A DNA stretch of 64,000 nucleotides from Candidatus Falkowbacteria bacterium RIFOXYA2_FULL_47_19 (GTDB lineage Bacteria; Patescibacteriota; Patescibacteriia; Patescibacteriales; UBA12075): assembly GCA_001780275.1 (NCBI GenBank), contig MFGB01000020.1, positions 168,813 through 232,812 on the forward strand, given 5' to 3'. Positions 1 through 64,000 of the stretch are shown here, in pieces (positions within the stretch are counted from its first letter, which is position 1; every line of letters starts with the position of its first letter). A program made the translations under genes and the position numbers. The notes under the pieces were generated by a model. That model was not told the origin of the DNA. It was given only the letters and a program-made list of their open reading frames with translations, and did not search any database.

Positions 1-990
1 GGCCTGGAAAAAGAAACGGTCAAAAAGATAAAAGAAATAAGGAATAGAAACGAAGAGGATAAGTTTTTAGATCTTGAATTGGAACGCGGCGGCGAAAATC
101 TGCGTCTGCGCTTTATCGGACAGGTCGATACAAAATATGATCCGGATAGGGAAAAAGATTATGCTACATGGGACCTGACGCCGCGGGAAGAGGCGGAAAG
201 ATGGCTTAATAGGGAAATATTGGTGGGGGAAAAAATTAATAAGTTTTTTTCGGCGGGAACGATTTCAGCTGATTCTTTGGTGGAATACAACCGTAGCCGC
301 AGGGTCGGCGAGATGTTTTTACTTAAAAAAATAAAATCAGCGGAAAAAGAAACGGAAGAATACGGCGAAGCGGAGGGCCGTCTCTTGGGGCAGACCCTTA
401 TAAATCTTCAGACCGGCCTGAACGCGACCGCAATGATAAAAGAAATCATGGTCGAGAACGGCATAAAGACAAAACTGGAAATGGAGCAGAGGATTTTTGA
501 GGATTATTTCGATAATTTTGATGGCTATATGGATAACTCCCGGGTGATCCTGGGCGATTTGAACAATGAAGACATAAAAGAAAATTTAGAAGCGCAAATG
601 GAAAAATACCGAGAGACGATAGAGGCCGGGCAACTTAACAAAGATGAATACGCCTTCGTCCATGGCGACGTAAATCTTGAAACGGCGCGTTTATCGGCCG
701 GCAAAATGTATTTAAGCGACTGGCGCCTTTCCGGCAAGACTCAGAATCGGGAATTGGCGATCGTTTACGATCTGGGAAATGCGTTCAACAGCGCGATAGA
801 AAATTTCGATACGGCCGCCCAGGCGGAGGAATTCATCCGCGGGGCCGAAAAAGCCGTTCGAGAGCACTATAAGGACCAATCAACCGCGGAGGCGGTCATT
901 CGGCTCGCGAAACTGCGTTCTTTCGCGATGATTTTAAACGATCTTAAAGGAGAAAAAAAGGATTTTGTCCGACAAGAACTGGGAATATAG
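1..990 (+). CDS. hypothetical protein, N-terminus outside window; possible kinase-like (APH/choline-kinase type) C-terminal half
   Basis: Frame 1 is open from base 1, so the track's TTG at 79 is probably internal. FVHGDVNLET...LSDW resembles the HGDxxxxN catalytic loop plus downstream D of the phosphotransferase fold. A hairpin terminator follows. Confidence 0.55.
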   Translation, partial: GLEKETVKKIKEIRNRNEEDKFLDLELERGGENLRLRFIGQVDTKYDPDREKDYATWDLTPREEAERWLNREILVGEKINKFFSAGTISADSLVEYNRSRRVGEMFLLKKIKSAEKETEEYGEAEGRLLGQTLINLQTGLNATAMIKEIMVENGIKTKLEMEQRIFEDYFDNFDGYMDNSRVILGDLNNEDIKENLEAQMEKYRETIEAGQLNKDEYAFVHGDVNLETARLSAGKMYLSDWRLSGKTQNRELAIVYDLGNAFNSAIENFDTAAQAEEFIRGAEKAVREHYKDQSTAEAVIRLAKLRSFAMILNDLKGEKKDFVRQELGI

Positions 991-1012
991 TTTAAATATC
1001 TATAATAAAAAA

Positions 1013-1037
1013 GAACCGGGTCGAACCCGGTTCTTTT
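1013..1037. terminator. bidirectional intrinsic terminator between convergent genes
   Basis: GAACCGGGT-cga-ACCCGGTTC 9-bp stem, A-run upstream and TTTT downstream. Confidence 0.8.
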
Positions 1038-1068
1038 ATGTTAATCCGGAATGTTTAATTTGAATTAA

Positions 1069-3735
1069 TTAAATCCATGTTACGCAAGCCACGCGATCCC
1101 CCTGATCCTTAAAACGCATCAAGCGCACGCCTTGTGTGTCCCGTCCCGATTCGTTGACCGTGGAGAAGGGTAGTCGGATCACCTGGCCTTTTTCCGAGAT
1201 GATCACTATGTCGCGTTCGTTCATATAATCCGTATTGACGACATAGGCGTTTACCAGCTTGCCGGTTTTAGTCGTTACTTTGGCGGTCTTAATACCGGAC
1301 CCGCCGCGACCCTGCAATTTATAGTGCTCTAAGGGGGTGCGCTTGCCGAATCCCTGCTCCATAATCGATAATATCTGGTATTTTTTCTCGAACTCTTTGT
1401 CGCTACGGATGACTCCCATGCCGACGACCGAATCGCCTCCCTTAAGCCTTATTCCGCGCACGCCGGTAGCGCCTCGTCCCATATCGCGGACATCCTTTTC
1501 TTTAAAGCGAACCGCCTGGCCTCCGGCCGTAATAAGCTGGATCTGGTCAGAGCCGCTGGTCGGTTTCGCCCAGATAAGCTTATCGTCATTTTTTATTTTT
1601 ATCGCGATCAACCCGGAACGGCGGACATTGGAGAAAGAGCTTAGGGCCACTTTCTTGACCAATCCTTTTTCCGTGGTAAAGAAAAGATAGGCGCTTTCGA
1701 TCAATTTATCGAGGGGCAGGGTCGAGGTTACTTTTTCTCCGCCGGCCAGCTGCAGAAAATTCACGATCGCTTGTCCCTTGGCCGTCCGCGTAGCTGCCGG
1801 TATTTCATAGGCTTTCAACTGGAAAGCCCGTCCGCGTGTCGTGAAAAAAAGAATATCGGAATGGGTCTGGGTTGTGAACATAAATTCGACCATATCCTCT
1901 TCTTTGGTCGTAAGGCCGATCACGCCCTTACCTCCCCGTCCCTGAACTTTAAAAGTGTCCGGGGTCATCCGTTTTATGTAGCCATCCCGGGTCATAAATA
2001 CCACAGCCTCTTCATTCGGCACCAGGTCTTCGACCGAGAAATCACTGACGCCATGGGGAACCACCAGCGTTCTTCTGTCATCGCCGTACTTTTCCCCTAG
2101 TTTAACGACCTCATCTTTGATTATATTCTTTATCTTGGTTTTGGATTTTAAGATTTCCTCAAGCTCTTTTATTATTCTTTTCTTTTCTTTCAGCTCTGTT
2201 TCTATCTTCAATCTTTCGAGATTGGCCAGCGTGGAGAGCTTCATGTCAAGGATCGCGATTACCTGCTTTTCCGACAATTTGAATTGCTTAATGAGATTTA
2301 TTTTGGCCGTTTCCCTGTCTTTGCTCGCTTTTATGGTTTTAATGACAGCATCGATCTTATTCAAGGCGATCATTAAGCCCTCGAGTATGTGGGCGCGTTC
2401 GCGGGCTTTATTAAGGTCGAATTGGGTCCGGCGGCGAACCACTACCTCCCGGTGCTTTATATATTCTTCGAGGGCCATTTTAAGTGTAAGCACTTTCGGC
2501 TGGAGTCCGTCCACTAAAGCCAGGATGTTCACGTGGAAAGTTTCCTGAAGCTGCGTATGTTTATATAAACCATTAAGGATCTTTTTCGGATAAGCGTCTT
2601 TTTTAAGCTCGATCACTATCCGGACGCCCTCTTTATCGGATTCGTCGCGCAGGTCTTTTATTCCTTCCAGCTTCTTGTTTTTGATTAGATCCGCGATTTT
2701 TTCAACCAGTACCGACTTGTTTACCTGGTAAGGTATTTCCGTGATCTCGATCCTGAATTTACCTCCCGCATCCTCGATTATGTCCGCCTTGCCCCGGACG
2801 ACGATTCCGCCTTTGCCGGTGGCGTAGGTTTGCATGATGTCCTTTTGGTTGTAAATTATGCCGCCGGTCGGAAAGTCGGGACCCTTGACGAACTGTGTCA
2901 GGTCTTCGGCGGTCGCGTCCGGATTGTCGATCAAATGGTTGATCGCGGCGGTAAGCTCGCGCAGGTTATGCGGCGGGATGTTCGTGGACATGCCCACGGC
3001 GATCCCAACCGTGCCGTTCAAGAGCAGATTCGGCAGCTTAGCCGGCATAACCAGCGGTTCTTTATGCGAGCCGTCGAAATTAGGCACAAAATCGACCGTG
3101 GCTTTTTCAATATCGAATAGCAAGTCTTCCGAAATGGGGGACATTTTCGCTTCCGTATAACGCATGGCCGCCGGCCGGTCCCCGTCCATTGAACCGAAGT
3201 TTCCCTGGCCGCGTACAAGCGGGTAGCGCAAGGCGAAATCCTGAGCCATGCGGGCCATTGAATCATAAACAGCCGTGTCGCCGTGCGGATGATATTTACC
3301 CAAGACTTCTCCGACCACCGTAGCTGATTTGCGGAATTTGCCGCCGGCCCTGAGGCCTATCGACCACATCGCGTAAAGTATCCGGCGATGTACCGGTTTT
3401 AAGCCGTCGCGCGCGTCAGGAAGAGCGCGGGAGACGATCACGCTCATTGCATAATCAAGATAAGACCGGCTCATTTCGGCGGAAATAGGCAAGGGTTCGA
3501 CGATTCCGTAGGGGGTCTGCTGCCTTTCTCCCACTATAAGATTTTTAGTTTCGGCCGAAGGGGTCGATTCGGATTTTTTTTGTTCTTCGTCTTCCGGCTC
3601 TTTCGCGTCGGCTTTTTTCAGCTCTTCTTCGTTAACGGGCTTAGCGTCTGTTTTTTTGTCAATTTTAATTTCAGGTTTTTTAGCGCTTTTTTTATCTTTA
3701 GCCGCCTTAGGGGCGGTTTTCTTGATTTTAGCCAT
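1069..3735 (-). CDS. gyrA: DNA gyrase subunit A with ~70-aa Lys/Glu-rich N-terminal extension
   Basis: [19 protein letters not shown] and [10 protein letters not shown] (catalytic Tyr) motifs; C-terminal beta-pinwheel repeats. The first ~70 aa are a K/E/A-rich low-complexity tract. Confidence 0.97.
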
Positions 3736-3772
3736 TTTATTTTAGTAATATTAATAATTAGAAACAGGATAA

Positions 3773-4399
3773 TTATTGTTGCATCTTTCCTTCCAATTCT
3801 TCCAGTCTGGTTTTTAATTTTTTAATTTCTTCTTCGGCGGCTTTTATGTTGATATCTGTGGTGGTGGCGTGTTCCGTGGTGGTAGCAGGCGCTTCTTCGT
3901 TCACGCGGTTAGGAATAACGGCGTCTTCTCCGCCGTCGGACGAATCGACCGTTTTAATGGTTTCAAGATCCGCTTTTAATTCATTCATTTTTTCCGCTAT
4001 TTCTTTGGCGGCCGTTTGCCATTCGGTTAAAATCGCGGCTTCAGCCCCATTGCCCTCGGAAGCTGTTTCTCGGAATACCCGGCTTGTGTTGCGGACCCAA
4101 AAGAAAGCGATAAGGATCATGAAAAAAATAACCCCGCTCCATAAAATAAGATTCTTGTCCTTTTCGATATTTTCAGACAGTATAATGCCCGGCTTAGGTT
4201 CTGTCGGTATATTTTTTGAACTAATCGCCTCTTTATTTATATCGCCTTCCGTTAAAAGCGAAGGTATTATTGGGGTTGTTTCAATTTTTTTTACCGGCGG
4301 CTTTTTAACTTTAATCTTCAGGGCGTGTTTGGTTTTTACCGGTTTTTTGGGGCCGGCTTGAATGGCTTTACGAGTGGTTTTTTTAGTTTTGGCGGGCAT
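3773..4399 (-). CDS. hypothetical single-pass membrane protein, Lys-rich N-terminus, C-terminal coiled coil
   Basis: Same strand as gyrA and 37 nt upstream of it. Histone-H1-like K/P-rich start, one TM (LILWSGVIFFMILIAFFWV), heptad-like C-terminus. The plus-strand ORF 3846..4361 is judged a shadow. Confidence 0.6.
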   Translation of the reverse strand: MPAKTKKTTRKAIQAGPKKPVKTKHALKIKVKKPPVKKIETTPIIPSLLTEGDINKEAISSKNIPTEPKPGIILSENIEKDKNLILWSGVIFFMILIAFFWVRNTSRVFRETASEGNGAEAAILTEWQTAAKEIAEKMNELKADLETIKTVDSSDGGEDAVIPNRVNEEAPATTTEHATTTDINIKAAEEEIKKLKTRLEELEGKMQQ

Positions 4400-4538
4400 A
4401 TTTAAAATTTTTATTACTAAAGAAAAATCACCCCCAAATAGTGTGAAATATGGTTTAATTGTACCAAAATAAAGGAAAAAAGTAAAGCCTAAAATACGCC
4501 AAAAAAATATTTGAAATAAGTTAAAAATAGGGCCTGAA

Positions 4539-4567
4539 TTGCCAAAAAAGCGAAAAAAAACTATAAT
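4539..4567 (+). promoter_or_regulatory. sigma70-like promoter TTGCCA-17-TATAAT
   Basis: -35 at 4539-4544, 17-nt spacer, consensus -10 at 4562-4567. Lies 37 nt upstream of a 27-codon ORF. Confidence 0.6.
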
Positions 4568-4603
4568 AGATAACAGGGATATGATTTAAAAATTAATATT
4601 TAT

Positions 4604-4687
4604 ATGGGACTGGTAAACTATTTTATCTTCGGCATAATTTTTGTCGCCGTCATTGTGGGAGTTTATGCCTACAACAAATTAAATTAA
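4604..4687 (+). CDS. candidate 27-aa hydrophobic micropeptide (MGLVNYFIFGIIFVAVIVGVYAYNKLN)
   Basis: ATG..TAA ORF below the track's size cut-off. It encodes one TM helix and sits between its own promoter and terminator. No clear SD. Confidence 0.35.
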   Translation: MGLVNYFIFGIIFVAVIVGVYAYNKLN

Positions 4688-4696
4688 GTGAAAAAA

Positions 4697-4730
4697 TAAA
4701 AAAGACGGAGAATTTTCCGTCTTTTTTTAT
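4697..4730. terminator. bidirectional intrinsic terminator
   Basis: AAAGACGGA-gaattt-TCCGTCTTT stem flanked by A-run and T-run. Sits between the micropeptide ORF and the convergent 4746..5390 gene. Confidence 0.8.
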
Positions 4731-4745
4731 TTCGTATTTTTGTTC

Positions 4746-5390
4746 TTACGGTTTTAGTATGACTAATTCCACGTCTTCCTGCGGCAATTCTTTTTTGGTT
4801 ATTTTTAGTTTATCTTCATAGGTCGGTTTAAGACCCATTTCCTTAATGAATTTATCGACGCCGTCCAGTTTTACTTTTAGCCCGGGCAGAGCGTAGTGCA
4901 TCGGTATGATTATTCTGGGCTCGATTTGACTGACTATTTCAACCGCTGTTTTCGCGTTTATCGTATAAGTTCCTCCTACGGGAATAAGCAATATATCGGT
5001 GCCCACCATAAGATCAAGCTGCTTGCTGTCAAGAATATGTCCCAGGTCGCCAAGGTGGGACACGGAAATGTCATCGACCTCTATGCGGAAGATTATGTTT
5101 TTTCCTCTTTCTTTCCCCCGTTTATCGTCATGGTCGGATTCGGCGCCGGCGATGGTTATGCCTTTTACGTCATACTCTCCGGCCTGATCGATGATAAAGG
5201 GGGTGCCGCGTAAGGCTTTTACGTTGTTATGATCGGTATGATCGTGACTTACCGTAACGATGTCCGATTCAAAACTTGGAACTTTAAGACCGATCGACTT
5301 ATCGAACGGATCGGTGGTGATCGTTATGCCGTCAGAGCCGACCTTGTTTTGGATTTTAAAACAGGAGTGGCCGAGCCAGGTTATGAACAT
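4746..5390 (-). CDS. metallo-beta-lactamase-fold hydrolase (UPF0173-like)
   Basis: MFITWLGHSCFKI N-terminus and SHDHTDH (HxHxDH-type) metal motif. Confidence 0.85.
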   Translation of the reverse strand: MFITWLGHSCFKIQNKVGSDGITITTDPFDKSIGLKVPSFESDIVTVSHDHTDHNNVKALRGTPFIIDQAGEYDVKGITIAGAESDHDDKRGKERGKNIIFRIEVDDISVSHLGDLGHILDSKQLDLMVGTDILLIPVGGTYTINAKTAVEIVSQIEPRIIIPMHYALPGLKVKLDGVDKFIKEMGLKPTYEDKLKITKKELPQEDVELVILKP

Positions 5391-5455
5391 ACGTTTTTTG
5401 TTACTAGTTAATTAGGTATTTTTATTTTCAGGCAAAAACCCCTTGTTGTCAATAG

Positions 5456-8140
5456 TCAGCGGGAAAATAATTTTTCAAAGTCATCGATTTTAGCGGCCGT
5501 TTTTTGGCGGTTATTTTTTTTCGCGTCCTTTTCGGCGGTCTGTTTATTCTCCCCGTCTTTTTTTTCTTCTTTTTCATCGTTTTCACCCTCTTCTTCATCA
5601 CTATCATCATCGCCGTTTTCTTCGTTTTCGTGCTCATTATTATTTTCTTCATCATCTTCTTCATCTTCTTTCGATTCCAGATCTTCTTCTTCGTTTTTGT
5701 CATTATTTTCCTCTTCCTCTTCCTTGAACACGACGTCATCGCGGCCTTCGTCATCTTCATCTTCGTTGTCGCCGTCTAAGTAGTTTTCCGGTACTTGCGC
5801 CTCCGCGCGGTTATGGAGGGCGACCCCGGAAACCCCCCGGCTTTCCATGGCGGCGTATTGTTCTTTGGTAATAAGGATCTCGCGCGGTTTGGCGCCGTTA
5901 ACCGGACCAACCACGCCGATTTTCTCCAGCTGGTCTAAAATACTGGCGGCACGGGCGTAACCGATGCGTAATTTGCGCTGCAGGAGAGAGGCTGAGGCTT
6001 TGCCCATGTTTATTATGATGTCCCTGGCCTCATGAAGCATGTCGTCATCGCCCTCGTTGCCGTCAAAACCAAAGCCGCCCGCGCCATGCGCGTTTTGCTT
6101 ATCGGTAATGCTGTCCACGTAGTTTGGCTGGCTGGCTTTTTTCTTTACATAGGCCACGATCTTTTTTATTTCATTATCGCTTACGTACGCCCCCTGCAAA
6201 CGGACCGGCTTGGATAATTCGGCGTTAAGGAAAAGCATGTCGCCGCGCCCCAGAAGTTTTTCGGCGCCGAGGGAATCGAGAATCGTCCGCGAATCTGTGC
6301 CGGAAGCCACTGAAAAAGCGACCCGGGCGGGCATATTGGCCTTGATAAGTCCGGTAATAACATCCACGCTCGGACGCTGGGTAGCCAGGACCAGATGGAT
6401 GCCTACTGCTCGGGCCATTTGCGCCAAACGGATCACGCCGGCCTCGATGTCGCGGGCGGCCGCGACCATAAGATCGGCTAACTCGTCGATGATAAAGATT
6501 ATATAAGGCATTTTAACGGCGGCGCTTTCGTTATAACCCTGGATATTCCTCTTGCCGTGTTTCGCGAGGATATCGAAGCGACGGTCCATTTCGTTTATGC
6601 ACCATTTAAGGGCGTTGATCGTTTTCGGCACTTCAGTGATAACCTCGGTCAATAAATAAGGGATCCCGTTGTACATCGGCAATTCGACGCGTTTAGGGTC
6701 GACCATGATGAATCGGAGGTTATCCGGATTATTCTGAAACATCAGGCTCACTATGATTGTATTCAGACACACCGATTTTCCGGAATTGGTCGCGCCCGCC
6801 ACAAGGAGATGCGGCATTTTCGTGATATCGTCCAGCCAGGAGCTTCCGGCGACGTCCTTGCCCAAAGCCAGCATTAAATTATTTTTTCTTTCTTTGTAAG
6901 CCTTAGCGGAGAGAACCTCTTTTAAGGAAACGATCGCTTTCGCCTGATTCGGGACCTCTACGCCGACTAAATGGCGGCCGGGGATCGGCGCCTCGATGCG
7001 GATGGGGTGCGCGGCCAGCGCGAGCGCCAGGTCGTTCGATAAATTCGTGATACGCGACAATTTGACCCCTTCTGCCGGACGGAATGTGTATTGCGTGACC
7101 GTTGGTCCGACGCTCACTTCGCCCATGTCCACGGTAATGCCGAAATTTTTTAAAGCTTTTTGGATGATGTCTTTGTTTTCATTAATATTGCCGCTGGTCG
7201 GTTTTTCTTTTTTATTATCAAGAAGACTTAGGGGTATGTTCATTTCTATATTAGTGGGCTTCCACCACACGTCATCAACCCCACTGTTTTTAAGGGGCGC
7301 GGCCTTAAAGGGGGTGGGTACCCCCTCCTCTTCTTCTTCATTTTCTTTTTCTTCTTCTTCTTCTTCTTCTTCTTCATTTTCTTCTTCCTCCTCCTCTTCT
7401 TCTTCATTTTCTTCTTCCTCTTCTTCTTCGCCCTCTTCCCCCTCCTCTTCTTCGCCCTCTTCTTCTTCTTCTTCTTCTTCGTCCTCTTCCTCTTCCTCCT
7501 TTTCTTCGCTCTCCTCTTTACCCCTTGATCCGAATAATTTTAATAATAAAAAGTTTAGCGGATAAAGCAGTTTAGCGATTAAACTTTCCCGGCCAAAAAG
7601 GCCCACCAGTGTCGTATTAAATAAAAGTAATAGGGAAATCACCAATAAGACGATAGACACTAAAAACGCGGCGATAAATCCCATAAGTTTCAATAATATT
7701 CCGGCTGGATAATAACCGACATAACCCCCGCCAAAGCCCTCCTTAAGACCGATCATCCATTGATCCGTCTCTACGAACAAAAAAAGCAAAGTATGAAAAG
7801 ACAGGACAAAAACAAACAGACCTAGATAATTTCCTCCTCGGATCTCGAATCTCTCTTCGTCATAAAGCATATATCCCCACCCCATAAGAATAACCGGAAT
7901 AAGCCATTTCCCCCAACCAAAAAGGGAGACTAGGCCGATTTTCAGGTATATCCCTAAAAGACCGGCTAAATCAAAAAGGCTTAAGGCTCCCAGGGCGCCT
8001 AAGGCCATGATCAATACGATGAAAATACCCTTTTTTGTATCCGGATCAAGCTCCAGCTCCGGCAGTCGGGGCAAGGAAATGTAATCCAGGATACTTCTTT
8101 TTCTGCGTCGCATAATTTTTACTACTAAAAAATAAGGCAA
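5456..8140 (-). CDS. ftsK: DNA translocase FtsK/SpoIIIE with poly-Glu linker and acidic C-terminal tail
   Basis: N-terminal TM helices; Walker A GATNSGKS; Walker B IIFIIDELADL; gamma winged-helix ASASLLQRKLRIGYARAASILDQLEKIGVVGP. Also has a ~65-aa E-rich linker and a ~130-aa D/E/N/K-rich tail after the gamma domain. Confidence 0.93.
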   Translation of the reverse strand: MPYFLVVKIMRRRKRSILDYISLPRLPELELDPDTKKGIFIVLIMALGALGALSLFDLAGLLGIYLKIGLVSLFGWGKWLIPVILMGWGYMLYDEERFEIRGGNYLGLFVFVLSFHTLLFLFVETDQWMIGLKEGFGGGYVGYYPAGILLKLMGFIAAFLVSIVLLVISLLLLFNTTLVGLFGRESLIAKLLYPLNFLLLKLFGSRGKEESEEKEEEEEDEEEEEEEEGEEEEGEEGEEEEEEENEEEEEEEEENEEEEEEEEEKENEEEEEGVPTPFKAAPLKNSGVDDVWWKPTNIEMNIPLSLLDNKKEKPTSGNINENKDIIQKALKNFGITVDMGEVSVGPTVTQYTFRPAEGVKLSRITNLSNDLALALAAHPIRIEAPIPGRHLVGVEVPNQAKAIVSLKEVLSAKAYKERKNNLMLALGKDVAGSSWLDDITKMPHLLVAGATNSGKSVCLNTIIVSLMFQNNPDNLRFIMVDPKRVELPMYNGIPYLLTEVITEVPKTINALKWCINEMDRRFDILAKHGKRNIQGYNESAAVKMPYIIFIIDELADLMVAAARDIEAGVIRLAQMARAVGIHLVLATQRPSVDVITGLIKANMPARVAFSVASGTDSRTILDSLGAEKLLGRGDMLFLNAELSKPVRLQGAYVSDNEIKKIVAYVKKKASQPNYVDSITDKQNAHGAGGFGFDGNEGDDDMLHEARDIIINMGKASASLLQRKLRIGYARAASILDQLEKIGVVGPVNGAKPREILITKEQYAAMESRGVSGVALHNRAEAQVPENYLDGDNEDEDDEGRDDVVFKEEEEENNDKNEEEDLESKEDEEDDEENNNEHENEENGDDDSDEEEGENDEKEEKKDGENKQTAEKDAKKNNRQKTAAKIDDFEKLFSR
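7325..7520 (-). repeat. GAA/GAG trinucleotide (poly-Glu codon) tract inside ftsK
   Basis: ~190 nt of near-uninterrupted ttc/ctc triplets on the plus strand. This generates the antisense poly-Ser shadow ORF 6996..7565. Confidence 0.9.
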
Positions 8141-8293
8141 ACCTTACCTTGTATTATAGAATTATTATAACATATTACGAAGACAAAAAAAATGTATTAT
8201 AAATATGCAAAATTTTGTTTTGTTAAGGTTTACTTTTTTTCTTGAAAAATTCACTATAATAAGCTATGATTTAGGAAAAGCAACTTGTTTTGT

Positions 8294-10096
8294 ATGAGTA
8301 TAGAAAAATCAAATGACCAAAAAAAAGCCGATAGCCACTTAAAGATCTGGGAAGACGAGATTTCGGGATCGATCAATCGAAGTTCCCGGGAAATAGGTAT
8401 TTACGACCGGACGAAAATCGAAGAAAAGATCAAGGGTTTAGCCCGGGAAACGGCCGATAAAAAAGAACTGGAATTTTTAGGGGTACTTAAAAGAGTAAGC
8501 CCCGAAGCCGGAGTCTATCTTGTTGGCGGTTCAGTCCGTGACGCGATCTTAGGTCGTAAATCAAAAGATATCGACTTGCTTATTAACCGGATCGACCCGG
8601 TCGGGGCCGTCGAAGTTTTATCACATTACGGCAAGGTCGTTTTCGACAAGAACCCTAATGCTGATTTGTCGGCTTTATCCCGCGAAGAAAAAGAAAAACT
8701 ACTCAAGGAAACATACGGAATCATAAAATTCCTGCCACGCGACTCCGAATCGGAAGAGCTTATTGATATCGGTTATCCGCGCTTAGACGATTATACCGAG
8801 GCCGGAAGATCCGGTATCAGCGGTATTAAAAATGACGCCGTTTCCATAACCGATCCGGATTTACCGATCGCGGAAGATTTAAAAAGGCGCGATCTGACCA
8901 TTAACGCGATTGCCGTCAATCTTTTAAACGGAGAAATAGTCGATCAACACGGCGGCATTGAGGACGTTATAAGGGGGCGTATCAGGGCCGTCGGAGATCC
9001 GGAAAGGATGCTTAAAGAAGATATGTCCCGCTGTTTTCGCGCCATCCGCTTCGCCTGCGTTTTTGGCGCGGATATAGAACCGGATTTAAAAAGAATAATC
9101 AGGAAAATATTCCGGCCGGCACTTAAGAGTTCGTCGGAAATATACGGGAATGAGCCGGAGAAGCTTAAAAAAATAAAAGCGTTGGAAGAAGATATCCGCT
9201 CTGAATTCGAGATAAGAACGGACAATCTTCCTCTTTGCCTACAGGTATTTTGGGATAAAACGCAGAATAAAGCCCGGATGGCCGTCGCCAAAGAAGTGAT
9301 GGGGGCGGAAATAATGAAAGCGATAAACGCGGACCCGGTCAAATTTACCGAGCTTATGGATGAAACCGGAGGCCTGGAGGTGATATTGCCAGAAGTGGCC
9401 CGGCTTAAGAACATAGCGCAATCCCCTGAACATCATCGGGAAGGGGATGTTTTCCGCCACACCATGATGGTTCTTAGAAACCTGCCGCTGGGCGCGTCTT
9501 TTAGGGTTAAGCTGGCCGCTCTTTGCCATGATCTGGGAAAGATCGAAACATGGAAAAAGAATGAGGATGGCAGTATTTCCTTTAAGGGCCATAATCGTCA
9601 AAGCGCCGTATTAGCGGAACGAGTGGCCGATCGGTTCAGGCTAAAAAAGAACCTGAAAGAAGACGTGCTTTGGCTGGTCCAAAACCACATGGAGCCGATC
9701 CTGGGTAATGTCAGGTCCATAAAGAACAACACGCTCGAGAAAAAGTTTTTGAAATCGGACGATTTGACGGACGACCTGATCACGCTCGCCCGCGCCGATT
9801 CTCTGGGATCGATCCCGGAAAGAGGCGCGCCGGACACGGAAAACGTCGACCATTTTGCCGCCCGGATAAATGAGCTAAGAAAAAAGCTTAGCGTTGTCGG
9901 ACGGAATACTCCCCCTATCGTAACCGGCGGCGAACTGTTAAAAATGGGATTCGAGCCCGGCCCCCGCATAAGAGAAATACTGGAGGCGGTCAGAGAAGAG
10001 CAGTTAAAAGGCGGAATCGATCAAAAAGATATTTCCCGCGAGTACATAGATGAGATCGTGGCAAAGAAAGATTCCGAAGATTTCATTAGCGCATGA
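8294..10096 (+). CDS. cca: CCA-adding enzyme / poly(A) polymerase-family tRNA nucleotidyltransferase with HD domain
   Basis: GGSVRDAILGRKSKDIDLL head motif, RRDLTINAIA, HD region HHREGDVFRHT...CHDLGK. ATG at 8294 preferred over the track's TTG at 8285. Long (~600 aa) with insertions. Confidence 0.85.
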   Translation: MSIEKSNDQKKADSHLKIWEDEISGSINRSSREIGIYDRTKIEEKIKGLARETADKKELEFLGVLKRVSPEAGVYLVGGSVRDAILGRKSKDIDLLINRIDPVGAVEVLSHYGKVVFDKNPNADLSALSREEKEKLLKETYGIIKFLPRDSESEELIDIGYPRLDDYTEAGRSGISGIKNDAVSITDPDLPIAEDLKRRDLTINAIAVNLLNGEIVDQHGGIEDVIRGRIRAVGDPERMLKEDMSRCFRAIRFACVFGADIEPDLKRIIRKIFRPALKSSSEIYGNEPEKLKKIKALEEDIRSEFEIRTDNLPLCLQVFWDKTQNKARMAVAKEVMGAEIMKAINADPVKFTELMDETGGLEVILPEVARLKNIAQSPEHHREGDVFRHTMMVLRNLPLGASFRVKLAALCHDLGKIETWKKNEDGSISFKGHNRQSAVLAERVADRFRLKKNLKEDVLWLVQNHMEPILGNVRSIKNNTLEKKFLKSDDLTDDLITLARADSLGSIPERGAPDTENVDHFAARINELRKKLSVVGRNTPPIVTGGELLKMGFEPGPRIREILEAVREEQLKGGIDQKDISREYIDEIVAKKDSEDFISA

Positions 10097-10261
10097 TTTG
10101 TCGGTCTGAGGGATATTGACTTTAAAACGGTTATAATATAAAGTGAAGACAAGAATAAATTATAATAAGATCCTTTTTATATTTGGGCTTGTCGGCCTGT
10201 AACTCATAAGTCAAGCGCTTTAAGGAGAGGCGCTTTTTTATTTGGCGATTTGCATTTCAAA

Positions 10262-10290
10262 TTGACAGAATTATTTTCCGGCGCTAACAT
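10262..10290 (+). promoter_or_regulatory. promoter TTGACA-17-TAACAT
   Basis: Consensus -35 with 17-nt spacer, ~80 nt upstream of the proline dehydrogenase start. Confidence 0.5.
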
Positions 10291-10370
10291 TAAAACAGTT
10301 AAGTATGGCAAGTTCTTTAAAATAAAAGGCCAGGATTAAGACGGCTTTCGCGTTCGCGGGGAGGAAAAAA

Positions 10371-11306
10371 ATGAAACTATTCAATCGTATGATAACGGCT
10401 TCCCTGGAGATTTTGCCGGAATCATTGGTTAAACCACTGATATATCCGCTCGTGGCCAAAAATTATGTCGCCGGACCGACGATTAAAGACGCTGTCGGTC
10501 GGACAAAAATCATTAACGCGCGCGGCGCCGAAGCCACGATCGATCATCTGGGCGAAGAAGCTCGAGATAAACGTGAAGTCGAGCAAAATATCAGGGTATA
10601 CGAAAGCATTATCCGCGCCATAAACCTAGAGAACCTAAGGGCTAGTATCGCTATTAAACCGACTAATTTCGGGCTGCGTTTCGATCCAAACTTTTGTCGG
10701 GAGGCCATGCGCGACATCATCTTAGCCGCCGCCGAGAAGAAAATATTTACCTGGATAGACATGGAGAATTCATCCACCACCTCCGCCACGATCGATTTTT
10801 ACCTGGAAGCCCAGTGGGAGTTCGGCGATCTTGTCGGAATGGCGCTTCAGGCTTATCTGCGGCGCAGTTTATCCGATATATGCTATATCAGGAAAAATAT
10901 CCATCATGGTGTGCCACATATCCGTCTATGCAAGGGAATCTACAACGAAGCGCCCGCCATAGCCATTAAAGAAATGCCGCTAATCAATCTGAATTATTAC
11001 ACGCTTCTGGAGAGCTTGATCTCCATCGGCTCGTATGTCGGTGTTGCCACGCACGATCCCGTCCGGATAAGCGAAGCCATCCAGTTGATCAAAAAATATA
11101 AAGCGCAAAAAAGATGCGAATTCCAGATGCTTTTGGGAGTGGAAAATCCCCCTCTTTACGCCCTTATTAAAAGCGGTTATCGCTGGTTGGTTTATGTTCC
11201 TTTCGGAATCAAATGGTACGGTTATTCCTTGAGGCGGTTTAAGGAAAACCCGCAAATCGTCGGCTATATCCTGAAAAATATGCTTAAGAATCGCAAGTAT
11301 AAATGA
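10371..11306 (+). CDS. monofunctional proline dehydrogenase
   Basis: PRODH-family pattern: IDHLGEEA, ALQAYLRRS, RLCKGIY, VATHD, FQMLLG, YVPFG..Y..RRF.ENP. SD GGGGAGG upstream. Confidence 0.85.
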   Translation: MKLFNRMITASLEILPESLVKPLIYPLVAKNYVAGPTIKDAVGRTKIINARGAEATIDHLGEEARDKREVEQNIRVYESIIRAINLENLRASIAIKPTNFGLRFDPNFCREAMRDIILAAAEKKIFTWIDMENSSTTSATIDFYLEAQWEFGDLVGMALQAYLRRSLSDICYIRKNIHHGVPHIRLCKGIYNEAPAIAIKEMPLINLNYYTLLESLISIGSYVGVATHDPVRISEAIQLIKKYKAQKRCEFQMLLGVENPPLYALIKSGYRWLVYVPFGIKWYGYSLRRFKENPQIVGYILKNMLKNRKYK

Positions 11307-11329
11307 CCTATTGCCGGAAGGAGCGGAAT

Positions 11330-11623
11330 ATGCGCCCTGATAAAGATGAGCTTACCGAGCTCGATGAGATCAATCGAAAATACAACGACAAAGAAAAGCC
11401 GAAAATCAGAAAATTGGCCGAATCCGAGCGCGCGGCCGCTCCCGGAAAATTCCGGGCGGTAGTAATAAAAGGAAATGAATATTTCCAAATCGAAGAAGAC
11501 GCGCTTAGCGCCGATAACGCCGCGACCATCCTGACGTTATTGTGGTGGTTCGACGAGGAGCAGGGCGAAGGGGAAATGGCCATTTTCAATGACCGGGGCG
11601 ATCGGTCGGATATATTTTTTTAA
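11330..11623 (+). CDS. hypothetical protein (97 aa)
   Basis: GGAAGGAG SD 7 nt before the ATG at 11330, which I prefer to the track's start at 11303. Followed by a terminator. No recognisable domain. Confidence 0.45.
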   Translation: MRPDKDELTELDEINRKYNDKEKPKIRKLAESERAAAPGKFRAVVIKGNEYFQIEEDALSADNAATILTLLWWFDEEQGEGEMAIFNDRGDRSDIFF

Positions 11624-11630
11624 AAAAACA

Positions 11631-11655
11631 ATCCCGAAATTTCGGGATTTTTATT
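11631..11655 (+). terminator. intrinsic terminator
   Basis: ATCCCGAAATTTCGGGAT palindrome followed by TTTT. Confidence 0.8.
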
Positions 11656-11702
11656 TTCTTGCAAATCGCCATAAGCGCGCCTAAGCGTTACCACATTTTC
11701 TC

Positions 11703-11731
11703 TTGACAAATTGAAAAATATTCTCTATTAT
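11703..11731 (+). promoter_or_regulatory. promoter TTGACA-17-TATTAT
   Basis: Consensus -35, 17-nt spacer, good -10; ~65 nt upstream of the 11798 start. Confidence 0.65.
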
Positions 11732-11797
11732 TTAATATTCCATATTATTATAAAAATATTCCGTTCTTTATAAGCAAAATCACAAAGGAGGATCGCG

Positions 11798-12319
11798 ATG
11801 CCAAAAGCAGTAAAACGTGCCTTAAGCGCCTTATTCTCAAAAATAAATTATTCTCTTACGGGACAAAATTATTTTGCGGAAGAATTGAAGCGCCCGATCG
11901 GGTGGTCTATCGTTACGGCGGCCTTAACCGCCTTGTTCTGGGGAATATATTATTCTATTACGGGAAAATATAATTTTGAGATGAACGCATATTTTTTCGC
12001 TCCATGGGTAAGGGAAATGTGCCCCTGGCTCATTAACCGTTTTTGGGATATAATTTTCGCTCCGATCGTCGTGGGAGCCGCTGTTCTCTACTACGAACAC
12101 GAAAAAACCGATGACTTGGACGGCAATAATTTTTTTAACTCGATTATTGGGGCTATATTCATATCGGCCGGGGCATTGATGGGCTATACGTATATGGTTT
12201 TTCTGTTGGTAACCGTGATCGGTTCAGCCGTACTCGCGGTCGCGATCATATGGTTTTTTGTTAAAAGGATTAACGCGATAATAGATAATATCGGAACACA
12301 CGAGAGAGAGACAGAATAA
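11798..12319 (+). CDS. hypothetical multi-pass membrane protein
   Basis: AAAGGAGG SD 6 nt upstream. About four hydrophobic helices. Terminator overlaps the stop codon. Confidence 0.65.
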   Translation: MPKAVKRALSALFSKINYSLTGQNYFAEELKRPIGWSIVTAALTALFWGIYYSITGKYNFEMNAYFFAPWVREMCPWLINRFWDIIFAPIVVGAAVLYYEHEKTDDLDGNNFFNSIIGAIFISAGALMGYTYMVFLLVTVIGSAVLAVAIIWFFVKRINAIIDNIGTHERETE

Positions 12320-12332
12320 TCTCTCTTTTTTA
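12302..12332 (+). terminator. intrinsic terminator
   Basis: GAGAGAG...CTCTCT stem with the stop codon in the loop, followed by TTTTTT. Confidence 0.7.
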
Positions 12333-12339
12333 TTGATTT

Positions 12340-12358
12340 AAAAACCGCCCGGCGGCGG
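12340..12358 (-). terminator. intrinsic terminator (minus strand)
   Basis: On the minus strand: CCGCC-gccg-GGCGG followed by UUUUU. Confidence 0.6.
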
Positions 12359-12360
12359 CT

Positions 12361-12534
12361 CTATGCGCGAGGGATCTTTTTGCTTCCGTACTTGTCCGGA
12401 GCGGGCGGAAAGTTATCAAGAGGCAGCCTCTGTTTCCGGCCACCGACCTTTAAAGCGTGATTGGCGCGAAAACCGGACGGCGTCCGGTAACCTGGCCGCC
12501 CGTTGCGATTTCCGACTTTGGCGTGGTTTTTCAT
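12361..12534 (-). CDS. candidate 57-aa basic protein (MKNHAKVGNRNGRPGYRTPSGFRANHALKVGGRKQRLPLDNFPPAPDKYGSKKIPRA), or alternatively a structured sRNA / 3' UTR
   Basis: ATG..TAG ORF just under the track cut-off, in a GC-rich island. Extended -10 upstream, terminator 1 nt after the stop. No SD, so coding status is uncertain. Confidence 0.3.
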   Translation of the reverse strand: MKNHAKVGNRNGRPGYRTPSGFRANHALKVGGRKQRLPLDNFPPAPDKYGSKKIPRA

Positions 12535-12575
12535 AATATAATAATTTCGTTCATTGATTAAAACGTGGAATTTAT

Positions 12576-12584
12576 ATTATACCA
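12576..12584 (-). promoter_or_regulatory. extended -10 element TGGTATAAT (minus strand)
   Basis: Plus-strand ATTATACCA at 12576-12584 reads TGGTATAAT on the minus strand. Lies ~40 nt upstream of the 57-codon ORF and 54 nt after the LTD gene stop. Confidence 0.45.
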
Positions 12585-12637
12585 AGGAACAACCACGCCT
12601 ACAAGCGGTGAAACCGGGTTATTTTAAAAATAAACAA

Positions 12638-15325
12638 TTATTCCTTCCTAAACTTTATAAGCAGTCCCGCCAGCACCGCGATCACCGCCCCCGCAATAAT
12701 AATGAGATAGCGGAAGAGCTCGAGTTTTTTGTCGCGGGCGGAGAGTTCCCATTCTTCGCCGGGAACGATCTCTCCGAGTACCTGCCCGATCTCTTCCGGC
12801 GCGGCTTCGTCCGGGGTTTCGATATCTTTTTTTACGATATCATCCGGAAAGCGCGGCATAATCCTTAAGCCGGTTTTGACGGCGTTTAAAATTCCGGTTA
12901 CGCTTGCCCGATCCCCCTCTTCGATCACCGCGGCTTCAACACCGCTTCCCTGGCTTAAAAATATTTTTATCTCGTCCGTGCCGTCGTCCAGAAAGAAGGA
13001 TGAACCTTTTTTCTCCACGATCTCGCCTGTGACCGCGATGAGGCTGCCCAAAAAGCTTTCATCGACCTCGGCGCAGGCGATGTTCTCGGCTTTCGGTTCT
13101 TCCCGGCGTTCCAGTATTTCCATGTCGGCCGCCTCTTTTGTCTTTAAACGTAATTCGCCGTTCGTAATCGCGAGCTCCGCCTGAACAGCGATATAGTCGC
13201 CGATCTTAAGGCGGGGAAAATCTTTCTTATAGTTATATACCTGGATACCGCCGCCATCCTCGCCGGTTATATAGAAATATTGCGTTCCCAAGACGCCCGG
13301 CAGAACCGCGACAGTCCCTAAAACGCGCAAAAGGTCCCCAGCTTCGAAATTTTTTGCCAATATCGGCGTGGTTTCAATGATGTTTTTATCCTCCGGCTCC
13401 GTTTTAACCGCTGTTCCGGCGGATATTCCGGCTAAAACCCCAGAAGCGGCCGAATCGGACAGGAGGATCACGTTCTTGCTTCCCGGCGTCGGCGCGGTGG
13501 TCCAGAACCATTTTCCGTTCTCTCCGCGGGCATAAGCTTCGCCGGAAACCGTTTTCCCGCATTTGACTTCGTCCGCCGTTTTGCCGGCGGGATCGAATAA
13601 ACGGACGAAATCACCGGAATTATTCAGGGACAAACCGCTTTCCGTCCGGCTGACCGACAAATAGGCGCCGTTCGCGATCCAGAAATCTTCTTTAAACGCG
13701 TGCGGCCGGCTGCCGCCTTCGCCGTCATCGAGCATCCAGTCAAGCAGGTTCACGCGGACGCCGCCGCGGTTATAAAGTTCGATGAACTCCGCTTCATCCC
13801 CGCCGTCCGGATCCGGCAAAAATTCGTTAATGATAATATCGGGTATTTCATCGGACCAGCCTTTCGTTTCGACCCCGGGAAAAACAGGGGTTTTTGTGGA
13901 GATTATTTTAATGACTTGTTCTTTTTTTGCCTCGTTGGCGCCGTCTTTGACCGTTAGCGCGATGTTAAAATCGCCACTAACGAAAAAAGTATGCTCGGCG
14001 ATCTTAAGGCCGCTCCTTGATCCGTCGCCGAAATCCCAGAAGAACTCCAACTCATCATTTTCAACATCAAGCGTGTCGCCGCCGTCGAATATTACCGGTT
14101 CGCCCGGATACGCTTCGGCTGGCGCGTCAAAATCGACTGCCGGCGCCTCGTTTACCGGCGAAAACCCGTTAACGCGGTCGGGGGTGACTTGCCTGGTCCA
14201 GGAATACTTCCCGTCCTCTTTCCGGCTCCAGCTTTCGCCCGGGGGCGAGGTTTTGTATGTTAATTTCTGGATAATGCGGTTATCCGCGTTTTTTAAAATT
14301 AAACTATCCCCGTTGTTATCCAGAGCTAGAGAGCTTTCTTCGCGACCGATCGCTCTATACCCGCCCGGCTCCAGGATAAGGCCGTCCATAAGGAATTCCC
14401 GGCCGGAATCATCGGACAATCTCCAGCCGGAAAGATCGAACGCGGTCGTGCCCGGATTATAAAGCTCGATGAATTCCCCAGCCGGACTGCCTAAGGGTGC
14501 GGCAAAGACCTCGGAAATAAAAGGTTGTTCTTGGGCTTCAGTCTTTTCGGGCGCGGCCGTTATAATATTTTCCTCTTCCCGTGTTATCGTACTGGTAAGA
14601 AGAAAAATTGCGCCGTCGCGCGCCAGGCTTTGGCCCGAGTCGGGCGCAGGGACGTTATCTTCCGTATGGCCATTATCCCAATCGCCGTAAACAACCTCAT
14701 CGATCAAATTGCCCGCCGGATCGATGAGTTGCAGGCGATCGCCGCCGTTATTTAAATTACCGGCGATATTTTCCTTAACAGACAGCTTCCGGGATCCGAT
14801 AACTCCCCCGAGTTCCGTTCTTCGTTCGCCGCCGTCTAGAAGAATCCAGCCGGAAAGATCAATATCCGCATCGGAAGCGTTAAATATTTCTACCCATTCC
14901 GCTTCGCCGTCTTCAGGTGCGGACACAAGCTCGTTTATAAGGATATCGCCCGCTTTGTATCCGTGCCGGACGGCGTTATCTTCGTCGGGGGCGATAACAT
15001 TCTCTTCTTCCGGAATTTTGTCAGACGTTTCCGAATCCGCCGCCAGGCAATTCACGCAGATCAAATCCTTAAAGCCGTCGAAAGTGGATTGTCCGATGCC
15101 GGGCACGTTCATGATATCCTCGATCGCGATAAAAGATCCCGTGCCCTGCCGATAATCGATTATTGAGAGCGCTTTAGCCGGGCCGATGCCGGGCAGAGAG
15201 TCTAATTCTTCCAAAGACGCCTTATTTATATCGATCGATCCGTCCGACATAGCCGACGGGCAATAAAAAAATCCTATCATGAATATAGACAGGAGTATTG
15301 TGATCATCGTTGTTTTCATAAGCAC
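12638..15325 (-). CDS. membrane-anchored surface protein: ComEA-type helix-hairpin-helix + 3 lamin-tail domains + PKD domain + OB-fold-like modules
   Basis: N-terminal signal/TM. HhH INKASLEELDSLPGIGPAKALSIIDYR. LTD signatures INELVS..EWVEIFN..IDLSGW, ISEVFA..EFIELYN..FDLSGW and IINEFLPDP..EFIELYN..NLLDW. PKD FFWDFGDGS. OB-like LRVLGTVAV...YFYI. C-terminal TM. ATG at 15319 is an alternative start. Confidence 0.8.
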   Translation of the reverse strand: MLMKTTMITILLSIFMIGFFYCPSAMSDGSIDINKASLEELDSLPGIGPAKALSIIDYRQGTGSFIAIEDIMNVPGIGQSTFDGFKDLICVNCLAADSETSDKIPEEENVIAPDEDNAVRHGYKAGDILINELVSAPEDGEAEWVEIFNASDADIDLSGWILLDGGERRTELGGVIGSRKLSVKENIAGNLNNGGDRLQLIDPAGNLIDEVVYGDWDNGHTEDNVPAPDSGQSLARDGAIFLLTSTITREEENIITAAPEKTEAQEQPFISEVFAAPLGSPAGEFIELYNPGTTAFDLSGWRLSDDSGREFLMDGLILEPGGYRAIGREESSLALDNNGDSLILKNADNRIIQKLTYKTSPPGESWSRKEDGKYSWTRQVTPDRVNGFSPVNEAPAVDFDAPAEAYPGEPVIFDGGDTLDVENDELEFFWDFGDGSRSGLKIAEHTFFVSGDFNIALTVKDGANEAKKEQVIKIISTKTPVFPGVETKGWSDEIPDIIINEFLPDPDGGDEAEFIELYNRGGVRVNLLDWMLDDGEGGSRPHAFKEDFWIANGAYLSVSRTESGLSLNNSGDFVRLFDPAGKTADEVKCGKTVSGEAYARGENGKWFWTTAPTPGSKNVILLSDSAASGVLAGISAGTAVKTEPEDKNIIETTPILAKNFEAGDLLRVLGTVAVLPGVLGTQYFYITGEDGGGIQVYNYKKDFPRLKIGDYIAVQAELAITNGELRLKTKEAADMEILERREEPKAENIACAEVDESFLGSLIAVTGEIVEKKGSSFFLDDGTDEIKIFLSQGSGVEAAVIEEGDRASVTGILNAVKTGLRIMPRFPDDIVKKDIETPDEAAPEEIGQVLGEIVPGEEWELSARDKKLELFRYLIIIAGAVIAVLAGLLIKFRKE

Positions 15326-15391
15326 GCTTTACTATGGTTCTTTGGACAAGGAGTTTAACGCGCGCGCCTTTATCGCTCGCCAAAAAAGGCA

Positions 15392-15465
15392 AACACGCAA
15401 CACTTGAAACGACGTACGCGGAAAACTAAATTCCCGCGCGCGGATCCGTTCCGGTGTTGCGTGTT
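15392..15465 (-). promoter_or_regulatory. structured leader / attenuator-like hairpin upstream of the LTD gene
   Basis: Perfect 12-bp closing helix (15454-15465 with 15392-15403) encloses an 8-bp inner hairpin. On the minus strand it is followed by UGCCUUUUUU. Lies 67-140 nt upstream of the start codon. Confidence 0.4.
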
Positions 15466-15640
15466 ATGCGCGCTTATTTTATTTTAGCACAAGGGTCATG
15501 AAGAAATCATAAAAAAAATATAAAATTTTCATAAAAAAAATATAAAGAAAAAATCAGTGGCATTATATTTCTATGGTAAATATATTTTTAGTATCTATTG
15601 GCTTATATTAAACATTTTATTAATTACATAGCCCACTACC

Positions 15641-15669
15641 TTGCAATACATAGTAATCTGTGCTATACT
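15641..15669 (+). promoter_or_regulatory. promoter TTGCAA-17-TATACT
   Basis: Lies inside the track's N-terminal extension of the PadR ORF, which supports the ATG at 15697 as the real start. Confidence 0.6.
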
Positions 15670-15696
15670 GGTAATATAAGTAATTTCCCCAAAAAC

Positions 15697-16050
15697 ATGA
15701 AATCAAACCTAGAGATCAATACGGAAAACACCCGGGCGCAGATGCGGAAAGGCATATTGGAATTTTGCATATTGCTGATCATATCGCGGAGCAAGGTTTA
15801 TTCATCCGATATTTTACGTTCGCTCAAGGATGCCAACCTGATCGTGGTCGAGGGGACCGTTTATCCTCTTCTGACCAGGCTTAAGAATTCCGGACTTCTG
15901 TCATATGACTGGGAAGAGTCGCAAAGCGGACCTCCTCGGAAGTATTATTCCCTGACCCAGGCCGGCCGGAAGACCCTTGAACAGCTGACAACCACCTGGC
16001 GTTCGCTTGAGCGTTCGATCGAATTGTTGATCGATAAATTCACGAATTAA
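15697..16050 (+). CDS. PadR-family transcriptional regulator
   Basis: Winged-HTH pattern ILEFCILLII...VYSSDIL..L......VVEGTVYPLLTRLKNSGLL...WEES..GPPRKYYSLT..G. Confidence 0.9.
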   Translation: MKSNLEINTENTRAQMRKGILEFCILLIISRSKVYSSDILRSLKDANLIVVEGTVYPLLTRLKNSGLLSYDWEESQSGPPRKYYSLTQAGRKTLEQLTTTWRSLERSIELLIDKFTN

Positions 16051-16103
16051 GACCGATAAGGGTATCCGGAAATTAAATTTTTTTTACAATTTTTAACTAT
16101 CAT

Positions 16104-18077
16104 ATGGAAAAAACAATCAATATCACTCTGGGCGGCTTTGTTTTCATCTTAGAAGAAGACGCCTATAAAAAATTGGATGCTTATCTCGAATCGATCAAGC
16201 GGCATTATCGGGCGCCGGCGGAAGAAAAAGAGATCATAGACGACATCGAGTCCAGCATCGCTGAGAAGTTCAACACAAGGATCGACGCGCGGAAAAGAGT
16301 CATCACCCTCACGGACGTAGAGGAGATAATCGCCATCATGGGCACGGTCGAGGAGATCGCGAAAGAGGAAGAAGCGGATCCGTCGGACGGCGATAAGACC
16401 GGAGATGACCCCGCGGACGAGACGGCAAAAAAAAGATTATACCGCAACTCGGACGATATCGTGGTCGCCGGAGTCTGTTCCGGTCTGGGAGCCTATTTCG
16501 GGATCGATCCGGTCTTTATTCGCCTGCTTTTCGTCATTTTCACGTTTTTTAACGGCATCGGTCTTTTGGCCTATATCGTTTTATGGATGATAATGCCTAA
16601 GGCCGTGACCGGAGCGCAGAAGCTCGAAATGCGCGGTCGGCCCGTGAATCTTTCCGAGATACAGGAAGCGGTCAAAAAAAAATCGAAAACGATCGGCCGG
16701 GAAGGCCGGGAAGCTTTGAGCCGTCTTAAAAATAACCGCGTTTGGTACCGGATACTGAATTTTCCCGTTCGGGTAATCGAACGGATATTCTATTTCTTTA
16801 AAAAATCAGCCGGTTTTGTTTTTCCGGTTTTAAGTATTTTCTTAGGGGTTATATTCCTGTTATCGACCCTAGCGGCTATCTTAGGGCTTACGATCGCTTT
16901 GGGGGCTATGGTTTTGCACATAGGATCGCCGTTCATACATTCCGATGTGCCGCTTAAAGAATTATCATCAAATCCTTTTTACTACCTGGCGGCGTTGTCG
17001 GTGTATTTTACGGTCTTCGTGCCCTTGGTTTTCCTCTCTTTTCTGGGAATTACCATGATCCGACGCAAAAACGCGTTCGCGCCGATAGCCAGCGGCATCC
17101 TCGTCGGCATTTGGATGCTTGCCGTTGTCGGAGCGGTGATAGCGGCGGGCGACCTCGTGCCCAGGTTCAGGGTCTGGGTTGAAGATACGGCGGCCAGGGA
17201 AACGGAAAGCCGGACTTTCGATTACCGGGATTTTTCGAAATTATATCTGGGTGGCAACCAGAAAATAAAGATCCGGCCGGGCAATGAGTTTTCGATCACG
17301 TTGACCGGGCGCAGATCCGATCTTGACCGTCTGAATTTTAACGCGGAAGAGGGCCAACTACAGATAACGCAGAAGAGGCGGAACGACCCCGGTCTTTGCT
17401 TTTTTTGCTTCGAGCGGGATATCGAGGGCGAGATCATTATGCCCCGGCTCGAGTCTTTCGTAGGGATAAACCGCGTTCAGGCGGATATAGCGGATTTTAC
17501 CGACGATCTCTACGTAAGCCTGGGTGAAGCGGCGGAAGCGAGGATAGAACTCGAAGGACGGAATCTAACCGGCGTTTTAAGCGGAGTGTCCAGCCGGCTC
17601 GAGCTTATCGGAGAAGCGGACGTTCTTGATATTAAAATGGACGGGGGCGCCCGGCTGGAAACGAAAGATATCAGGGCTGATCGGATCGATATCGCCCAGT
17701 CGTCCTGGTCGCGGAGCGAACTTACCGGCGTTGTCAGGGAATTCAAGGCCGATCTTGAGAACGGCAGCCGTCTTTCCGCTTTCGCATTATCCGCGGATAA
17801 GGCGCGAACAAGAGCTTCCGATTATTCCCGGGCCGAGGTTTGGGGCGTTTCCTCCCTCGAAATAATTTCCCGCGATCAGGCGGAGGTTATTTACCGGGGA
17901 CAACCGGAAATCATAATTAAAAAAGCGGAAGACGCGAGCCGGATCGATGAGTGGGAAGATAATTCCGACTGGCCGGAGGAGGAGGAATTCGAAACGGACG
18001 ATATGCCCGATGAGGCGGAGATGATCCCGCCGCCCGCGCCAATAGAACCGTATTTGCCGGAAGTCACGGCGCCGTAG
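16104..18077 (+). CDS. PspC-domain membrane protein with C-terminal DUF2807/GIN-like beta-helix and acidic tail
   Basis: PspC motif LYRNSDDIVVAGVCSGLGAYFGIDPVFIRLLFVIFTFFNGIGLLAYIVLWMIMP. Several TM helices. Repetitive beta-strand C-terminal domain. A PadR gene upstream is the common pairing. Confidence 0.85.
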   Translation: MEKTINITLGGFVFILEEDAYKKLDAYLESIKRHYRAPAEEKEIIDDIESSIAEKFNTRIDARKRVITLTDVEEIIAIMGTVEEIAKEEEADPSDGDKTGDDPADETAKKRLYRNSDDIVVAGVCSGLGAYFGIDPVFIRLLFVIFTFFNGIGLLAYIVLWMIMPKAVTGAQKLEMRGRPVNLSEIQEAVKKKSKTIGREGREALSRLKNNRVWYRILNFPVRVIERIFYFFKKSAGFVFPVLSIFLGVIFLLSTLAAILGLTIALGAMVLHIGSPFIHSDVPLKELSSNPFYYLAALSVYFTVFVPLVFLSFLGITMIRRKNAFAPIASGILVGIWMLAVVGAVIAAGDLVPRFRVWVEDTAARETESRTFDYRDFSKLYLGGNQKIKIRPGNEFSITLTGRRSDLDRLNFNAEEGQLQITQKRRNDPGLCFFCFERDIEGEIIMPRLESFVGINRVQADIADFTDDLYVSLGEAAEARIELEGRNLTGVLSGVSSRLELIGEADVLDIKMDGGARLETKDIRADRIDIAQSSWSRSELTGVVREFKADLENGSRLSAFALSADKARTRASDYSRAEVWGVSSLEIISRDQAEVIYRGQPEIIIKKAEDASRIDEWEDNSDWPEEEEFETDDMPDEAEMIPPPAPIEPYLPEVTAP

Positions 18078-18142
18078 ATCCTTAAGCTCAGTCTTTGAGC
18101 AGATGGATAATAGATCGGCAAAATTTTTCTTTGCTATAATAT

Positions 18143-18170
18143 AAACCCGGTTCGCTTTGAACCGGGTTTT
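18143..18170. terminator. bidirectional intrinsic terminator
   Basis: AACCCGGTTC-gctt-tGAACCGGGTT stem with a flanking T-run; sits between convergent genes. Confidence 0.8.
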
Positions 18171-18174
18171 GATT

Positions 18175-20172
18175 TTAATTATTCGTATTCGGATGTACAG
18201 GAGGGCAATTAAGTAATTCAATATTGATATGGAGATCTGAAGGAATAAAGAGAACGTTATATGATACCGTTCCATAACCCCAGGAATCTATTACTGGAAA
18301 ATTACCCAATTCATCGGTTCCGGCCGCCCAGCCGCCGGGGCAAGTTCCCTGATCAACGACCAGGGTCAGATTTTCGCCGCGATTAACCGTAACGACACCC
18401 GTCGGCGTTACCGAACCAAGGCAGAGCGAACAGCCTCCATAATTCTCTACCGATATCCAGACGGTATAAGTTTCCACAATGCCACACTCTTCATCGACCT
18501 CGCCGTAACCCTCGTCTCCGGGGCATTGGTTATCGATTCCGTCGCCGCAGATTTCTGGCGCGTCGGAATAGACATCGGGGTTATTATTATCACAGTCGAA
18601 GTAATCCGGAAAATCATCCGCGTCGGAATCGGGGCACGGCTCTTCTTCGACTTCGTAGAGATTTCTGATCCTTTCGACATCGTCCGGGAACAGGCTCGTG
18701 TAAGCCGGCCTTTCCTGGTTAATAACCGTAGAGGGTGCCATGATCGGATTGCCGTTGACGCCTCGCTGGCACCCTAGTTTACAAGGATCAGTGCAACCGG
18801 GCGTTGAGGGGCAGATTGAGTGTGCATGCGGGCAAGCGTGGTGCAGTCCCAAAGCGTGGCCGATTTCATGCAAAGCAACTTCTTCTATACTGACTTCGTC
18901 GGCGGCTAAATCGGAATTAGCAGTCCAGAAAAAACCAAGATTAACATTACCGTTCAACCGTATTTTACCCTGCCCCCAATACATACCCGTAAGTCCGAAT
19001 TCTCTTTCACAAGCTTTTGTTTTTAAAAAATTATTACTATCCCATTCAAATATTAAATCTGCTTCATCTTCGGTGGTAGCTTTAAACTTCAACGTAAAAT
19101 TCAGGGTATTTTCCCAGGTTCTTAGAGCTCTTTCGATGGAGTTTCTAAAATCTTCCTCGGAAACGCCAAGCGCATTTTGCGGCTTTATGTGGTAAGTAGC
19201 GATTTGGCATTTCTTGAAATATTGACAGTTAGTGCCACTTAACTCGCATCCTAACCTTACAACGCTAGCTACCAGCGAAAAATGCTCCAGCGTAACCACG
19301 AAACTATCGATAATTTCGTCGTAAACGGTCGGCAGAACGAACCAGGCATTTTCGATTTCGTCGTAAACGTAGAATATCCGCTCGGTCGCGCCCTCGGACG
19401 GAATAATTAACTCGACCGGTTCGGAAAAAACTAGTCCGTGCGGCTCGAGTTCTATCGCCTTGCCGGCAATAAAGCCGTCCGGAACCGGCGGCGGAGTTAA
19501 CGGTTCTTTGATAGTAATGACCGTCGGCTTGGCTAACGCTCCGGCCGGAATTATCAATTCGACTCCGTCTAGCAGGCCGTCCGGATCATCAACGATTACT
19601 ATTCCGCCATCCTCTCCGACCAAGCCGGCGCCCTCGGTTTCCATCTTCTCCCGGAGCGTAATTTCTTCGGAATAGATAAAAACCAATGTTTTAGTTTTTC
19701 CGTTTAAATTCGCCCGGACGGTTCCGCCTCCTGCGACCCAGATTTTTTCCGTCGCAAGAGCATTACGGGGAATAAGCGCGGGCAGGATTCCGGCCTGGAA
19801 TTTTTTAAAAACCAGATCGCTAATCGTTTTGCCTTTTTCCGCGGCTAGCTCGCTTATTCGCGCGGCTATCATGGTTTTGATGCCGGGATAATACGCTTTT
19901 TTTTCCAGATCGAACTTAAGAATCCGGTTGCGCAGACTAAAAACGCCGCCGTAGTCGGCCGCGGGTTCGTCTATGAGAAAAGATGAGTTTTGTCCGTCAA
20001 ACCAGACGAGCGCCTTGTATTCTTCTTGAGCATCGCCTATTCCGGTAACGGCCAGATTGGATTTCACGTCCGTTCGGTAGAAGCCGTCCGGATCAGAAAC
20101 CGCCAAAGAGAATTGCGGAAACGCGAATACCACGATAATCGTAAACGCGATTAAAGCGAAATGTTTTTTCAT
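18175..20172 (-). CDS. secreted metzincin-type zinc metalloprotease with Cys-rich C-terminal modules
   Basis: Signal peptide MKKHFALIAFTIIVVFAFPQFSLA. HEIGHALGLHH matches HExxHxxGxxH and is followed immediately by a Cys-rich stretch. A CGDGIDNQCPGD-type Cys-rich repeat follows. Confidence 0.8.
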   Translation of the reverse strand: MKKHFALIAFTIIVVFAFPQFSLAVSDPDGFYRTDVKSNLAVTGIGDAQEEYKALVWFDGQNSSFLIDEPAADYGGVFSLRNRILKFDLEKKAYYPGIKTMIAARISELAAEKGKTISDLVFKKFQAGILPALIPRNALATEKIWVAGGGTVRANLNGKTKTLVFIYSEEITLREKMETEGAGLVGEDGGIVIVDDPDGLLDGVELIIPAGALAKPTVITIKEPLTPPPVPDGFIAGKAIELEPHGLVFSEPVELIIPSEGATERIFYVYDEIENAWFVLPTVYDEIIDSFVVTLEHFSLVASVVRLGCELSGTNCQYFKKCQIATYHIKPQNALGVSEEDFRNSIERALRTWENTLNFTLKFKATTEDEADLIFEWDSNNFLKTKACEREFGLTGMYWGQGKIRLNGNVNLGFFWTANSDLAADEVSIEEVALHEIGHALGLHHACPHAHSICPSTPGCTDPCKLGCQRGVNGNPIMAPSTVINQERPAYTSLFPDDVERIRNLYEVEEEPCPDSDADDFPDYFDCDNNNPDVYSDAPEICGDGIDNQCPGDEGYGEVDEECGIVETYTVWISVENYGGCSLCLGSVTPTGVVTVNRGENLTLVVDQGTCPGGWAAGTDELGNFPVIDSWGYGTVSYNVLFIPSDLHINIELLNCPPVHPNTNN

Positions 20173-20295
20173 GACACATTTCCTCTTTTTTTGTTTGCCG
20201 GATTATTGGTTTTTCAAAGAGCGGTTTTTATCTCCTTTCCGTAACCGCCTTTCTGAATATTAAAAACAGTTAGACAATTTTCGGAATAATGTCTA

Positions 20296-20324
20296 ACTGT
20301 AGCAAATGTTTACTATTTTGTCAA
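20296..20324 (-). promoter_or_regulatory. promoter TTGACA-17-TACAGT (minus strand) overlapped by a 9-bp inverted repeat
   Basis: -35 at 20324-20319 and -10 at 20301-20296. The IR AGTTAGACA-N13-TGTCTAACT (20268-20298) overlaps the -10 and the predicted TSS. Confidence 0.55.
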
Positions 20325-20420
20325 TACGCCCTGAATCTATCCTGCCCTACCCACATGGCCTTAAATCAATACCCATAATGCTATTAATAAGTATTGTGCC
20401 GTACACGCAAGGTCTGCTAT

Positions 20421-20882
20421 TTATCCAACAATACGATCAGCGAAATTAATACCATAAAAAGCGAAAAAGGCCAAGGCTGATAAAAAATATAAAATAAAAA
20501 TAATTATAGATCCTGTTATATAAAAAATAAAAAGCTTTTTTTGTCTATTAAAGTCATTGTTTTTTTTCCATAAAAATATTATCTTTAACGAAAATATAAT
20601 GACGACTATAACATTTATTAATATAAGTAGATATGGCCAGTCAAATTTAATATCAAAACAAGTAAAAATATTTATTAAATATTTAAAACTGAAATTATTT
20701 AAAAAAATATTAACTTCGCGCCCGCAATAACCATCTAATAAATATGTAGAATATTTTTTAAGCAAAAGGCTAATATTCATCAACAAATTTAAAACCAACA
20801 CAACGACAAAAAAAACCGTCAGTTTTTTATCTTTTGGCGTAACAATATTTTGCCCGTCTTTGGATTGAAGATTATTTTCCAT
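20421..20882 (-). CDS. hypothetical 4-TM membrane protein in a strongly AT-rich island
   Basis: ATG at 20882 preferred to the track's TTG at 20906. Hydrophobic helices, Asn/Lys/Ile/Phe-rich composition. Sample lines count to roughly 15-25% GC. Confidence 0.5.
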   Translation of the reverse strand: MENNLQSKDGQNIVTPKDKKLTVFFVVVLVLNLLMNISLLLKKYSTYLLDGYCGREVNIFLNNFSFKYLINIFTCFDIKFDWPYLLILINVIVVIIFSLKIIFLWKKNNDFNRQKKLFIFYITGSIIIFILYFLSALAFFAFYGINFADRIVG

Positions 20883-20995
20883 AACGCTTAAATCTAATAT
20901 TAACAATACTTTAATAATAGCATAAAATAAAAAATTCCGGAAATAATTGCCGGAAAAATCACGGACTTCTGTAACCGGTGAGCCGGTTCGCGTAA

Positions 20996-21018
20996 ACTAA
21001 AAACGCCTGAACCGGCGT
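20996..21018 (-). terminator. intrinsic terminator (minus strand)
   Basis: On the minus strand: ACGCC-ggttca-GGCGT followed by UUUU, 32 nt after the pilin-like gene's stop. Confidence 0.5.
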
Positions 21019-21049
21019 AATTCTACGCTCGTCATTTATCATTCGAAAC

Positions 21050-21367
21050 TTACTGGTGCGTCGCGCCGTGCAAGGCGGTAAAGACGAACTGCGTGATTCC
21101 GTAAGCGGAGAGGACGATGATAAGGCCGGTGGTCGCGTTAGTGAGCACCTGTTTCGCTTTATATATCTTCGGTTCGTTTCCGGCCGAGGTCATCCAGAGA
21201 TAGCCGCCGTAAATAATAAGGCAGAGGAAAATAATTCCGAGAAGCGACAAAAAAACGCCGATGATGGCGCCGATGATCTCAGGGATGCTTTTCGGATCGG
21301 CAAAACCCGCGGCCTTAGCCGTGGCTTCAAGATATTCGAAAATCTTGTTTCTCAAGTCGAAGTCCAT
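21050..21367 (-). CDS. TrbC/VirB2-like mini-pilin family protein (paralog 1)
   Basis: Two TM helices flank YGGYLWMTSAGNEPKIYKAKQVLTNATTGLIIVLSAYGI. The same signature appears in 38239..38643. Confidence 0.6.
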   Translation of the reverse strand: MDFDLRNKIFEYLEATAKAAGFADPKSIPEIIGAIIGVFLSLLGIIFLCLIIYGGYLWMTSAGNEPKIYKAKQVLTNATTGLIIVLSAYGITQFVFTALHGATHQ

Positions 21368-21384
21368 ATTTTTTTAACTCATAC

Positions 21385-24075
21385 CTACCTGGCGCCGAAT
21401 TTTTCTACCACTTTACCGGCATCCTCCAGTTTTATTGATAAGAGCTTAGAAACGCCGTCATCGCCCATCGTGATGCCGTAAAGGATATTGGCGCGGCGCA
21501 TGCTGGCGCGGTTGTGGGTTATGACGATGAACTGGGTTTTATGGGAGAGGTCGTCCAATATCCGGGCCAGGCGTTCCGAATTAGCTTCGTCCAGGGCCGC
21601 GTCCACTTCATCCAAGACCACGAAAGGCGAGGGGTTGGCGCTTATGATCGCGCAGATCAGGGCGATCGCGGTCAAGGCGCGTTCGCCGCCGGAAAGCATC
21701 GTTACCGTCTGGATCTTTTTTCCCGGGGGTGTCGCCTGGATCTCGATCCCGGCCAGGCCGGTCGCGTTGTGTTTCTGTAGGAATTTTATTTTCTTAAGGT
21801 CGGCCGCGGTTTTATCGGTAAAGGCGTCCTTATTATCTTTTTCCTTGCCTTCTTCCCCCTCGTTACCGGCCGCCGGCGCCTCATCCTTTTCCTCCTCTTC
21901 GATCACCTTGACTATCTTAGCCTGGCCGCCGTTAAAGAGGATCTTGAAATATTCCTGGAATTTTTCCGCGATCAGCTTGAATTCCTTGTCGAATTTTTCC
22001 TTGATCGTGATATCAAGCTCTTTGATTATCTTCTGGAGCGAATCGATGGCGCCGGTAAGATCGTTTACCTGCCCGGAAAGAAAATCATATCTTTCTTTGG
22101 TTTCTTTATATTCTTCCTCCACCTGCGGGTCGATCCCGCCGATCAACTCAAGCTGCCTTTTTAATTGCTTGATCTTTTCGTGAGCGGCTTCCAGTCCGAA
22201 AACCTCTCCCTCCGACAAAGATGATCGGAAATTCTTTATCTTTTCCATTCCGCCGAGCTCTTCCCGAATTTCTATTTCTAGGCTTTCCAGCCGCGTCTCA
22301 TAGCGGGTGGAATTTATCTTGTGTTCGTTTAATTGGTTGTTCATGAGATTGATCTCGTTCTGGAGTTCCTGCAGATTTTTTTGAAGAGAAAAAAGCCGTC
22401 GCCTTTTTTCCTCTTCCGCCGCGCTTAAGGCCGCGATCTTTTCTTTTATGATCCGGATCCTGTCTTCGACCGAAGCAAGCTCCTCCTCGAGGCCGGTTTT
22501 TTCATTTTCCGTTTCCCGGAAGTCGATATTGCCGGAAGCCTGTTTTATCTTATTCTCGATCGCCGCCGTTTCGCTTTCAAGTCCCCTGTTTTTTTCTTCG
22601 AGAAGCTTTACCCGCTCGGCGCGAGCCGAAACGCGCAGATTGTTTTCATTTATTCTTTTAAGTATCTCTTCTTTCTTTTGGGCCAGCACGTTTAAGGATT
22701 CGTGGATCTCCGCGAAATGTTTCTCTTTCTTTTCGCCGTTTTTTTCGGAGTTAGCGCCATCGAGGATGGCGCTGATCTCATTTTTTATTTCGGCTATCAG
22801 TTTTTTTACGGCATCAAGGTCTGTTTCCGCTTCTATCCGTCCGATCTTTTCTAGGATGCCGCGCAGCCGGTCGTCGCCCCGGAATCTTCCGGTGCTCTCC
22901 GCGCTTTTCCCGACCTCGGCCATCAGGGCGTTAAGACGGTCTATCTCGCGGTCTATCCCGGCTTTTTCCGCAGTAAGTTCCGTGCCGCGGGCGCTGTCGG
23001 GGGACATGGCGTTTTTCAGGGAAACGATCTCTTTCCCGATCGCGCCGATCTCGTTTTTAAGTTCGCCTTTTTTAGAAACAAGGAAAGAAAGATCGAATTG
23101 TCCGCCGGCCTCAAGTTTCATTTCCATCTGCGCATCCAGGCGCGCCAGTTTTCTGTTTATCCCTTCTTTGGCAAGCTGTTCCCGGTTAAGGTCGCTTTCG
23201 AGAGCGGAATATTCGCTTCCGGTTCCGCCCTCCTCTTTCATTTTCTCCAGGTCGTGGTTAAGGCCGGAGAGTTTTTTTTCTTTACCCAGCTTAATCTTCT
23301 CAAGTTCCAGGAAGCGGTTATTATAATCGGAAAACTTATCGTTTATGTCGTGCCAGACCCGGCCGTAGTATTCGATCTGGAGCGCCCGCAACTCGGTTTC
23401 GGCCTCGCCCCGTTTTTGCAGGCGGCTTACCTGCCGCGTCAGGCTTTTAAGACGCGGTTCGATCTCGGTAATGAGCATTCCTGCCTGGGTCAGGTTCTCG
23501 TAGCTGCCCCGGAGTTTATTCAAGGACTCGTCTCTTTTTATCTGGTATTGCCTGACACCAGTGGCCTCGTCGAAGAACTCCTTGCGTTCGGCTAAAGTAG
23601 TATTCAGGAAGCCTTCGACCATGCCCTGCCCGATCACGCTGTAGGTCTTCTGTCCGAAGCTGGCCTTGGCCAGAAGCATCTGGATATCGGAAAGGCGTAC
23701 GCGGTTGTTGTTGATCATGTATTCGGAGTCGCCGTTCCGGTAAAGCCGGCGAGTCAAAACGACTTCCGAAAAATCGATCGGCGCCTTGCGGTCCTCGTTA
23801 TTTAGAAAAAGTGATACCTCCGCCATGCCGAGCTTACCCTTCTTGTCCGATCCGGAAAAGATAATGTCCTCGGATTTTTTACCCCTGAGGGTTTTCATGC
23901 TTTGTTCGCCCAAAGCCCAGCGGACCGCATCGGCCACGTTCGATTTTCCCGATCCGTTCGGTCCGACCACGGCGGTTATCCCGCGCCGGCTCTGGTCGAG
24001 CATGCCGGGAAACAAAAGAACGTTCTTGTTGGCGAACGATTTAAAGCCTAAAATTTCCAATTTTTCCAAATACAT
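21385..24075 (-). CDS. smc: SMC-family chromosome partition ATPase, short form with no recognisable hinge
   Basis: N-terminal LEILGFKSF...GPNGSGKSNVADAVRWALGEQS. C-terminal LSGGERALTAIALICAI and VLDEVDAALD. Continuous heptad-like sequence between the heads. ATG at 24075 (MYLEKLEILGFKSF) preferred as start. Confidence 0.88.
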   Translation of the reverse strand: MYLEKLEILGFKSFANKNVLLFPGMLDQSRRGITAVVGPNGSGKSNVADAVRWALGEQSMKTLRGKKSEDIIFSGSDKKGKLGMAEVSLFLNNEDRKAPIDFSEVVLTRRLYRNGDSEYMINNNRVRLSDIQMLLAKASFGQKTYSVIGQGMVEGFLNTTLAERKEFFDEATGVRQYQIKRDESLNKLRGSYENLTQAGMLITEIEPRLKSLTRQVSRLQKRGEAETELRALQIEYYGRVWHDINDKFSDYNNRFLELEKIKLGKEKKLSGLNHDLEKMKEEGGTGSEYSALESDLNREQLAKEGINRKLARLDAQMEMKLEAGGQFDLSFLVSKKGELKNEIGAIGKEIVSLKNAMSPDSARGTELTAEKAGIDREIDRLNALMAEVGKSAESTGRFRGDDRLRGILEKIGRIEAETDLDAVKKLIAEIKNEISAILDGANSEKNGEKKEKHFAEIHESLNVLAQKKEEILKRINENNLRVSARAERVKLLEEKNRGLESETAAIENKIKQASGNIDFRETENEKTGLEEELASVEDRIRIIKEKIAALSAAEEEKRRRLFSLQKNLQELQNEINLMNNQLNEHKINSTRYETRLESLEIEIREELGGMEKIKNFRSSLSEGEVFGLEAAHEKIKQLKRQLELIGGIDPQVEEEYKETKERYDFLSGQVNDLTGAIDSLQKIIKELDITIKEKFDKEFKLIAEKFQEYFKILFNGGQAKIVKVIEEEEKDEAPAAGNEGEEGKEKDNKDAFTDKTAADLKKIKFLQKHNATGLAGIEIQATPPGKKIQTVTMLSGGERALTAIALICAIISANPSPFVVLDEVDAALDEANSERLARILDDLSHKTQFIVITHNRASMRRANILYGITMGDDGVSKLLSIKLEDAGKVVEKFGAR

Positions 24076-24140
24076 ATAAATCAAACGAAAACAGGTTTAT
24101 CCGACCCGTTATATTATATTATACTATAATTCGGGAAAAT

Positions 24141-24165
24141 AAAAAAGTTAGCTTTAAAAGCTAAC
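24141..24165 (-). terminator. intrinsic terminator (minus strand)
   Basis: GTTAGCTTT/AAAGCTAAC palindrome followed on the minus strand by UUUUUU. Confidence 0.75.
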
Positions 24166-24174
24166 GTTTTCCGT

Positions 24175-24552
24175 TTATTCGGGGCAATGTTTATTGCGGC
24201 CCAGGGGCGTATGTCCGACCATTCGATAGCGGATAATGGCAATTTTTTCGTTTTTAGTCAAGTTGGGGTAGTATTTTTTAAGATCCAAGAACGCTTCTTC
24301 GCGGTTTATATATCCGTCTTCCCGCGCTGTTTGGTCGGGTAAATCACGGAACGGCACCGTTTCGGTGTCGGCAATAATTTGGAGCAGCATGTCATAACCG
24401 TTCAGGAATTCGCCGATCACAAGTTCGTCTTTTTTAAAATCGTGTGCTTCCGGCCGATATTTACGGATAGTGATCTGTTTTATTCCCGATAGCGACGGCT
24501 CTAAGTGCTCTCCGGCAAAAACCAGAACTTTATGTGAATCGCGATATGACAC
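24175..24552 (-). CDS. ASCH/PUA-like domain protein (tentative)
   Basis: GTG start 8 nt after the GGAGG SD. SGIKQITIRKY resembles the ASCH beta-barrel N-terminal motif. Size is typical for the domain. Confidence 0.45.
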   Translation of the reverse strand: MSYRDSHKVLVFAGEHLEPSLSGIKQITIRKYRPEAHDFKKDELVIGEFLNGYDMLLQIIADTETVPFRDLPDQTAREDGYINREEAFLDLKKYYPNLTKNEKIAIIRYRMVGHTPLGRNKHCPE

Positions 24553-24605
24553 AGGAAGGACCTCCTTTTCGTTTGTTTTTTAAATTTTTAAAATTTTGTA
24601 CTTAT

Positions 24606-24633
24606 ATTATAAGCCAATCAAGTAAAAAGTCAA
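24606..24633 (-). promoter_or_regulatory. promoter TTGACT-16-TATAAT (minus strand)
   Basis: -35 at 24633-24628 and consensus -10 at 24611-24606; serves the ASCH-like gene. Confidence 0.65.
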
Positions 24634-24642
24634 TCGGATATA

Positions 24643-24674
24643 AAAACACCGCTTATGGAGTCCGGCGGTGTTTT
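24643..24674. terminator. symmetric hairpin terminator
   Basis: AAAACACCGC-N12-GCGGTGTTTT: a 10-bp stem with A/U tracts on both sides. Confidence 0.6.
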
Positions 24675-24872
24675 AGTAGCATCCCCATGCTTTGCGTCGC
24701 CAGCCGGACGGCTGGTGAAGCAAAGAAGAGGAGGCTGCGTAAGTGGTTGGCAGATTTATAGTTATTCTGCGACTGACGCAGCCATGATTTTGAGGGTGTT
24801 CCTCTTGCAAAGAACCAGATATGAAGATTTTACGTGCGGCGCTAAAGTCTTGGCCGCATTATTTTTTCAGAT

Positions 24873-24931
24873 AATAAACGATCGTTTATTAACTGGTTTC
24901 AGTCCGCTTCAGACGGACTGAAACCAGTTAA
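24873..24931. other. 18-nt perfect palindrome abutting a perfect 18-bp stem hairpin
   Basis: AATAAACGATCGTTTATT (24873-24890), then TTAACTGGTTTCAGTCCG-cttcaga-CGGACTGAAACCAGTTAA (24889-24931). The hairpin ends 4 nt from the stop codon of the 24936 gene. Confidence 0.85.
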
Positions 24932-24935
24932 AAAA

Positions 24936-25259
24936 TTACGCGTTACGCGCGAAAGAACGGAGATTATCCAGTTTTTCGCTCAACAGATCAACCTGGAGAT
25001 AGTTTTCGCTGGAGTTTTCCAATATATAGATATTATTATGCTGATTCAGGATTCGAGATTTTTGTATCGAGGTGTGCAGTAAATTCAGCGAAAAAGCGCC
25101 GCCGGCAACAATAAAAAAAGCAATGGACATGCTTAGTAAGAATCCAGACCAGCTGAATTCCTGTTCCATTGCCTTCTTTTTTATTTTATTGTAATATCGC
25201 CAGCTGATATGACCGATAAAAAGGGTGTCAGTCCGGGATATTGAGGCTACTGCGTTCAT
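24936..25259 (-). CDS. hypothetical single-TM protein
   Basis: ORF with one hydrophobic helix (FLLSMSIAFFIVAGGAFSL). The real start may be the internal Met (MEQEF). Confidence 0.45.
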   Translation of the reverse strand: MNAVASISRTDTLFIGHISWRYYNKIKKKAMEQEFSWSGFLLSMSIAFFIVAGGAFSLNLLHTSIQKSRILNQHNNIYILENSSENYLQVDLLSEKLDNLRSFARNA

Positions 25260-25436
25260 TTTTGTTTGTGTTTTTGTATTTTTTGATTATCTATTCTCAT
25301 TGTAGCAAAATCCGGAGATTTTGTCAATCCTTAATACTGGGGATAAGTGATGTTTTTTGCTTGTTATTAGTTAAATTTTTACAAATACGATTACGACAAC
25401 GGCTACAGCCGGCATATTTTTAAGATCTTTTAAAAA

Positions 25437-25464
25437 TTGACAAATATCGATAATGTGTTAAATT
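25437..25464 (+). promoter_or_regulatory. promoter TTGACA-16-TAAATT
   Basis: Consensus -35; ~50 nt upstream of the 25513 start. Confidence 0.5.
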
Positions 25465-25512
25465 GTGGTCACTGACTATTTAAATAAATAGATTTAACAA
25501 TGGAGGTGCGAT

Positions 25513-26247
25513 GTGCCGATCATCGGTTTAACGAGCGGATTTGCTTATGAAACCGTACCGCCGGTATCGCCGCGGGCGCTCAGGCTTTGCCGCCGGGTGG
25601 GTTGCCGGGCCGTAGAGATCAATTGCGTCGGGGGAAAAGCGGAGGCAGAAAGGCTTGACGATATTGACTTGTCCGACGTACGGGCGTTCGACCACGTTTC
25701 TATCCACGCTCCCTGCCGCAACACGAGATTTGCCGACGATCAGGCCACGAGAGACCTGCTCGGCAAGATCGAAAGGGCCTGCGCGCGGCTTCGAATCGAT
25801 CTGGTCGTGTTCCATCCGGACCTGATCGACGACTGGAACGTTTTTTCGGAATTTGATATTCCGATCGCCATCGAGAATCTTGATAACCGCAAGAAAAGCT
25901 ACCGAGACGTTTGCGACCTTAAAAGCGCTTTCGATAAATTCGACTGCCGCTTCGTCCTTGACATCAATCATTGCTTCGCCAACGATCCGACCCTTAAACT
26001 GGCCTCGGAGATGATCAGGGTTTTCGGCGACCGTCTGGCAGAGATCCATGTAAGCGGTTATCAGGGATATCACGAGCTTCTTTACAGGACGAAGCAGACG
26101 AAAATACTGGATGCGATCTATACTCTGGACGCGCCGATGATTATCGAGAGCGCGTGCCCGGACCCCGAACGGGACGCGCGCAAAGAGCTTAATTATATAA
26201 AAAAGTATTTCAGGAAAAAAGACAGGCGCGAGCGTCGTTGGATGTAA
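25513..26247 (+). CDS. xylose-isomerase-like TIM-barrel protein (sugar phosphate isomerase/epimerase or AP-endonuclease-2 superfamily)
   Basis: GGAGGTG SD then GTG start. Beta-strand-end motifs HAP, VVFHP, IAIEN, LDINH, EIHVSGY, IIES. The antisense ORF 25528..26301 is judged a shadow. Confidence 0.65.
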   Translation: MPIIGLTSGFAYETVPPVSPRALRLCRRVGCRAVEINCVGGKAEAERLDDIDLSDVRAFDHVSIHAPCRNTRFADDQATRDLLGKIERACARLRIDLVVFHPDLIDDWNVFSEFDIPIAIENLDNRKKSYRDVCDLKSAFDKFDCRFVLDINHCFANDPTLKLASEMIRVFGDRLAEIHVSGYQGYHELLYRTKQTKILDAIYTLDAPMIIESACPDPERDARKELNYIKKYFRKKDRRERRWM

Positions 26248-26265
26248 AAATAAAAAAATAATTCT

Positions 26266-26289
26266 GACCGCGTACCACGCGGTCTTTTT
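26266..26289 (+). terminator. intrinsic terminator
   Basis: GACCGCG-tacca-CGCGGTC followed by TTTTT. Confidence 0.8.
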
Positions 26290-26389
26290 AATTTTCGTCA
26301 TCGTGATCGGATATCCATAATGCGTAAATATTACTCTCTAACGAACATTTTAAATTTCCCCGCCCTATCACGGAATAACGGAAAACAAA

Positions 26390-26413
26390 AACGGTTCCTG
26401 TTTAGGAACCGTT
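26390..26413. terminator. hairpin terminator for the minus-strand NaPi/NDT-like operon
   Basis: AACGGTTCC-tgttta-GGAACCGTT 9-bp stem; U-rich on both sides. Confidence 0.75.
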
Positions 26414-26423
26414 ATTTCGTTTT

Positions 26424-26807
26424 TTATAGATCTTTGGTTTTTTCCGCCAGATAGCGGATCACGTTCATGAAGCCCTTTCCCGGAACGACCTTCGCGCCGT
26501 TATTGATCAGGACGATTTTTTTCTTGTATCCGAGCAGTTCGATCAGCATGAACGCGCCGCCCAGGTCGAAGTGCGAACCGGTCGAGGACGGATCGTACCA
26601 TATATGGATCTCGTCGCACGCGAGGATCGCATTCAGATTATCCCGGCAAATCCGGTCCCCGATCGGGTCCGTCTGATCGGTGTCGCGCGGCGGCCAGTGC
26701 GCTCGATAGCCTTTTTGCTCCAACCCATCGATATAATCATTTATTTTCGCCGACGTATCCTTGTCGGCGTCGCGGACCGGACAGATCACGAAGATTTTTT
26801 TCATCAA
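26424..26807 (-). CDS. nucleoside 2-deoxyribosyltransferase-like protein (tentative)
   Basis: KIFVICPVR N-terminus and STGSHFDLGGAF resemble the NDT-fold DSGTxFE(I/L)GxA region, with D in place of E. Its start overlaps the upstream gene's stop by 4 nt. Confidence 0.45.
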   Translation of the reverse strand: MMKKIFVICPVRDADKDTSAKINDYIDGLEQKGYRAHWPPRDTDQTDPIGDRICRDNLNAILACDEIHIWYDPSSTGSHFDLGGAFMLIELLGYKKKIVLINNGAKVVPGKGFMNVIRYLAEKTKDL

Positions 26808-28741
26808 ATACCCTCCTTAGTTGTCCGGCTTTCGTTTGCCGGATCCTTCCAGGCATCGTGAATTGTTTTCGCGATTTTCATTATGTGATAGTTGATCTGT
26901 TTTAATTGCGCGAACAGGTCTTTGTGGAGTTCGTCGGTTTCCCTTGATTCGATCCGGCCCTGTTTTAGCCTTGCCAGATGAAGATTCTGGAGGGCATTTT
27001 CCAGGTTTTTATATTCGATCCTTTTTTCCTCGAACACCTGGCTCGCCCGCTTTACCTCGAGGCCGTCAATGATGCCGATCATCCTTTTAAGCTGCTTGCA
27101 TATCTTGCTATGGAAAAGCATGAGCTCTTCCTTGCCCTCAAGGGAAAAGTCGAATCTGAGATCGCGCTTTTTTTCTTTCAGAAGTTTAGAGAGCATGATC
27201 CGGTGGATGATATCTCCGATCGCCTCGATCTCCTCGGCCGCGATGATCAGGGCCTGGGCCTTGACCGCGCTCGATTCGTCCTTCAATTCCTGCATAATTA
27301 TTTTAAGGAGGTATTCCTTCGTTTCCTGCTCCATTTCGTCAATGGCGTTTTCGCGTCTGGTTATTCCTTCTAAAAGCGTCCAGCCGGGATATTCCTCGTC
27401 TTCTTTGGGGATAGCTTTTATGAAGGCCTCCCTTTCTTCAAAAGAGAGGGCGAGGTCCCGGCGTATAAATTTTTCGTCCGATATGAAGGGGATAATGATG
27501 GCGGAAAGCATCCGATTGACGAGCTTAAGCATCTCTACGGTTCTTTTTCTTACCTGGTCCAGAGCGGTATCGGTCATGCTGTTCTTGATAAAACCCACAT
27601 CCAGCCCGGTATTGATGAGCTTTACCTCCTTTTCGTTCTCCCTGATCGGCAGGAGCCGATAGACGATCTTCGGGAAAAGAGGCGCCAGTTTTATGAAAGG
27701 CAGGAACGCCAAAGACATGATAACGTTGAAAATCGTATGCGCGGCCGCCGCCTGCTCTCCCGGAGAAAGAACCAGACGGATGCTAACAACCTCGGTCAGC
27801 CGGATGAATTGCGGAATGAAAAAGAAGAACAGGGCTACACCCGCCACCTTAAAGAGAACATGGGCCAAGGCGACGCGTTTGGCATCGCGTGAATATTTGA
27901 CGGAAGCGATGACGATCGGCAGGCAGCTGCCGATATTAGTTCCCAGGATAAAGGGGACGGCGGTCCCGAGAGTGATGAGACCGCTTGACGCCAGGACCAC
28001 TACCATGCCGGTCGTGGCGCTTGAAGACATAGTGGCCGCGGTCAAAGACGCGCCCAGAAGTATCCCGAGCGCCCAGCCGGTATAGGGCGTTTCGATGAGA
28101 TGAACGAAAGAATTAATATGGGCGTCATTTTGAAGCGGTTTCATGGCCGCGCTCATCGCTTCAATTCCGAGAAAAAGCGCGCCAAAACATATTAATGCCA
28201 TGCTCAGGTATTTTATCTTCGTTCCCCGGAAGGCCAGTATCAAAAACCCTAAGCCGATCGCTGCCCAGGGAAGGCCGGAGATTTTCATCGAAACCAGCCA
28301 GGCGGTTATCGTCGTGCCGATATCGGCACCCAGGATAACGCCAAGGGTCTGGACGAAAGTCATCATGCGCGCCTGCACGAACGATAAAAGGATTATGATC
28401 GTACCCGCCGACGTTTGGATTATGGCCGTAACCAGACCGCCGGCCAAAAGACCCTTGCCCGGGCTTGTCGTTATGGCCGACAAAACGGATCTCATGGATT
28501 CGCCGGCGCATTTTTGCAGACTTCGGCTCATGTATTCAAGTCCGGTCAGAAAAAGGGCCAGACCCCCGAAGAACATATTGAAAAGCACCAGTTTTTTCCA
28601 GACGTATTCCTGTCCATAGTAAAGTAGCGGAGAAAAAAGATTAAAAAGCACGAAGAATACCAGCAAGGAAGCCAGCGGTTCTTTGAATTTTATTCCGACA
28701 GACAGACACCTGTTCCCCATTACCGCAAAAAGTTTTTTCAT
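26804..28741 (-). CDS. Na+/phosphate cotransporter (NptA family) fused to a PhoU-like C-terminal domain
   Basis: Two Na_Pi_cotrans repeats (LGADIGTTITAW, LGTNIGSCLPIV); helical PhoU-like tail. Confidence 0.85.
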   Translation of the reverse strand: MKKLFAVMGNRCLSVGIKFKEPLASLLVFFVLFNLFSPLLYYGQEYVWKKLVLFNMFFGGLALFLTGLEYMSRSLQKCAGESMRSVLSAITTSPGKGLLAGGLVTAIIQTSAGTIIILLSFVQARMMTFVQTLGVILGADIGTTITAWLVSMKISGLPWAAIGLGFLILAFRGTKIKYLSMALICFGALFLGIEAMSAAMKPLQNDAHINSFVHLIETPYTGWALGILLGASLTAATMSSSATTGMVVVLASSGLITLGTAVPFILGTNIGSCLPIVIASVKYSRDAKRVALAHVLFKVAGVALFFFFIPQFIRLTEVVSIRLVLSPGEQAAAAHTIFNVIMSLAFLPFIKLAPLFPKIVYRLLPIRENEKEVKLINTGLDVGFIKNSMTDTALDQVRKRTVEMLKLVNRMLSAIIIPFISDEKFIRRDLALSFEEREAFIKAIPKEDEEYPGWTLLEGITRRENAIDEMEQETKEYLLKIIMQELKDESSAVKAQALIIAAEEIEAIGDIIHRIMLSKLLKEKKRDLRFDFSLEGKEELMLFHSKICKQLKRMIGIIDGLEVKRASQVFEEKRIEYKNLENALQNLHLARLKQGRIESRETDELHKDLFAQLKQINYHIMKIAKTIHDAWKDPANESRTTKEGI

Positions 28742-28867
28742 GTCCCCCCGCGTAAATTTATTTAATTTTCAAGGTCCGTTAATTTAACCTATTTTCCATG
28801 AATTTTCCCACAGTTAAGCGCGCAAGTCAATCAATTAGTCAACGATTCGCGTTTGTAATACTTTATA

Positions 28868-28896
28868 TTGACAATTTCCATAATATCAGCTAATAT
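28868..28896 (+). promoter_or_regulatory. promoter TTGACA-17-TAATAT
   Basis: Consensus -35 with 17-nt spacer, ~40 nt upstream of rpsP. Confidence 0.65.
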
Positions 28897-28934
28897 TCAA
28901 ATAAGCTTAATTATTAATAAAAATACGCATTTTT

Positions 28935-29315
28935 ATGCTAACTATAAGACTTTCAAGAATCGGAAAAAGGAAAAAGCCGATGTATCGCCTGATAATTTCA
29001 GAAAAATCCAGAGATCCGTATGGGCGTTCTTTGGAAATATTGGGTTCATACAATCCGTTCACTAAGGAATTACAGGCTCATAAAGAGCGGATAGAATATT
29101 GGTTAAGTAAAGGCTCGGGCATGTCTCCGACTGTTAATAATCTTTTGATAGATAAAGGATTAATAACGGGTGAAAAAGTTATAGCTTCTGGCTCCGGTAA
29201 AAAAGCGGCTGAAGCGGCCAGAGCGGCCGCCAAGGAGGCCTCTAAACCGGCTGCTGAAGTCAAAGCGGAGGATAAACCGGCAGAAAAAATAGAAAATACT
29301 GAAAATAAAAGCTAG
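28935..29315 (+). CDS. rpsP: 30S ribosomal protein S16 with Ala/Lys-rich C-terminal tail
   Basis: MLTIRLSRIGKRKKPMYRLIISEKSRDPYGRSLEILGSYNP. Confidence 0.95.
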   Translation: MLTIRLSRIGKRKKPMYRLIISEKSRDPYGRSLEILGSYNPFTKELQAHKERIEYWLSKGSGMSPTVNNLLIDKGLITGEKVIASGSGKKAAEAARAAAKEASKPAAEVKAEDKPAEKIENTENKS

Positions 29316-29350
29316 TGTTAAATAAAAAAATTGATATATTAAGTTTTTAT

Positions 29351-29379
29351 TTGACAAAATATATATATTGTGATATTAT
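29351..29379 (+). promoter_or_regulatory. promoter TTGACA-17-TATTAT
   Basis: Near-consensus, 36 nt after the rpsP stop and ~170 nt before the KH gene. A second element, TTAACG-17-(TG)TATTAT, lies at 29478-29506. Confidence 0.5.
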
Positions 29380-29547
29380 ATAAAGTATAGTCAAGCCGAT
29401 TCCTGAATTTAAGGACCGGCGACAGATTATATAAATAATCCGCCATTTTAATTAATAAGCGGGTTATGAATAATTAATTAACGAGGTCTTTCAAATTTGG
29501 TATTATAGAAAAATCTAGATTATCAATTTGGAAGAAATCGCAACCTT

Positions 29548-29880
29548 ATGGCTGCTGACAAAGCACAGGACCAGGATTTCCTGGAATTCGTAGTCAAATC
29601 CATCGTAGCCAATCCTAACGATGTCACTACGGAAAGAGTAGTAGATGAAAGAGGTGTTCTTTTATCGTTATCGATTAACCCGGCTGATATGGGTTATGTA
29701 ATCGGTCGCAGAGGTCAAACTGCGCAGGCCATACGCACTTTACTTAAAATCGTAGGTGCTAAAAACAACGCCCGGGTAAATTTAAAGATCAATGAACCCG
29801 AAGGATCACAAAGGCCGCCGCGTCGCGAACGCGCCACCGCTGAAGTCGATACTACCAGCGTTGACGACCTGAAGATTTAA
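29548..29880 (+). CDS. KH-domain RNA-binding protein (YlqC/UPF0109 family)
   Basis: [20 protein letters not shown] contains the GxxG KH motif. The position between rpsP and trmD is the conserved one. Confidence 0.85.
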
Positions 29881-29977
29881 TATCAAACAAATCAAATATA
29901 TCAAAAACCACAGTTATGCTGTGGTTTTTGGTTTTTGTGGTATAATATATAAAGTGTTCCACAAGAAATATCAAGCT

Positions 29978-30640
29978 ATGACATTCCACATAATTACGAT
30001 TTTTCCCGGAATTTTCGATTCATATTTTAGCGAATCGATACTTAAACGGGCGCAAAAAAACAATTTGATCGGGATAAAAACATATGATCTGCGCGATTGG
30101 ACGAACGACAGGCACAGGACCGTCGATGACACCCCCTACGGCGGCGGAGCCGGAATGATCATGAAGACCGAACCGCTTTGTAGGGCCATAAAGGATATCG
30201 GGCGAAGCGTCCGGGGAGGGAAATTTAAAATCGTCCTTCTGTCCGCCAAGGGCAAAACCTGGAACCAGCGCCTGGCGCGGAAATACGCGAAATTACGGGA
30301 TGTCATACTGGTGTGCGGTCGTTATGAGGGCGTGGACGAGCGGGTAACGAAATTCATCGATGAAGAGATATCGATCGGGGATTACGTGCTTACCGGCGGA
30401 GAGATCCCGGCTATGGCCATAGTCGATTCCGTTGCTCGTTTGTTGCCCGGCGTTCTCGGGAACAAAGAAAGCGCGGAGAGGGAGTCGCATTCGGAGCCGG
30501 GTCTTTTAGAGTATCCGCAGTACACGCGGCCGGAAGTTTTCGAGGCGGAAGGGAAAAAATACCGGGTTCCGAAAGTGCTGTTGTCGGGCAATCACAAGAA
30601 GATAGAAGAATGGAGAGGGAAACACAGCAAAAAAACCTAA
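29978..30640 (+). CDS. trmD: tRNA (guanine37-N1)-methyltransferase
   Basis: [35 protein letters not shown] and GDYVLTGGE motifs. ATG at 29978 preferred as start. Confidence 0.93.
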
Positions 30641-30671
30641 AATATTTCATACGGAATTATAATCGAATCAT

Positions 30672-31379
30672 ATGTCCGAATTTAAAAATGTTTTTATTCA
30701 ACCGGAGAATGTCAACGCTACGATCTGGAAATTTCTGGATTTTACGAAATTCCTTTCTCTTTTAGAAACAAGATCTCTTTATTTCGCTCGTTCCGACATG
30801 CTTCCCGATCCGCATGAGGGAATTTACGGAAAGTTCGGAAAGATCCATCGGCCGGTCATAGGGAGCGCGGTCGATCCGGGGCGGCAGCGTCTATACGATA
30901 ATTATAAGAAGATTCGGGAGTCGGTTTTTTTGAACTGCTGGCACGAGAACGAGCATGAGTCGGCCGCTATGTGGGATCTTTACCTTAAGAGCAACGAAGG
31001 AATCGCCATCAGATCAACTTTCGGAAAGCTTATCGGTTGTTTCGAAAACGATCATCGGCCGGCAGTCCACATCGGGCGGGTTAGGTACCTTGATTATCAA
31101 AAAGAGAAATTACCGGATGATAACGAGCTCTACCCCTTCATGTATAAGAGAAAAAGCTTCGCGCATGAAAATGAGATCCGGGCGCTTATTTACGACGAAA
31201 AAGAAGCGGAGAAAAGCGGCATCTTCATTCCGGTAGATGTTACCCGTCTGATCGAAAAGATCTACGTGGCCCCGACCGCCGAAAGCTGGATACACGATCT
31301 TGTGGTGTCGTTGACTAAAAAATATGAACTGAACATCGAGGTCATCAAGTCAAGGCTTTTCGACGACCCGGTGTTTTAG
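30672..31379 (+). CDS. DUF2971-like protein
   Basis: IWKFLDFTKFLSLLETRSLYFARSDMLPDPHEG matches the characteristic DUF2971 N-terminal pattern. Confidence 0.5.
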   Translation: MSEFKNVFIQPENVNATIWKFLDFTKFLSLLETRSLYFARSDMLPDPHEGIYGKFGKIHRPVIGSAVDPGRQRLYDNYKKIRESVFLNCWHENEHESAAMWDLYLKSNEGIAIRSTFGKLIGCFENDHRPAVHIGRVRYLDYQKEKLPDDNELYPFMYKRKSFAHENEIRALIYDEKEAEKSGIFIPVDVTRLIEKIYVAPTAESWIHDLVVSLTKKYELNIEVIKSRLFDDPVF

Positions 31380-31446
31380 GGCGAAATGGTCGGTCCCAGG
31401 GATCGCCAAAACTTAAAACCTGAAAGCTAACAGCTTAAAGCTCATT

Positions 31447-32667
31447 ATGGACAAACATTATCACCATCTTCATTTGGCCCGTCATTTGCATTTTAGCCCC
31501 TGGCTCAAAGACGAATATAACGACCTGGTCATAGCCGATACTTTGCGTCACCTGGCCCTGGCCATGATATCGTTGTTCATACCGATCTTTCTTCTGAAGA
31601 TCGGAATAACGATTAAGGCGGTGGTTTTCCTGGAGTTGGCCATGTGCATCGCGTCGATCGCCATGCATTATTTCGCCATCAGGTATATTCCGGCCTGGGG
31701 AGTTAAAAGGACGCTCGTCATAAGCTATATCCTTAACATAGTCCTTTACCTGCTCTTATACCAGGCCGCTTCCATTTTCCTTCATGTTGATCGGACGGCT
31801 TATCTTGTTGTTATTGCCGTTTTCAACGTCTCGGCCACCGTAATTTACTGGACGGCGCATCATGTCTATTTTTTCAAGACTACGACAGCGGCCAATTCCG
31901 GAATAAGGGCGGGTTTCATAAATGGCGTACCGGTCTTAGCCGGGATAATGAGCCCCTTTTTAGGCGCTTTACTTATCGATGAATACGGCTTTAAAGCCAT
32001 GTTCCTTGCAAGCTCTGCCCTGCTTTTGGCCGCGGCCGGAGCCTTGCTGTTTTCGCGCGATATCGCGGTCGGGAAATCGAATATGCGCCTCTGCCGGATA
32101 TTGGATTTTGAGCACGCGGGCAAGAACCTGATCTATTTCATCGAGGGCATCGGCTTCCACGCCATTTCTTTTTTTTGGCCGATACTTTTGTTCCTGTCGG
32201 ATATTAAGTTGACCTCGATCGGACTTTTATACCTGTTCTCAAATCTGGCCTTCAGTATTATCGGGTATTATAGCGGCAAATTCACTGACCGCGCCGGCAA
32301 CCGGAGGATGATCGCTATCGGTTCGCTCGGACATGGATCATCGGTCATAATGCGGGCCTTGGCTCCGACCGTCGTGGCTATGACGCTCTGGCAGACGATG
32401 GGTGGAATTTTCGGCAGCATTCTCCATGTCCCGCTCGAAGCCGGATTTTATAAGTTTAGCTCCCGCGACGATTATTATAACGCCATCATGAACAGGGAAT
32501 TATACATGTTCGCGGGAAGGATCTTCGTGGTCATATTTTTTCTTCTGGTTTTATCATTTACCGACACTGTACCGTCCGCGGCCATGATAATCACCATGGT
32601 TGCCGCGGGCGTAGCTACGTTCATACTAAGTTTTTCCGCCAGATACGACCGATCTATAGTTTCATGA
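31447..32667 (+). CDS. MFS-type transporter
   Basis: About 12 hydrophobic helices in a 6+6 arrangement. GKFTDRAGNRRM loop resembles the MFS D-R-x-G-R-R motif. Confidence 0.75.
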   Translation: MDKHYHHLHLARHLHFSPWLKDEYNDLVIADTLRHLALAMISLFIPIFLLKIGITIKAVVFLELAMCIASIAMHYFAIRYIPAWGVKRTLVISYILNIVLYLLLYQAASIFLHVDRTAYLVVIAVFNVSATVIYWTAHHVYFFKTTTAANSGIRAGFINGVPVLAGIMSPFLGALLIDEYGFKAMFLASSALLLAAAGALLFSRDIAVGKSNMRLCRILDFEHAGKNLIYFIEGIGFHAISFFWPILLFLSDIKLTSIGLLYLFSNLAFSIIGYYSGKFTDRAGNRRMIAIGSLGHGSSVIMRALAPTVVAMTLWQTMGGIFGSILHVPLEAGFYKFSSRDDYYNAIMNRELYMFAGRIFVVIFFLLVLSFTDTVPSAAMIITMVAAGVATFILSFSARYDRSIVS

Positions 32668-32688
32668 CCGGTCTAAGGCGCGGTTTTT

Positions 32689-33147
32689 ATGCCAAAAGCC
32701 CTGAAAAAATCAATAAAAATATTCCTCTTTCTTTTGCTTACCGGAGCGCTCATGTATAGATTTTTTTTCTATTATGATCCGGATAACCAATGCCTGATCA
32801 GGCTGAAGCCCTCCTTAACCGAATGGTCGAACGGCAACGTTAAAGAAGGCATAAAGGTGCTTAAGTATGCCGTTCCCGATGAATACGAAAAGCTGTGCGC
32901 TTACGTCGACAAGATCAATCCAAACTATTCCTGCGGCGGTTTGGGCGGAGGCTGTTATATATCGGGAAAAGCGCCAACCCGGGAAATAGATATCAGCACC
33001 GCTTATGACGGTTTTTTAGGCTGGACCGCGGCGGTTATCGCCCACGAAACCTGCCACGCCGTCCAACACGAAGAGGGCCGCCCCTTTAACGAAACAGAAT
33101 GCTACGGGATAGGCAATTACGTGCTCTATAGCGCGGTAGTTTATTGA
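32689..33147 (+). CDS. membrane-anchored small protein with HExxH motif (paralog A)
   Basis: N-terminal TM helix, conserved Cys residues, AAVIAHETCHAVQHEEG. Confidence 0.55.
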   Translation: MPKALKKSIKIFLFLLLTGALMYRFFFYYDPDNQCLIRLKPSLTEWSNGNVKEGIKVLKYAVPDEYEKLCAYVDKINPNYSCGGLGGGCYISGKAPTREIDISTAYDGFLGWTAAVIAHETCHAVQHEEGRPFNETECYGIGNYVLYSAVVY

Positions 33148-33150
33148 CTT

Positions 33151-33600
33151 ATGTATATAAAAACACTTTTTACGCTTTTTTTTCTTTTTCTCATCTTTAT
33201 GGCCGGAATTTACATGACGATAAACATCGTCAATTATTTTGATCCGTTCGGCGGGTGTTATTTGAATATCGACGGCGACATCGTGAGCGGCAACAAGGAG
33301 ACGATAAAGGCCGCGATCAGATATTTAGGAAAGACCGACCGTACTGCTTATCGTAATCTATGCACGGTTGTCGACCGCGTGAGCGAAAAAAATTGCATAA
33401 TAGCCGACCAAAGGATCGATTCGAAAGGTTTTATCGAGGGCTTGAACCTGGACGGTTGCTACGTCAAGGGCACCCGGACGATCTATCTTAGGCCGGACAA
33501 GAGCGATTCTCCGGACGTGATCGAGGGCCGGGCTCGGACGATAAAGCATTATACGGAAGCAGTCGCTCGATTTTGGGAAGAATACAACAGTAAACAATAA
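33151..33600 (+). CDS. membrane-anchored small protein (paralog B, no HExxH)
   Basis: Same architecture and similar core (C.L......SGN.E.IK.A...L......Y..LC..VD.I) as 32689..33147. Starts 3 nt after it. Confidence 0.55.
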   Translation: MYIKTLFTLFFLFLIFMAGIYMTINIVNYFDPFGGCYLNIDGDIVSGNKETIKAAIRYLGKTDRTAYRNLCTVVDRVSEKNCIIADQRIDSKGFIEGLNLDGCYVKGTRTIYLRPDKSDSPDVIEGRARTIKHYTEAVARFWEEYNSKQ

Positions 33601-33623
33601 GATTGAAGATATTTTTTTTGGAC

Positions 33624-33654
33624 AAAAAAATACCGCCGGCTTTATCGGCGGTAT
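33624..33654. terminator. hairpin terminator (strong on the minus strand)
   Basis: ATACCGCCG-gctttat-CGGCGGTAT 9-bp stem. The A7 run on the plus strand gives U7 on the minus strand. Confidence 0.8.
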
Positions 33655-33676
33655 TGTTAGTATATGAACAGTCCGT

Positions 33677-34819
33677 TTAGTCTCCCATTTCCAGTTTTCT
33701 GATGTCCTTATTGCTTATTCCCAGTCCTAAATTTCGCATAACAGTGAAAGCCTCGGCAGGGCTTCCCAGATAATAAGCCAGACGGTCTTCGGGGTTAATA
33801 TAGTAGGCGCGGCCGAGATCATCGACGTCAATAAGTATCTTTCCGAGCACGTGGTCGGGGTAGGAGGCGACATGAGCGGTCAGAAAGTCGTGAGTGGCGC
33901 CCAATCCCAGGGAGCGCATGACCGTGAAAGCCCTGGCGGGAGAATGGAGAAAATAGCGTTTTCGGCCGCCGTGATCCACGTACCAGGCTTCGCCATTTTC
34001 CTCGACCTGCAGAAGAATGCGTCCGCGGAGGCGCTCCGCCAGGCCGCCGTCCGGTCGGAGAAGGGCGGCTTTTTCCCTTGCTATAGTATCGAAGTACGCG
34101 GTCTCGTCTTCAAACGAGGCCGCTATACCCTTGACCGTGACCGCTTCGGAGCAGGCGGTTTTTGTTTTGTTCCATTCCCATCCAGCCGCACAGTTACAAA
34201 GATATCCGCCGTCCGCGTCCAGACCATAAAAAATACTGTTATCGCCGAATTCGCCGCGGCAGGCGTCATCCCGGTCGAGACAGCGTCCAAAAAGAAAGCC
34301 GCCGTCAGAATCCCGGTAAGGACTGTAATAAATATAGTTATCGGGACAGGCGGTTTGGACGCAGAGGCTTTTATCGTTATTCCAGCCATAGCCATTTCGG
34401 CAGCCGCAGGTATAATTATTCTCTTCTTCAAACTCGAGATAATAGCTGTTTTCACCGAAACGCTCCCGGCAGCCGCGATCAGGCGTTACGCATCGTCCGA
34501 CCGAAAAAACCAACCCTTCCCGACAATTCGGTTCGGGTAGGGCGATCTTTTTAAGGCAATATTCAGCCTCAAAGAGGCAAGCTTCCACGGCGAACGGATT
34601 ATTCAGGTTTTCGCCGGAACAGCTGAAACAGCGATAAAATTCGATTTCGCCATATTGTTCAATCAATTCGTTTCGTTTTAAGGCGTTTTGAGCGCGCTCT
34701 TTCCGGTTAATCGACAGGAATTCAGTGTTTTCCGCCGCCAGACAAACGGAAAAAAATCCGAACAGGACGTATCCGGCCGAAAAAATGAAAATAAATTTTT
34801 TAAAACCGAAAGAAAACAT
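33677..34819 (-). CDS. secreted Cys-rich repeat protein
   Basis: Signal peptide. Two C(R)E.FG.NS.Y....(Y).C.C..G(W/Y).WN....C modules. Two C-terminal ~45-aa repeats (GEAWYVDHGGRKRYFL.SPA.AFTVMRSLGLG / GRAYYINPEDRLAYYLGSPAEAFTVMRNLGLG). Confidence 0.7.
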   Translation of the reverse strand: MFSFGFKKFIFIFSAGYVLFGFFSVCLAAENTEFLSINRKERAQNALKRNELIEQYGEIEFYRCFSCSGENLNNPFAVEACLFEAEYCLKKIALPEPNCREGLVFSVGRCVTPDRGCRERFGENSYYLEFEEENNYTCGCRNGYGWNNDKSLCVQTACPDNYIYYSPYRDSDGGFLFGRCLDRDDACRGEFGDNSIFYGLDADGGYLCNCAAGWEWNKTKTACSEAVTVKGIAASFEDETAYFDTIAREKAALLRPDGGLAERLRGRILLQVEENGEAWYVDHGGRKRYFLHSPARAFTVMRSLGLGATHDFLTAHVASYPDHVLGKILIDVDDLGRAYYINPEDRLAYYLGSPAEAFTVMRNLGLGISNKDIRKLEMGD

Positions 34820-35023
34820 GGTTTTAGGTAAGAATCAAAGATTATCCACAGTCATAGTTATTTTACCACATTTGACCGGGGTTATTAAGGTGATTTATTA
34901 CCTGATTGTAAGATTTGGCTGGAAAAATAAAAGGACTTTATGTTTTCTTTATATTTTTTTTATCTTTTCTTCATCGCCGTTATGATATAATCAAATTAAT
35001 TTTGCAAATAACCCTAAGTTTTT

Positions 35024-36544
35024 ATGAGCTCGAAAGTATTATCGGCGGCAGTTATCGGCCTTGAAGCCGAAATCGTCGAGGTCGAAGCCGACCGTGGCGG
35101 CGGCGAGCACGGCATTTTTTCTATCGTCGGACTGCCCGACGCGGCCGTAAGCGAATCGCGCGAACGGGTCCGGAGCGCGATCAAGAATTCCCACTCCCGC
35201 CTCAACAGCAATAAAATAACCGTCAACCTGGCTCCCGCCGATCTAAAAAAACACGGTCCGAGCTATGACCTGCCCATCGCCATCTCCGTCCTGATCGCCA
35301 CCGGGAAGCTTCACGTAAAAGACGATCACTCCGCCATGCTTTTTGTCGGCGAGCTGGCCCTAAACGGGGATCTTAGGCCGGTTAACGGCATCCTGCCGGT
35401 CGCGCTTAGGGCGGCGAAGAGCGGTATAAAGACCCTTTTCGTTCCGGCCGCCAACGCCCGGGAAGCGAAGCTGGTGGGAGACATAGAAGTGATGCCGGTA
35501 AACGACCTTAATCAGGTCGTGCGCCACCTTGAAGGGGAAAAAGCGATAGAGCCGATGCCCGGAAGCGACTTTGATTTCGTCAATAGCGAAATTATTTTCG
35601 ATATGTCCCACATACGCGGCCAAGAACACGTTAAGCGCGCCATGGAAATAGCGGCGGCCGGGGCGCATAACATGATGATGAGCGGCCCTCCGGGGTCCGG
35701 CAAAACCCTGATCGCCCGCACTATGCCAGGGATTCTTCCTAATTTAACTTTGCCGGAAGCCCTGGAAATCACCAAGATCTATTCGGTGGCCGGTTATCTG
35801 CCCGCCGGAGCGTCCCTGGTCACTAGCCGGCCTTTCCGCTCGCCGCACCACACCGCCTCGGGTGTGGCTTTGGTCGGAGGCGGCGCCTGGCCCCGGCCCG
35901 GAGAGATTTCCCTGGCGCATCGCGGCGTTCTTTTTCTCGACGAATTTTCCGAATTTCCGCGGCCGGTTTTAGAAAACCTGCGCCAGCCGCTTGAAGACGG
36001 CGTGATCCACGTCAGCCGGGCGGCCGGCAATCTTAGTTTTCCGGCGAAATTCATCCTGGTGTCCGCCATGAACCCCTGCCCTTGCGGTTATCTCGGCGAC
36101 CGGGAAAAGAATTGCGTTTGCTCGCCTATGCAGGTAATGAACTATAAAAAAAAGATCTCCGGACCGATCATCGACCGGATCGACATCCACATCGAGGTTC
36201 CCCGGGTAAAGTTCGACAAATTAGCGGCGGCAAGCAGCGGCGAAAGATCGGAGGGCATAAAAAAGAGGGTCGAAGCCGCCAGACGGATCCAGGAATCGCG
36301 ATTCAAGGGCACGTCTTTTATCGCCAACTCGGAAATGACCTCCGAGGCTGTCAAAAATTTTTGCCCTTTGGACGATATCTCGAAAACGCTTTTAAAAAAC
36401 GCGGTTGAATCCATGCACCTGTCGGCCCGGGCCTATTTCCGGATATTAAAACTCGCCCGCACGATCGCTGATCTTTCTATAAGTGAAAAAGTCCATTCAG
36501 AGCATGTGGCTGAAGCTTTGCAGTACAGGCCGAAGGAGATCTAG
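35024..36544 (+). CDS. comM: Mg-chelatase-like AAA+ protein ComM/YifB
   Basis: N-terminal Lon-protease-like region (GLPD.AV.ESRERV), Walker A GPPGSGKT, LFLDEF, C-terminal ChlI-associated region. Confidence 0.92.
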   Translation: MSSKVLSAAVIGLEAEIVEVEADRGGGEHGIFSIVGLPDAAVSESRERVRSAIKNSHSRLNSNKITVNLAPADLKKHGPSYDLPIAISVLIATGKLHVKDDHSAMLFVGELALNGDLRPVNGILPVALRAAKSGIKTLFVPAANAREAKLVGDIEVMPVNDLNQVVRHLEGEKAIEPMPGSDFDFVNSEIIFDMSHIRGQEHVKRAMEIAAAGAHNMMMSGPPGSGKTLIARTMPGILPNLTLPEALEITKIYSVAGYLPAGASLVTSRPFRSPHHTASGVALVGGGAWPRPGEISLAHRGVLFLDEFSEFPRPVLENLRQPLEDGVIHVSRAAGNLSFPAKFILVSAMNPCPCGYLGDREKNCVCSPMQVMNYKKKISGPIIDRIDIHIEVPRVKFDKLAAASSGERSEGIKKRVEAARRIQESRFKGTSFIANSEMTSEAVKNFCPLDDISKTLLKNAVESMHLSARAYFRILKLARTIADLSISEKVHSEHVAEALQYRPKEI

Positions 36545-36689
36545 ATATTTACTCTCTATCCGTAGAAATCCAGGTAGTAAAAAGTATAGAAAGCCCAAAA
36601 TTCAGGCACTGTTTCGGTCAGTTAATATAAATATCAATTTTGTGTCGAAGGTGCAAGCTTCCGGATTTCTTTAAATTACTTGGGCGATA

Positions 36690-36719
36690 TTGTCTCCCGT
36701 GTTCATTTTATGCTATAAT
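36690..36719 (+). promoter_or_regulatory. promoter TTGTCT-18-(TG)cTATAAT
   Basis: Extended -10 TGCTATAAT at 36711-36719. Confidence 0.55.
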
Positions 36720-36772
36720 ATTGTTGTGGTAAAAGCGCTGAACATTATTTAGCGGTCGAAATTTTTTATCTA

Positions 36773-38197
36773 ATGTTAAATAGAAAAGCTAAATTATCAA
36801 TATTATCCCTGGTTTTGGTTTTTGTCCTTTTTTCCGGCTTCGGCTGCCGTTGTGTTTCCAGGGAGGTTCAGGAAAAAATGCAGCCGATAAAGCTTACCTA
36901 CTGGCGTGTTTGGGACGGGCCGGACGCTTTTGCCGAGATTTTAGACCGCTATAGGGCGCTCCATCCTTTTATTACGATCGAGTATCGTAAATTGCGTTAT
37001 GACGAATTCGAGCAGGCACTGATCGAGGCCTTCGCCGCGGATCGGGGACCAGACATTTTTTCGATACAAAACACCTGGATAAGAAAATACAAGGAAATGG
37101 ACCTTTTGGCTCCGATGCCGGCGAGCATTACCATGGCCTATCCGGTGGTTAAGGGCAGTATAAAAAAAGAGGTGGTCACGGAATTGCGCACCACCCCGAG
37201 CATTTCCTTAAAACAGCTGAAAGCCGATTTTATCGACGTGGTTTATAAGGATGTGGTAATAAACGAGTTTGACGAAAGGGTCGGCGCTTACGTCGAAAAG
37301 GTTTACGGCCTGCCCCTTTTTATCGATACTTTGGCCGTGTATTACAATAACGATCTTTTCAACAACGCCGGCATAACTACGCCCCCGGCCTACTGGAATC
37401 GTGAGTTCCAGCAAGACGTTAAAAAGCTGACCAAACAGGACAATAAAGGGCAGATCATACAGTCGGGTGTAGCCCTGGGCGGCGGGGATAACGTAGACCG
37501 GTCAAGCGATATTTTATCGATCCTGATGATGCAGAACGGTACCGAGATGATAAATGACCGCGGCAGCGTCATGTTCAGCCAGAGACCGGCCGATTTTGAA
37601 AATAAAAACATCATTCCCGGCCTTGACGCTTTAAGATTCTACGTGGATTTCTCCAATCCGGCCAAAGAGGTTTACTGCTGGAATAATAATCTGGGAAATT
37701 CGATGGACATGTTCTTGCAGAATAAATTAGCCATGATGTTCGGTTATGCTTATATGATGCCCCAGATCAGGGCGGACGCGCCGAAGCTTAAATTTTCCGT
37801 GGCGGAGCTGCCGCAGATCGAGGGTAATCCGCAAAACACTAACTTTGCCAACTATTGGGCAGAGGTCGTTTCCAGAAAAAGCAGATATTCGAGCGAAGCC
37901 TGGGACTTTGTCCAATTCATTACCAGGGCAGAGCAGGCGAAATCATACCTGGCTCAGGCAAAAAAGCCTCCGGCGCTGCGGGCATTGGTCGATGAAATGA
38001 AAGAGGATAAGGAAATAGGCGTATTCGTGGGGCAAACTCTGACCGCGGAAAGCTGGTACAGAGGGGTAGACGCGAACGCGGCCGAAGCGATTATGCGGGA
38101 AATGATAGATGACGTGGTTACCGGGAAAAAAACCCTTGAAGACGCCCTGAAATTAGGAGCGCAAAAGGTGCAGCAAACCATAAATAAAAAAGAATAA
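36773..38197 (+). CDS. ABC-transporter extracellular solute-binding lipoprotein (family-1, sugar type); no permease or ATPase adjacent
   Basis: Lipobox LFSGFGC. Length and pattern are typical of SBP_bac_1. No ABC membrane or ATPase genes occur in the window. Confidence 0.75.
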   Translation: MLNRKAKLSILSLVLVFVLFSGFGCRCVSREVQEKMQPIKLTYWRVWDGPDAFAEILDRYRALHPFITIEYRKLRYDEFEQALIEAFAADRGPDIFSIQNTWIRKYKEMDLLAPMPASITMAYPVVKGSIKKEVVTELRTTPSISLKQLKADFIDVVYKDVVINEFDERVGAYVEKVYGLPLFIDTLAVYYNNDLFNNAGITTPPAYWNREFQQDVKKLTKQDNKGQIIQSGVALGGGDNVDRSSDILSILMMQNGTEMINDRGSVMFSQRPADFENKNIIPGLDALRFYVDFSNPAKEVYCWNNNLGNSMDMFLQNKLAMMFGYAYMMPQIRADAPKLKFSVAELPQIEGNPQNTNFANYWAEVVSRKSRYSSEAWDFVQFITRAEQAKSYLAQAKKPPALRALVDEMKEDKEIGVFVGQTLTAESWYRGVDANAAEAIMREMIDDVVTGKKTLEDALKLGAQKVQQTINKKE

Positions 38198-38238
38198 AAT
38201 ATTAAAATCGGATTTTAACGGGTTTAAATACGCTATCC

Positions 38239-38643
38239 ATGAAGAACAAATATATTAAGCGAACGATACTTCCCCTCTTTTTTTTCTCGTTCTTGTTTTT
38301 TTCGGTTTTTGCCGGTGGGGCGGAGGCTAACCTTATGGAGAACATCGCCTGCGCCGGGGACGGAAAATGCACGCCCGATGATTTTTTTCGGCTGGCGGTA
38401 AACGCGGCCAAATGGATATTAGGCATTACCGGCTCTCTGGCTTTGGGCGCTTTCGTCGTAGGCGGCGCCATGTTCCTGGTGTCGAGCGGCAACAGCGATA
38501 CGGTCAATAAGGGCAAACAGGTTTTGATCGGCGCGGTTATCGGGCTCGTCGTGGTTTTTGTAAGCTGGCTTATTGTCCAATTCGTTATGTTCAATATTTT
38601 GGGTTATAGATACGAGGGTACGGACGACTGGTTTAAACTTTAA
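38239..38643 (+). CDS. TrbC/VirB2-like mini-pilin family protein (paralog 2)
   Basis: Signal peptide, then VGGAMFLVSSGNSDTVNKGKQVLIGAVIGLVVVFVSWLIVQF, the same signature as 21050..21367. Confidence 0.6.
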   Translation: MKNKYIKRTILPLFFFSFLFFSVFAGGAEANLMENIACAGDGKCTPDDFFRLAVNAAKWILGITGSLALGAFVVGGAMFLVSSGNSDTVNKGKQVLIGAVIGLVVVFVSWLIVQFVMFNILGYRYEGTDDWFKL

Positions 38644-38652
38644 TGCCTTTTT

Positions 38653-39357
38653 ATGGATAAATTCCAAATTAATACAATTTCCGATAACGTAGAATTAGTC
38701 TCCCGGAGATTAAAAACGTCCCGGAGGGCGCAGAAGCTTGAATTAGCGGACGCGGCCAAAGCCACGAATATCAATATATTATATTTGGACGCTTTAGAGA
38801 ACGGACATTTTGAAAAATTGCCCCAGGGTCTTTACGGTAAAAATTTCCTGAAAGAATATGCGGAGTATCTGGGCGTGGAGGCGGCCGAGCTCATTGATCT
38901 GGCGGCGCCCGAGATCGCGGAATACCGTCCCAAGAACAGTAAATTATTTTCCGAACGGATAACACACCCTTCTAACTTCCTGAGCCTGCCTAAACTTATC
39001 AAGGGTCTTTTTGCGGTCGCGGCGATATCAGTATGCGTAATTTATCTGGGCGGCGAATTCGGGGGAATAATTTCCCCGCCCCGCCTTGAGATAATAAATC
39101 CGGCCGCCAACCTTTTTACCGGCCGCACTTCGGTCGATATTGAAGGGTATACCGAGCCCGAAGCCGAGGTGACCATTAATGATCTGCCGGTGCTTACGGG
39201 ACCGGACGGACATTTTATCCAGAAGGTAAACCTGAAAAGCGGACTTAATACTATTTCGGTAACGGCCCAGAAAAAATACAGCCGGAAAAACAATGTTGTC
39301 AAAAAAATATTGGTTAATAACGAAACATCGCTGACCGCCCCAAAGACAGTTTTTTGA
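38653..39357 (+). CDS. RodZ-like HTH membrane protein
   Basis: N-terminal HTH (LELADAAKATNINILYLDALENGHFEKLPQGLYGKNFLKEYAEYLG), one TM helix, Ig-like C-terminal domain. Confidence 0.7.
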   Translation: MDKFQINTISDNVELVSRRLKTSRRAQKLELADAAKATNINILYLDALENGHFEKLPQGLYGKNFLKEYAEYLGVEAAELIDLAAPEIAEYRPKNSKLFSERITHPSNFLSLPKLIKGLFAVAAISVCVIYLGGEFGGIISPPRLEIINPAANLFTGRTSVDIEGYTEPEAEVTINDLPVLTGPDGHFIQKVNLKSGLNTISVTAQKKYSRKNNVVKKILVNNETSLTAPKTVF

Positions 39358-39449
39358 ATTATAAATGATATAATACATACAGGGAGGCAAGCCTCTTTTT
39401 AATTTTGTTAATTCATATAATTTTATTAATTCATTTTCATCATAAATTT

Positions 39450-40493
39450 ATGTCAGACAACAAAGAAAAAATCAAAAATGAAAAGAAAAGCGCGGACGAT
39501 AAGATCCTGGCAGCGGAAGAGGCCATGGCGCAAATAAAAAGCAAATTCGGGGATGGCGCCATCATGAAATTCGGCGAGGCCAGGCGTTCGAATGTCGATG
39601 CCGTTTCCACCGGCTGTCTTTCCCTTGATATCGCGCTCGGGATCGGCGGCGTGCCCCGCGGTCGGATTATCGAGATCTTCGGCCCCGAAGCCTCCGGCAA
39701 AACAACTTTGGCCCAGCACATAGTGTCCGAAGTGCAAAAGCTTGGCGGGATCGCCGCTTTCGTCGACGCCGAACACGCTCTTGATCCCGATTACGCGGGC
39801 CGAATCGGCGTAAACGTCAAGGATCTCCTTATTTCCCAGCCCGATACCGGCGAGCAGGCCCTCGAGATCGTGGAGACATTGGTGCGTTCCAACGCTGTGG
39901 ACGTGATCGTCATCGATTCGGTGGCCGCTTTGGTGCCGCAAAAAGAGATCGACGGGGACATGGGCGATCAGCACATGGGCCTCCAGGCGCGCCTCATGAG
40001 CCAGGCCCTAAGAAAGCTTACAGGCGTCGTTTCAAAAACCAAGACCGTCGTAATATTCATAAACCAGATCAGGCTTAAAATCGGCGTTTTCTTCGGTAAC
40101 CCGGAAACCACGACCGGCGGCACCGCCCTTAAATTTTATTCTTCCGTCCGGATAGAGGTAAGAAGGAGCGCGCAGATCAAGCAGGGAGATAAGATCATCG
40201 GCAATCGCGTTAAGACGAAGATCGTCAAGAACAAAGTGGCGGCGCCTTTCCGCACTTGCGAATTCGACATAATGTACAACGAAGGGATCTCCGTTTCGGG
40301 CGATCTTCTTGATACCGGAGTAACTTACGGCGTCATCAATAAGTCGGGCAATTCTTACGCCTATGGGGAGATTAAGCTTGGCACCGGCCGGGAAAACGCC
40401 AAAAGATTCCTGCGCGCCGACAAAAAACTGATGAAAGATATCCGTAAATCGATCTTAAATGAAGTCAAAGCCAGAGAAACAGAGGAGAATTAA
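39450..40493 (+). CDS. recA: recombinase RecA
   Basis: [11 protein letters not shown] Walker [21 protein letters not shown]1/L2 loop regions. ATG at 39450 preferred as start. Confidence 0.98.
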
Positions 40494-40537
40494 GGACCCG
40501 CGCTTACGGTTTTACGCTGAAAATTAAAGCTTAAATA

Positions 40538-40576
40538 AAAAAACCGGACATCTGATCGATGCGCCGGTTTTTTTAT
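40538..40576 (+). terminator. probable intrinsic terminator
   Basis: AAACCGG...CCGGTTT stem followed by a T8 run. Confidence 0.5.
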
Positions 40577-40614
40577 TTAAGATATTCGATGGAAAATCGT
40601 CAACCCAAAACTTC

Positions 40615-41172
40615 CTAGGCCCTTTCCACGTATTCTCCGGTTTCAGTATTGATCCTGATAATATCGCCCTCGTTGATAAAAAGAGGCACGTTTATAGTGG
40701 CGCCGGTTTCGAGTTCGACCGCTTTCGTTACGTTGCCCGCGGAATTGCCTTTTACCGCCGGAGGAGCGGAGACGACCCTGAAGTCCATCTTAATGGACAG
40801 GTTGATCGCCACCGGATTGCCGTCGAAATACAGGACTTCGACGTCAGTGCCGTCTTTGAGGTATTGTCTTTTTTCGCCGATCGAATCGAGAGAAAGCGTA
40901 AATTGCTCGTAACTTTCATTGTCCATGAAGTTGGCGTTAGTGTCGTCCGCGTACAGGAAATTAGCTTTTTTCTTTTCCGTATCGGCCTCTTCGGCCTTAT
41001 CGTTACCCTGAAAGGTTTTTTCGAGAACTGCGCCGGTAACCAGATTGCGCAATTTTACCTTAAGGACGGCTCCGCCCCGGCCCATTTTATGATGGTCGGT
41101 TTTGGTTATCACGAAAGGCTCTTTGTTTATCTGGATAACCTTGCCGACTTTTATTTCATTCATGTTTAACAT
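40615..41172 (-). CDS. efp: elongation factor P (Arg at the loop-tip modification position)
   Basis: Aligns along its length with EF-P. The loop HHKMGRGGAVLKVKLRN corresponds to E. coli FVKPGKGQAFARVKLRR, placing Arg32 where Lys34 sits. Confidence 0.95.
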   Translation of the reverse strand: MLNMNEIKVGKVIQINKEPFVITKTDHHKMGRGGAVLKVKLRNLVTGAVLEKTFQGNDKAEEADTEKKKANFLYADDTNANFMDNESYEQFTLSLDSIGEKRQYLKDGTDVEVLYFDGNPVAINLSIKMDFRVVSAPPAVKGNSAGNVTKAVELETGATINVPLFINEGDIIRINTETGEYVERA

Positions 41173-41186
41173 AGAACACGCTAAAG

Positions 41187-41417
41187 TTATTTTTTCACGA
41201 AAGGCAATAAAGCCATTACGCGCGCCCTTTTTATGGCCGTTGCCAGCTTGCGTTGGTGCCAGGAACAGGTTCCGGTTCTATGGCGCGGCAGGATCTTCTT
41301 GTAGATATTTATGAATTTTCGGATAGTATTTATATCTTTATAATCAATATCCGAAACGTTGTTGACGCAAAAATGGCATTCTTTGTCTTTCGTCGTCATT
41401 TGATTTTGGTTGGACAT
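41187..41417 (-). CDS. rpsR: 30S ribosomal protein S18
   Basis: IDYKDINTIRKFI....KILPRHRTGTC..HQRKLATAIKRAR.MALLPF. Confidence 0.93.
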   Translation of the reverse strand: MSNQNQMTTKDKECHFCVNNVSDIDYKDINTIRKFINIYKKILPRHRTGTCSWHQRKLATAIKRARVMALLPFVKK

Positions 41418-41448
41418 AAATTAATGGAATAAATTAAGGATATTATCT

Positions 41449-41940
41449 TTAAAAAGGTATGTTTTCGACCTTGATCTCGTCGTCGGCCTGGCCGTAATCG
41501 GCCGGTTCGTTGACGTCGATTACCGGCTCGGATTTTTCCGACGGCAGCGGCGGCGCTTCGGCGGACCGGAAATTGCCGGTGTTACCGGCGCGATCCAGCA
41601 TGATCATGTTGTCGGCGATGATCTCCGTCCGATAACGCTTTACGCCGTCCTGACCGACCCAGTCCCTGGTCTGCAGGCGCCCCTCGACATAGATCTTGGA
41701 GCCTTTGCGGAGATATTGTCCGCAAATTTCGGCTAATTTCCTCCAAGCTACGATATTATGGAATTCGGCTCTTTCCTGTTTTTGCCCGCTCTGATCTTTC
41801 CATACGAAGTTCGTGGCCACTGAAAACGAAGCGACGGCCGTACCGTTAGGGGTATTCCTGACCTCTGGATCCCGGGTCAGATTGCCGATAATCATGGCTT
41901 TATTTAGATTCATAATTTTTCTTTTTACCGCGTTCGCCAT
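41449..41940 (-). CDS. ssb: single-stranded DNA-binding protein
   Basis: [21 protein letters not shown]-fold start and acidic C-terminal tip [11 protein letters not shown]. Confidence 0.93.
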
Positions 41941-41999
41941 GAACGAGGAAAAATTAATTATTATTTTCTAATTTTAAGGAAGCGGAAAACCGTAACATC

Positions 42000-42485
42000 C
42001 TATAATAAATCGTCCGTTTCGAGTATTTTATCCAATTTTTCATCCAATTCCAGCATATTGACCCTGGTTTTGGTTTTTTCTTTTTCCAGTTCGTTCTTCT
42101 TTTTTTCGTCCTCTTTGGCCCTGACCGCTCTTTCGCGCGCCCTCTCTTTTTCCTTATTATTGGCCGCTTCTTTTTTTATCTCCTTAACTACTATCTGGTA
42201 GCGTAATATTTCGCTCGTAATGCGAAAAACATGGGAGATCTTCTGCATTTTTTCCCCTGGGGTCGTAAATTCGACCAGGTTATAATACCCGTAATTCTGA
42301 TGTTTGATCGGGTAGGCCAGTTTCTTATTTCCCCATTCTTCGGTCCTTAAGATCTGTCCGCCGTTATCCGTTATGATCTTGTTTACCTTGTCCATTATCG
42401 GTTTTAATTCCTCGGCCGTATAAGTGTTTGACACGATATAAAGCAATTCATATTGGGGTGCTTCCGATTTTTTAGTTTTTGACAT
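42000..42485 (-). CDS. rpsF: 30S ribosomal protein S6 with Lys/Glu-rich C-terminal extension
   Basis: YELLYIVS...EEWG.KKLAYPIK....GYY.LVEF. Conserved rpsF-ssb-rpsR gene order. Confidence 0.9.
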   Translation of the reverse strand: MSKTKKSEAPQYELLYIVSNTYTAEELKPIMDKVNKIITDNGGQILRTEEWGNKKLAYPIKHQNYGYYNLVEFTTPGEKMQKISHVFRITSEILRYQIVVKEIKKEAANNKEKERARERAVRAKEDEKKKNELEKEKTKTRVNMLELDEKLDKILETDDLL

Positions 42486-42610
42486 AATTAGTGGATTAGT
42501 TAATAATCAGGCCTAAATAAAAATCCCTAAGATATTCTCTAATATTAGGGAGTTTTGAGAATACCTTTGGTTGCGTCGAGTGTTGACGCAACCACCCCGC
42601 GCGGGCGGGA
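42486..42610 (-). promoter_or_regulatory. structured rpsF 5' leader with terminator-like hairpin
   Basis: On the minus strand: a 9-bp hairpin GGUUGCGUC-N7-GACGCAACC (42593-42569), then UCCCUAA-N14-UUAGGGA + UUUUU (42551-42519), ending ~35 nt before the start codon. Confidence 0.45.
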
Positions 42611-42699
42611 TACGGAAAAGGCCTTTAAGTTGTTATTATGAGCTTAGCACAAGAATAAAAAAATTGCAAGGCAAGCGTATATTGTGGTAGATTTATGAT

Positions 42700-43236
42700 A
42701 TGGGGAGTATTTTTATGTCCATTATCGTAATTTTTCTGGCCGTTATCCTGGGAACGACCGCGATCGCTTCCGGTTCATTGGCTCCCTGGGTGCCGACCCG
42801 GAGGAAGGATTTGCGGCGGATTTATCGGTTGGCCTCCATAAGATCCGGAGAAATCTTTTATGATCTGGGCGCCGGCGACGGCCGCGTGGCTTTTTATATA
42901 GCCCGCCATTCCGGAGGGCGGGTGGTCGGTATTGAGTTGTCTTTGCTGTTTTATCTTCTGTGCTTCGTAAAAAGAGCGCTGTCAGGCGTAAAAAATCTTA
43001 GTTTCAGATTTAGGGATATATACGGTGAGGATCTGACGGACGCGGACGCAGTCTTCGTTTTTCCGGCCTCCCGTCGCGCTCTTCGGGGGAAGCTTTCGGA
43101 AAAATTAAAGCAGGAGCTAAAACTTGGCGCGCGGGTTATCACCTACGTTTTTCCGATCGAAGGTTGGACGCCGGATGTGGTCGATAAACCGGACGGGCAA
43201 GACGTGGCGATTTATTTATACAAGAAGTGGGGTTGA
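42700..43236 (+). CDS. membrane-anchored class I SAM-dependent methyltransferase
   Basis: N-terminal TM helix; APWVPT...YDLGAGDGRV motif I. Reminiscent of FAM173/ATPSC-KMT-type lysine methyltransferases (tentative). Confidence 0.65.
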   Translation: MGSIFMSIIVIFLAVILGTTAIASGSLAPWVPTRRKDLRRIYRLASIRSGEIFYDLGAGDGRVAFYIARHSGGRVVGIELSLLFYLLCFVKRALSGVKNLSFRFRDIYGEDLTDADAVFVFPASRRALRGKLSEKLKQELKLGARVITYVFPIEGWTPDVVDKPDGQDVAIYLYKKWG

Positions 43237-43283
43237 TTTTTTATAACTGAAATCACACAAATTATAATATAATTTATCGCGTT

Positions 43284-44477
43284 ATGAAATATTTTTTTGT
43301 TTTAGGGAGCAACCCTGCCTTATCCGTTGCCGAGCTGGCGTCGGTTTTCGGATTGGCGGAAAAAGAGGAAATGGCCGTTGGCGCCGGCTACTGCGGCGGC
43401 AAGGTTTTTTTGTTGGAAACGGACGCGAAGATCGATGCCGCCGCGCTAATAAAGAATCTGGGCGGTACAGTCAAGATCGGCGTTATTCACGACGAATCCG
43501 GAGTAAGTACCCGGGAGCTCTTATCTATAATCACGCCGCGCCTCGAGCCCGGAGAGGGCAAATTCAATTTCGGCCTGTCTTTTTACGGATCGAGAAAGAT
43601 GTATTTGAAACCTTTGGGCATGGAAATAAAAAAGTATTTGCGCGAACGCGGTACCGTCTGCCGCTGGGTGGTAAGCCGGGAAACCACCCTGTCGAGCGTG
43701 GTGGTCGAGCAAAATAAGTTGACGACCGGAGGTGCGGAAATAGTATTGTTGCAAAAAGGCGATAAGGTACTTGTTGGCCGAACCCTCTCCGTTCAGCCGT
43801 TCAAAGAATTGTCTTTTCGCGATTATGGCCGGCCGGCGCGGGACGACCGGTCCGGCATGCTTCCTCCGAAGCTGGCGCAGATCATGATCAATCTCGCGCG
43901 CGCGCCGAAAGACGGCGTTATCCTCGATCCCTTTTGCGGTTCCGGCACGATCCTTACGGAGGCCGCGCTCTTGGGTTATAAAAATCTGATCGGAGCGGAC
44001 ATTTCAGATAAAGCGGTCGAGGATACGAAAAAAAATATGGATTGGATAAAAGATAGATTTCAAATTACGGATTACGATTTACGGATCTCGAATACCGATG
44101 CTATCGAGCTGTCGCGAAACGTTAAGTCGCGGTCAGTGGACGCGATCATTACCGAACCTTACCTCGGACCGCAGCGCGGCCCGGTCGATATTGAAACAAC
44201 GAAGAAAGAGCTGACCGAACTCTATTCTAAGGCCTTGTCCGAATTTAAAAAGATCCTTGCGCTCAACGGCCGGATCGTTATGATCTGGCCGGTATTCCAT
44301 GCCGCGAGGAATTCACAATTCATTACCCCGGACATGAAAGGTTTTAAAATATTTAATCCTATTCCGAAGCTTTTGCGCGCCAACGCCGCCGTCGAACTTA
44401 CGGCCCGGGACACGATCATCTACGGCCGCCCCGGCCAAAAGGTTTGGAGGGAGGTCGTTATCTTAGAAGCGTCCTAA
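43284..44477 (+). CDS. putative RNA (guanine-N2) methyltransferase, UPF0020/Trm11-Trm14-like
   Basis: LPPKLAQIMINLA, ILDPFCGSGTILTEAALLG (motif I), AIITEPYLG (motif IV variant). Confidence 0.6.
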   Translation: MKYFFVLGSNPALSVAELASVFGLAEKEEMAVGAGYCGGKVFLLETDAKIDAAALIKNLGGTVKIGVIHDESGVSTRELLSIITPRLEPGEGKFNFGLSFYGSRKMYLKPLGMEIKKYLRERGTVCRWVVSRETTLSSVVVEQNKLTTGGAEIVLLQKGDKVLVGRTLSVQPFKELSFRDYGRPARDDRSGMLPPKLAQIMINLARAPKDGVILDPFCGSGTILTEAALLGYKNLIGADISDKAVEDTKKNMDWIKDRFQITDYDLRISNTDAIELSRNVKSRSVDAIITEPYLGPQRGPVDIETTKKELTELYSKALSEFKKILALNGRIVMIWPVFHAARNSQFITPDMKGFKIFNPIPKLLRANAAVELTARDTIIYGRPGQKVWREVVILEAS

Positions 44478-44539
44478 GGCGATTGATATTTTTGTTGGGC
44501 TTTTAGGGATCGTCTTTTTTATACTTTTTTTATAATTTA

Positions 44540-44572
44540 AAAACCCGAACCCGATCAAAGGTTGGGTTTTTG
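44540..44572. terminator. bidirectional terminator
   Basis: AAAACCC(g)AACC-cgatcaaa-GGTTGGGTTTT stem with a 1-nt bulge; sits between convergent genes. Confidence 0.7.
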
Positions 44573-44587
44573 TATGTAACTTGTTTT

Positions 44588-45649
44588 TTATTTCCCGATC
44601 AAGTAATTACATATATCCCCGTCCTGTATAATATAGTCTTTCCCCTCGGTACGAAGCCAGCCTTTTTCGCGGGCGGAAGATTCGCTTCCGGCCTCGATGA
44701 ATTTTTCCCAGCCGATCACTTCGGCGCGGATAAAGCCTTTTTCAAAATCAGTATGGATCACGCCGGCCGCCTGCGGCGCCTTGGATCCGGACCCGACCGT
44801 CCAGGCCCGGGTTTCGTCCGCCCCGGTCGTGAAAAAGGTGATAAGCCCCAAAAGAGAGTATGACGCCTGTACCAATTTATCCAGGCCGCTTTTTTGAAGC
44901 CCAAGTTCCTTTATATATTCGGCCTGCTCTTCCGGCGGGAGTCCGGCGATCTCTTCTTCCTGCTTGATATTCATGGTCAGGGTCGCCCCATCCCAATCCC
45001 GTTTGTTCTCCGTTGACGCGTCGTTGGCATTTAAAATATAAATTACCGGTTTTAAACTTAAAAGACTTAAACCCTTTAGCATCTTTTTTTCTTCATCGTC
45101 GTATTCGAGCGCGCGGGCCGGCTCGCCCCTATCCAAAACCGTTTTTAGTTTATCCAGCAATTTCTGCAGTTTGACGGCGTCTTTGGCGCCACTCTTGGCC
45201 TCTTTGGCGGTTTTAGCCAGTCTTTTTTCCACCGTTTGCATGTCTGCGAATATGAGCTCCAGGCTTATTGTATCATGGTCCCGTTCCGGGTCGATTCCGC
45301 CGTCGACATGAATAATATTATTGTCCGCGAAATCGCGCACCACTTCGCAGATCGCGTCGCACTCCCGGACATTGGCCAGGAATTGATTGCCTAAACCCTC
45401 GCCCTTGTGGGCGCCTTTGACCAGGCCGGCGATATCCACGAATTCGATCGCGGCCGGAATTATCTTTTTGGGTTTCGAGACCGCGGCGATCTTCGACAGC
45501 CGCTCATCCGGCACGGCCACGACCCCGACATTGGGATCGATCGTGCAGAATGGATAATTCGAAGCTTCCACGCCTTTCTTTGTTAACGCGTTAAACAGGG
45601 TCGATTTGCCGACATTGGGTAAGCCGACGATACCGATTGAGAGAGACAT
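44588..45649 (-). CDS. ychF: ribosome-binding ATPase YchF
   Basis: [30 protein letters not shown]-terminal TGS region. Confidence 0.95.
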
Positions 45650-45700
45650 ATTTTTATGCTAATCTTATTAATGGGATCATTTAAATTCCTTTAAATCTTA

Positions 45701-45720
45701 CCAAACAAATATTTGTTTGG
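45701..45720. promoter_or_regulatory. 20-bp perfect palindrome CCAAACAAATATTTGTTTGG
   Basis: Lies in the divergent ychF / response-regulator intergenic region. A second palindrome, ATTGATT-ttt-AATCAAT, is at 45754-45770. Confidence 0.4.
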
Positions 45721-45861
45721 CAAATATTTAATATTAGCCTAAAATAAAATACTATTGATTTTTAATCAATTTTTAATTTTTTTATAATACAATATTATCG
45801 AATCATGCGGAGAATAGCTATTATCCGCGGTAAATTAAATAATAATTAAACAGTTAAAATT

Positions 45862-46575
45862 ATGACAATCTTAGTGGTTGAAGACGAAGTAAAAATAACG
45901 CGTTTTATCAAAAAGGGACTCGAAATGGAGCATTATACGGTTGACGTGGCTTATGACGGCAAAGAGGGCCTGGAAAAAGCGGAGATAAACAGCTATGACC
46001 TGATCATACTGGACATCATGCTGCCCAAACTGGACGGTATTGAGGTGTGCAAAAAGCTTAGAGAAAATAAAGTTGAAACACCCATAATAATGCTTACTGC
46101 CCGCGACACGGTCGATGACCGCGTGCGGGGACTCGATGCCGGAGCCGATGATTATCTGGTAAAGCCTTTTGCTTTCGGCGAGCTGGTCGCGCGGATAAGG
46201 GCCCTGCTGCGGCGCGAGAAGACCATAAAGACCACGAAGCTCCAGGTCGGCGACCTTACCCTGGATCCGGCTACGCACGAAGTTTTTCGCGGCGGCAAGG
46301 AGATCCAGCTGTCAAGCAAAGAATATCGTTTGCTCGACTATATGATGAGGCGTCCGGGCCTTGTCTGCACCCGCACCATGATCGGAGAGCATATTTGGGG
46401 ATATAACTTTACCGATGACTCCAACGTGATTGATGTTTATATCAGCTATCTCAGGCGCAAGGTCGATAGCGGCTTCAAGAGCCGCCTGATCCATACCGTA
46501 CGCGACGTCGGTTATAAGATCCAGGACAAAAGCCAAAAAATAAATAGCATAAAAAATGGAACAGACAAGCAATAA
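45862..46575 (+). CDS. OmpR/PhoB-family response regulator
   Basis: Receiver domain (DLIILDIMLPKLDG, LTARD, DDYLVKPF) plus a winged-helix output domain. Confidence 0.93.
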   Translation: MTILVVEDEVKITRFIKKGLEMEHYTVDVAYDGKEGLEKAEINSYDLIILDIMLPKLDGIEVCKKLRENKVETPIIMLTARDTVDDRVRGLDAGADDYLVKPFAFGELVARIRALLRREKTIKTTKLQVGDLTLDPATHEVFRGGKEIQLSSKEYRLLDYMMRRPGLVCTRTMIGEHIWGYNFTDDSNVIDVYISYLRRKVDSGFKSRLIHTVRDVGYKIQDKSQKINSIKNGTDKQ

Positions 46576-49075
46576 TAAAACGCTTGACTCCTTAGATGGC
46601 GCCTTGGATTTGATTTTGTCTAAGATCGGAAGTAGCGCCGGATATCCGGATGAAGAACTGGCGGCAATGGGGAATGTACTGGAAAAAGCGGGACTGAGTT
46701 TTGTTTTGCACGTAATCAGCGGTAACAAGACCGCCATCAAGCAGCAAAGGATCCATCCTGATCACGTATCTTTTTTTTCCAACAAAGCCTTTTCTTTTTC
46801 ACGCGAAGAATTATCGCGCTATAAAATAGTTAAAGAGCCTGTTTTTGCTTCTGCCGGCGATCGGCCGATGAATTCCGTGGTCGCCCCGGTAATTTTTAAT
46901 GACAGCCTGATCGCTTTTTTTGAATTCTTTTCTTTCGACCTTAAAGAGAAACATGCGGGATTTTTTAAAAAAATAACACATAGGCTGGCTCCGCGCATCG
47001 TGAGTCTTTTTTTATTGGGCGGGTTAAATAATGATAAATATCAGGATCTTTTCCACAATGCCGTCGACGCCATCGCCATCATAGATAAAAACGGCTATAT
47101 CACGCTTGCGAATCCGGCCGCTCTTAAGTTATTCGGTTACGAGGAAGAAGCTTTGGAAGAATGTCATTTTTCGCGATTTATCCACCCCGATGATTGCGCC
47201 CAGATATTGCGGATATTTCACGATCTTGTGCTGGGAAAGAAGAAGATCCGTTTTACCGGCGAAACAAGGATCGTGGATAATTTTAATAACATAAAATATT
47301 TCAATTACGCGGTTACTGGGATTAGGCGAGACGGAAAAATAACCGGTTTCGAGGTTATCGGACGCGACGTTACCGAAAACAAGAAGCTTATAGAGGATAT
47401 AAGGCAAGCCAAAGATCATTATGAAAGCATTATCAACACCATTAAAGAGGGTATTGTGGTAATAGATAAAAATCAGACCATCACCAGTTGTAATAAGGCC
47501 TTTATCTCCAGGGTCGGATTGCCTTTCGATAAAATCAGGGGGCAAAGATGCGATAAAATGCTCGTTCGTTATGACGGCGGCGTCTTGGAAAACCGCTGCG
47601 GCCGGAAGGGGTGCTTTCGGGGATGCGGGATCAAAAAGGTTTTTTCGGAGAGAAAAGCCTTTATATACACGGAAACCAACCATGATAAAACCGGGCTTAT
47701 CCGTCATCACCAGATAAGCGTTTTTCCCACCGAAAACAGGCAAGGAGAAATTTATCAGGTGGTCATGTCCATACGGGATATTACGAACAGAAAGGAGAAC
47801 GAGAGAAGCCTTATCAAGTTAAACGAATTTAATCGCCGCATCCTCGACAACGCGCCGGTCAGCATTATAGTTTTAGACAAGAAGGGATTCATAGTGACCA
47901 TCAATAATTTAGCCGCCGTGATCATAAACGAACCGGTCAAAAAGATTATCGGCAGTAAACTTATCGAAGATTCCAGCATAAAAAAATTCGACGATCTGGT
48001 GTGGAGCTATAAGGAGTTATTGCGAAAAGGAAAGTCTTTTTATTATAATAATATGCCCTACCGGCATGCTTCCGGGCGACAGAGATATTTAAATATCGTC
48101 GCCGTTCCGCTGTTGGATAAAAACAAGAAAGTTGACGGCGCTATTTCCATGGCCCTGGACAACACCGAAACGGTTTTAGCTAAGCAAAAGCTGGAGAATA
48201 TGAACAAAGACCTGGAGAAAAAGGTCAAGTTGCGCACCCAGGAGCTTAATATCGCCAACCATACGCTCAAGACCGCTCTTGAGTCCAAATCAAAATTCAT
48301 GGCTGACGCCTCGCACGAGATCAGGACCCCTTTGACCATCATCAAGGGCAATCTTGACCTGGCTATTTGGGGGGCGAAAACGGAGAGCGGGGAAATTCCG
48401 GAAATATTCCTGCTGATCGACAAAGAGATAAAATTCATTACCAATATATTATCCGATCTGACCATGCTTACCAATATAGATTCCAACACCGAGAGGCTTA
48501 ATCTGGGAAGGGTTAATTTAGGAGAGTTGATCGAAGGGGTGGGGGCGTCTTTGCGGGCGGTCGCGCGGGAAAAAGAAGTTGCCCTAAAATATCCGACTAA
48601 ATACAGTCGGAGAAATGGCGCAAATTGGTCTTATTCTGCCCGATGGGAAAAACTGGAAATAACCGGTGATCGGGAAAAACTGGAAAAATTGCTTTTAAAC
48701 CTCATGCGGAATGCCATTAAGTATTCGAAAAAACAGGGTTATGTCAAGGTTTGGGCCGAAAGCGACAAAAAAGGAGTCCGAGTAATAGTAGAAGACAACG
48801 GCATCGGCATACCGAAGAGCGATCTTCCGCATATTTTTGAACGTTTTTTCCGCGTCAATCGAGTCAGATCAAGAAGCGAAGGCGGCACCGGCCTCGGTCT
48901 TGCGATATGCAAATGGATAACCGAAACGCACGGCGGAACCATCTGTGCGGAAAGCGTACTTCACCAAGGTTCGAAATTTACGGTCTTTTTGCCATTTCAG
49001 GCGGCCAGAGGGGCGAACAAAGAGGTCCTGAACCAGCCTTGGTTTTTGCGCGAAAAACCACACATTACGGCATGA
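46556..49075 (+). CDS. soluble multi-PAS sensor histidine kinase
   Basis: No TM segment. Three PAS-like repeats. H-box ADASHEIRTPLT. N box NLMRNAIKYS. G boxes DNGIGIP and GGTGLGLAI. Overlaps the response regulator by 20 nt. Confidence 0.9.
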   Translation: MEQTSNNKTLDSLDGALDLILSKIGSSAGYPDEELAAMGNVLEKAGLSFVLHVISGNKTAIKQQRIHPDHVSFFSNKAFSFSREELSRYKIVKEPVFASAGDRPMNSVVAPVIFNDSLIAFFEFFSFDLKEKHAGFFKKITHRLAPRIVSLFLLGGLNNDKYQDLFHNAVDAIAIIDKNGYITLANPAALKLFGYEEEALEECHFSRFIHPDDCAQILRIFHDLVLGKKKIRFTGETRIVDNFNNIKYFNYAVTGIRRDGKITGFEVIGRDVTENKKLIEDIRQAKDHYESIINTIKEGIVVIDKNQTITSCNKAFISRVGLPFDKIRGQRCDKMLVRYDGGVLENRCGRKGCFRGCGIKKVFSERKAFIYTETNHDKTGLIRHHQISVFPTENRQGEIYQVVMSIRDITNRKENERSLIKLNEFNRRILDNAPVSIIVLDKKGFIVTINNLAAVIINEPVKKIIGSKLIEDSSIKKFDDLVWSYKELLRKGKSFYYNNMPYRHASGRQRYLNIVAVPLLDKNKKVDGAISMALDNTETVLAKQKLENMNKDLEKKVKLRTQELNIANHTLKTALESKSKFMADASHEIRTPLTIIKGNLDLAIWGAKTESGEIPEIFLLIDKEIKFITNILSDLTMLTNIDSNTERLNLGRVNLGELIEGVGASLRAVAREKEVALKYPTKYSRRNGANWSYSARWEKLEITGDREKLEKLLLNLMRNAIKYSKKQGYVKVWAESDKKGVRVIVEDNGIGIPKSDLPHIFERFFRVNRVRSRSEGGTGLGLAICKWITETHGGTICAESVLHQGSKFTVFLPFQAARGANKEVLNQPWFLREKPHITA

Positions 49076-49102
49076 TTTTTACGAAAAAGGAAAGGTTTTT
49101 CA

Positions 49103-49123
49103 CCCGCCCGGAGGCGGTTTTTT
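49103..49123 (+). terminator. intrinsic terminator
   Basis: CCGCC-cgga-GGCGG followed by TTTTTT. Confidence 0.7.
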
Positions 49124-49192
49124 GTCGCTTGATTTTTTTTTGATATTAAGGTAATATTAGAATTAATAATACATTAAATTTAATGCATCTTT

Positions 49193-50002
49193 ATGCTGGA
49201 AAGACTATTCAGACGGAACAACAAGGAGCGGTCGCCGCACCTTGCCGAAAATGACGAATCGGCAGAAGCCGTCAAAAAGGAAAAATTGCCGGTCGTTTTT
49301 TTATCGCCGGCAGTAAAAGAAGAATTGGAAAAAAACAGCTTTTTACAGAAAGCCGTCGGTGATATTTATGAATTAGACGATGATCTGACCGCGCGGACCG
49401 GCGGCGCATATAATTTCGATACCTACAAGCACTCGCTTAATATCGCCAACTTGATCGCCGAAAAAGCGGAAAAACTGGCTATTGATCCTGCCGCGGCCAA
49501 ACTCATGATCCGGGCAGCCATCATGCATGATGTCGGAAAAACAAAAATGCCGGCCGAAGTCCTGACCCGTCCGACCAGCTTGACTGCCGAGGAAAAGGCT
49601 GTGCATGTCAGGGAGAGCGTGAAATACTTGAAGGATGTCATTGCGCAAAAATCTCTTTCTTCGGAAGAGGCGGAAGAATTCGAAAAATTACTCTATATTG
49701 TGGGCGGCCATCACAATGAGGACGGTTATCCCAGAAAGGGTCAGGAAAGAAGAAGGGGGGGCGAACCGATACAGTCAGAATCCGAACGCCGCTCCCGCAG
49801 CCGGCGGCGTGATTTCGGTCCGGAAACGGAAGACGCGCGTCGTTTTTTCGCGGAATTTGATAAATACGAAAGTCTGCGAAGCCCCAGGGTCTATAAAGGG
49901 TCACGGACCGCCGAAGAAATTGAAAGCTTATTGTCCAGTATATTTGTGCGCTCCGAAGACGGCAAAAGAATAGAGGCGCTTCTGGAAAAAACCCCGTACT
50001 GA
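49193..50002 (+). CDS. HD-GYP-type phosphohydrolase domain protein with Arg/Ser/Glu-rich insertion
   Basis: IMHDVGK (HD), GGHHNEDGYPRKG (HHExxDGxGYP-like), downstream EFDKYESLRSPRVYK (DxYxxLxSxRxYK-like). A ~30-aa charged insert separates the last two. Confidence 0.7.
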   Translation: MLERLFRRNNKERSPHLAENDESAEAVKKEKLPVVFLSPAVKEELEKNSFLQKAVGDIYELDDDLTARTGGAYNFDTYKHSLNIANLIAEKAEKLAIDPAAAKLMIRAAIMHDVGKTKMPAEVLTRPTSLTAEEKAVHVRESVKYLKDVIAQKSLSSEEAEEFEKLLYIVGGHHNEDGYPRKGQERRRGGEPIQSESERRSRSRRRDFGPETEDARRFFAEFDKYESLRSPRVYKGSRTAEEIESLLSSIFVRSEDGKRIEALLEKTPY

Positions 50003-50026
50003 GAACGAGTTTTTAAGAATAATAAA

Positions 50027-50057
50027 AGAGGACCGCATGGCGCAGTCCTCGTTTTTT
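50027..50057. terminator. hairpin terminator between convergent genes
   Basis: GAGGAC...GTCCTC stem followed by GTTTTTT. Confidence 0.65.
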
Positions 50058-50068
50058 ATTTTCGATGT

Positions 50069-50263
50069 TTATTTGAAAAATTCCACCATCGCCTCGTCCG
50101 GTATGGCTCCGCAGTTAAAATCGAAAGACCGGTAAGTTATGCCGTTTACGGTCGCTCGTTCATAACGGGTGCGGTCTTTGATCAGCCGCTGTAGACGGGT
50201 TAAATTAAGGTTCGGTTCCCATTTTACTTTATTTTCGGTTTTATCCCTGATCACGGTGATCAT
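50069..50263 (-). CDS. ThiS/MoaD-like beta-grasp protein without C-terminal Gly-Gly (paralog 2)
   Basis: 64 aa. Alignable with the neighbouring 65-aa protein (MITV...W.P.L.L......VNG....DF....IPD.A). Ends ...VEFFK. GGAGGAG SD upstream. Confidence 0.45.
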   Translation of the reverse strand: MITVIRDKTENKVKWEPNLNLTRLQRLIKDRTRYERATVNGITYRSFDFNCGAIPDEAMVEFFK

Positions 50264-50283
50264 GGCCGACTCCTCCGCGACGT

Positions 50284-50481
50284 TCAGCCTCCGGCTATGG
50301 ACATAAGTTTTATAACGGCTCCGTCGGGTATTATGTGATTTTCGAAATCTTTCCTGGCTATTCCCCGGCCGTTCACGTAAATAAGTCCGACCGGAGCTAT
50401 GATCTTCAAATCCGTGAGCATTTGCTTCAGGCTTAAATCCGGCCGCCAGGGATAGTTCGCGCCTTCAACCGTGATCATCAT
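50284..50481 (-). CDS. ThiS/MoaD-like beta-grasp protein ending in Gly-Gly (paralog 1)
   Basis: 65 aa. Has the VNG....D..L.DGD/A-type pattern and a C-terminal ...SIAGG. Overlaps the aor stop by 17 nt. Confidence 0.55.
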   Translation of the reverse strand: MMITVEGANYPWRPDLSLKQMLTDLKIIAPVGLIYVNGRGIARKDFENHIIPDGAVIKLMSIAGG

Positions 50482-52771
50482 TTTTTTCTTTCCGGCGCGT
50501 TTTTTGGTAAGCTTGCCAGACCTCTTTCACGCCTGGAAGGTTGTAAAGTTTTAGGAGTTTCAGAGTCTTCAGGGTCGGCACGCCGTCGGGGTTATAACCG
50601 CGTTTTTTGTACACGACATTTTTCAGTTCTTCATAGGCGGAGATCCGATAACGCCGCAGTATTCCCACTTTTAGCCTGGTTTCGGTATTTTTCATGCTCA
50701 GAACCATGAATTCCGTAAAAGCCGCATCTACAGCTTCGGCTGAAGACAGATCCAGTTTATCGAAGTTCTTGATAAAGCGGGATGCGTTTTTCAATGATTC
50801 GGCTTTATCACAGGGCCACTCAGACGAAACCGCTTTTGCCAGATCATTATCATAATTTTCTTCGTCGTGCAGATACTCCTCGATTGTCGCCGGACCCATC
50901 GCCCGGTAGGGAATAGCGTCGTGCTGTCTCCGACCGTAACCCATGCGCAGATTAAAGAGGCGGTGGAAAGTATAGCCTTGGCGGCTATTCGCGAGTATTT
51001 CGTCAACGGTCATGTTCTTGCCGGTAACCGTGTTCCAAAGGTCGCGGTATCTTTCGACATGTCCCATGACCTTGGCCGGTTCCGCGCTTTGTTTGTTATC
51101 TGCCGGTTCGATATCGTTCCAGGGCAGTTTACATAGCCCGACCTTTTGGAACCAGTCGCGCCACTCGGCGAACCATCTGAGATAATCGGCCTTTTGCCGG
51201 AAGGACGGCATGCGGTTATGGATCATGTCCGAGAAGATATGCCAGCCTTCGTGGTGCTGGTTCTTGTTGGCGAGGCCGTAGCCGCCCTGCTGGGCGAGCG
51301 AGCGCTTGGTGATGTACATGGAAAATTCCATGCCCTTGCTTGCCATCGCGATATCGTTTATAAGAGCGGTCTGTTTTTCGCTTAGATTCCGGTCGGCGAT
51401 GATCGCCTGTTTCAGGCGTTCAACGCCTAAACCGGCCAAGCGTCCGAAGCCCTGTCCCTCGGCTATCAGGTGCAGTAGTGCCAGAGCCGCCCGTTCGTTG
51501 CCGAAGCACAGGTCTAGACCTTGGACATAGGCCGCGTCGATCAAGCCGTGTTCAAAACAATCCATGGCAAAACCGATGGTCACGCCGGCGGAGATCGTGT
51601 CGAGGCCGTAAGCGTCGCAATAAAGATTGAACTCGATGATCGCGTCCGGCGAAAAAATACCCTGAGTGGTGCAGGCGCCGATTGTCTCGTATTCAGGACC
51701 ATCCACGAAAAATTCTTTCCCGTGGAACGGTCCGGTCTTCGGGACAAAGCCCTTGATGCCGTGTGCGCAGGCCAGTTTGCATCCCTTCCAACAGCCGTCA
51801 AAACCTTTGTCAAAGCGCTTTTCAAAAACATCTTCGTAAAGACCGGCCGCATCCGGGTGGCTGCCCAGGGAAAAATTATTGACCGGCAGGCACTTGGCGT
51901 CGTTCATGTATTTGACGATGTGCGTCGTTCCGACAACGGACATCCGGTTCATCTTCGGATCGCGTTCGTCGATTTCGCGGTTATACCATTGAATGGTTTT
52001 TAGCAGGGCTTCGCGGTCAGCAGGATCATTGTCGCTTATTTTGAGGCTATCCCAGCGTCCGACGATGGCTTTGATATTTTTTTGCGCCATGACGGTGCCG
52101 TTGCCGTTCCGGCCCGCCTGCTTTAAACGATGCCGGCCGCGTTTAGCATCGTACCAGCTGATGTTAATGCAGCCGAAGTTGGAATTTTTTGCGCCCGGTC
52201 CGGTTGATACCACGGAAATATTTTCCGGGTGTTCAGGGTCAAAGAATTCCGCGAGTCCGGCGGTCAATCCGTAAGAATCATCAGGCAAACCCGAACACTC
52301 GTAAAATTCCAGGCGGCTATTCACGCCGTCGATAAAAATTACGGTTTCGCGGCTCGCGATTCCGGAAACTGCCATCGCGTCAAAGCCGGAAAATTTCATA
52401 AAAGCCCCGAAGTAGCCGCCGACATTGGAGTCTCCGGCCAGCCCGGATAAAGGAGAAATTGAAGTGACAATGCTTTTGCCGGCGCCGGGAAAACCGGGCG
52501 TTCCGCAAAGAGGACCGGAAGCGATACAAAGGGTGTTCTCCGGATCGTTCCATTTCGTCGGACCATCCGGATGCTCAATGCCGCGTACCGCCTCCCAAAG
52601 GAGCCAGAGATTAAAGCCGCTTCCGCCGATAAAGATATCCTTTATCTTTCCTGGATAGTCTTCAGAGCGGAGCGATAGGTCATCGAGCTTTATCTTGAGA
52701 AACCGATCGGTATACCCGTTCTTTACCGGTTGTCGGACATAAGGTTCGCTTTTTATCAGCTTTAACTCCAT
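50465..52771 (-). CDS. aor: aldehyde:ferredoxin oxidoreductase family (tungsto/molybdopterin) enzyme, long form (768 aa)
   Basis: AFOR N-terminal domain; GPEYETIGACT (EYET); CDAYGLDTISAG (DxxGLD pterin motif); Cys cluster GCWKGCKLAC; C-terminal KKRGYNPDGVPT. AAAGGAGGG SD upstream. Confidence 0.9.
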   Translation of the reverse strand: MELKLIKSEPYVRQPVKNGYTDRFLKIKLDDLSLRSEDYPGKIKDIFIGGSGFNLWLLWEAVRGIEHPDGPTKWNDPENTLCIASGPLCGTPGFPGAGKSIVTSISPLSGLAGDSNVGGYFGAFMKFSGFDAMAVSGIASRETVIFIDGVNSRLEFYECSGLPDDSYGLTAGLAEFFDPEHPENISVVSTGPGAKNSNFGCINISWYDAKRGRHRLKQAGRNGNGTVMAQKNIKAIVGRWDSLKISDNDPADREALLKTIQWYNREIDERDPKMNRMSVVGTTHIVKYMNDAKCLPVNNFSLGSHPDAAGLYEDVFEKRFDKGFDGCWKGCKLACAHGIKGFVPKTGPFHGKEFFVDGPEYETIGACTTQGIFSPDAIIEFNLYCDAYGLDTISAGVTIGFAMDCFEHGLIDAAYVQGLDLCFGNERAALALLHLIAEGQGFGRLAGLGVERLKQAIIADRNLSEKQTALINDIAMASKGMEFSMYITKRSLAQQGGYGLANKNQHHEGWHIFSDMIHNRMPSFRQKADYLRWFAEWRDWFQKVGLCKLPWNDIEPADNKQSAEPAKVMGHVERYRDLWNTVTGKNMTVDEILANSRQGYTFHRLFNLRMGYGRRQHDAIPYRAMGPATIEEYLHDEENYDNDLAKAVSSEWPCDKAESLKNASRFIKNFDKLDLSSAEAVDAAFTEFMVLSMKNTETRLKVGILRRYRISAYEELKNVVYKKRGYNPDGVPTLKTLKLLKLYNLPGVKEVWQAYQKTRRKEKNDDHG

Positions 52772-52832
52772 TTATCACCCTCCTTTTGATAAACAAGCCC
52801 CGGCTTAAGATGTCCAGGGCTTTTCATGTTTT

Positions 52833-54155
52833 TTATAGGCTTTTCTTGATAATCCGGATCGCTTCGTCCACATTCTCTTTGGTGAATGTGAGTGGAGGCC
52901 GGAAGCGGACAGAGTAGGTACCGCAGGATAAAGTAGCCAAACCGTTATCCCAGGCTTTGCGCCGGAATTCGTTCCGCGTCGCCGCGTCTTTGAAGTCAAA
53001 GGCGATCATAAGGCCGCGGCCGCGGATATTTTGAGCGTGCTTCGGGTCGTAAACCTCGGCGCGAAGCTTGTCCAGAAAATATTTACCGACCGTGGCCGCG
53101 TTGGCGACCAGATTGTCTTCGCAAATGATCTCGAGGTAGCGGGCTCCGCGCAGGAAATCCGCCAGATTCGCGCCCCAGGTGGAATTGATACGCCCGGACT
53201 TACGGAAGACGTTATCGGGAACTTCGTCCACGCGTTCGGTCGCCATAATCCCGCAAACCTGGGTTTTTTTTCCAAAAACCAGAATATCCGGTGTTACCCC
53301 GAAATGTTCGTAAGCCCACATCCTGCCGGTCAGGCCAACGCCGGTTTGCACCTCATCAAAAATCAGCATGATATCGTTGTCATCGCATTTTTGCCTTAGG
53401 GCTTTAAAAAAACAGGGACGGAAGTGGTTATCACCGCCTTCGCCCTGGATCGGTTCCAGGATGAGCGCCGCGATCTCCTGTCGCCGCATGGCTCGGTCGA
53501 TCTGGATCATTGCTTCCCGCTCGGCGCGTTGCACGCTAGTCGCGTTGCTTATCCGGCCGTCTTTGCCGAAACGAATTTTCGGGTTTGTGATCCTCGGCCA
53601 GTCAAATTTCGGAAAATATTCGGTTTTGACCGGATCGGTATTGGTTAGGGACAGGGTGTAGCCAAGGCGTCCGTGAAAGGCTTCTTTCAGATGCAATACG
53701 CCATATCCGGCCTTAGGAGGCAGGAAATTCGCATTCATCTCCTTGCGCGTCCGCCAGTCAAAAGCGACCTTTAAGGCATTACCGATTGCGGGTGCGCCGC
53801 CAGCTACAAAAAACATATATTTAAATTCTGCTGGTTTAGCGAACTCCGCGAAAGTTTTAACGGCCCAGGCGTATTCCGGACAGTAGATATCAGAGTTAGA
53901 CGGGTTGGCGATTGTGGCCCGAAACAAAGCTTTAAGAAAATCATCGTAAAACAGCTTGGGGTGGTTGTGTCCGATCGGCAAAGACGCGAAATAGCTATAA
54001 CAATCAAGTATTTCCTGACCGGTCACGGCATCAACTATATAGTTATCGTGGCTTTTGACGAGGTCAATCACGGTATGAAAACCGTCAACCAGTATATATT
54101 TTCCTAAGGTGTCCAAAACTTCCGCGGGCGGTATTTGGTATTTCACGTTTTCCAT
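52833..54155 (-). CDS. lat: L-lysine 6-transaminase (class-III PLP aminotransferase, LAT family)
   Basis: Blocks shared with characterised LAT: HGR.GYTLSLTNT, FPKFDWPRI, EPIQGEGGD.HFRP.FF, LIFDEVQTG.GLTG..WAY, FGKKTQVCG (PLP Lys), R.NSTWG.NL, RGRGLM.AF, VRFRPPLT. Confidence 0.9.
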   Translation of the reverse strand: MENVKYQIPPAEVLDTLGKYILVDGFHTVIDLVKSHDNYIVDAVTGQEILDCYSYFASLPIGHNHPKLFYDDFLKALFRATIANPSNSDIYCPEYAWAVKTFAEFAKPAEFKYMFFVAGGAPAIGNALKVAFDWRTRKEMNANFLPPKAGYGVLHLKEAFHGRLGYTLSLTNTDPVKTEYFPKFDWPRITNPKIRFGKDGRISNATSVQRAEREAMIQIDRAMRRQEIAALILEPIQGEGGDNHFRPCFFKALRQKCDDNDIMLIFDEVQTGVGLTGRMWAYEHFGVTPDILVFGKKTQVCGIMATERVDEVPDNVFRKSGRINSTWGANLADFLRGARYLEIICEDNLVANAATVGKYFLDKLRAEVYDPKHAQNIRGRGLMIAFDFKDAATRNEFRRKAWDNGLATLSCGTYSVRFRPPLTFTKENVDEAIRIIKKSL

Positions 54156-54243
54156 TTTTCCATCCTCTCTTTCCTTGCATGCAAAAACACCGAATTAATT
54201 TTCAAAGACCTTTTTAAAAAATTTTTATCTTAAATTTTCCCTT

Positions 54244-54272
54244 ATTTTATAATAATTACCCAGTCCCGTCAA
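54244..54272 (-). promoter_or_regulatory. promoter TTGACG-17-TAAAAT (minus strand) for the lat-aor operon
   Basis: -35 at 54272-54267 and -10 at 54249-54244. GAGGATGG SD before the ATG at 54155. Confidence 0.55.
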
Positions 54273-54284
54273 GATAAAAGTCAA

Positions 54285-54576
54285 ACAAAAAACCCCGGAT
54301 ATAAGGGTTTTGGCAAAAAGAAAAGATTGAGAGTTTTTTTGTTTGATTGAAGTTTGTTGATTTGTGTTGTTTGGGGTTTTAGGGGGTTTGGTGTTGTTTG
54401 GGGGATTTTTATGGTTTTGGGTAATGTCGGTGTTTTTTGGGTTTTTGAGGGTTGGTTTTTTGTTGGGGAAATAAGTTAAAGTACGTGGGTACGGTTCCAG
54501 TCTCTTAAAAGCGCAGAACCGTACCCGCGGACCTATTGTCTATTTCCTTTTCAAACTTCAATCTACTCTCAATCTT
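54285..54576 (-). ncRNA. candidate novel ~290-nt C/A-rich structured RNA
   Basis: Has its own promoter (54583-54610) and terminator (54289-54311). Two perfect 12-bp helices pair 54565-54576 with 54323-54334 and 54552-54563 with 54345-54356. A 13-bp hairpin lies at 54485-54528. A ~110-nt tract (54357-54468) has a single G on this strand. No ORF exceeds ~20 codons. Confidence 0.55.
54289..54311 (-). terminator. intrinsic terminator (minus strand) of the candidate RNA
   Basis: On the minus strand: AAAACCC-ttatatccg-GGGUUUU followed by UUGUUUG. Confidence 0.55.
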
Positions 54577-54582
54577 ACTATT

Positions 54583-54610
54583 AATATACTCTTGTTATTT
54601 ATATTGTCAA
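54583..54610 (-). promoter_or_regulatory. promoter TTGACA-16-TATATT (minus strand)
   Basis: -35 at 54610-54605 and -10 at 54588-54583. The predicted TSS (~54576) coincides with the first base of the 5' helix arm. Confidence 0.6.
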
Positions 54611-54686
54611 GAGACTAATATTAAATAAAAAAATACGAAAAAAATAAAATAATAAAAATAAATAAAAGTTATCCACAGGCCTGACG

Positions 54687-55238
54687 TTAATTTTGTTCTT
54701 TTATGCATTCTTCTGCCTGTTCACTGATCCGGCCGCCTAACTTATTAAGATTAATTCCATTTTTTTGTAAATTATGCAGTTTTTCTTTTAAAGCCTGTCT
54801 TATTAATTCGCCCTGTTCCATAATATCTCCAATAGACTCGCTTTTTTCTACGACCATAGCGGCTATTTCTTCTGCCAGATAGCCGATATAATCCTCTATA
54901 AGATTATCGGCCGGAAATTCACCTTTTTTGCTGATATAACTTTCAATCGCCTGTTTTTTGGCTAATTTAAATACCCGCCATCTTAATTCTTCCTGATCTT
55001 TTATAGTTTCTTCGTCCAGGCCCGCCAAAGAGTTTTCCATCTTAATAAAAATATCTTTTATGCCCTGATGCAGGCGATTATCATTAAGATCCATGAATCT
55101 ATCTAAGAGATTATTATGAAAAAATTGTTTTTTCAATATAAGATTGGCCAATTCATCGGTAGCGTTGGCTATTGCCGCTTTTATTTTTTCTTCGTCGCTT
55201 ATCTCTAATTTTCTTTCTTCGAATTTATTTTTAACCAT
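54687..55238 (-). CDS. hypothetical all-alpha/coiled-coil protein (AT-rich gene)
   Basis: 183-aa ORF, Glu/Lys/Ile/Asn-rich, no recognisable motif. Confidence 0.55.
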   Translation of the reverse strand: MVKNKFEERKLEISDEEKIKAAIANATDELANLILKKQFFHNNLLDRFMDLNDNRLHQGIKDIFIKMENSLAGLDEETIKDQEELRWRVFKLAKKQAIESYISKKGEFPADNLIEDYIGYLAEEIAAMVVEKSESIGDIMEQGELIRQALKEKLHNLQKNGINLNKLGGRISEQAEECIKEQN

Positions 55239-55323
55239 AAATTTTGATTATTTAGCCTCTTTTATAGTATAGCAATTCTTTGCTATAATACAAATATGTT
55301 ATGATAGTTATATTGGAAAAATA

Positions 55324-55716
55324 ATGAAAACTGTTTATATTTTTGGCAATCCGCTTTTGTCTTTTGATAACCTTCCCTTAAAACTCATGCCCGATCTTGC
55401 TAAAAAATTTCCGGCTATAACATTTTTGTCCATTGACCCGAACGAGAATTTAAAATTTACAGACAAGAAACCGGTAATCATAGACACGATATTCGGCATT
55501 AAAAAAGTGGCTGTTTTGCATGATATCGATAGGATCATTACTGATAAAATCTACTCCGCCCACGATCTTGATCTGAGCTTTAACCTTAAACTTCTTGCTA
55601 AACTTGGCTATATCGAAAAAGTTACGATTTTGGGGGTGCCGCCGGGAATAAAAAAAGAAGAAGCGTTAATGCAGCTTTATCCTTTGATCGAAAGATCTTT
55701 TTCCGGTATCGAATAA
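55324..55716 (+). CDS. hydrogenase maturation endopeptidase-like protein (HycI/HyaD family)
   Basis: Collinear with HycI blocks: VYIFGNPLLSFDN (cf. VGNSMMGDDG), VIIDTIFG (cf. IVDA), SAHDLDL (cf. TTHNMPL), VTILGVPP (cf. IFLGIQP). The metal-ligand D/D/H positions are present. Confidence 0.55.
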   Translation: MKTVYIFGNPLLSFDNLPLKLMPDLAKKFPAITFLSIDPNENLKFTDKKPVIIDTIFGIKKVAVLHDIDRIITDKIYSAHDLDLSFNLKLLAKLGYIEKVTILGVPPGIKKEEALMQLYPLIERSFSGIE

Positions 55717-55729
55717 AGCGAGAATCTTT

Positions 55730-56536
55730 ATGAAGACCAAGCAAACCAAATTAATAGAATTTAAAAACCGCCAGGGCGAAATTCTGCGCGGCATATTGAC
55801 CTTTAACCGTTACAGCAACCCGCAACTGGTAGTTATGATGGCTGGTTTTGAAAGAACAGCAACCGGCGAAAAAAAATTTAAGGCCTTAGCCGACGCTTTG
55901 GTCGCCCAGGATATTCCGTCATTTCGTTTTGATCACACGGGCATTGGTTTGTCGGACGGTGATTTTTCTAAAATAAATACAGCCGGGTTAGGAGACGAGC
56001 TTGTCCGCGCCGTTCGGGCCGCAAAAAAGAAACTGAGCTTTGAGGGCGTGGCTTATTTCGCCCACAGCCTCCCGCCCTGTGTTATGGCGGATGAAAAAAA
56101 ACGAAATCTGTTTAAAAAAATAATATTCATGTCCCCGGCCCTGAATCAGAAGGAGCTTCTGCGTTACTGGTTCACGCAAAAAGCCATGAAAAAAGTCCGG
56201 CCGCAAACCAAAATAACCTGGAATAATTATAAAAAATACCTTAATGAAAATGATTTCTTGGAATATTGCCGCCAGAAGCAAAAAATAACCAAGGCGCATT
56301 ACGTCGGCAGCGAATATTTCCTGGAAAACAGCCGACAGGACTATTCCTCCCAGATCCCCGACTCGGAAAACATCCTCCACATCCATGGGGAAAAAGACGA
56401 GGTGGTGCCCATAAACAGCCTGAACGTAAAATTTAAGAACAGGATAATGGTGCCGGAGGGCGATCACGACCTGGAGAGTCCGGACCTGTTATCGCAATGG
56501 CTTGTTCCGGCGGTAAACTTTCTTAAGAACGATTAG
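55730..56536 (+). CDS. alpha/beta-hydrolase-fold protein
   Basis: Nucleophile-elbow-like YFAHSLPP (AxSxP rather than GxSxG), GEKDEVVP, GDHDL (His). Confidence 0.65.
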   Translation: MKTKQTKLIEFKNRQGEILRGILTFNRYSNPQLVVMMAGFERTATGEKKFKALADALVAQDIPSFRFDHTGIGLSDGDFSKINTAGLGDELVRAVRAAKKKLSFEGVAYFAHSLPPCVMADEKKRNLFKKIIFMSPALNQKELLRYWFTQKAMKKVRPQTKITWNNYKKYLNENDFLEYCRQKQKITKAHYVGSEYFLENSRQDYSSQIPDSENILHIHGEKDEVVPINSLNVKFKNRIMVPEGDHDLESPDLLSQWLVPAVNFLKND

Positions 56537-56590
56537 AATTTGATCCATAATTTTTTGCATCAAAGCTCTTTTAAAATCCAGGATCGACGG

Positions 56591-56611
56591 ACGACACCGG
56601 GTCGTTTTTTT
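56591..56611 (+). terminator. intrinsic terminator
   Basis: ACGAC-accgg-GTCGT followed by T7. Lies inside the track's 5' extension of the prs ORF. Confidence 0.65.
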
Positions 56612-56644
56612 ATATTTAAAACAAAAAATACGAGGAGGTGCAAA

Positions 56645-57721
56645 ATGCCCGGGGGAAAAGAATACGACGAATTAAAAGGTCAATTTAACGGCCTGCTGAC
56701 AATGGTAGATTCCTTAAAAAAAGAAGTAGAAGAATTAAAAAGCCGCCGGGGAGCCAACAACGGTTTTTCCGTATTTTTAGGAAATTCCAATAAGCCTTTG
56801 GGAAAAAAAATCTGCTCTTATCTTAAGAAGCAAATCAGCAACGCCAAGGTCACGACCTTCAGCGATAATGAAGTGCAAATTGAAATAAAAGAGAATGTCC
56901 GCCAAAAAGATGTTTATGTGATTCAATCGATCTGCTCTGATGACAATCGGTCGGTTAATGATTATTTGACGGAACTTTTGTTGATGATTTCTACTTTTAA
57001 ACGAGCGTCGGCCGGCCGGATCACGGCGGTTATTCCTTATTACGGCTACGCTCGTCAAGATAAAAAAGTGGCTCCGCGGGTGCCGATCAGCGCCAGAGAT
57101 ACCGCTGATCTTCTCCAGACGGCTGGTGCCGGCAAGATTATTACCATGGACCTGCACTCGCCCCAAATTCAAGGATTCTTCAATATTCCCGTGGATCATC
57201 TCTGGGCCCGTCCGGTTCTGGTAAATTATCTGGGCCGGAAATTTTCCGCTGAGATCGAACGGGGGGAATTAACCATAGTCGCGCCGGATGTCGGTCGGGC
57301 CTCGGTAGACGAAGCTTACGCCGAACGCTTGCGGGCCGGTCTCGCCATAATATACAAACGCCGTGAACAGCCAAACGAAGTTAAAACCATGAGGCTTTTA
57401 GGAAACGTACGCGATAAGATCGTCGTTATTCTTGACGATATGGTGGATACCGCCGGCACCATAACCGCCGCCGGTGAGCTCGTTATGAGCGAAGGGGCGA
57501 GAGAGGTATATGCCTGCGGCATACATCCCGTCCTGTCTGGTCCGGCCGTGAAAAGGATAGAAAAATCGGTTTTTAAAAGCGTGATCGTGACCGATACGGT
57601 CAATCTTAATAGCGACGCTCAAGCCTGCGACAAATTCGAAGTGGTTTCGATTGCCGAGACATTCGGCGAAGCTATTATCCGCTGTCATCGCGGCGATTCT
57701 GTCACCTCGCTGTTTTTATAA
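56645..57721 (+). CDS. prs: ribose-phosphate pyrophosphokinase with ~45-aa coiled-coil N-terminal extension
   Basis: GAGGAGGTG SD then the ATG at 56645. YGYARQDKK, the PRPP-binding loop ILDDMVDTAGT, and the flag region. Confidence 0.93.
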   Translation: MPGGKEYDELKGQFNGLLTMVDSLKKEVEELKSRRGANNGFSVFLGNSNKPLGKKICSYLKKQISNAKVTTFSDNEVQIEIKENVRQKDVYVIQSICSDDNRSVNDYLTELLLMISTFKRASAGRITAVIPYYGYARQDKKVAPRVPISARDTADLLQTAGAGKIITMDLHSPQIQGFFNIPVDHLWARPVLVNYLGRKFSAEIERGELTIVAPDVGRASVDEAYAERLRAGLAIIYKRREQPNEVKTMRLLGNVRDKIVVILDDMVDTAGTITAAGELVMSEGAREVYACGIHPVLSGPAVKRIEKSVFKSVIVTDTVNLNSDAQACDKFEVVSIAETFGEAIIRCHRGDSVTSLFL

Positions 57722-57734
57722 AAAATACAAACAA

Positions 57735-57761
57735 AAAGCGCCTTAAATAAAGGGCGCTTTT
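57735..57761 (+). terminator. intrinsic terminator
   Basis: AAAGCGCC-N10-GGCGCTTT stem followed by T. Confidence 0.7.
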
Positions 57762-57787
57762 AAATTACGCGCGTTGTCCCTCGCGTC

Positions 57788-57816
57788 TTGACAAAAAAGA
57801 AAAAATACGCCATAAT
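57788..57816 (+). promoter_or_regulatory. promoter TTGACA-17-CATAAT
   Basis: Consensus -35 with 17-nt spacer, ~70 nt upstream of the first HD gene. Confidence 0.65.
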
Positions 57817-57887
57817 TAAACATTGAATATAAATATTTTTTAAATTCAAAAAAAACAAATCAAAGCACCGAACAACAAGGAGGATCG

Positions 57888-58847
57888 ATGAACATTGACA
57901 ATTTAGTAAAATATAGCCTAGAGGCAAACCAGCTCCTGATTACGTACCGCAGCGGCTGGGATTTTATCGGCAAAGACCGGGCGGAAACCGTCGCTTACCA
58001 CTCCTTCTACACAGCCGTTTTGGCTCACTGGATTTCCCTTGAAGAAAGAAAGCAGTATCCCCATATTGACCCGCACAGAACGCTTCTGATACCTTTGTTT
58101 CACGACTTGCACGAAGTAAGAACAGGCGATCCCAACTCTGTTTACAAAACTTACTTTCCCCGGCACAAAGAGTCGGAGGCAAGAGCCTCTCGGGACCAGA
58201 TACGACGGACGGAACCCGACACCAAGGTAAAGCTCTTGCGCTACCATTTTGATTTTGAAAGCCATTCCACCCTGGCGGGAAAAATCGCCAAGGACGCGGA
58301 TTGGCTGCAAATGATTTTCATGGCCAAAAAATTCTTAGACGAAGATTTTCCCTTGGCGCAACGCTGGATAGACGGCACCAGAGAAAAACTTCGGACAAAA
58401 ACCGCCCAGGATATCGCCGCTAAAATCATAAATACCGATAACGTTGACCTTGAAACGATTTGGCCGCGTCTAAACGCTCATGAATGTTTTTTGACCGGCG
58501 TTCTGGCCTTTGTTTTGACCGATCCAAAAACCAACGACCCGGAAGAAAGCGCTTTTTGCGCCCTAATTCCGTTTATCAGGCTCGTGGCTGAAATTACCGC
58601 CCTTAGTATCGGTCTGAAGCCGCCGATCGATAACGATTACCATTTTTCGGAAACGGCGCTCATAACTGCCGCGAATGCTAACAACTTGCAATTCATCATC
58701 CGGGCGGCCAAAAAAGATAAGGATATTACCCTTACTCGCCGACAACTGGAGTACATAGCGTCACAGATAAAAACCGAACCGGCCCGGGAGCTGGCCGCCA
58801 GATTCATGTCCCCCGAAATAAAAAAAGTCGTCTGGTGGGAACAATAA
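57888..58847 (+). CDS. YfbR-type HD-domain phosphohydrolase (5'-deoxynucleotidase-like) with ~120-aa C-terminal extension; paralog 1, intact signature
   Basis: AAGGAGG SD. RSGW, ETVAYHS, LFHDLHEVRTGD (HDxxExxxGD) and KDADWLQ match the YfbR metal/catalytic motifs. Confidence 0.75.
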   Translation: MNIDNLVKYSLEANQLLITYRSGWDFIGKDRAETVAYHSFYTAVLAHWISLEERKQYPHIDPHRTLLIPLFHDLHEVRTGDPNSVYKTYFPRHKESEARASRDQIRRTEPDTKVKLLRYHFDFESHSTLAGKIAKDADWLQMIFMAKKFLDEDFPLAQRWIDGTREKLRTKTAQDIAAKIINTDNVDLETIWPRLNAHECFLTGVLAFVLTDPKTNDPEESAFCALIPFIRLVAEITALSIGLKPPIDNDYHFSETALITAANANNLQFIIRAAKKDKDITLTRRQLEYIASQIKTEPARELAARFMSPEIKKVVWWEQ

Positions 58848-58888
58848 AACCGGAAAAATAAAGCTTACCTAAAATCAGGAGGCAAAAA

Positions 58889-59767
58889 ATGAGCCTGGAC
58901 AATTTAGTGAAATATATTCTGGAAATGAACCAGCTTCTGATCACGCCGCGTACCGGATGGGATTTTATCGGCAAGGGGCAGGCGGAAACAGCCGCAGAGC
59001 ACTTGATCGAGACGGCGGTTTTCGCCGATATAATAGCCCGAAAAGAAAAAGAACAAAACGTTGCCATTAATCCAGATCGGGCCTTCGCTATCGGACTTTT
59101 CCACGACGCCCCCAAAGTAAGGACCGGGTACCCGAATCAACAATATTTTTCTAATCATAAAACAGCGGAAGAAGCGGCTTTTAACGATCAAATTCGTTAT
59201 TTGAATAATTATGCGCGACTGAAGCTGACGTTATACCGGAAACACTTCGAAGGCGGCGATAGCCCGGAGGGCGTGATCGCTAAAGACGCAGATCTACTGC
59301 AATGGATTTCGCGGGCCAAAGAATTCGCGGATAAAGGCTATCCTTTGGCTCATTATTGGATCGAGGAAGCCAGGAAAAAACTTCAAACCGAAACAGCCCG
59401 GAAGTCGGCGAAAAACATCATTAGCGGCGAAGATGATATTTATTCGCCCATAGACGCCCATGAAATTTTTTTGTCCTCTGTCCTGGCTTTTGTTCTGGCT
59501 TGTGAAAGCGATCGTTTTGATCCGGAGGCCGCCGCCAGATATATTTCGGATATCAACCGGGGCGGATTCAGGGATGAATTCATTGCTTTAACCAAAGACG
59601 CCCGCAATCTGCAATTTATCGTCCGGGCGGCAAAGAAAGACGCTCACCTGAATTTAAACGAACGGCAGATAAAATATATCGCCGCTCAGATAAAAACCGA
59701 ACCGGCCAGCGGTCTGGCCGCCAGATTCATGTCCCCGGACATACAAAACGTAGCTTGGTGGGGATAA
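58889..59767 (+). CDS. YfbR-type HD-domain paralog 2 with degraded catalytic signature
   Basis: CAGGAGG SD. RTGW, ETAAEHL, LFHDAPKVRTGY (E->K, D->Y), KDADLLQ. The C-terminal ~55 aa are nearly identical to paralog 1. Confidence 0.7.
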   Translation: MSLDNLVKYILEMNQLLITPRTGWDFIGKGQAETAAEHLIETAVFADIIARKEKEQNVAINPDRAFAIGLFHDAPKVRTGYPNQQYFSNHKTAEEAAFNDQIRYLNNYARLKLTLYRKHFEGGDSPEGVIAKDADLLQWISRAKEFADKGYPLAHYWIEEARKKLQTETARKSAKNIISGEDDIYSPIDAHEIFLSSVLAFVLACESDRFDPEAAARYISDINRGGFRDEFIALTKDARNLQFIVRAAKKDAHLNLNERQIKYIAAQIKTEPASGLAARFMSPDIQNVAWWG

Positions 59768-59793
59768 GAAAACTTTAACACAAAACTATATCG

Positions 59794-59817
59794 CCCGTGC
59801 CTGAACACGGGTTTTTT
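59794..59817 (+). terminator. intrinsic terminator
   Basis: CCCGTG-cctgaa-CACGGG followed by TTTTTT. Confidence 0.8.
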
Positions 59818-59941
59818 ATTACCTGAAAATTTTATTTTTTCGTTAAATTTCGTAAATATTCGTTGCTTTCGTATTTTGACTTATAAACATCCGGGCACTA
59901 ATCGAAAGAAAAACATGAAATCGCTGAAGACTTATCTTGTT

Positions 59942-59970
59942 TTGACAAACGGACGATTTTGGCTTACTAT
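59942..59970 (+). promoter_or_regulatory. promoter TTGACA-17-TACTAT
   Basis: Lies inside the track's 5' extension of the glyA ORF, which supports the ATG at 60014 as the real start. Confidence 0.6.
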
Positions 59971-60013
59971 AAATATAGCTTTTAAATTATTCAAAAACTT
60001 AAAACCTAAAAAA

Positions 60014-61267
60014 ATGGACTATAAAAATTTAAAACAGAACGACGAAACTGTTTACAAATTGATCCTAAAAGAACAAGGTCGGCAGGCCAGGGAGCTTGAA
60101 ATGATCGCTTCGGAGAATTATGTTTCCCCGGCGGTTATGGAGGCGATGGCCTCGCTCCTGACCAACAAATACAGCGAGGGTTATCCGGGAAAAAGATATT
60201 ACGGCGGCAATCAAGTAATAGACGATGTTGAGACTCTGGCCATAGAGCGGGCGAAAAGATTATTCGGCGCCGATCATGTGAACGTCCAGCCGCTTTCCGG
60301 CTCTCCGGCCAATGCCGCCGTCTATATGGCTTTTTTAAAGCCCGGCGATAAGGTTTTGGGCTTGAAGCTTGACCACGGCGGACATCTTTCGCACGGACAT
60401 CCGGTAAATTTTTCCGGCATGCTTTATAATTTCGTCCAATACGGAGTCGATTCGAAAACCGGCCGGATCGACATGGATGAAGTGGAAGAGATCGCCAAAA
60501 AAGAAAAGCCGAAAATGATCGTGGCGGGCTATAGCGCTTATTCGCGGGAAATAGAATGGGAAAGATTCAAGACGATCGCCGATAAGGTCGGCGCTTATAC
60601 TTTCGCCGATATCGCCCATACTGCGGGGTTGATCGCCGCCGGCGAAATGGACAGTCCGGTCGGGATCTTCGACATCATCACGACCACGACGCACAAAACG
60701 CTTAGGGGACCGCGGGGAGCGGTAATTATGTGCAAGGAAGAATATGCGGCCCAGGTAAATAAGGCGGTTTTTCCGGGGATGCAGGGCGGGCCGCACGATC
60801 ACATCACGGCCGCCAAAGCGGTCGCTTTCGGCGAGGCCCTGAAGCCGGAATTTAAGGTTTACGCGGCCCAGGTTATAAAAAACGCCAAAACTCTGGCGGC
60901 GGAATTCGCGGAAAAAGGCTATCGGGTAATATCCGGCGGTACGGATAATCATCTGATGGTGGTCGATATGACGAATAAGGGCCTATCGGGCAAGGAAGCG
61001 GAAGCTGTTCTTGATCGGATCGGTATTTCCGTTTCCCGTTCGACCGTTCCGAACGATCCCAATCCTCCCATGAATCCTTCCGGCGTCCGTTTCGGAACCC
61101 CGGCCCTGACCACCAGAGGGATGAAAGAAGAAGAGGTAAAGCGGATCGCCGGCTGGATCGAAGCCGCTATTGAGAATAGGGAGAATATCGAGGTATTAGA
61201 TTCTATAAAAAACGAGGTGGAAGAATTATGCGAAGCTTTTCCGGTTCCCGGAATCCATAATTCGTAA
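60014..61267 (+). CDS. glyA: serine hydroxymethyltransferase
   Basis: ELIASENYVS, YSEGYPGKRYYGG, TTTTHKTLRGPRG (PLP Lys). Confidence 0.97.
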   Translation: MDYKNLKQNDETVYKLILKEQGRQARELEMIASENYVSPAVMEAMASLLTNKYSEGYPGKRYYGGNQVIDDVETLAIERAKRLFGADHVNVQPLSGSPANAAVYMAFLKPGDKVLGLKLDHGGHLSHGHPVNFSGMLYNFVQYGVDSKTGRIDMDEVEEIAKKEKPKMIVAGYSAYSREIEWERFKTIADKVGAYTFADIAHTAGLIAAGEMDSPVGIFDIITTTTHKTLRGPRGAVIMCKEEYAAQVNKAVFPGMQGGPHDHITAAKAVAFGEALKPEFKVYAAQVIKNAKTLAAEFAEKGYRVISGGTDNHLMVVDMTNKGLSGKEAEAVLDRIGISVSRSTVPNDPNPPMNPSGVRFGTPALTTRGMKEEEVKRIAGWIEAAIENRENIEVLDSIKNEVEELCEAFPVPGIHNS

Positions 61268-61279
61268 CTTTTTATTAAG

Positions 61280-62167
61280 ATGACAAAAAAAAATAATTTA
61301 AAAAACATCATAGACGGCAAACTATTAGCCGATAAGATCAAGGATGATATTGTTAAAGAAATAGTGGGCATAAATTACGGCTTGGCGGAAGCGGCTTGGA
61401 ACAGGCCTAATCTGGCGATCATCCTGATCGGAGACCGGGAAGATTCTAAGCTATACGTTGAAATGAAAGAACGGGAAGCAAGGCGGGTGGGTATCGATAC
61501 TAATATTTACCGGTGTGAAGCCGATACCCCCGAAGAAGAGATATTTTCCATGATCGATTTTTTGAATAAAGATAAAACGATAGACGCAATATTGATCCAA
61601 CTCCCCCTGCCGGGCGGTTTTGATACTGACGGACTGATATTGGCGATAGACCCGGCTAAAGACGTTGACCGTTTTCATCCGGACAATCTTAAAATATTAT
61701 TCAGCACCTGCAGCCACGACCAGGTTATGCCGCCGGTATTGGCCTCGGTCCTCGAAATGCTTAAAAGCATCAGATATGATCTAGTGGGCAAGCAGGCTTG
61801 CGTTATCGCCAACTCCGATATCTTCGGCCTGTCTTTGGCCAAAGTCCTCGAGTGCCGGGGCGCAAAAACAATTATAACCAAAGCCGATGATAATCGTTTA
61901 AATAACAAAACCGGAAAGGCCGATATTTTAATCTCGGCAGTCGGCAAAAAAAACTTGATAACCGCGGATATGGTAAAGCCGGACGCGGTCGTGATCGATA
62001 TCGGGATCACGAAAGAGGGAAAAAAGATCTCAGGTGACGTCGATTTCGATAACGTCAAAAAAAACGCCGGCTATATCACGCCGGTGCCGGGCGGAGTCGG
62101 GCCGATGACGATCGCGATGTTATTCAAGAATACTTTGGAGTTATATAAGCGAAGGAAGAAGAGCTAA
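61280..62167 (+). CDS. folD: bifunctional methylenetetrahydrofolate dehydrogenase/cyclohydrolase
   Basis: SKLYVEMKEREA, ILIQLPLP, VDRFHP, PVPGGVGPMTIAML. Confidence 0.95.
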   Translation: MTKKNNLKNIIDGKLLADKIKDDIVKEIVGINYGLAEAAWNRPNLAIILIGDREDSKLYVEMKEREARRVGIDTNIYRCEADTPEEEIFSMIDFLNKDKTIDAILIQLPLPGGFDTDGLILAIDPAKDVDRFHPDNLKILFSTCSHDQVMPPVLASVLEMLKSIRYDLVGKQACVIANSDIFGLSLAKVLECRGAKTIITKADDNRLNNKTGKADILISAVGKKNLITADMVKPDAVVIDIGITKEGKKISGDVDFDNVKKNAGYITPVPGGVGPMTIAMLFKNTLELYKRRKKS

Positions 62168-62301
62168 TAATCAAAAATCCCCAATTTTAAATATCAAATT
62201 ACCATAAACATTGATTTAATAATGTTTTTTATTTTGAATTTGATTTTTTAGAATTTATTTGGAATTTGGGATTTGGTGCTTGGAATTTTATCCACAAATA
62301 A

Positions 62302-64000
62302 ATGACTGACATAACCAACAAAAAACAACAAACCATCGAGCTTTTAAAAATACATTGGGGCTATGATTCTTTCCGTCCCGGGCAGGAACGGGTTATAGAT
62401 AATATTCTCGCCGGAAAATCCACCGTGGTCATAATGCCGACCGGCGGCGGAAAATCCTTATGTTTTCAATTGCCGGCTTTAGTGCTCTCCGGCGTTACTC
62501 TCGTTATTTCGCCCCTGATCGCTCTTATGAAAGACCAGGTGGACGGCCTCCATAGGCTGGGCATACCGGCGACTTTTATAAATTCGTCCATTAGCGCCGA
62601 CGAAACAGCCGAACGTCTGGCGGCCGTTAAAAGCGGTAATTTTAAACTTCTTTATATCGCTCCGGAAAGATTTTATAATCCGGAATTTGTAGCCGCTCTT
62701 AAGGATATGGAAGTAAGCCTTTTCGCCGTGGACGAAGCCCATTGCATCAGCCAATGGGGCCACGATTTCCGCCCGAGCTATATAAAATTACGGCAGGCGA
62801 TAGAAGCGGTCGGCAACCCGACGGTGGCCGCCTTGACGGCTACGGCCACGCCGGAAGTGCGGGAAGATATCGTCAAACAGCTTGATTTAAAATCGCCTGA
62901 GCTGGTCGTTACCGGTTTCTCCCGTCCCAATCTTCAATTCGGCGTAATACATGCCAGGGAATCGGAAAAGCCGCGCTTCATTTTAGACGCGATCGCGAGC
63001 GCTCCGGATGAGCACGGTATTATTTACACAAGCACCCGGGCGCGGGTAGATAATCTTACCCAAGTACTTTTAGAAAATAATATTGAAGCGGTCGGATACC
63101 ACGCCGGTCTTGATGCCGACGACCGGCGCTGGGTCCAGGGAAATTTTATGTCCGGCCAAGCCAAGGTTATCGTCGCCACCAACGCTTTCGGACTGGGAAT
63201 AGACAAGGCTAATATCCGGTATGTGATCCACTACGATATGCCGGGCACGATCGAGGCTTATTACCAGGAGGCCGGACGCGCCGGACGCGACGGCAAACCG
63301 AGTTTTTGTCTCCTGCTTTTTAATTCCCGCGACCGGCATCTGCATGAATTCTTCATTAAAGGCGATAATCCGCCGCCGGAATTGATCGCGGAAATCTATG
63401 AAACCCTCAAGGCTTACGAGTCTGACACTGTCCTTATCACGTACGCCGAGCTTGGCAAGCTTCTTACGGAAAACGTGCCGGAAATGGCGATCGGCACCTC
63501 TTTAAAACTTCTGGAAAAAGAGGGTTATATCGCCCGGACGCGCGAAAAAAGCGGCAACGCTTACTTAGCACTCCTTAAAAGCGCCGATACGATCCGGGAA
63601 ACTTTCGGCGCGCGGGCGAAAAAACAAAAAGAAATATTCGACGCGCTTTACGGTAAATACGGCCGGGAGATGGAAAACGGCTGGGATATAAACCTGGAGG
63701 AGGTGGCGGCGGTAATCGGCGCCGGCCGGGAGTCTTTAGCCCGTTTTATTCGCAAGCTTTCGGAGCAGGGCTTGGCTGAATACAAACCTCCTTTCCGGGG
63801 GACGGAAATAAAGATACTCAAACGGGTGGAAACGGATGAATTAAAAATCGATCGCGAGGCTCTGGCCCGCAAAATCAGACACGCCCACCAAAAACTTGAC
63901 CGTATGGAAGATTATGTTTATGACTTCGGCTGCCGCCAGAAGTACATTCTCGGTTATTTCGGCGACCCTGAAGCTAAAGCGTGCCGAAAGTGCGACACCT
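62302..64000 (+). CDS. recQ: ATP-dependent DNA helicase RecQ, 3' end outside window (absent from the ORF track)
   Basis: Translating from the ATG at 62302 gives [58 protein letters not shown]-like [24 protein letters not shown] and the C-terminal Zn region [11 protein letters not shown]...CRKCD. The frame stays open to base 64000. Confidence 0.93.

Follow-up and report, generated by a model that had tools for sequence, protein, structure and literature searches.

Organization of the locus

The window analyzed here is a stretch of 64,000 nucleotides from Candidatus Falkowbacteria bacterium RIFOXYA2_FULL_47_19. It contains two adjacent genes with intact open reading frames. BLASTP aligns their products, called P1 and P2 hereafter, over the full length with 47% identity (E 1e-87). 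The genes, their domains and the surrounding features are listed in Table 1. P1 corresponds to protein A2303_07505 of Candidatus Falkowbacteria RIFOXYB2_FULL_47_14 and P2 to protein A2303_07510. P2 is known from a single sequence cluster, and an identical copy of this protein is present on 9 contigs. The sigma-70-like promoter motif (TTGACA-17-CATAAT) is kept 5' of the P1 orthologs in the loci L001, L002 and L003. The two genes are separated by a spacer of 41 nt, which has the same sequence in L003 and in which no plus-strand terminator was found. The terminator-like hairpin that follows P2 is also present 3' of the single gene of L001. This operon-like layout agrees with the original prediction of one promoter and one terminator common to both genes, with a strong Shine-Dalgarno sequence for each of them, and the pair is indeed located between prs and glyA/folD. 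A stand-alone homolog in Kuenenbacteria is likewise found directly 5' of glyA. An Rfam scan of positions 56000-62500 revealed no structured RNA, the sole match (E 0.53) being far below the gathering score.

Table 1. Genes, predicted domains and sequence features of the P1-P2 locus (positions in the window).
Feature	Positions	Strand	Remarks
prs	56645..57721		Neighbouring gene
Sigma-70-like promoter TTGACA-17-CATAAT	57788..57816	+	5' of P1; 11/12 matches
Shine-Dalgarno AAGGAGG of P1	57877..57883	+	Read from sequence
P1 (paralog 1)	57888..58847	+	319 aa; intact ORF; HD_3/YfbR-like domain and putative fused degenerate HD copy
P1 N-terminal domain, predicted catalytic HD, complete	57888..58463	+	aa 1-192; HD_3 61 bits; 8/8 YfbR functional residues
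P1 motif H72-D73-L-H-E76-V-R-T-G-D81	58101..58130	+	Canonical HDxxExxxGD; alignment to YfbR and relatives
P1 C-terminal putative pseudo-HD domain	58464..58844	+	aa 193-319; truncated, without all four metal ligands; hhalign
P1 block QIKTEPA..LAARFMSP	58764..58813	+	21- and 23-nt runs identical to P2; nucleotide comparison
Shine-Dalgarno AGGAGG of P2	58877..58882	+	Within the 41-nt P1-P2 spacer; read from sequence
P2 (paralog 2)	58889..59767	+	292 aa; intact ORF; two-part architecture of P1, active site altered
P2 motif H72-D73-A-P-K76-V-R-T-G-Y81	59102..59131	+	E to K and D to Y; alignment to YfbR and relatives
P2 C-terminal putative pseudo-HD domain	59441..59764	+	aa 185-292; two deletions versus P1
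P2 copy of block QIKTEPA..LAARFMSP	59687..59736	+	Nucleotide comparison
Intrinsic-terminator-like hairpin and T-run	59793..59818	+	3' of P2
glyA	60011..61267		Neighbouring gene
folD	61280..62167		Neighbouring gene

Family membership and predicted fold

The assignment of both proteins to the YfbR type, first made by reading the sequence, holds in Pfam. With gathering cut-offs of 22.5 bits for HD_3 (PF13023), 25.9 bits for YfbR-like (PF12917) and 22 bits for HD (PF01966), P1 scores 61, 42.6 and 38.9 bits and P2 36.6, 26.6 and 32.1 bits, respectively. P2 also shows weak HDIG and HDOD matches, which P1 does not have. For NCBIfam NF003009, the 5'-deoxynucleotidase model that describes the equivalogs of Escherichia coli YfbR, P1 and P2 reach 33.7 and 21.1 bits against a cut-off of 122. 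Judged by these profiles, P1 and P2 are members of the wider HD_3/YfbR family and not YfbR equivalogs. As both proteins fall below the NF003009 cut-off, the substrate can be named only tentatively, even for P1.

Among solved structures, AF1432, 1xx7, HDDC2 and YfbR are the closest by sequence. A full-length AF2 model of P1 (pLDDT 81.4, pTM 0.84) was compared by Foldseek with 4L7E, 4DMB, 1XX7, 1YNB and 2PAQ, giving TM-scores by target of 0.67-0.75 and a probability of 1.00; the N-terminal domain alone was matched. E. coli YfbR (PDB 2PAQ, 2PAR, 2PAU) has the PF12917 and PF13023 families in common with the N-terminal domains of P1 and P2, and its fold is matched by that predicted for P1, with about 19% identity between the two in the structural alignment. 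The best matches in both sequence and fold are AF1432 (1YOY/1YNB), PF0395 (1XX7), PH0347 (2CQZ) and human HDDC2 (4DMB), with LFHDLHE(A/V)RT in common. These are uncharacterised or broad-specificity HD_3 proteins, and AF1432 has a terminal WW like P1 and P2. In contrast to P1 and P2, they are single-domain proteins of 173-204 aa without a second degenerate HD copy. YfbR is also a homodimer of single-domain chains, whereas P1 and P2 are about 120 aa longer through their fused putative pseudo-HD domain. The extra length reported for the two proteins is seen as well against 115 stand-alone relatives (median 196 aa), which they exceed by approximately 95-125 aa.

Active-site residues

P1 and P2 were aligned with E. 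coli YfbR from NC_000913.3, for which the key residues are R18, W19, H33, H68, D69, E72, D77 and D137. In YfbR, H33, H68, D69 and D137 are metal ligands, while R18, W19 and D77 touch the substrate, the latter residue at the sugar 3'-OH, and substitutions at these positions inactivate the enzyme (PMC8177086). E72 protonates the leaving group, and activity of the E72A variant was not observable (PMC3188283). P1 is canonical, as was proposed, and retains equivalents of all eight residues. Besides the HD motif given in Table 1, it has R21-S-G-W24, H38 and K-D-A-D138, and P2 has R21-T-G-W24, H38 and K-D-A-D135. The metal-binding tetrad H...HD...D is complete in both proteins (H38/H72/D73/D138 in P1, H38/H72/D73/D135 in P2), and so is the substrate clamp formed in YfbR by Arg18/Trp19 (R21 and W24 in both paralogs). 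At the position of YfbR E72, E76 is found in P1 and K76 in P2. At that of D77, P1 has D81 and P2 has Y81. The stand-alone relatives have Glu at the first of these positions in 115/115 cases and Asp at the second in 115/115 cases. Since the residues concerned align to YfbR E72 and D77, the P2 substitutions hit catalytic and substrate positions and do not fall outside them; the earlier reading of P2, with Glu and the second Asp lost and the metal-binding His and Asp kept, was correct. Each of the two replacements, E to K and D to Y, is a single-nucleotide change (codons GAA/AAA and GAT/TAC).

All characterised HD_3 members with a displayed alignment have the Glu, namely YfbR, OxsA, Lin2634, HDDC2, AF1432 and 1xx7. 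In these displayed alignments AF1432 keeps the Asp as well, whereas P2 keeps neither residue. To our knowledge, no active HD_3 enzyme has Lys at the E72 position. The D77 position differs in one relative, the HD_3/YfbR-like OxsA of oxetanocin-A biosynthesis (PDB 5TK6-5TKA), in which the equivalent residue is replaced by His75. This histidine contacts a non-canonical sugar, which shows that the position tunes specificity. Unlike P2, OxsA keeps the Glu one turn past HD, is a single-domain protein and is encoded in a biosynthetic cluster.

The C-terminal half

The C-terminal half of both proteins was originally viewed as a novel module. Sequence searches with this half alone against Pfam and PDB indeed gave no meaningful match. 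In searches of full-length P1 and P2 against NCBIfam it was left unmatched, the only result being a weak DVU0772 match (E 0.098). An isolated model of this half, which is poor (pLDDT 56.6), retrieved only ferritin-like helical bundles in Foldseek, at meaningless TM-scores of about 0.2. This could mean that the C-terminal ~130 aa constitute a truly new domain and that any similarity to HD profiles is a compositional or helical artefact. However, the tail of P1 aligns to the DAD helix and the next two helices of its own N-terminal half (hhalign E 5.8e-6), and the whole C-terminal half is collinear with the profile of the 115 stand-alone HD sequences starting at the His helix and ending at the terminal WW that is conserved in the HD_3 family (120 columns, hhalign E 1.1e-4). 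The hhalign probabilities, which could be taken as favouring a new domain, are moderate (85% and 57%) owing to a shallow query profile (Neff 1.45). Among column shuffles, 0/200 and 0/200 reached the real scores, which lie 8-11 SD above them, and the reversed sequence stayed at background. The front part of the C-terminal half alone gave an E-value of 0.0016, with 0/100 shuffles reaching its score. Independently, phmmer placed the tail on the C-terminus of AF1432, and the stand-alone protein P0005 has a tail-like ending, ...RTEPARRLA...WW. Finally, helix lengths are repeated in the P1 model (H129-151/157-165/171-182/188-191 versus H255-274/284-292/297-307/311-314). Given the far lower scores of the controls and the agreement of these results, we regard a truly new domain as very unlikely.

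Most likely, the C-terminal half is itself homologous to HD and represents a second copy of this domain, truncated and degenerate. None of the four metal ligands is retained in the C-terminal copies. In P1 this half is modelled with a pLDDT of 85-93 inside the full-length protein, versus 56.6 alone. The pseudo-HD assignment comes from sequence profiles and the helix pattern and not from a fold match: the region is probably a known domain as a degenerate copy of HD, although not one with a Pfam or PDB sequence match.

Distribution and evolution

In an exhaustive profile search of 1.84 billion proteins, the C-terminal module was found in 2 cluster representatives, to which 1 further GTDB species representative and 1 metagenome locus are added. 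Distant carriers were not found by this search or by GTDB and metagenome scans, and the fusion of HD and pseudo-HD is limited to a few Falkowbacteria genomes. P2 is seen only in the window genome and at the edge of L003, a locus derived from ERZ27254852, and no other P2-type protein was found among the 1.84 billion cluster representatives. The related contigs L001, L002 and L005 each have a single P1-type gene followed by glyA, without an adjacent P2; the pairing of the two genes is not a conserved feature. Within its narrow clade, P2 is accessory and not a partner that P1 requires. Its GC content and codon usage are native, and a foreign origin was rejected on these grounds.

Comparison of P2 with P1-type genes gave an overall dN/dS of 0.11-0.26, which are rough values as synonymous sites are saturated. 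A relative-rate test was symmetric between P1 and P2, with 14 versus 20 unique changes (chi2 1.06), by which accelerated decay of P2 was rejected. P2 appears to be under constraint and not decaying. The duplication is lineage-restricted, as a strain-specific event would be, but the accompanying idea of a decaying second copy does not fit an intact P2 that evolves at a rate symmetric with P1 and keeps its metal site.

P1 and P2 are most alike in their N-terminal 30 aa and C-terminal 55 aa (pN 0.15 and 0.19). The identical nucleotide runs described in the tail were found at matching coordinates, i.e. 21 nt at 58764-58784 and 59687-59707, and 23 nt at 58791-58813 and 59714-59736. They had been attributed to gene conversion or strong constraint, and it is mostly the latter that stands. 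For the C-terminal segment pS is 0.66, dS about 1.6 and dN/dS 0.14. Because synonymous sites are near saturation, the similarity of the tail is mainly protein-level constraint. A recent gene conversion affecting P1 and P2 wholesale was rejected, as synonymous sites are saturated even in this conserved tail. One 14-codon block shows an excess of synonymous identity (13/14, background 0.49; permutation p = 0.02), and this single patch of about 50 nt may be a conversion tract (p ~0.02).

Proposed origin and functions

Taking the observed homology, architecture, residue mapping, distribution and selection pattern together, we consider it probable that two rounds of duplication led to an active P1 and an altered, accessory P2; from them we infer the activity of P1, the packing of a pseudo-dimer and the role of P2. 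The locus would go back to a single YfbR-type gene (Pfam HD_3) for a metal-dependent phosphohydrolase, duplicated in tandem twice in succession. The first duplication would have produced two HD domains joined in one reading frame, of which the downstream copy would then have lost its first helix, its HD motif and every metal ligand, and may have become a non-catalytic pseudo-HD extension packing onto the active domain. As the stand-alone enzymes of the family act as homodimers, this fused copy could stand in for the partner subunit. The second duplication would have copied the whole fused gene in tandem to give P1 and P2, presumably transcribed together. In P1, H38/H72/D73/D138 would bind the metal, R21/W24 would form the clamp, E76 would be the proton donor and D81 would contact the sugar 3'-OH. 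The 5'-(deoxy)nucleotidase of the cell is most likely P1, which could act, next to prs and glyA/folD, in nucleoside interconversion and salvage. For E. coli yfbR the annotation is dCMP phosphohydrolase, and YfbR has been placed in a deoxycytidine route to thymidylate (PMC11592144). In P2, where Lys takes the place of the proton-donor Glu and Tyr that of the sugar-binding Asp, metal site and clamp are kept. P2 probably still binds a metal and a phosphorylated ligand, and canonical dNMP hydrolysis is probably gone.

Searching the literature for HD domains in tandem or in degenerate form yielded only work on the pseudo-HD domain of RelA. This domain of long RSH proteins has lost its catalytic residues and is kept as a regulatory or structural module beside an active domain in the same chain (PMC8012599). 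Unlike in P1 and P2, it belongs to another HD family (HDxxED, (p)ppGpp hydrolase), its partner is a synthetase, and there is no internal HD-HD duplication.

What P2 does can be viewed in several ways. A redundant duplicate in early decay, which would have begun its inactivation with the two active-site changes and which sister lineages have already lost, would account for the three related contigs without P2, the single-nucleotide nature of both replacements, the two deletions in the C-terminal half and the Pfam score of 36.6 bits versus 61 for P1. Such decay is hardly credible for an intact reading frame with its own strong Shine-Dalgarno sequence, all metal ligands, a rate not accelerated relative to P1 and an identical protein on 9 contigs; a dN/dS of 0.1-0.3 despite saturated synonymous divergence, with strongly conserved tails, also argues against it. 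It was originally suggested that active and pseudo-enzyme associate. In such a hetero-oligomer a dead P2 would join P1 as a nucleotide sensor, through its intact metal and ligand pocket, or as a structural partner, and tune its activity. The predicted co-transcription across a 41-nt spacer without internal terminator is consistent with this, as are the loss of activity upon E72A (PMC3188283) or D77 substitution (PMC8177086) in YfbR and the highly similar ends of P1 and P2 (30 aa N-terminal, 55 aa C-terminal), which could be common interaction surfaces. HD mono- and diphosphatases are dimeric, cross-activation between their sites being an unsettled matter (PMC8177086), and RelA shows that an HD domain can lose its activity and still be retained as a regulatory switch (PMC8012599). 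However, since P1 orthologs exist without an adjacent P2 (L001, L002 and L005), an obligate P1-P2 heterodimer is unlikely. With P2-type proteins otherwise absent from the 1.84 billion cluster representatives, P1 evidently functions alone. Moreover, the four metal ligands and R21/W24 of P2 have survived saturating divergence, although they are needless for a mere scaffold, and we find a hetero-oligomer of this kind rather doubtful.

Survival of metal site and clamp is in line with a neofunctionalised P2, active on another substrate or with another chemistry, in which K76 would donate the proton or bind phosphate, like the Lys of HDxxK-type HD families, and Y81 would reshape the sugar pocket. 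Lys is the HD-GYP consensus one helical turn past HD (PMC3188283). The weak HDIG and HDOD matches specific to P2, the symmetric rate, and OxsA, which is active with a non-canonical substrate and has a substrate-contacting His at the D77 position, also point to a new activity. Against it stand the Glu of all 115 closest relatives and of the displayed characterised HD_3 members, the lack of any HD_3 enzyme known to be active with Lys at this position, and the existence of a single P2 sequence, so that K76 and Y81 could be recent. Neofunctionalization is a real possibility, somewhat short of an even one. A P2 with changed substrate or chemistry seems slightly more likely than one with a purely regulatory dead role. 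A more elaborate model appears improbable to us: each protein would be a single-chain HD dimer with one live and one dead site, the pseudo-HD lying at the homodimer interface, and P2, with its metal kept and its acid/base and sugar contacts swapped, would sense a nucleotide and modulate P1.

Conclusions

The locus is a lineage-restricted case of enzyme duplication and divergence and not a new kind of system. Its biological reach is limited, as it is found in a narrow clade and P2 is dispensable in relatives. For annotation, a likely mislabel is corrected, the extra 120 aa probably not being a new domain, and homology alone does not justify naming P2 a 5'-deoxynucleotidase. In one small CPR locus, two duplication rounds of a housekeeping nucleotidase would have had three outcomes: one domain intact, one altered at its active site, and a degenerate copy joined to each of the two. 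We found no counterpart of such a fusion of HD and pseudo-HD described in the HD_3 family. It could help to decide whether dimers of HD mono-phosphatases require two live sites.

Organization of the tandem HD genes

Two adjacent genes for YfbR-type HD phosphohydrolases, here P1 and P2, lie on the plus strand as the original prediction had placed them, each with a strong Shine-Dalgarno sequence. They correspond to A2303_07505 and A2303_07510 of Candidatus Falkowbacteria bacterium RIFOXYB2_FULL_47_14, and share 47% identity over their full length. The anticipated single promoter and terminator agree with a promoter-like site before P1, a hairpin with T-run after P2 and, by consensus scan, no plus-strand terminator in the 41-nt spacer. 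As also predicted, the pair is flanked by prs upstream and by glyA and folD downstream. An Rfam scan of the locus gave no family match. The mechanical prs and glyA ORFs probably begin too early, at TTG codons; the related contigs L002 and L005 suggest ATG starts at 56645 (MPGGKEY...) and 60011 (MDYKNLKQ...), respectively. A 130-aa ORF weakly matches HycI (hydrogenase maturation protease family; 22.4 bits, just short of the cut-off of 23), here in the genome of a CPR bacterium.

Coordinates of features in the window and in related loci
Locus	Feature	Position	Strand	Remark
Window	P1 ORF	57888-58847	+	319 aa
Window	P2 ORF	58889-59767	+	292 aa
Window	Shine-Dalgarno of P1, AAGGAGG	57877-57883	+	read from sequence
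Window	Shine-Dalgarno of P2, AGGAGG	58877-58882	+	read from sequence
Window	Promoter-like TTGACA-17-CATAAT	57788-57816	+	consensus scan, 11/12
Window	Terminator-like hairpin and T-run	59793-59812	+	consensus scan
Window	prs, mechanical ORF	56540-57721		TTG start at 56540
Window	glyA, mechanical ORF	59876-61267		TTG start at 59876
Window	HycI-like ORF	55324-55716
Window	Antisense hairpins	58797-58780, 59720-59703	-	one in each paralog
L002	P1 ortholog	645-1598
L003	P1 ortholog	465-1424
L001	3' end of unrelated ORF	1-133
L006	Radical-SAM gene, HD gene	3221-4834, 5001-5603
L008	Radical-SAM gene, HD gene	3250-4941, 5001-5594
L009	Radical-SAM gene, HD gene	2637-4328, 4388-4981

Active-site residues

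Both proteins score above the Pfam gathering scores for HD_3, YfbR-like and HD, and their closest solved relatives are AF1432, 1XX7, HDDC2 and YfbR, the E. coli 5'-deoxynucleotidase. With the NCBIfam 5'-deoxynucleotidase equivalog P1 reaches 33.7 bits and P2 21.1 bits, neither being near the threshold of 122. Their N-terminal domains are HD_3/YfbR-like at the family level and not YfbR equivalogs.

P2 had been predicted to carry Glu-to-Lys and Asp-to-Tyr changes in the catalytic signature. The alignment puts them at YfbR E72 and D77, columns that hold Glu and Asp, respectively, in 115/115 stand-alone relatives. The YfbR metal is described as held by H33, H68, D69 and D137 and the deoxyribose as positioned by R18, W19 and D77, with substitution of the metal ligands or of R18, W19 or D77 giving inactive enzyme (PMC8177086). 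E72 is proposed to donate a proton to the leaving group, the E72A mutant (the protein in PDB 2PAR and 2PAU) being without observable activity (PMC3188283). Alignment, invariant columns and reported roles together show that the residues had been read correctly. Two points qualify this: lysine is the consensus at the E72-equivalent position of HD-GYP enzymes (PMC3188283), and OxsA, an active family member, has a His at the D77 position that contacts an unusual sugar (PMC8177086), while it keeps the Glu. The Lys/Tyr active site of P2 departs from every relative examined.

Residue equivalence, from an alignment of E. coli YfbR (NC_000913.3) with P1, P2 and 115 stand-alone relatives collected by profile search
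YfbR	P1	P2
R18	R21	R21
W19	W24	W24
H33	H38	H38
H68	H72	H72
D69	D73	D73
E72	E76	K76
D77	D81	Y81
D137	D138	D135

Origin of the C-terminal half

The C-terminal half (P1 ~187-319), proposed to be a novel module, had no match in Pfam or PDB by sequence search. Profile comparisons argue that it is instead a degenerate copy of the same HD domain. The P1 tail was weakly aligned by phmmer, as a second domain hit, to the C-terminus of AF1432. A profile of five C-halves matched one of five N-halves, the catalytic domains, with E 5.8e-6 (ANANNLQFIIRAAKKD...IKTEPARELAARFM opposite KDADWLQMIFMAKKF...LRTKTAQDIAAKII), and the whole C-half aligned with the profile of 115 stand-alone HD proteins over 120 columns (E 1.1e-4), in collinear order, beginning at the AEHSF His-helix and ending on the terminal WW. 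The real scores, 33.8 and 39.9, compare with 13.1 +/- 2.5 and 12.5 +/- 2.5 after column shuffling; 0/200 shuffles attained the real score for either, and the reversed sequence gave background. Even the front 72 columns, matching the His helix and HD helix, scored 24.4 versus 11.8 +/- 2.5 (0/100 shuffles, E 0.0016). In the AF2 model of P1 (pLDDT 81.4, pTM 0.84), helices 129-151, 157-165, 171-182 and 188-191 are mirrored by 255-274, 284-292, 297-307 and 311-314. The second copy keeps 0/4 metal ligands: AEH reads AHE, with the His one position off, the HD motif has disappeared, and DAD reads NAN, DAH or DAR. The fused pseudo-HD copy, too, sets these proteins apart from all relatives examined; in concept, the RelA pseudo-hydrolase (PMC8012599) comes closest as a dead HD domain that was retained. 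High model confidence for the C-half is reached only within the full-length protein (block pLDDT mostly 85-93; alone, pLDDT 57 and pTM 0.46), suggesting that the catalytic domain supports it. Since stand-alone HD mono-phosphatases are dimers (PMC8177086), the fused copy may replace a partner subunit.

Distribution and evolution of the pair

An exhaustive hmmsearch of 1.84 billion cluster representatives with the C-half profile retrieved 2 proteins (the P1 cluster and P2); scans of GTDB species representatives and JGI metagenomes added one genome and one contig. P1 orthologs (81-85% identity) occur on four related contigs, L001 (JAZDLN010000031.1, a MAG), L002, L003 (from ERZ27254852) and L005. 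The tandem arrangement is not conserved: L001, L002 and L005 each carry just one HD gene and then glyA, and prs lies upstream in L002 and L005. L003 ends 64 nt past the P1 stop, and this stretch is identical to the spacer of the window plus the first 22 nt of P2, so that L003 represents a second assembly with the pair. Given the single-gene contigs and the narrow profile-search distribution, P2 is accessory and belongs to a narrow clade. Proteins of the P1 type evidently can function without it, which counts against an obligate heterodimer.

Where prs would be expected, L001 has the 3' end of another, unrelated ORF, which suggests a local upstream rearrangement; its HD gene nevertheless keeps the promoter-like sequence and the terminator. 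In Ca. Kuenenbacteria and Ca. Moranbacteria (L006, L008, L009), the gene immediately upstream of the stand-alone HD_3 homolog encodes a radical-SAM protein of 537-563 aa (PF04055 + PF16199), and in L006 glyA comes after the HD gene, with folD nearby. This adjacency, conserved in two CPR lineages, might hint at function; tblastn of the window found no such radical-SAM gene.

Synonymous sites are saturated between P1 and P2 (pS 0.76) and nearly so even in the conserved tail (pS 0.66, dS about 1.6, dN/dS 0.14). Of the two explanations first offered for the tail, gene conversion or strong constraint, these values favor protein-level constraint and rule out recent wholesale conversion. The identical runs of 21 and 23 nt are real, and short conversion patches are plausible: in the 14-codon block holding both, 13/14 codons are identical, the background being 0.49 (permutation p = 0.02), and L002 carries a 36-nt patch with 33/36 positions identical to P2. 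The block is common to L003's P1 and less so in single-gene lineages. Within the identical nucleotide block, both copies contain on the minus strand a terminator-like CGGCC-N8-GGCCG hairpin with a T-rich run, whose stem, by eye, is kept in L003's P1 and not in L001; it could reflect chance, or a nucleotide-level constraint adding to synonymous conservation.

As dS among P1 orthologs is 0.45-0.7, the duplication is much older than their split, which implies loss of P2 from some lineages or its transfer between strains. The P1 genes of the window, L002 and L003 are visibly mosaic, an indication that homologous recombination is frequent in these populations of Falkowbacteria. Window P1 and L002 share 97-99% nucleotide identity in codons 1-30 and 121-165 and 69-81% in other stretches; L003 alternates L001-like and window-like segments.

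Possible functions

P1 has every residue needed by a YfbR-type enzyme. This, the prs/glyA/folD setting, a stand-alone Kuenenbacteria homolog that also precedes glyA, the annotation of E. coli YfbR as dCMP phosphohydrolase and its described role in feeding the deoxycytidine route to thymidylate (PMC11592144) suggest that P1 is most likely a metal-dependent 5'-(deoxy)nucleotidase for nucleotide interconversion and salvage.

P2 differs at both of the residues that set the chemistry and the sugar recognition of YfbR, and keeps the metal site and Arg/Trp clamp despite saturating divergence. An altered substrate or chemistry is the reading we tentatively prefer, at somewhat less than even chances. 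That P2 is a catalytically dead modulator of P1 seems rather unlikely, and a P1-P2 heterodimer is speculation. Early decay is improbable: measured against the outgroup consensus, P2 has 20 changes of its own and P1 14, which is not a significant excess (chi2 1.06), and its intact ORF, native composition and identical protein on nine contigs likewise suggest a gene that is not decaying. Some other role takes the remaining probability. Overall, the residue changes in P2 are real and were accurately read, the proposed module is a degenerate HD copy, and the pair is not conserved.
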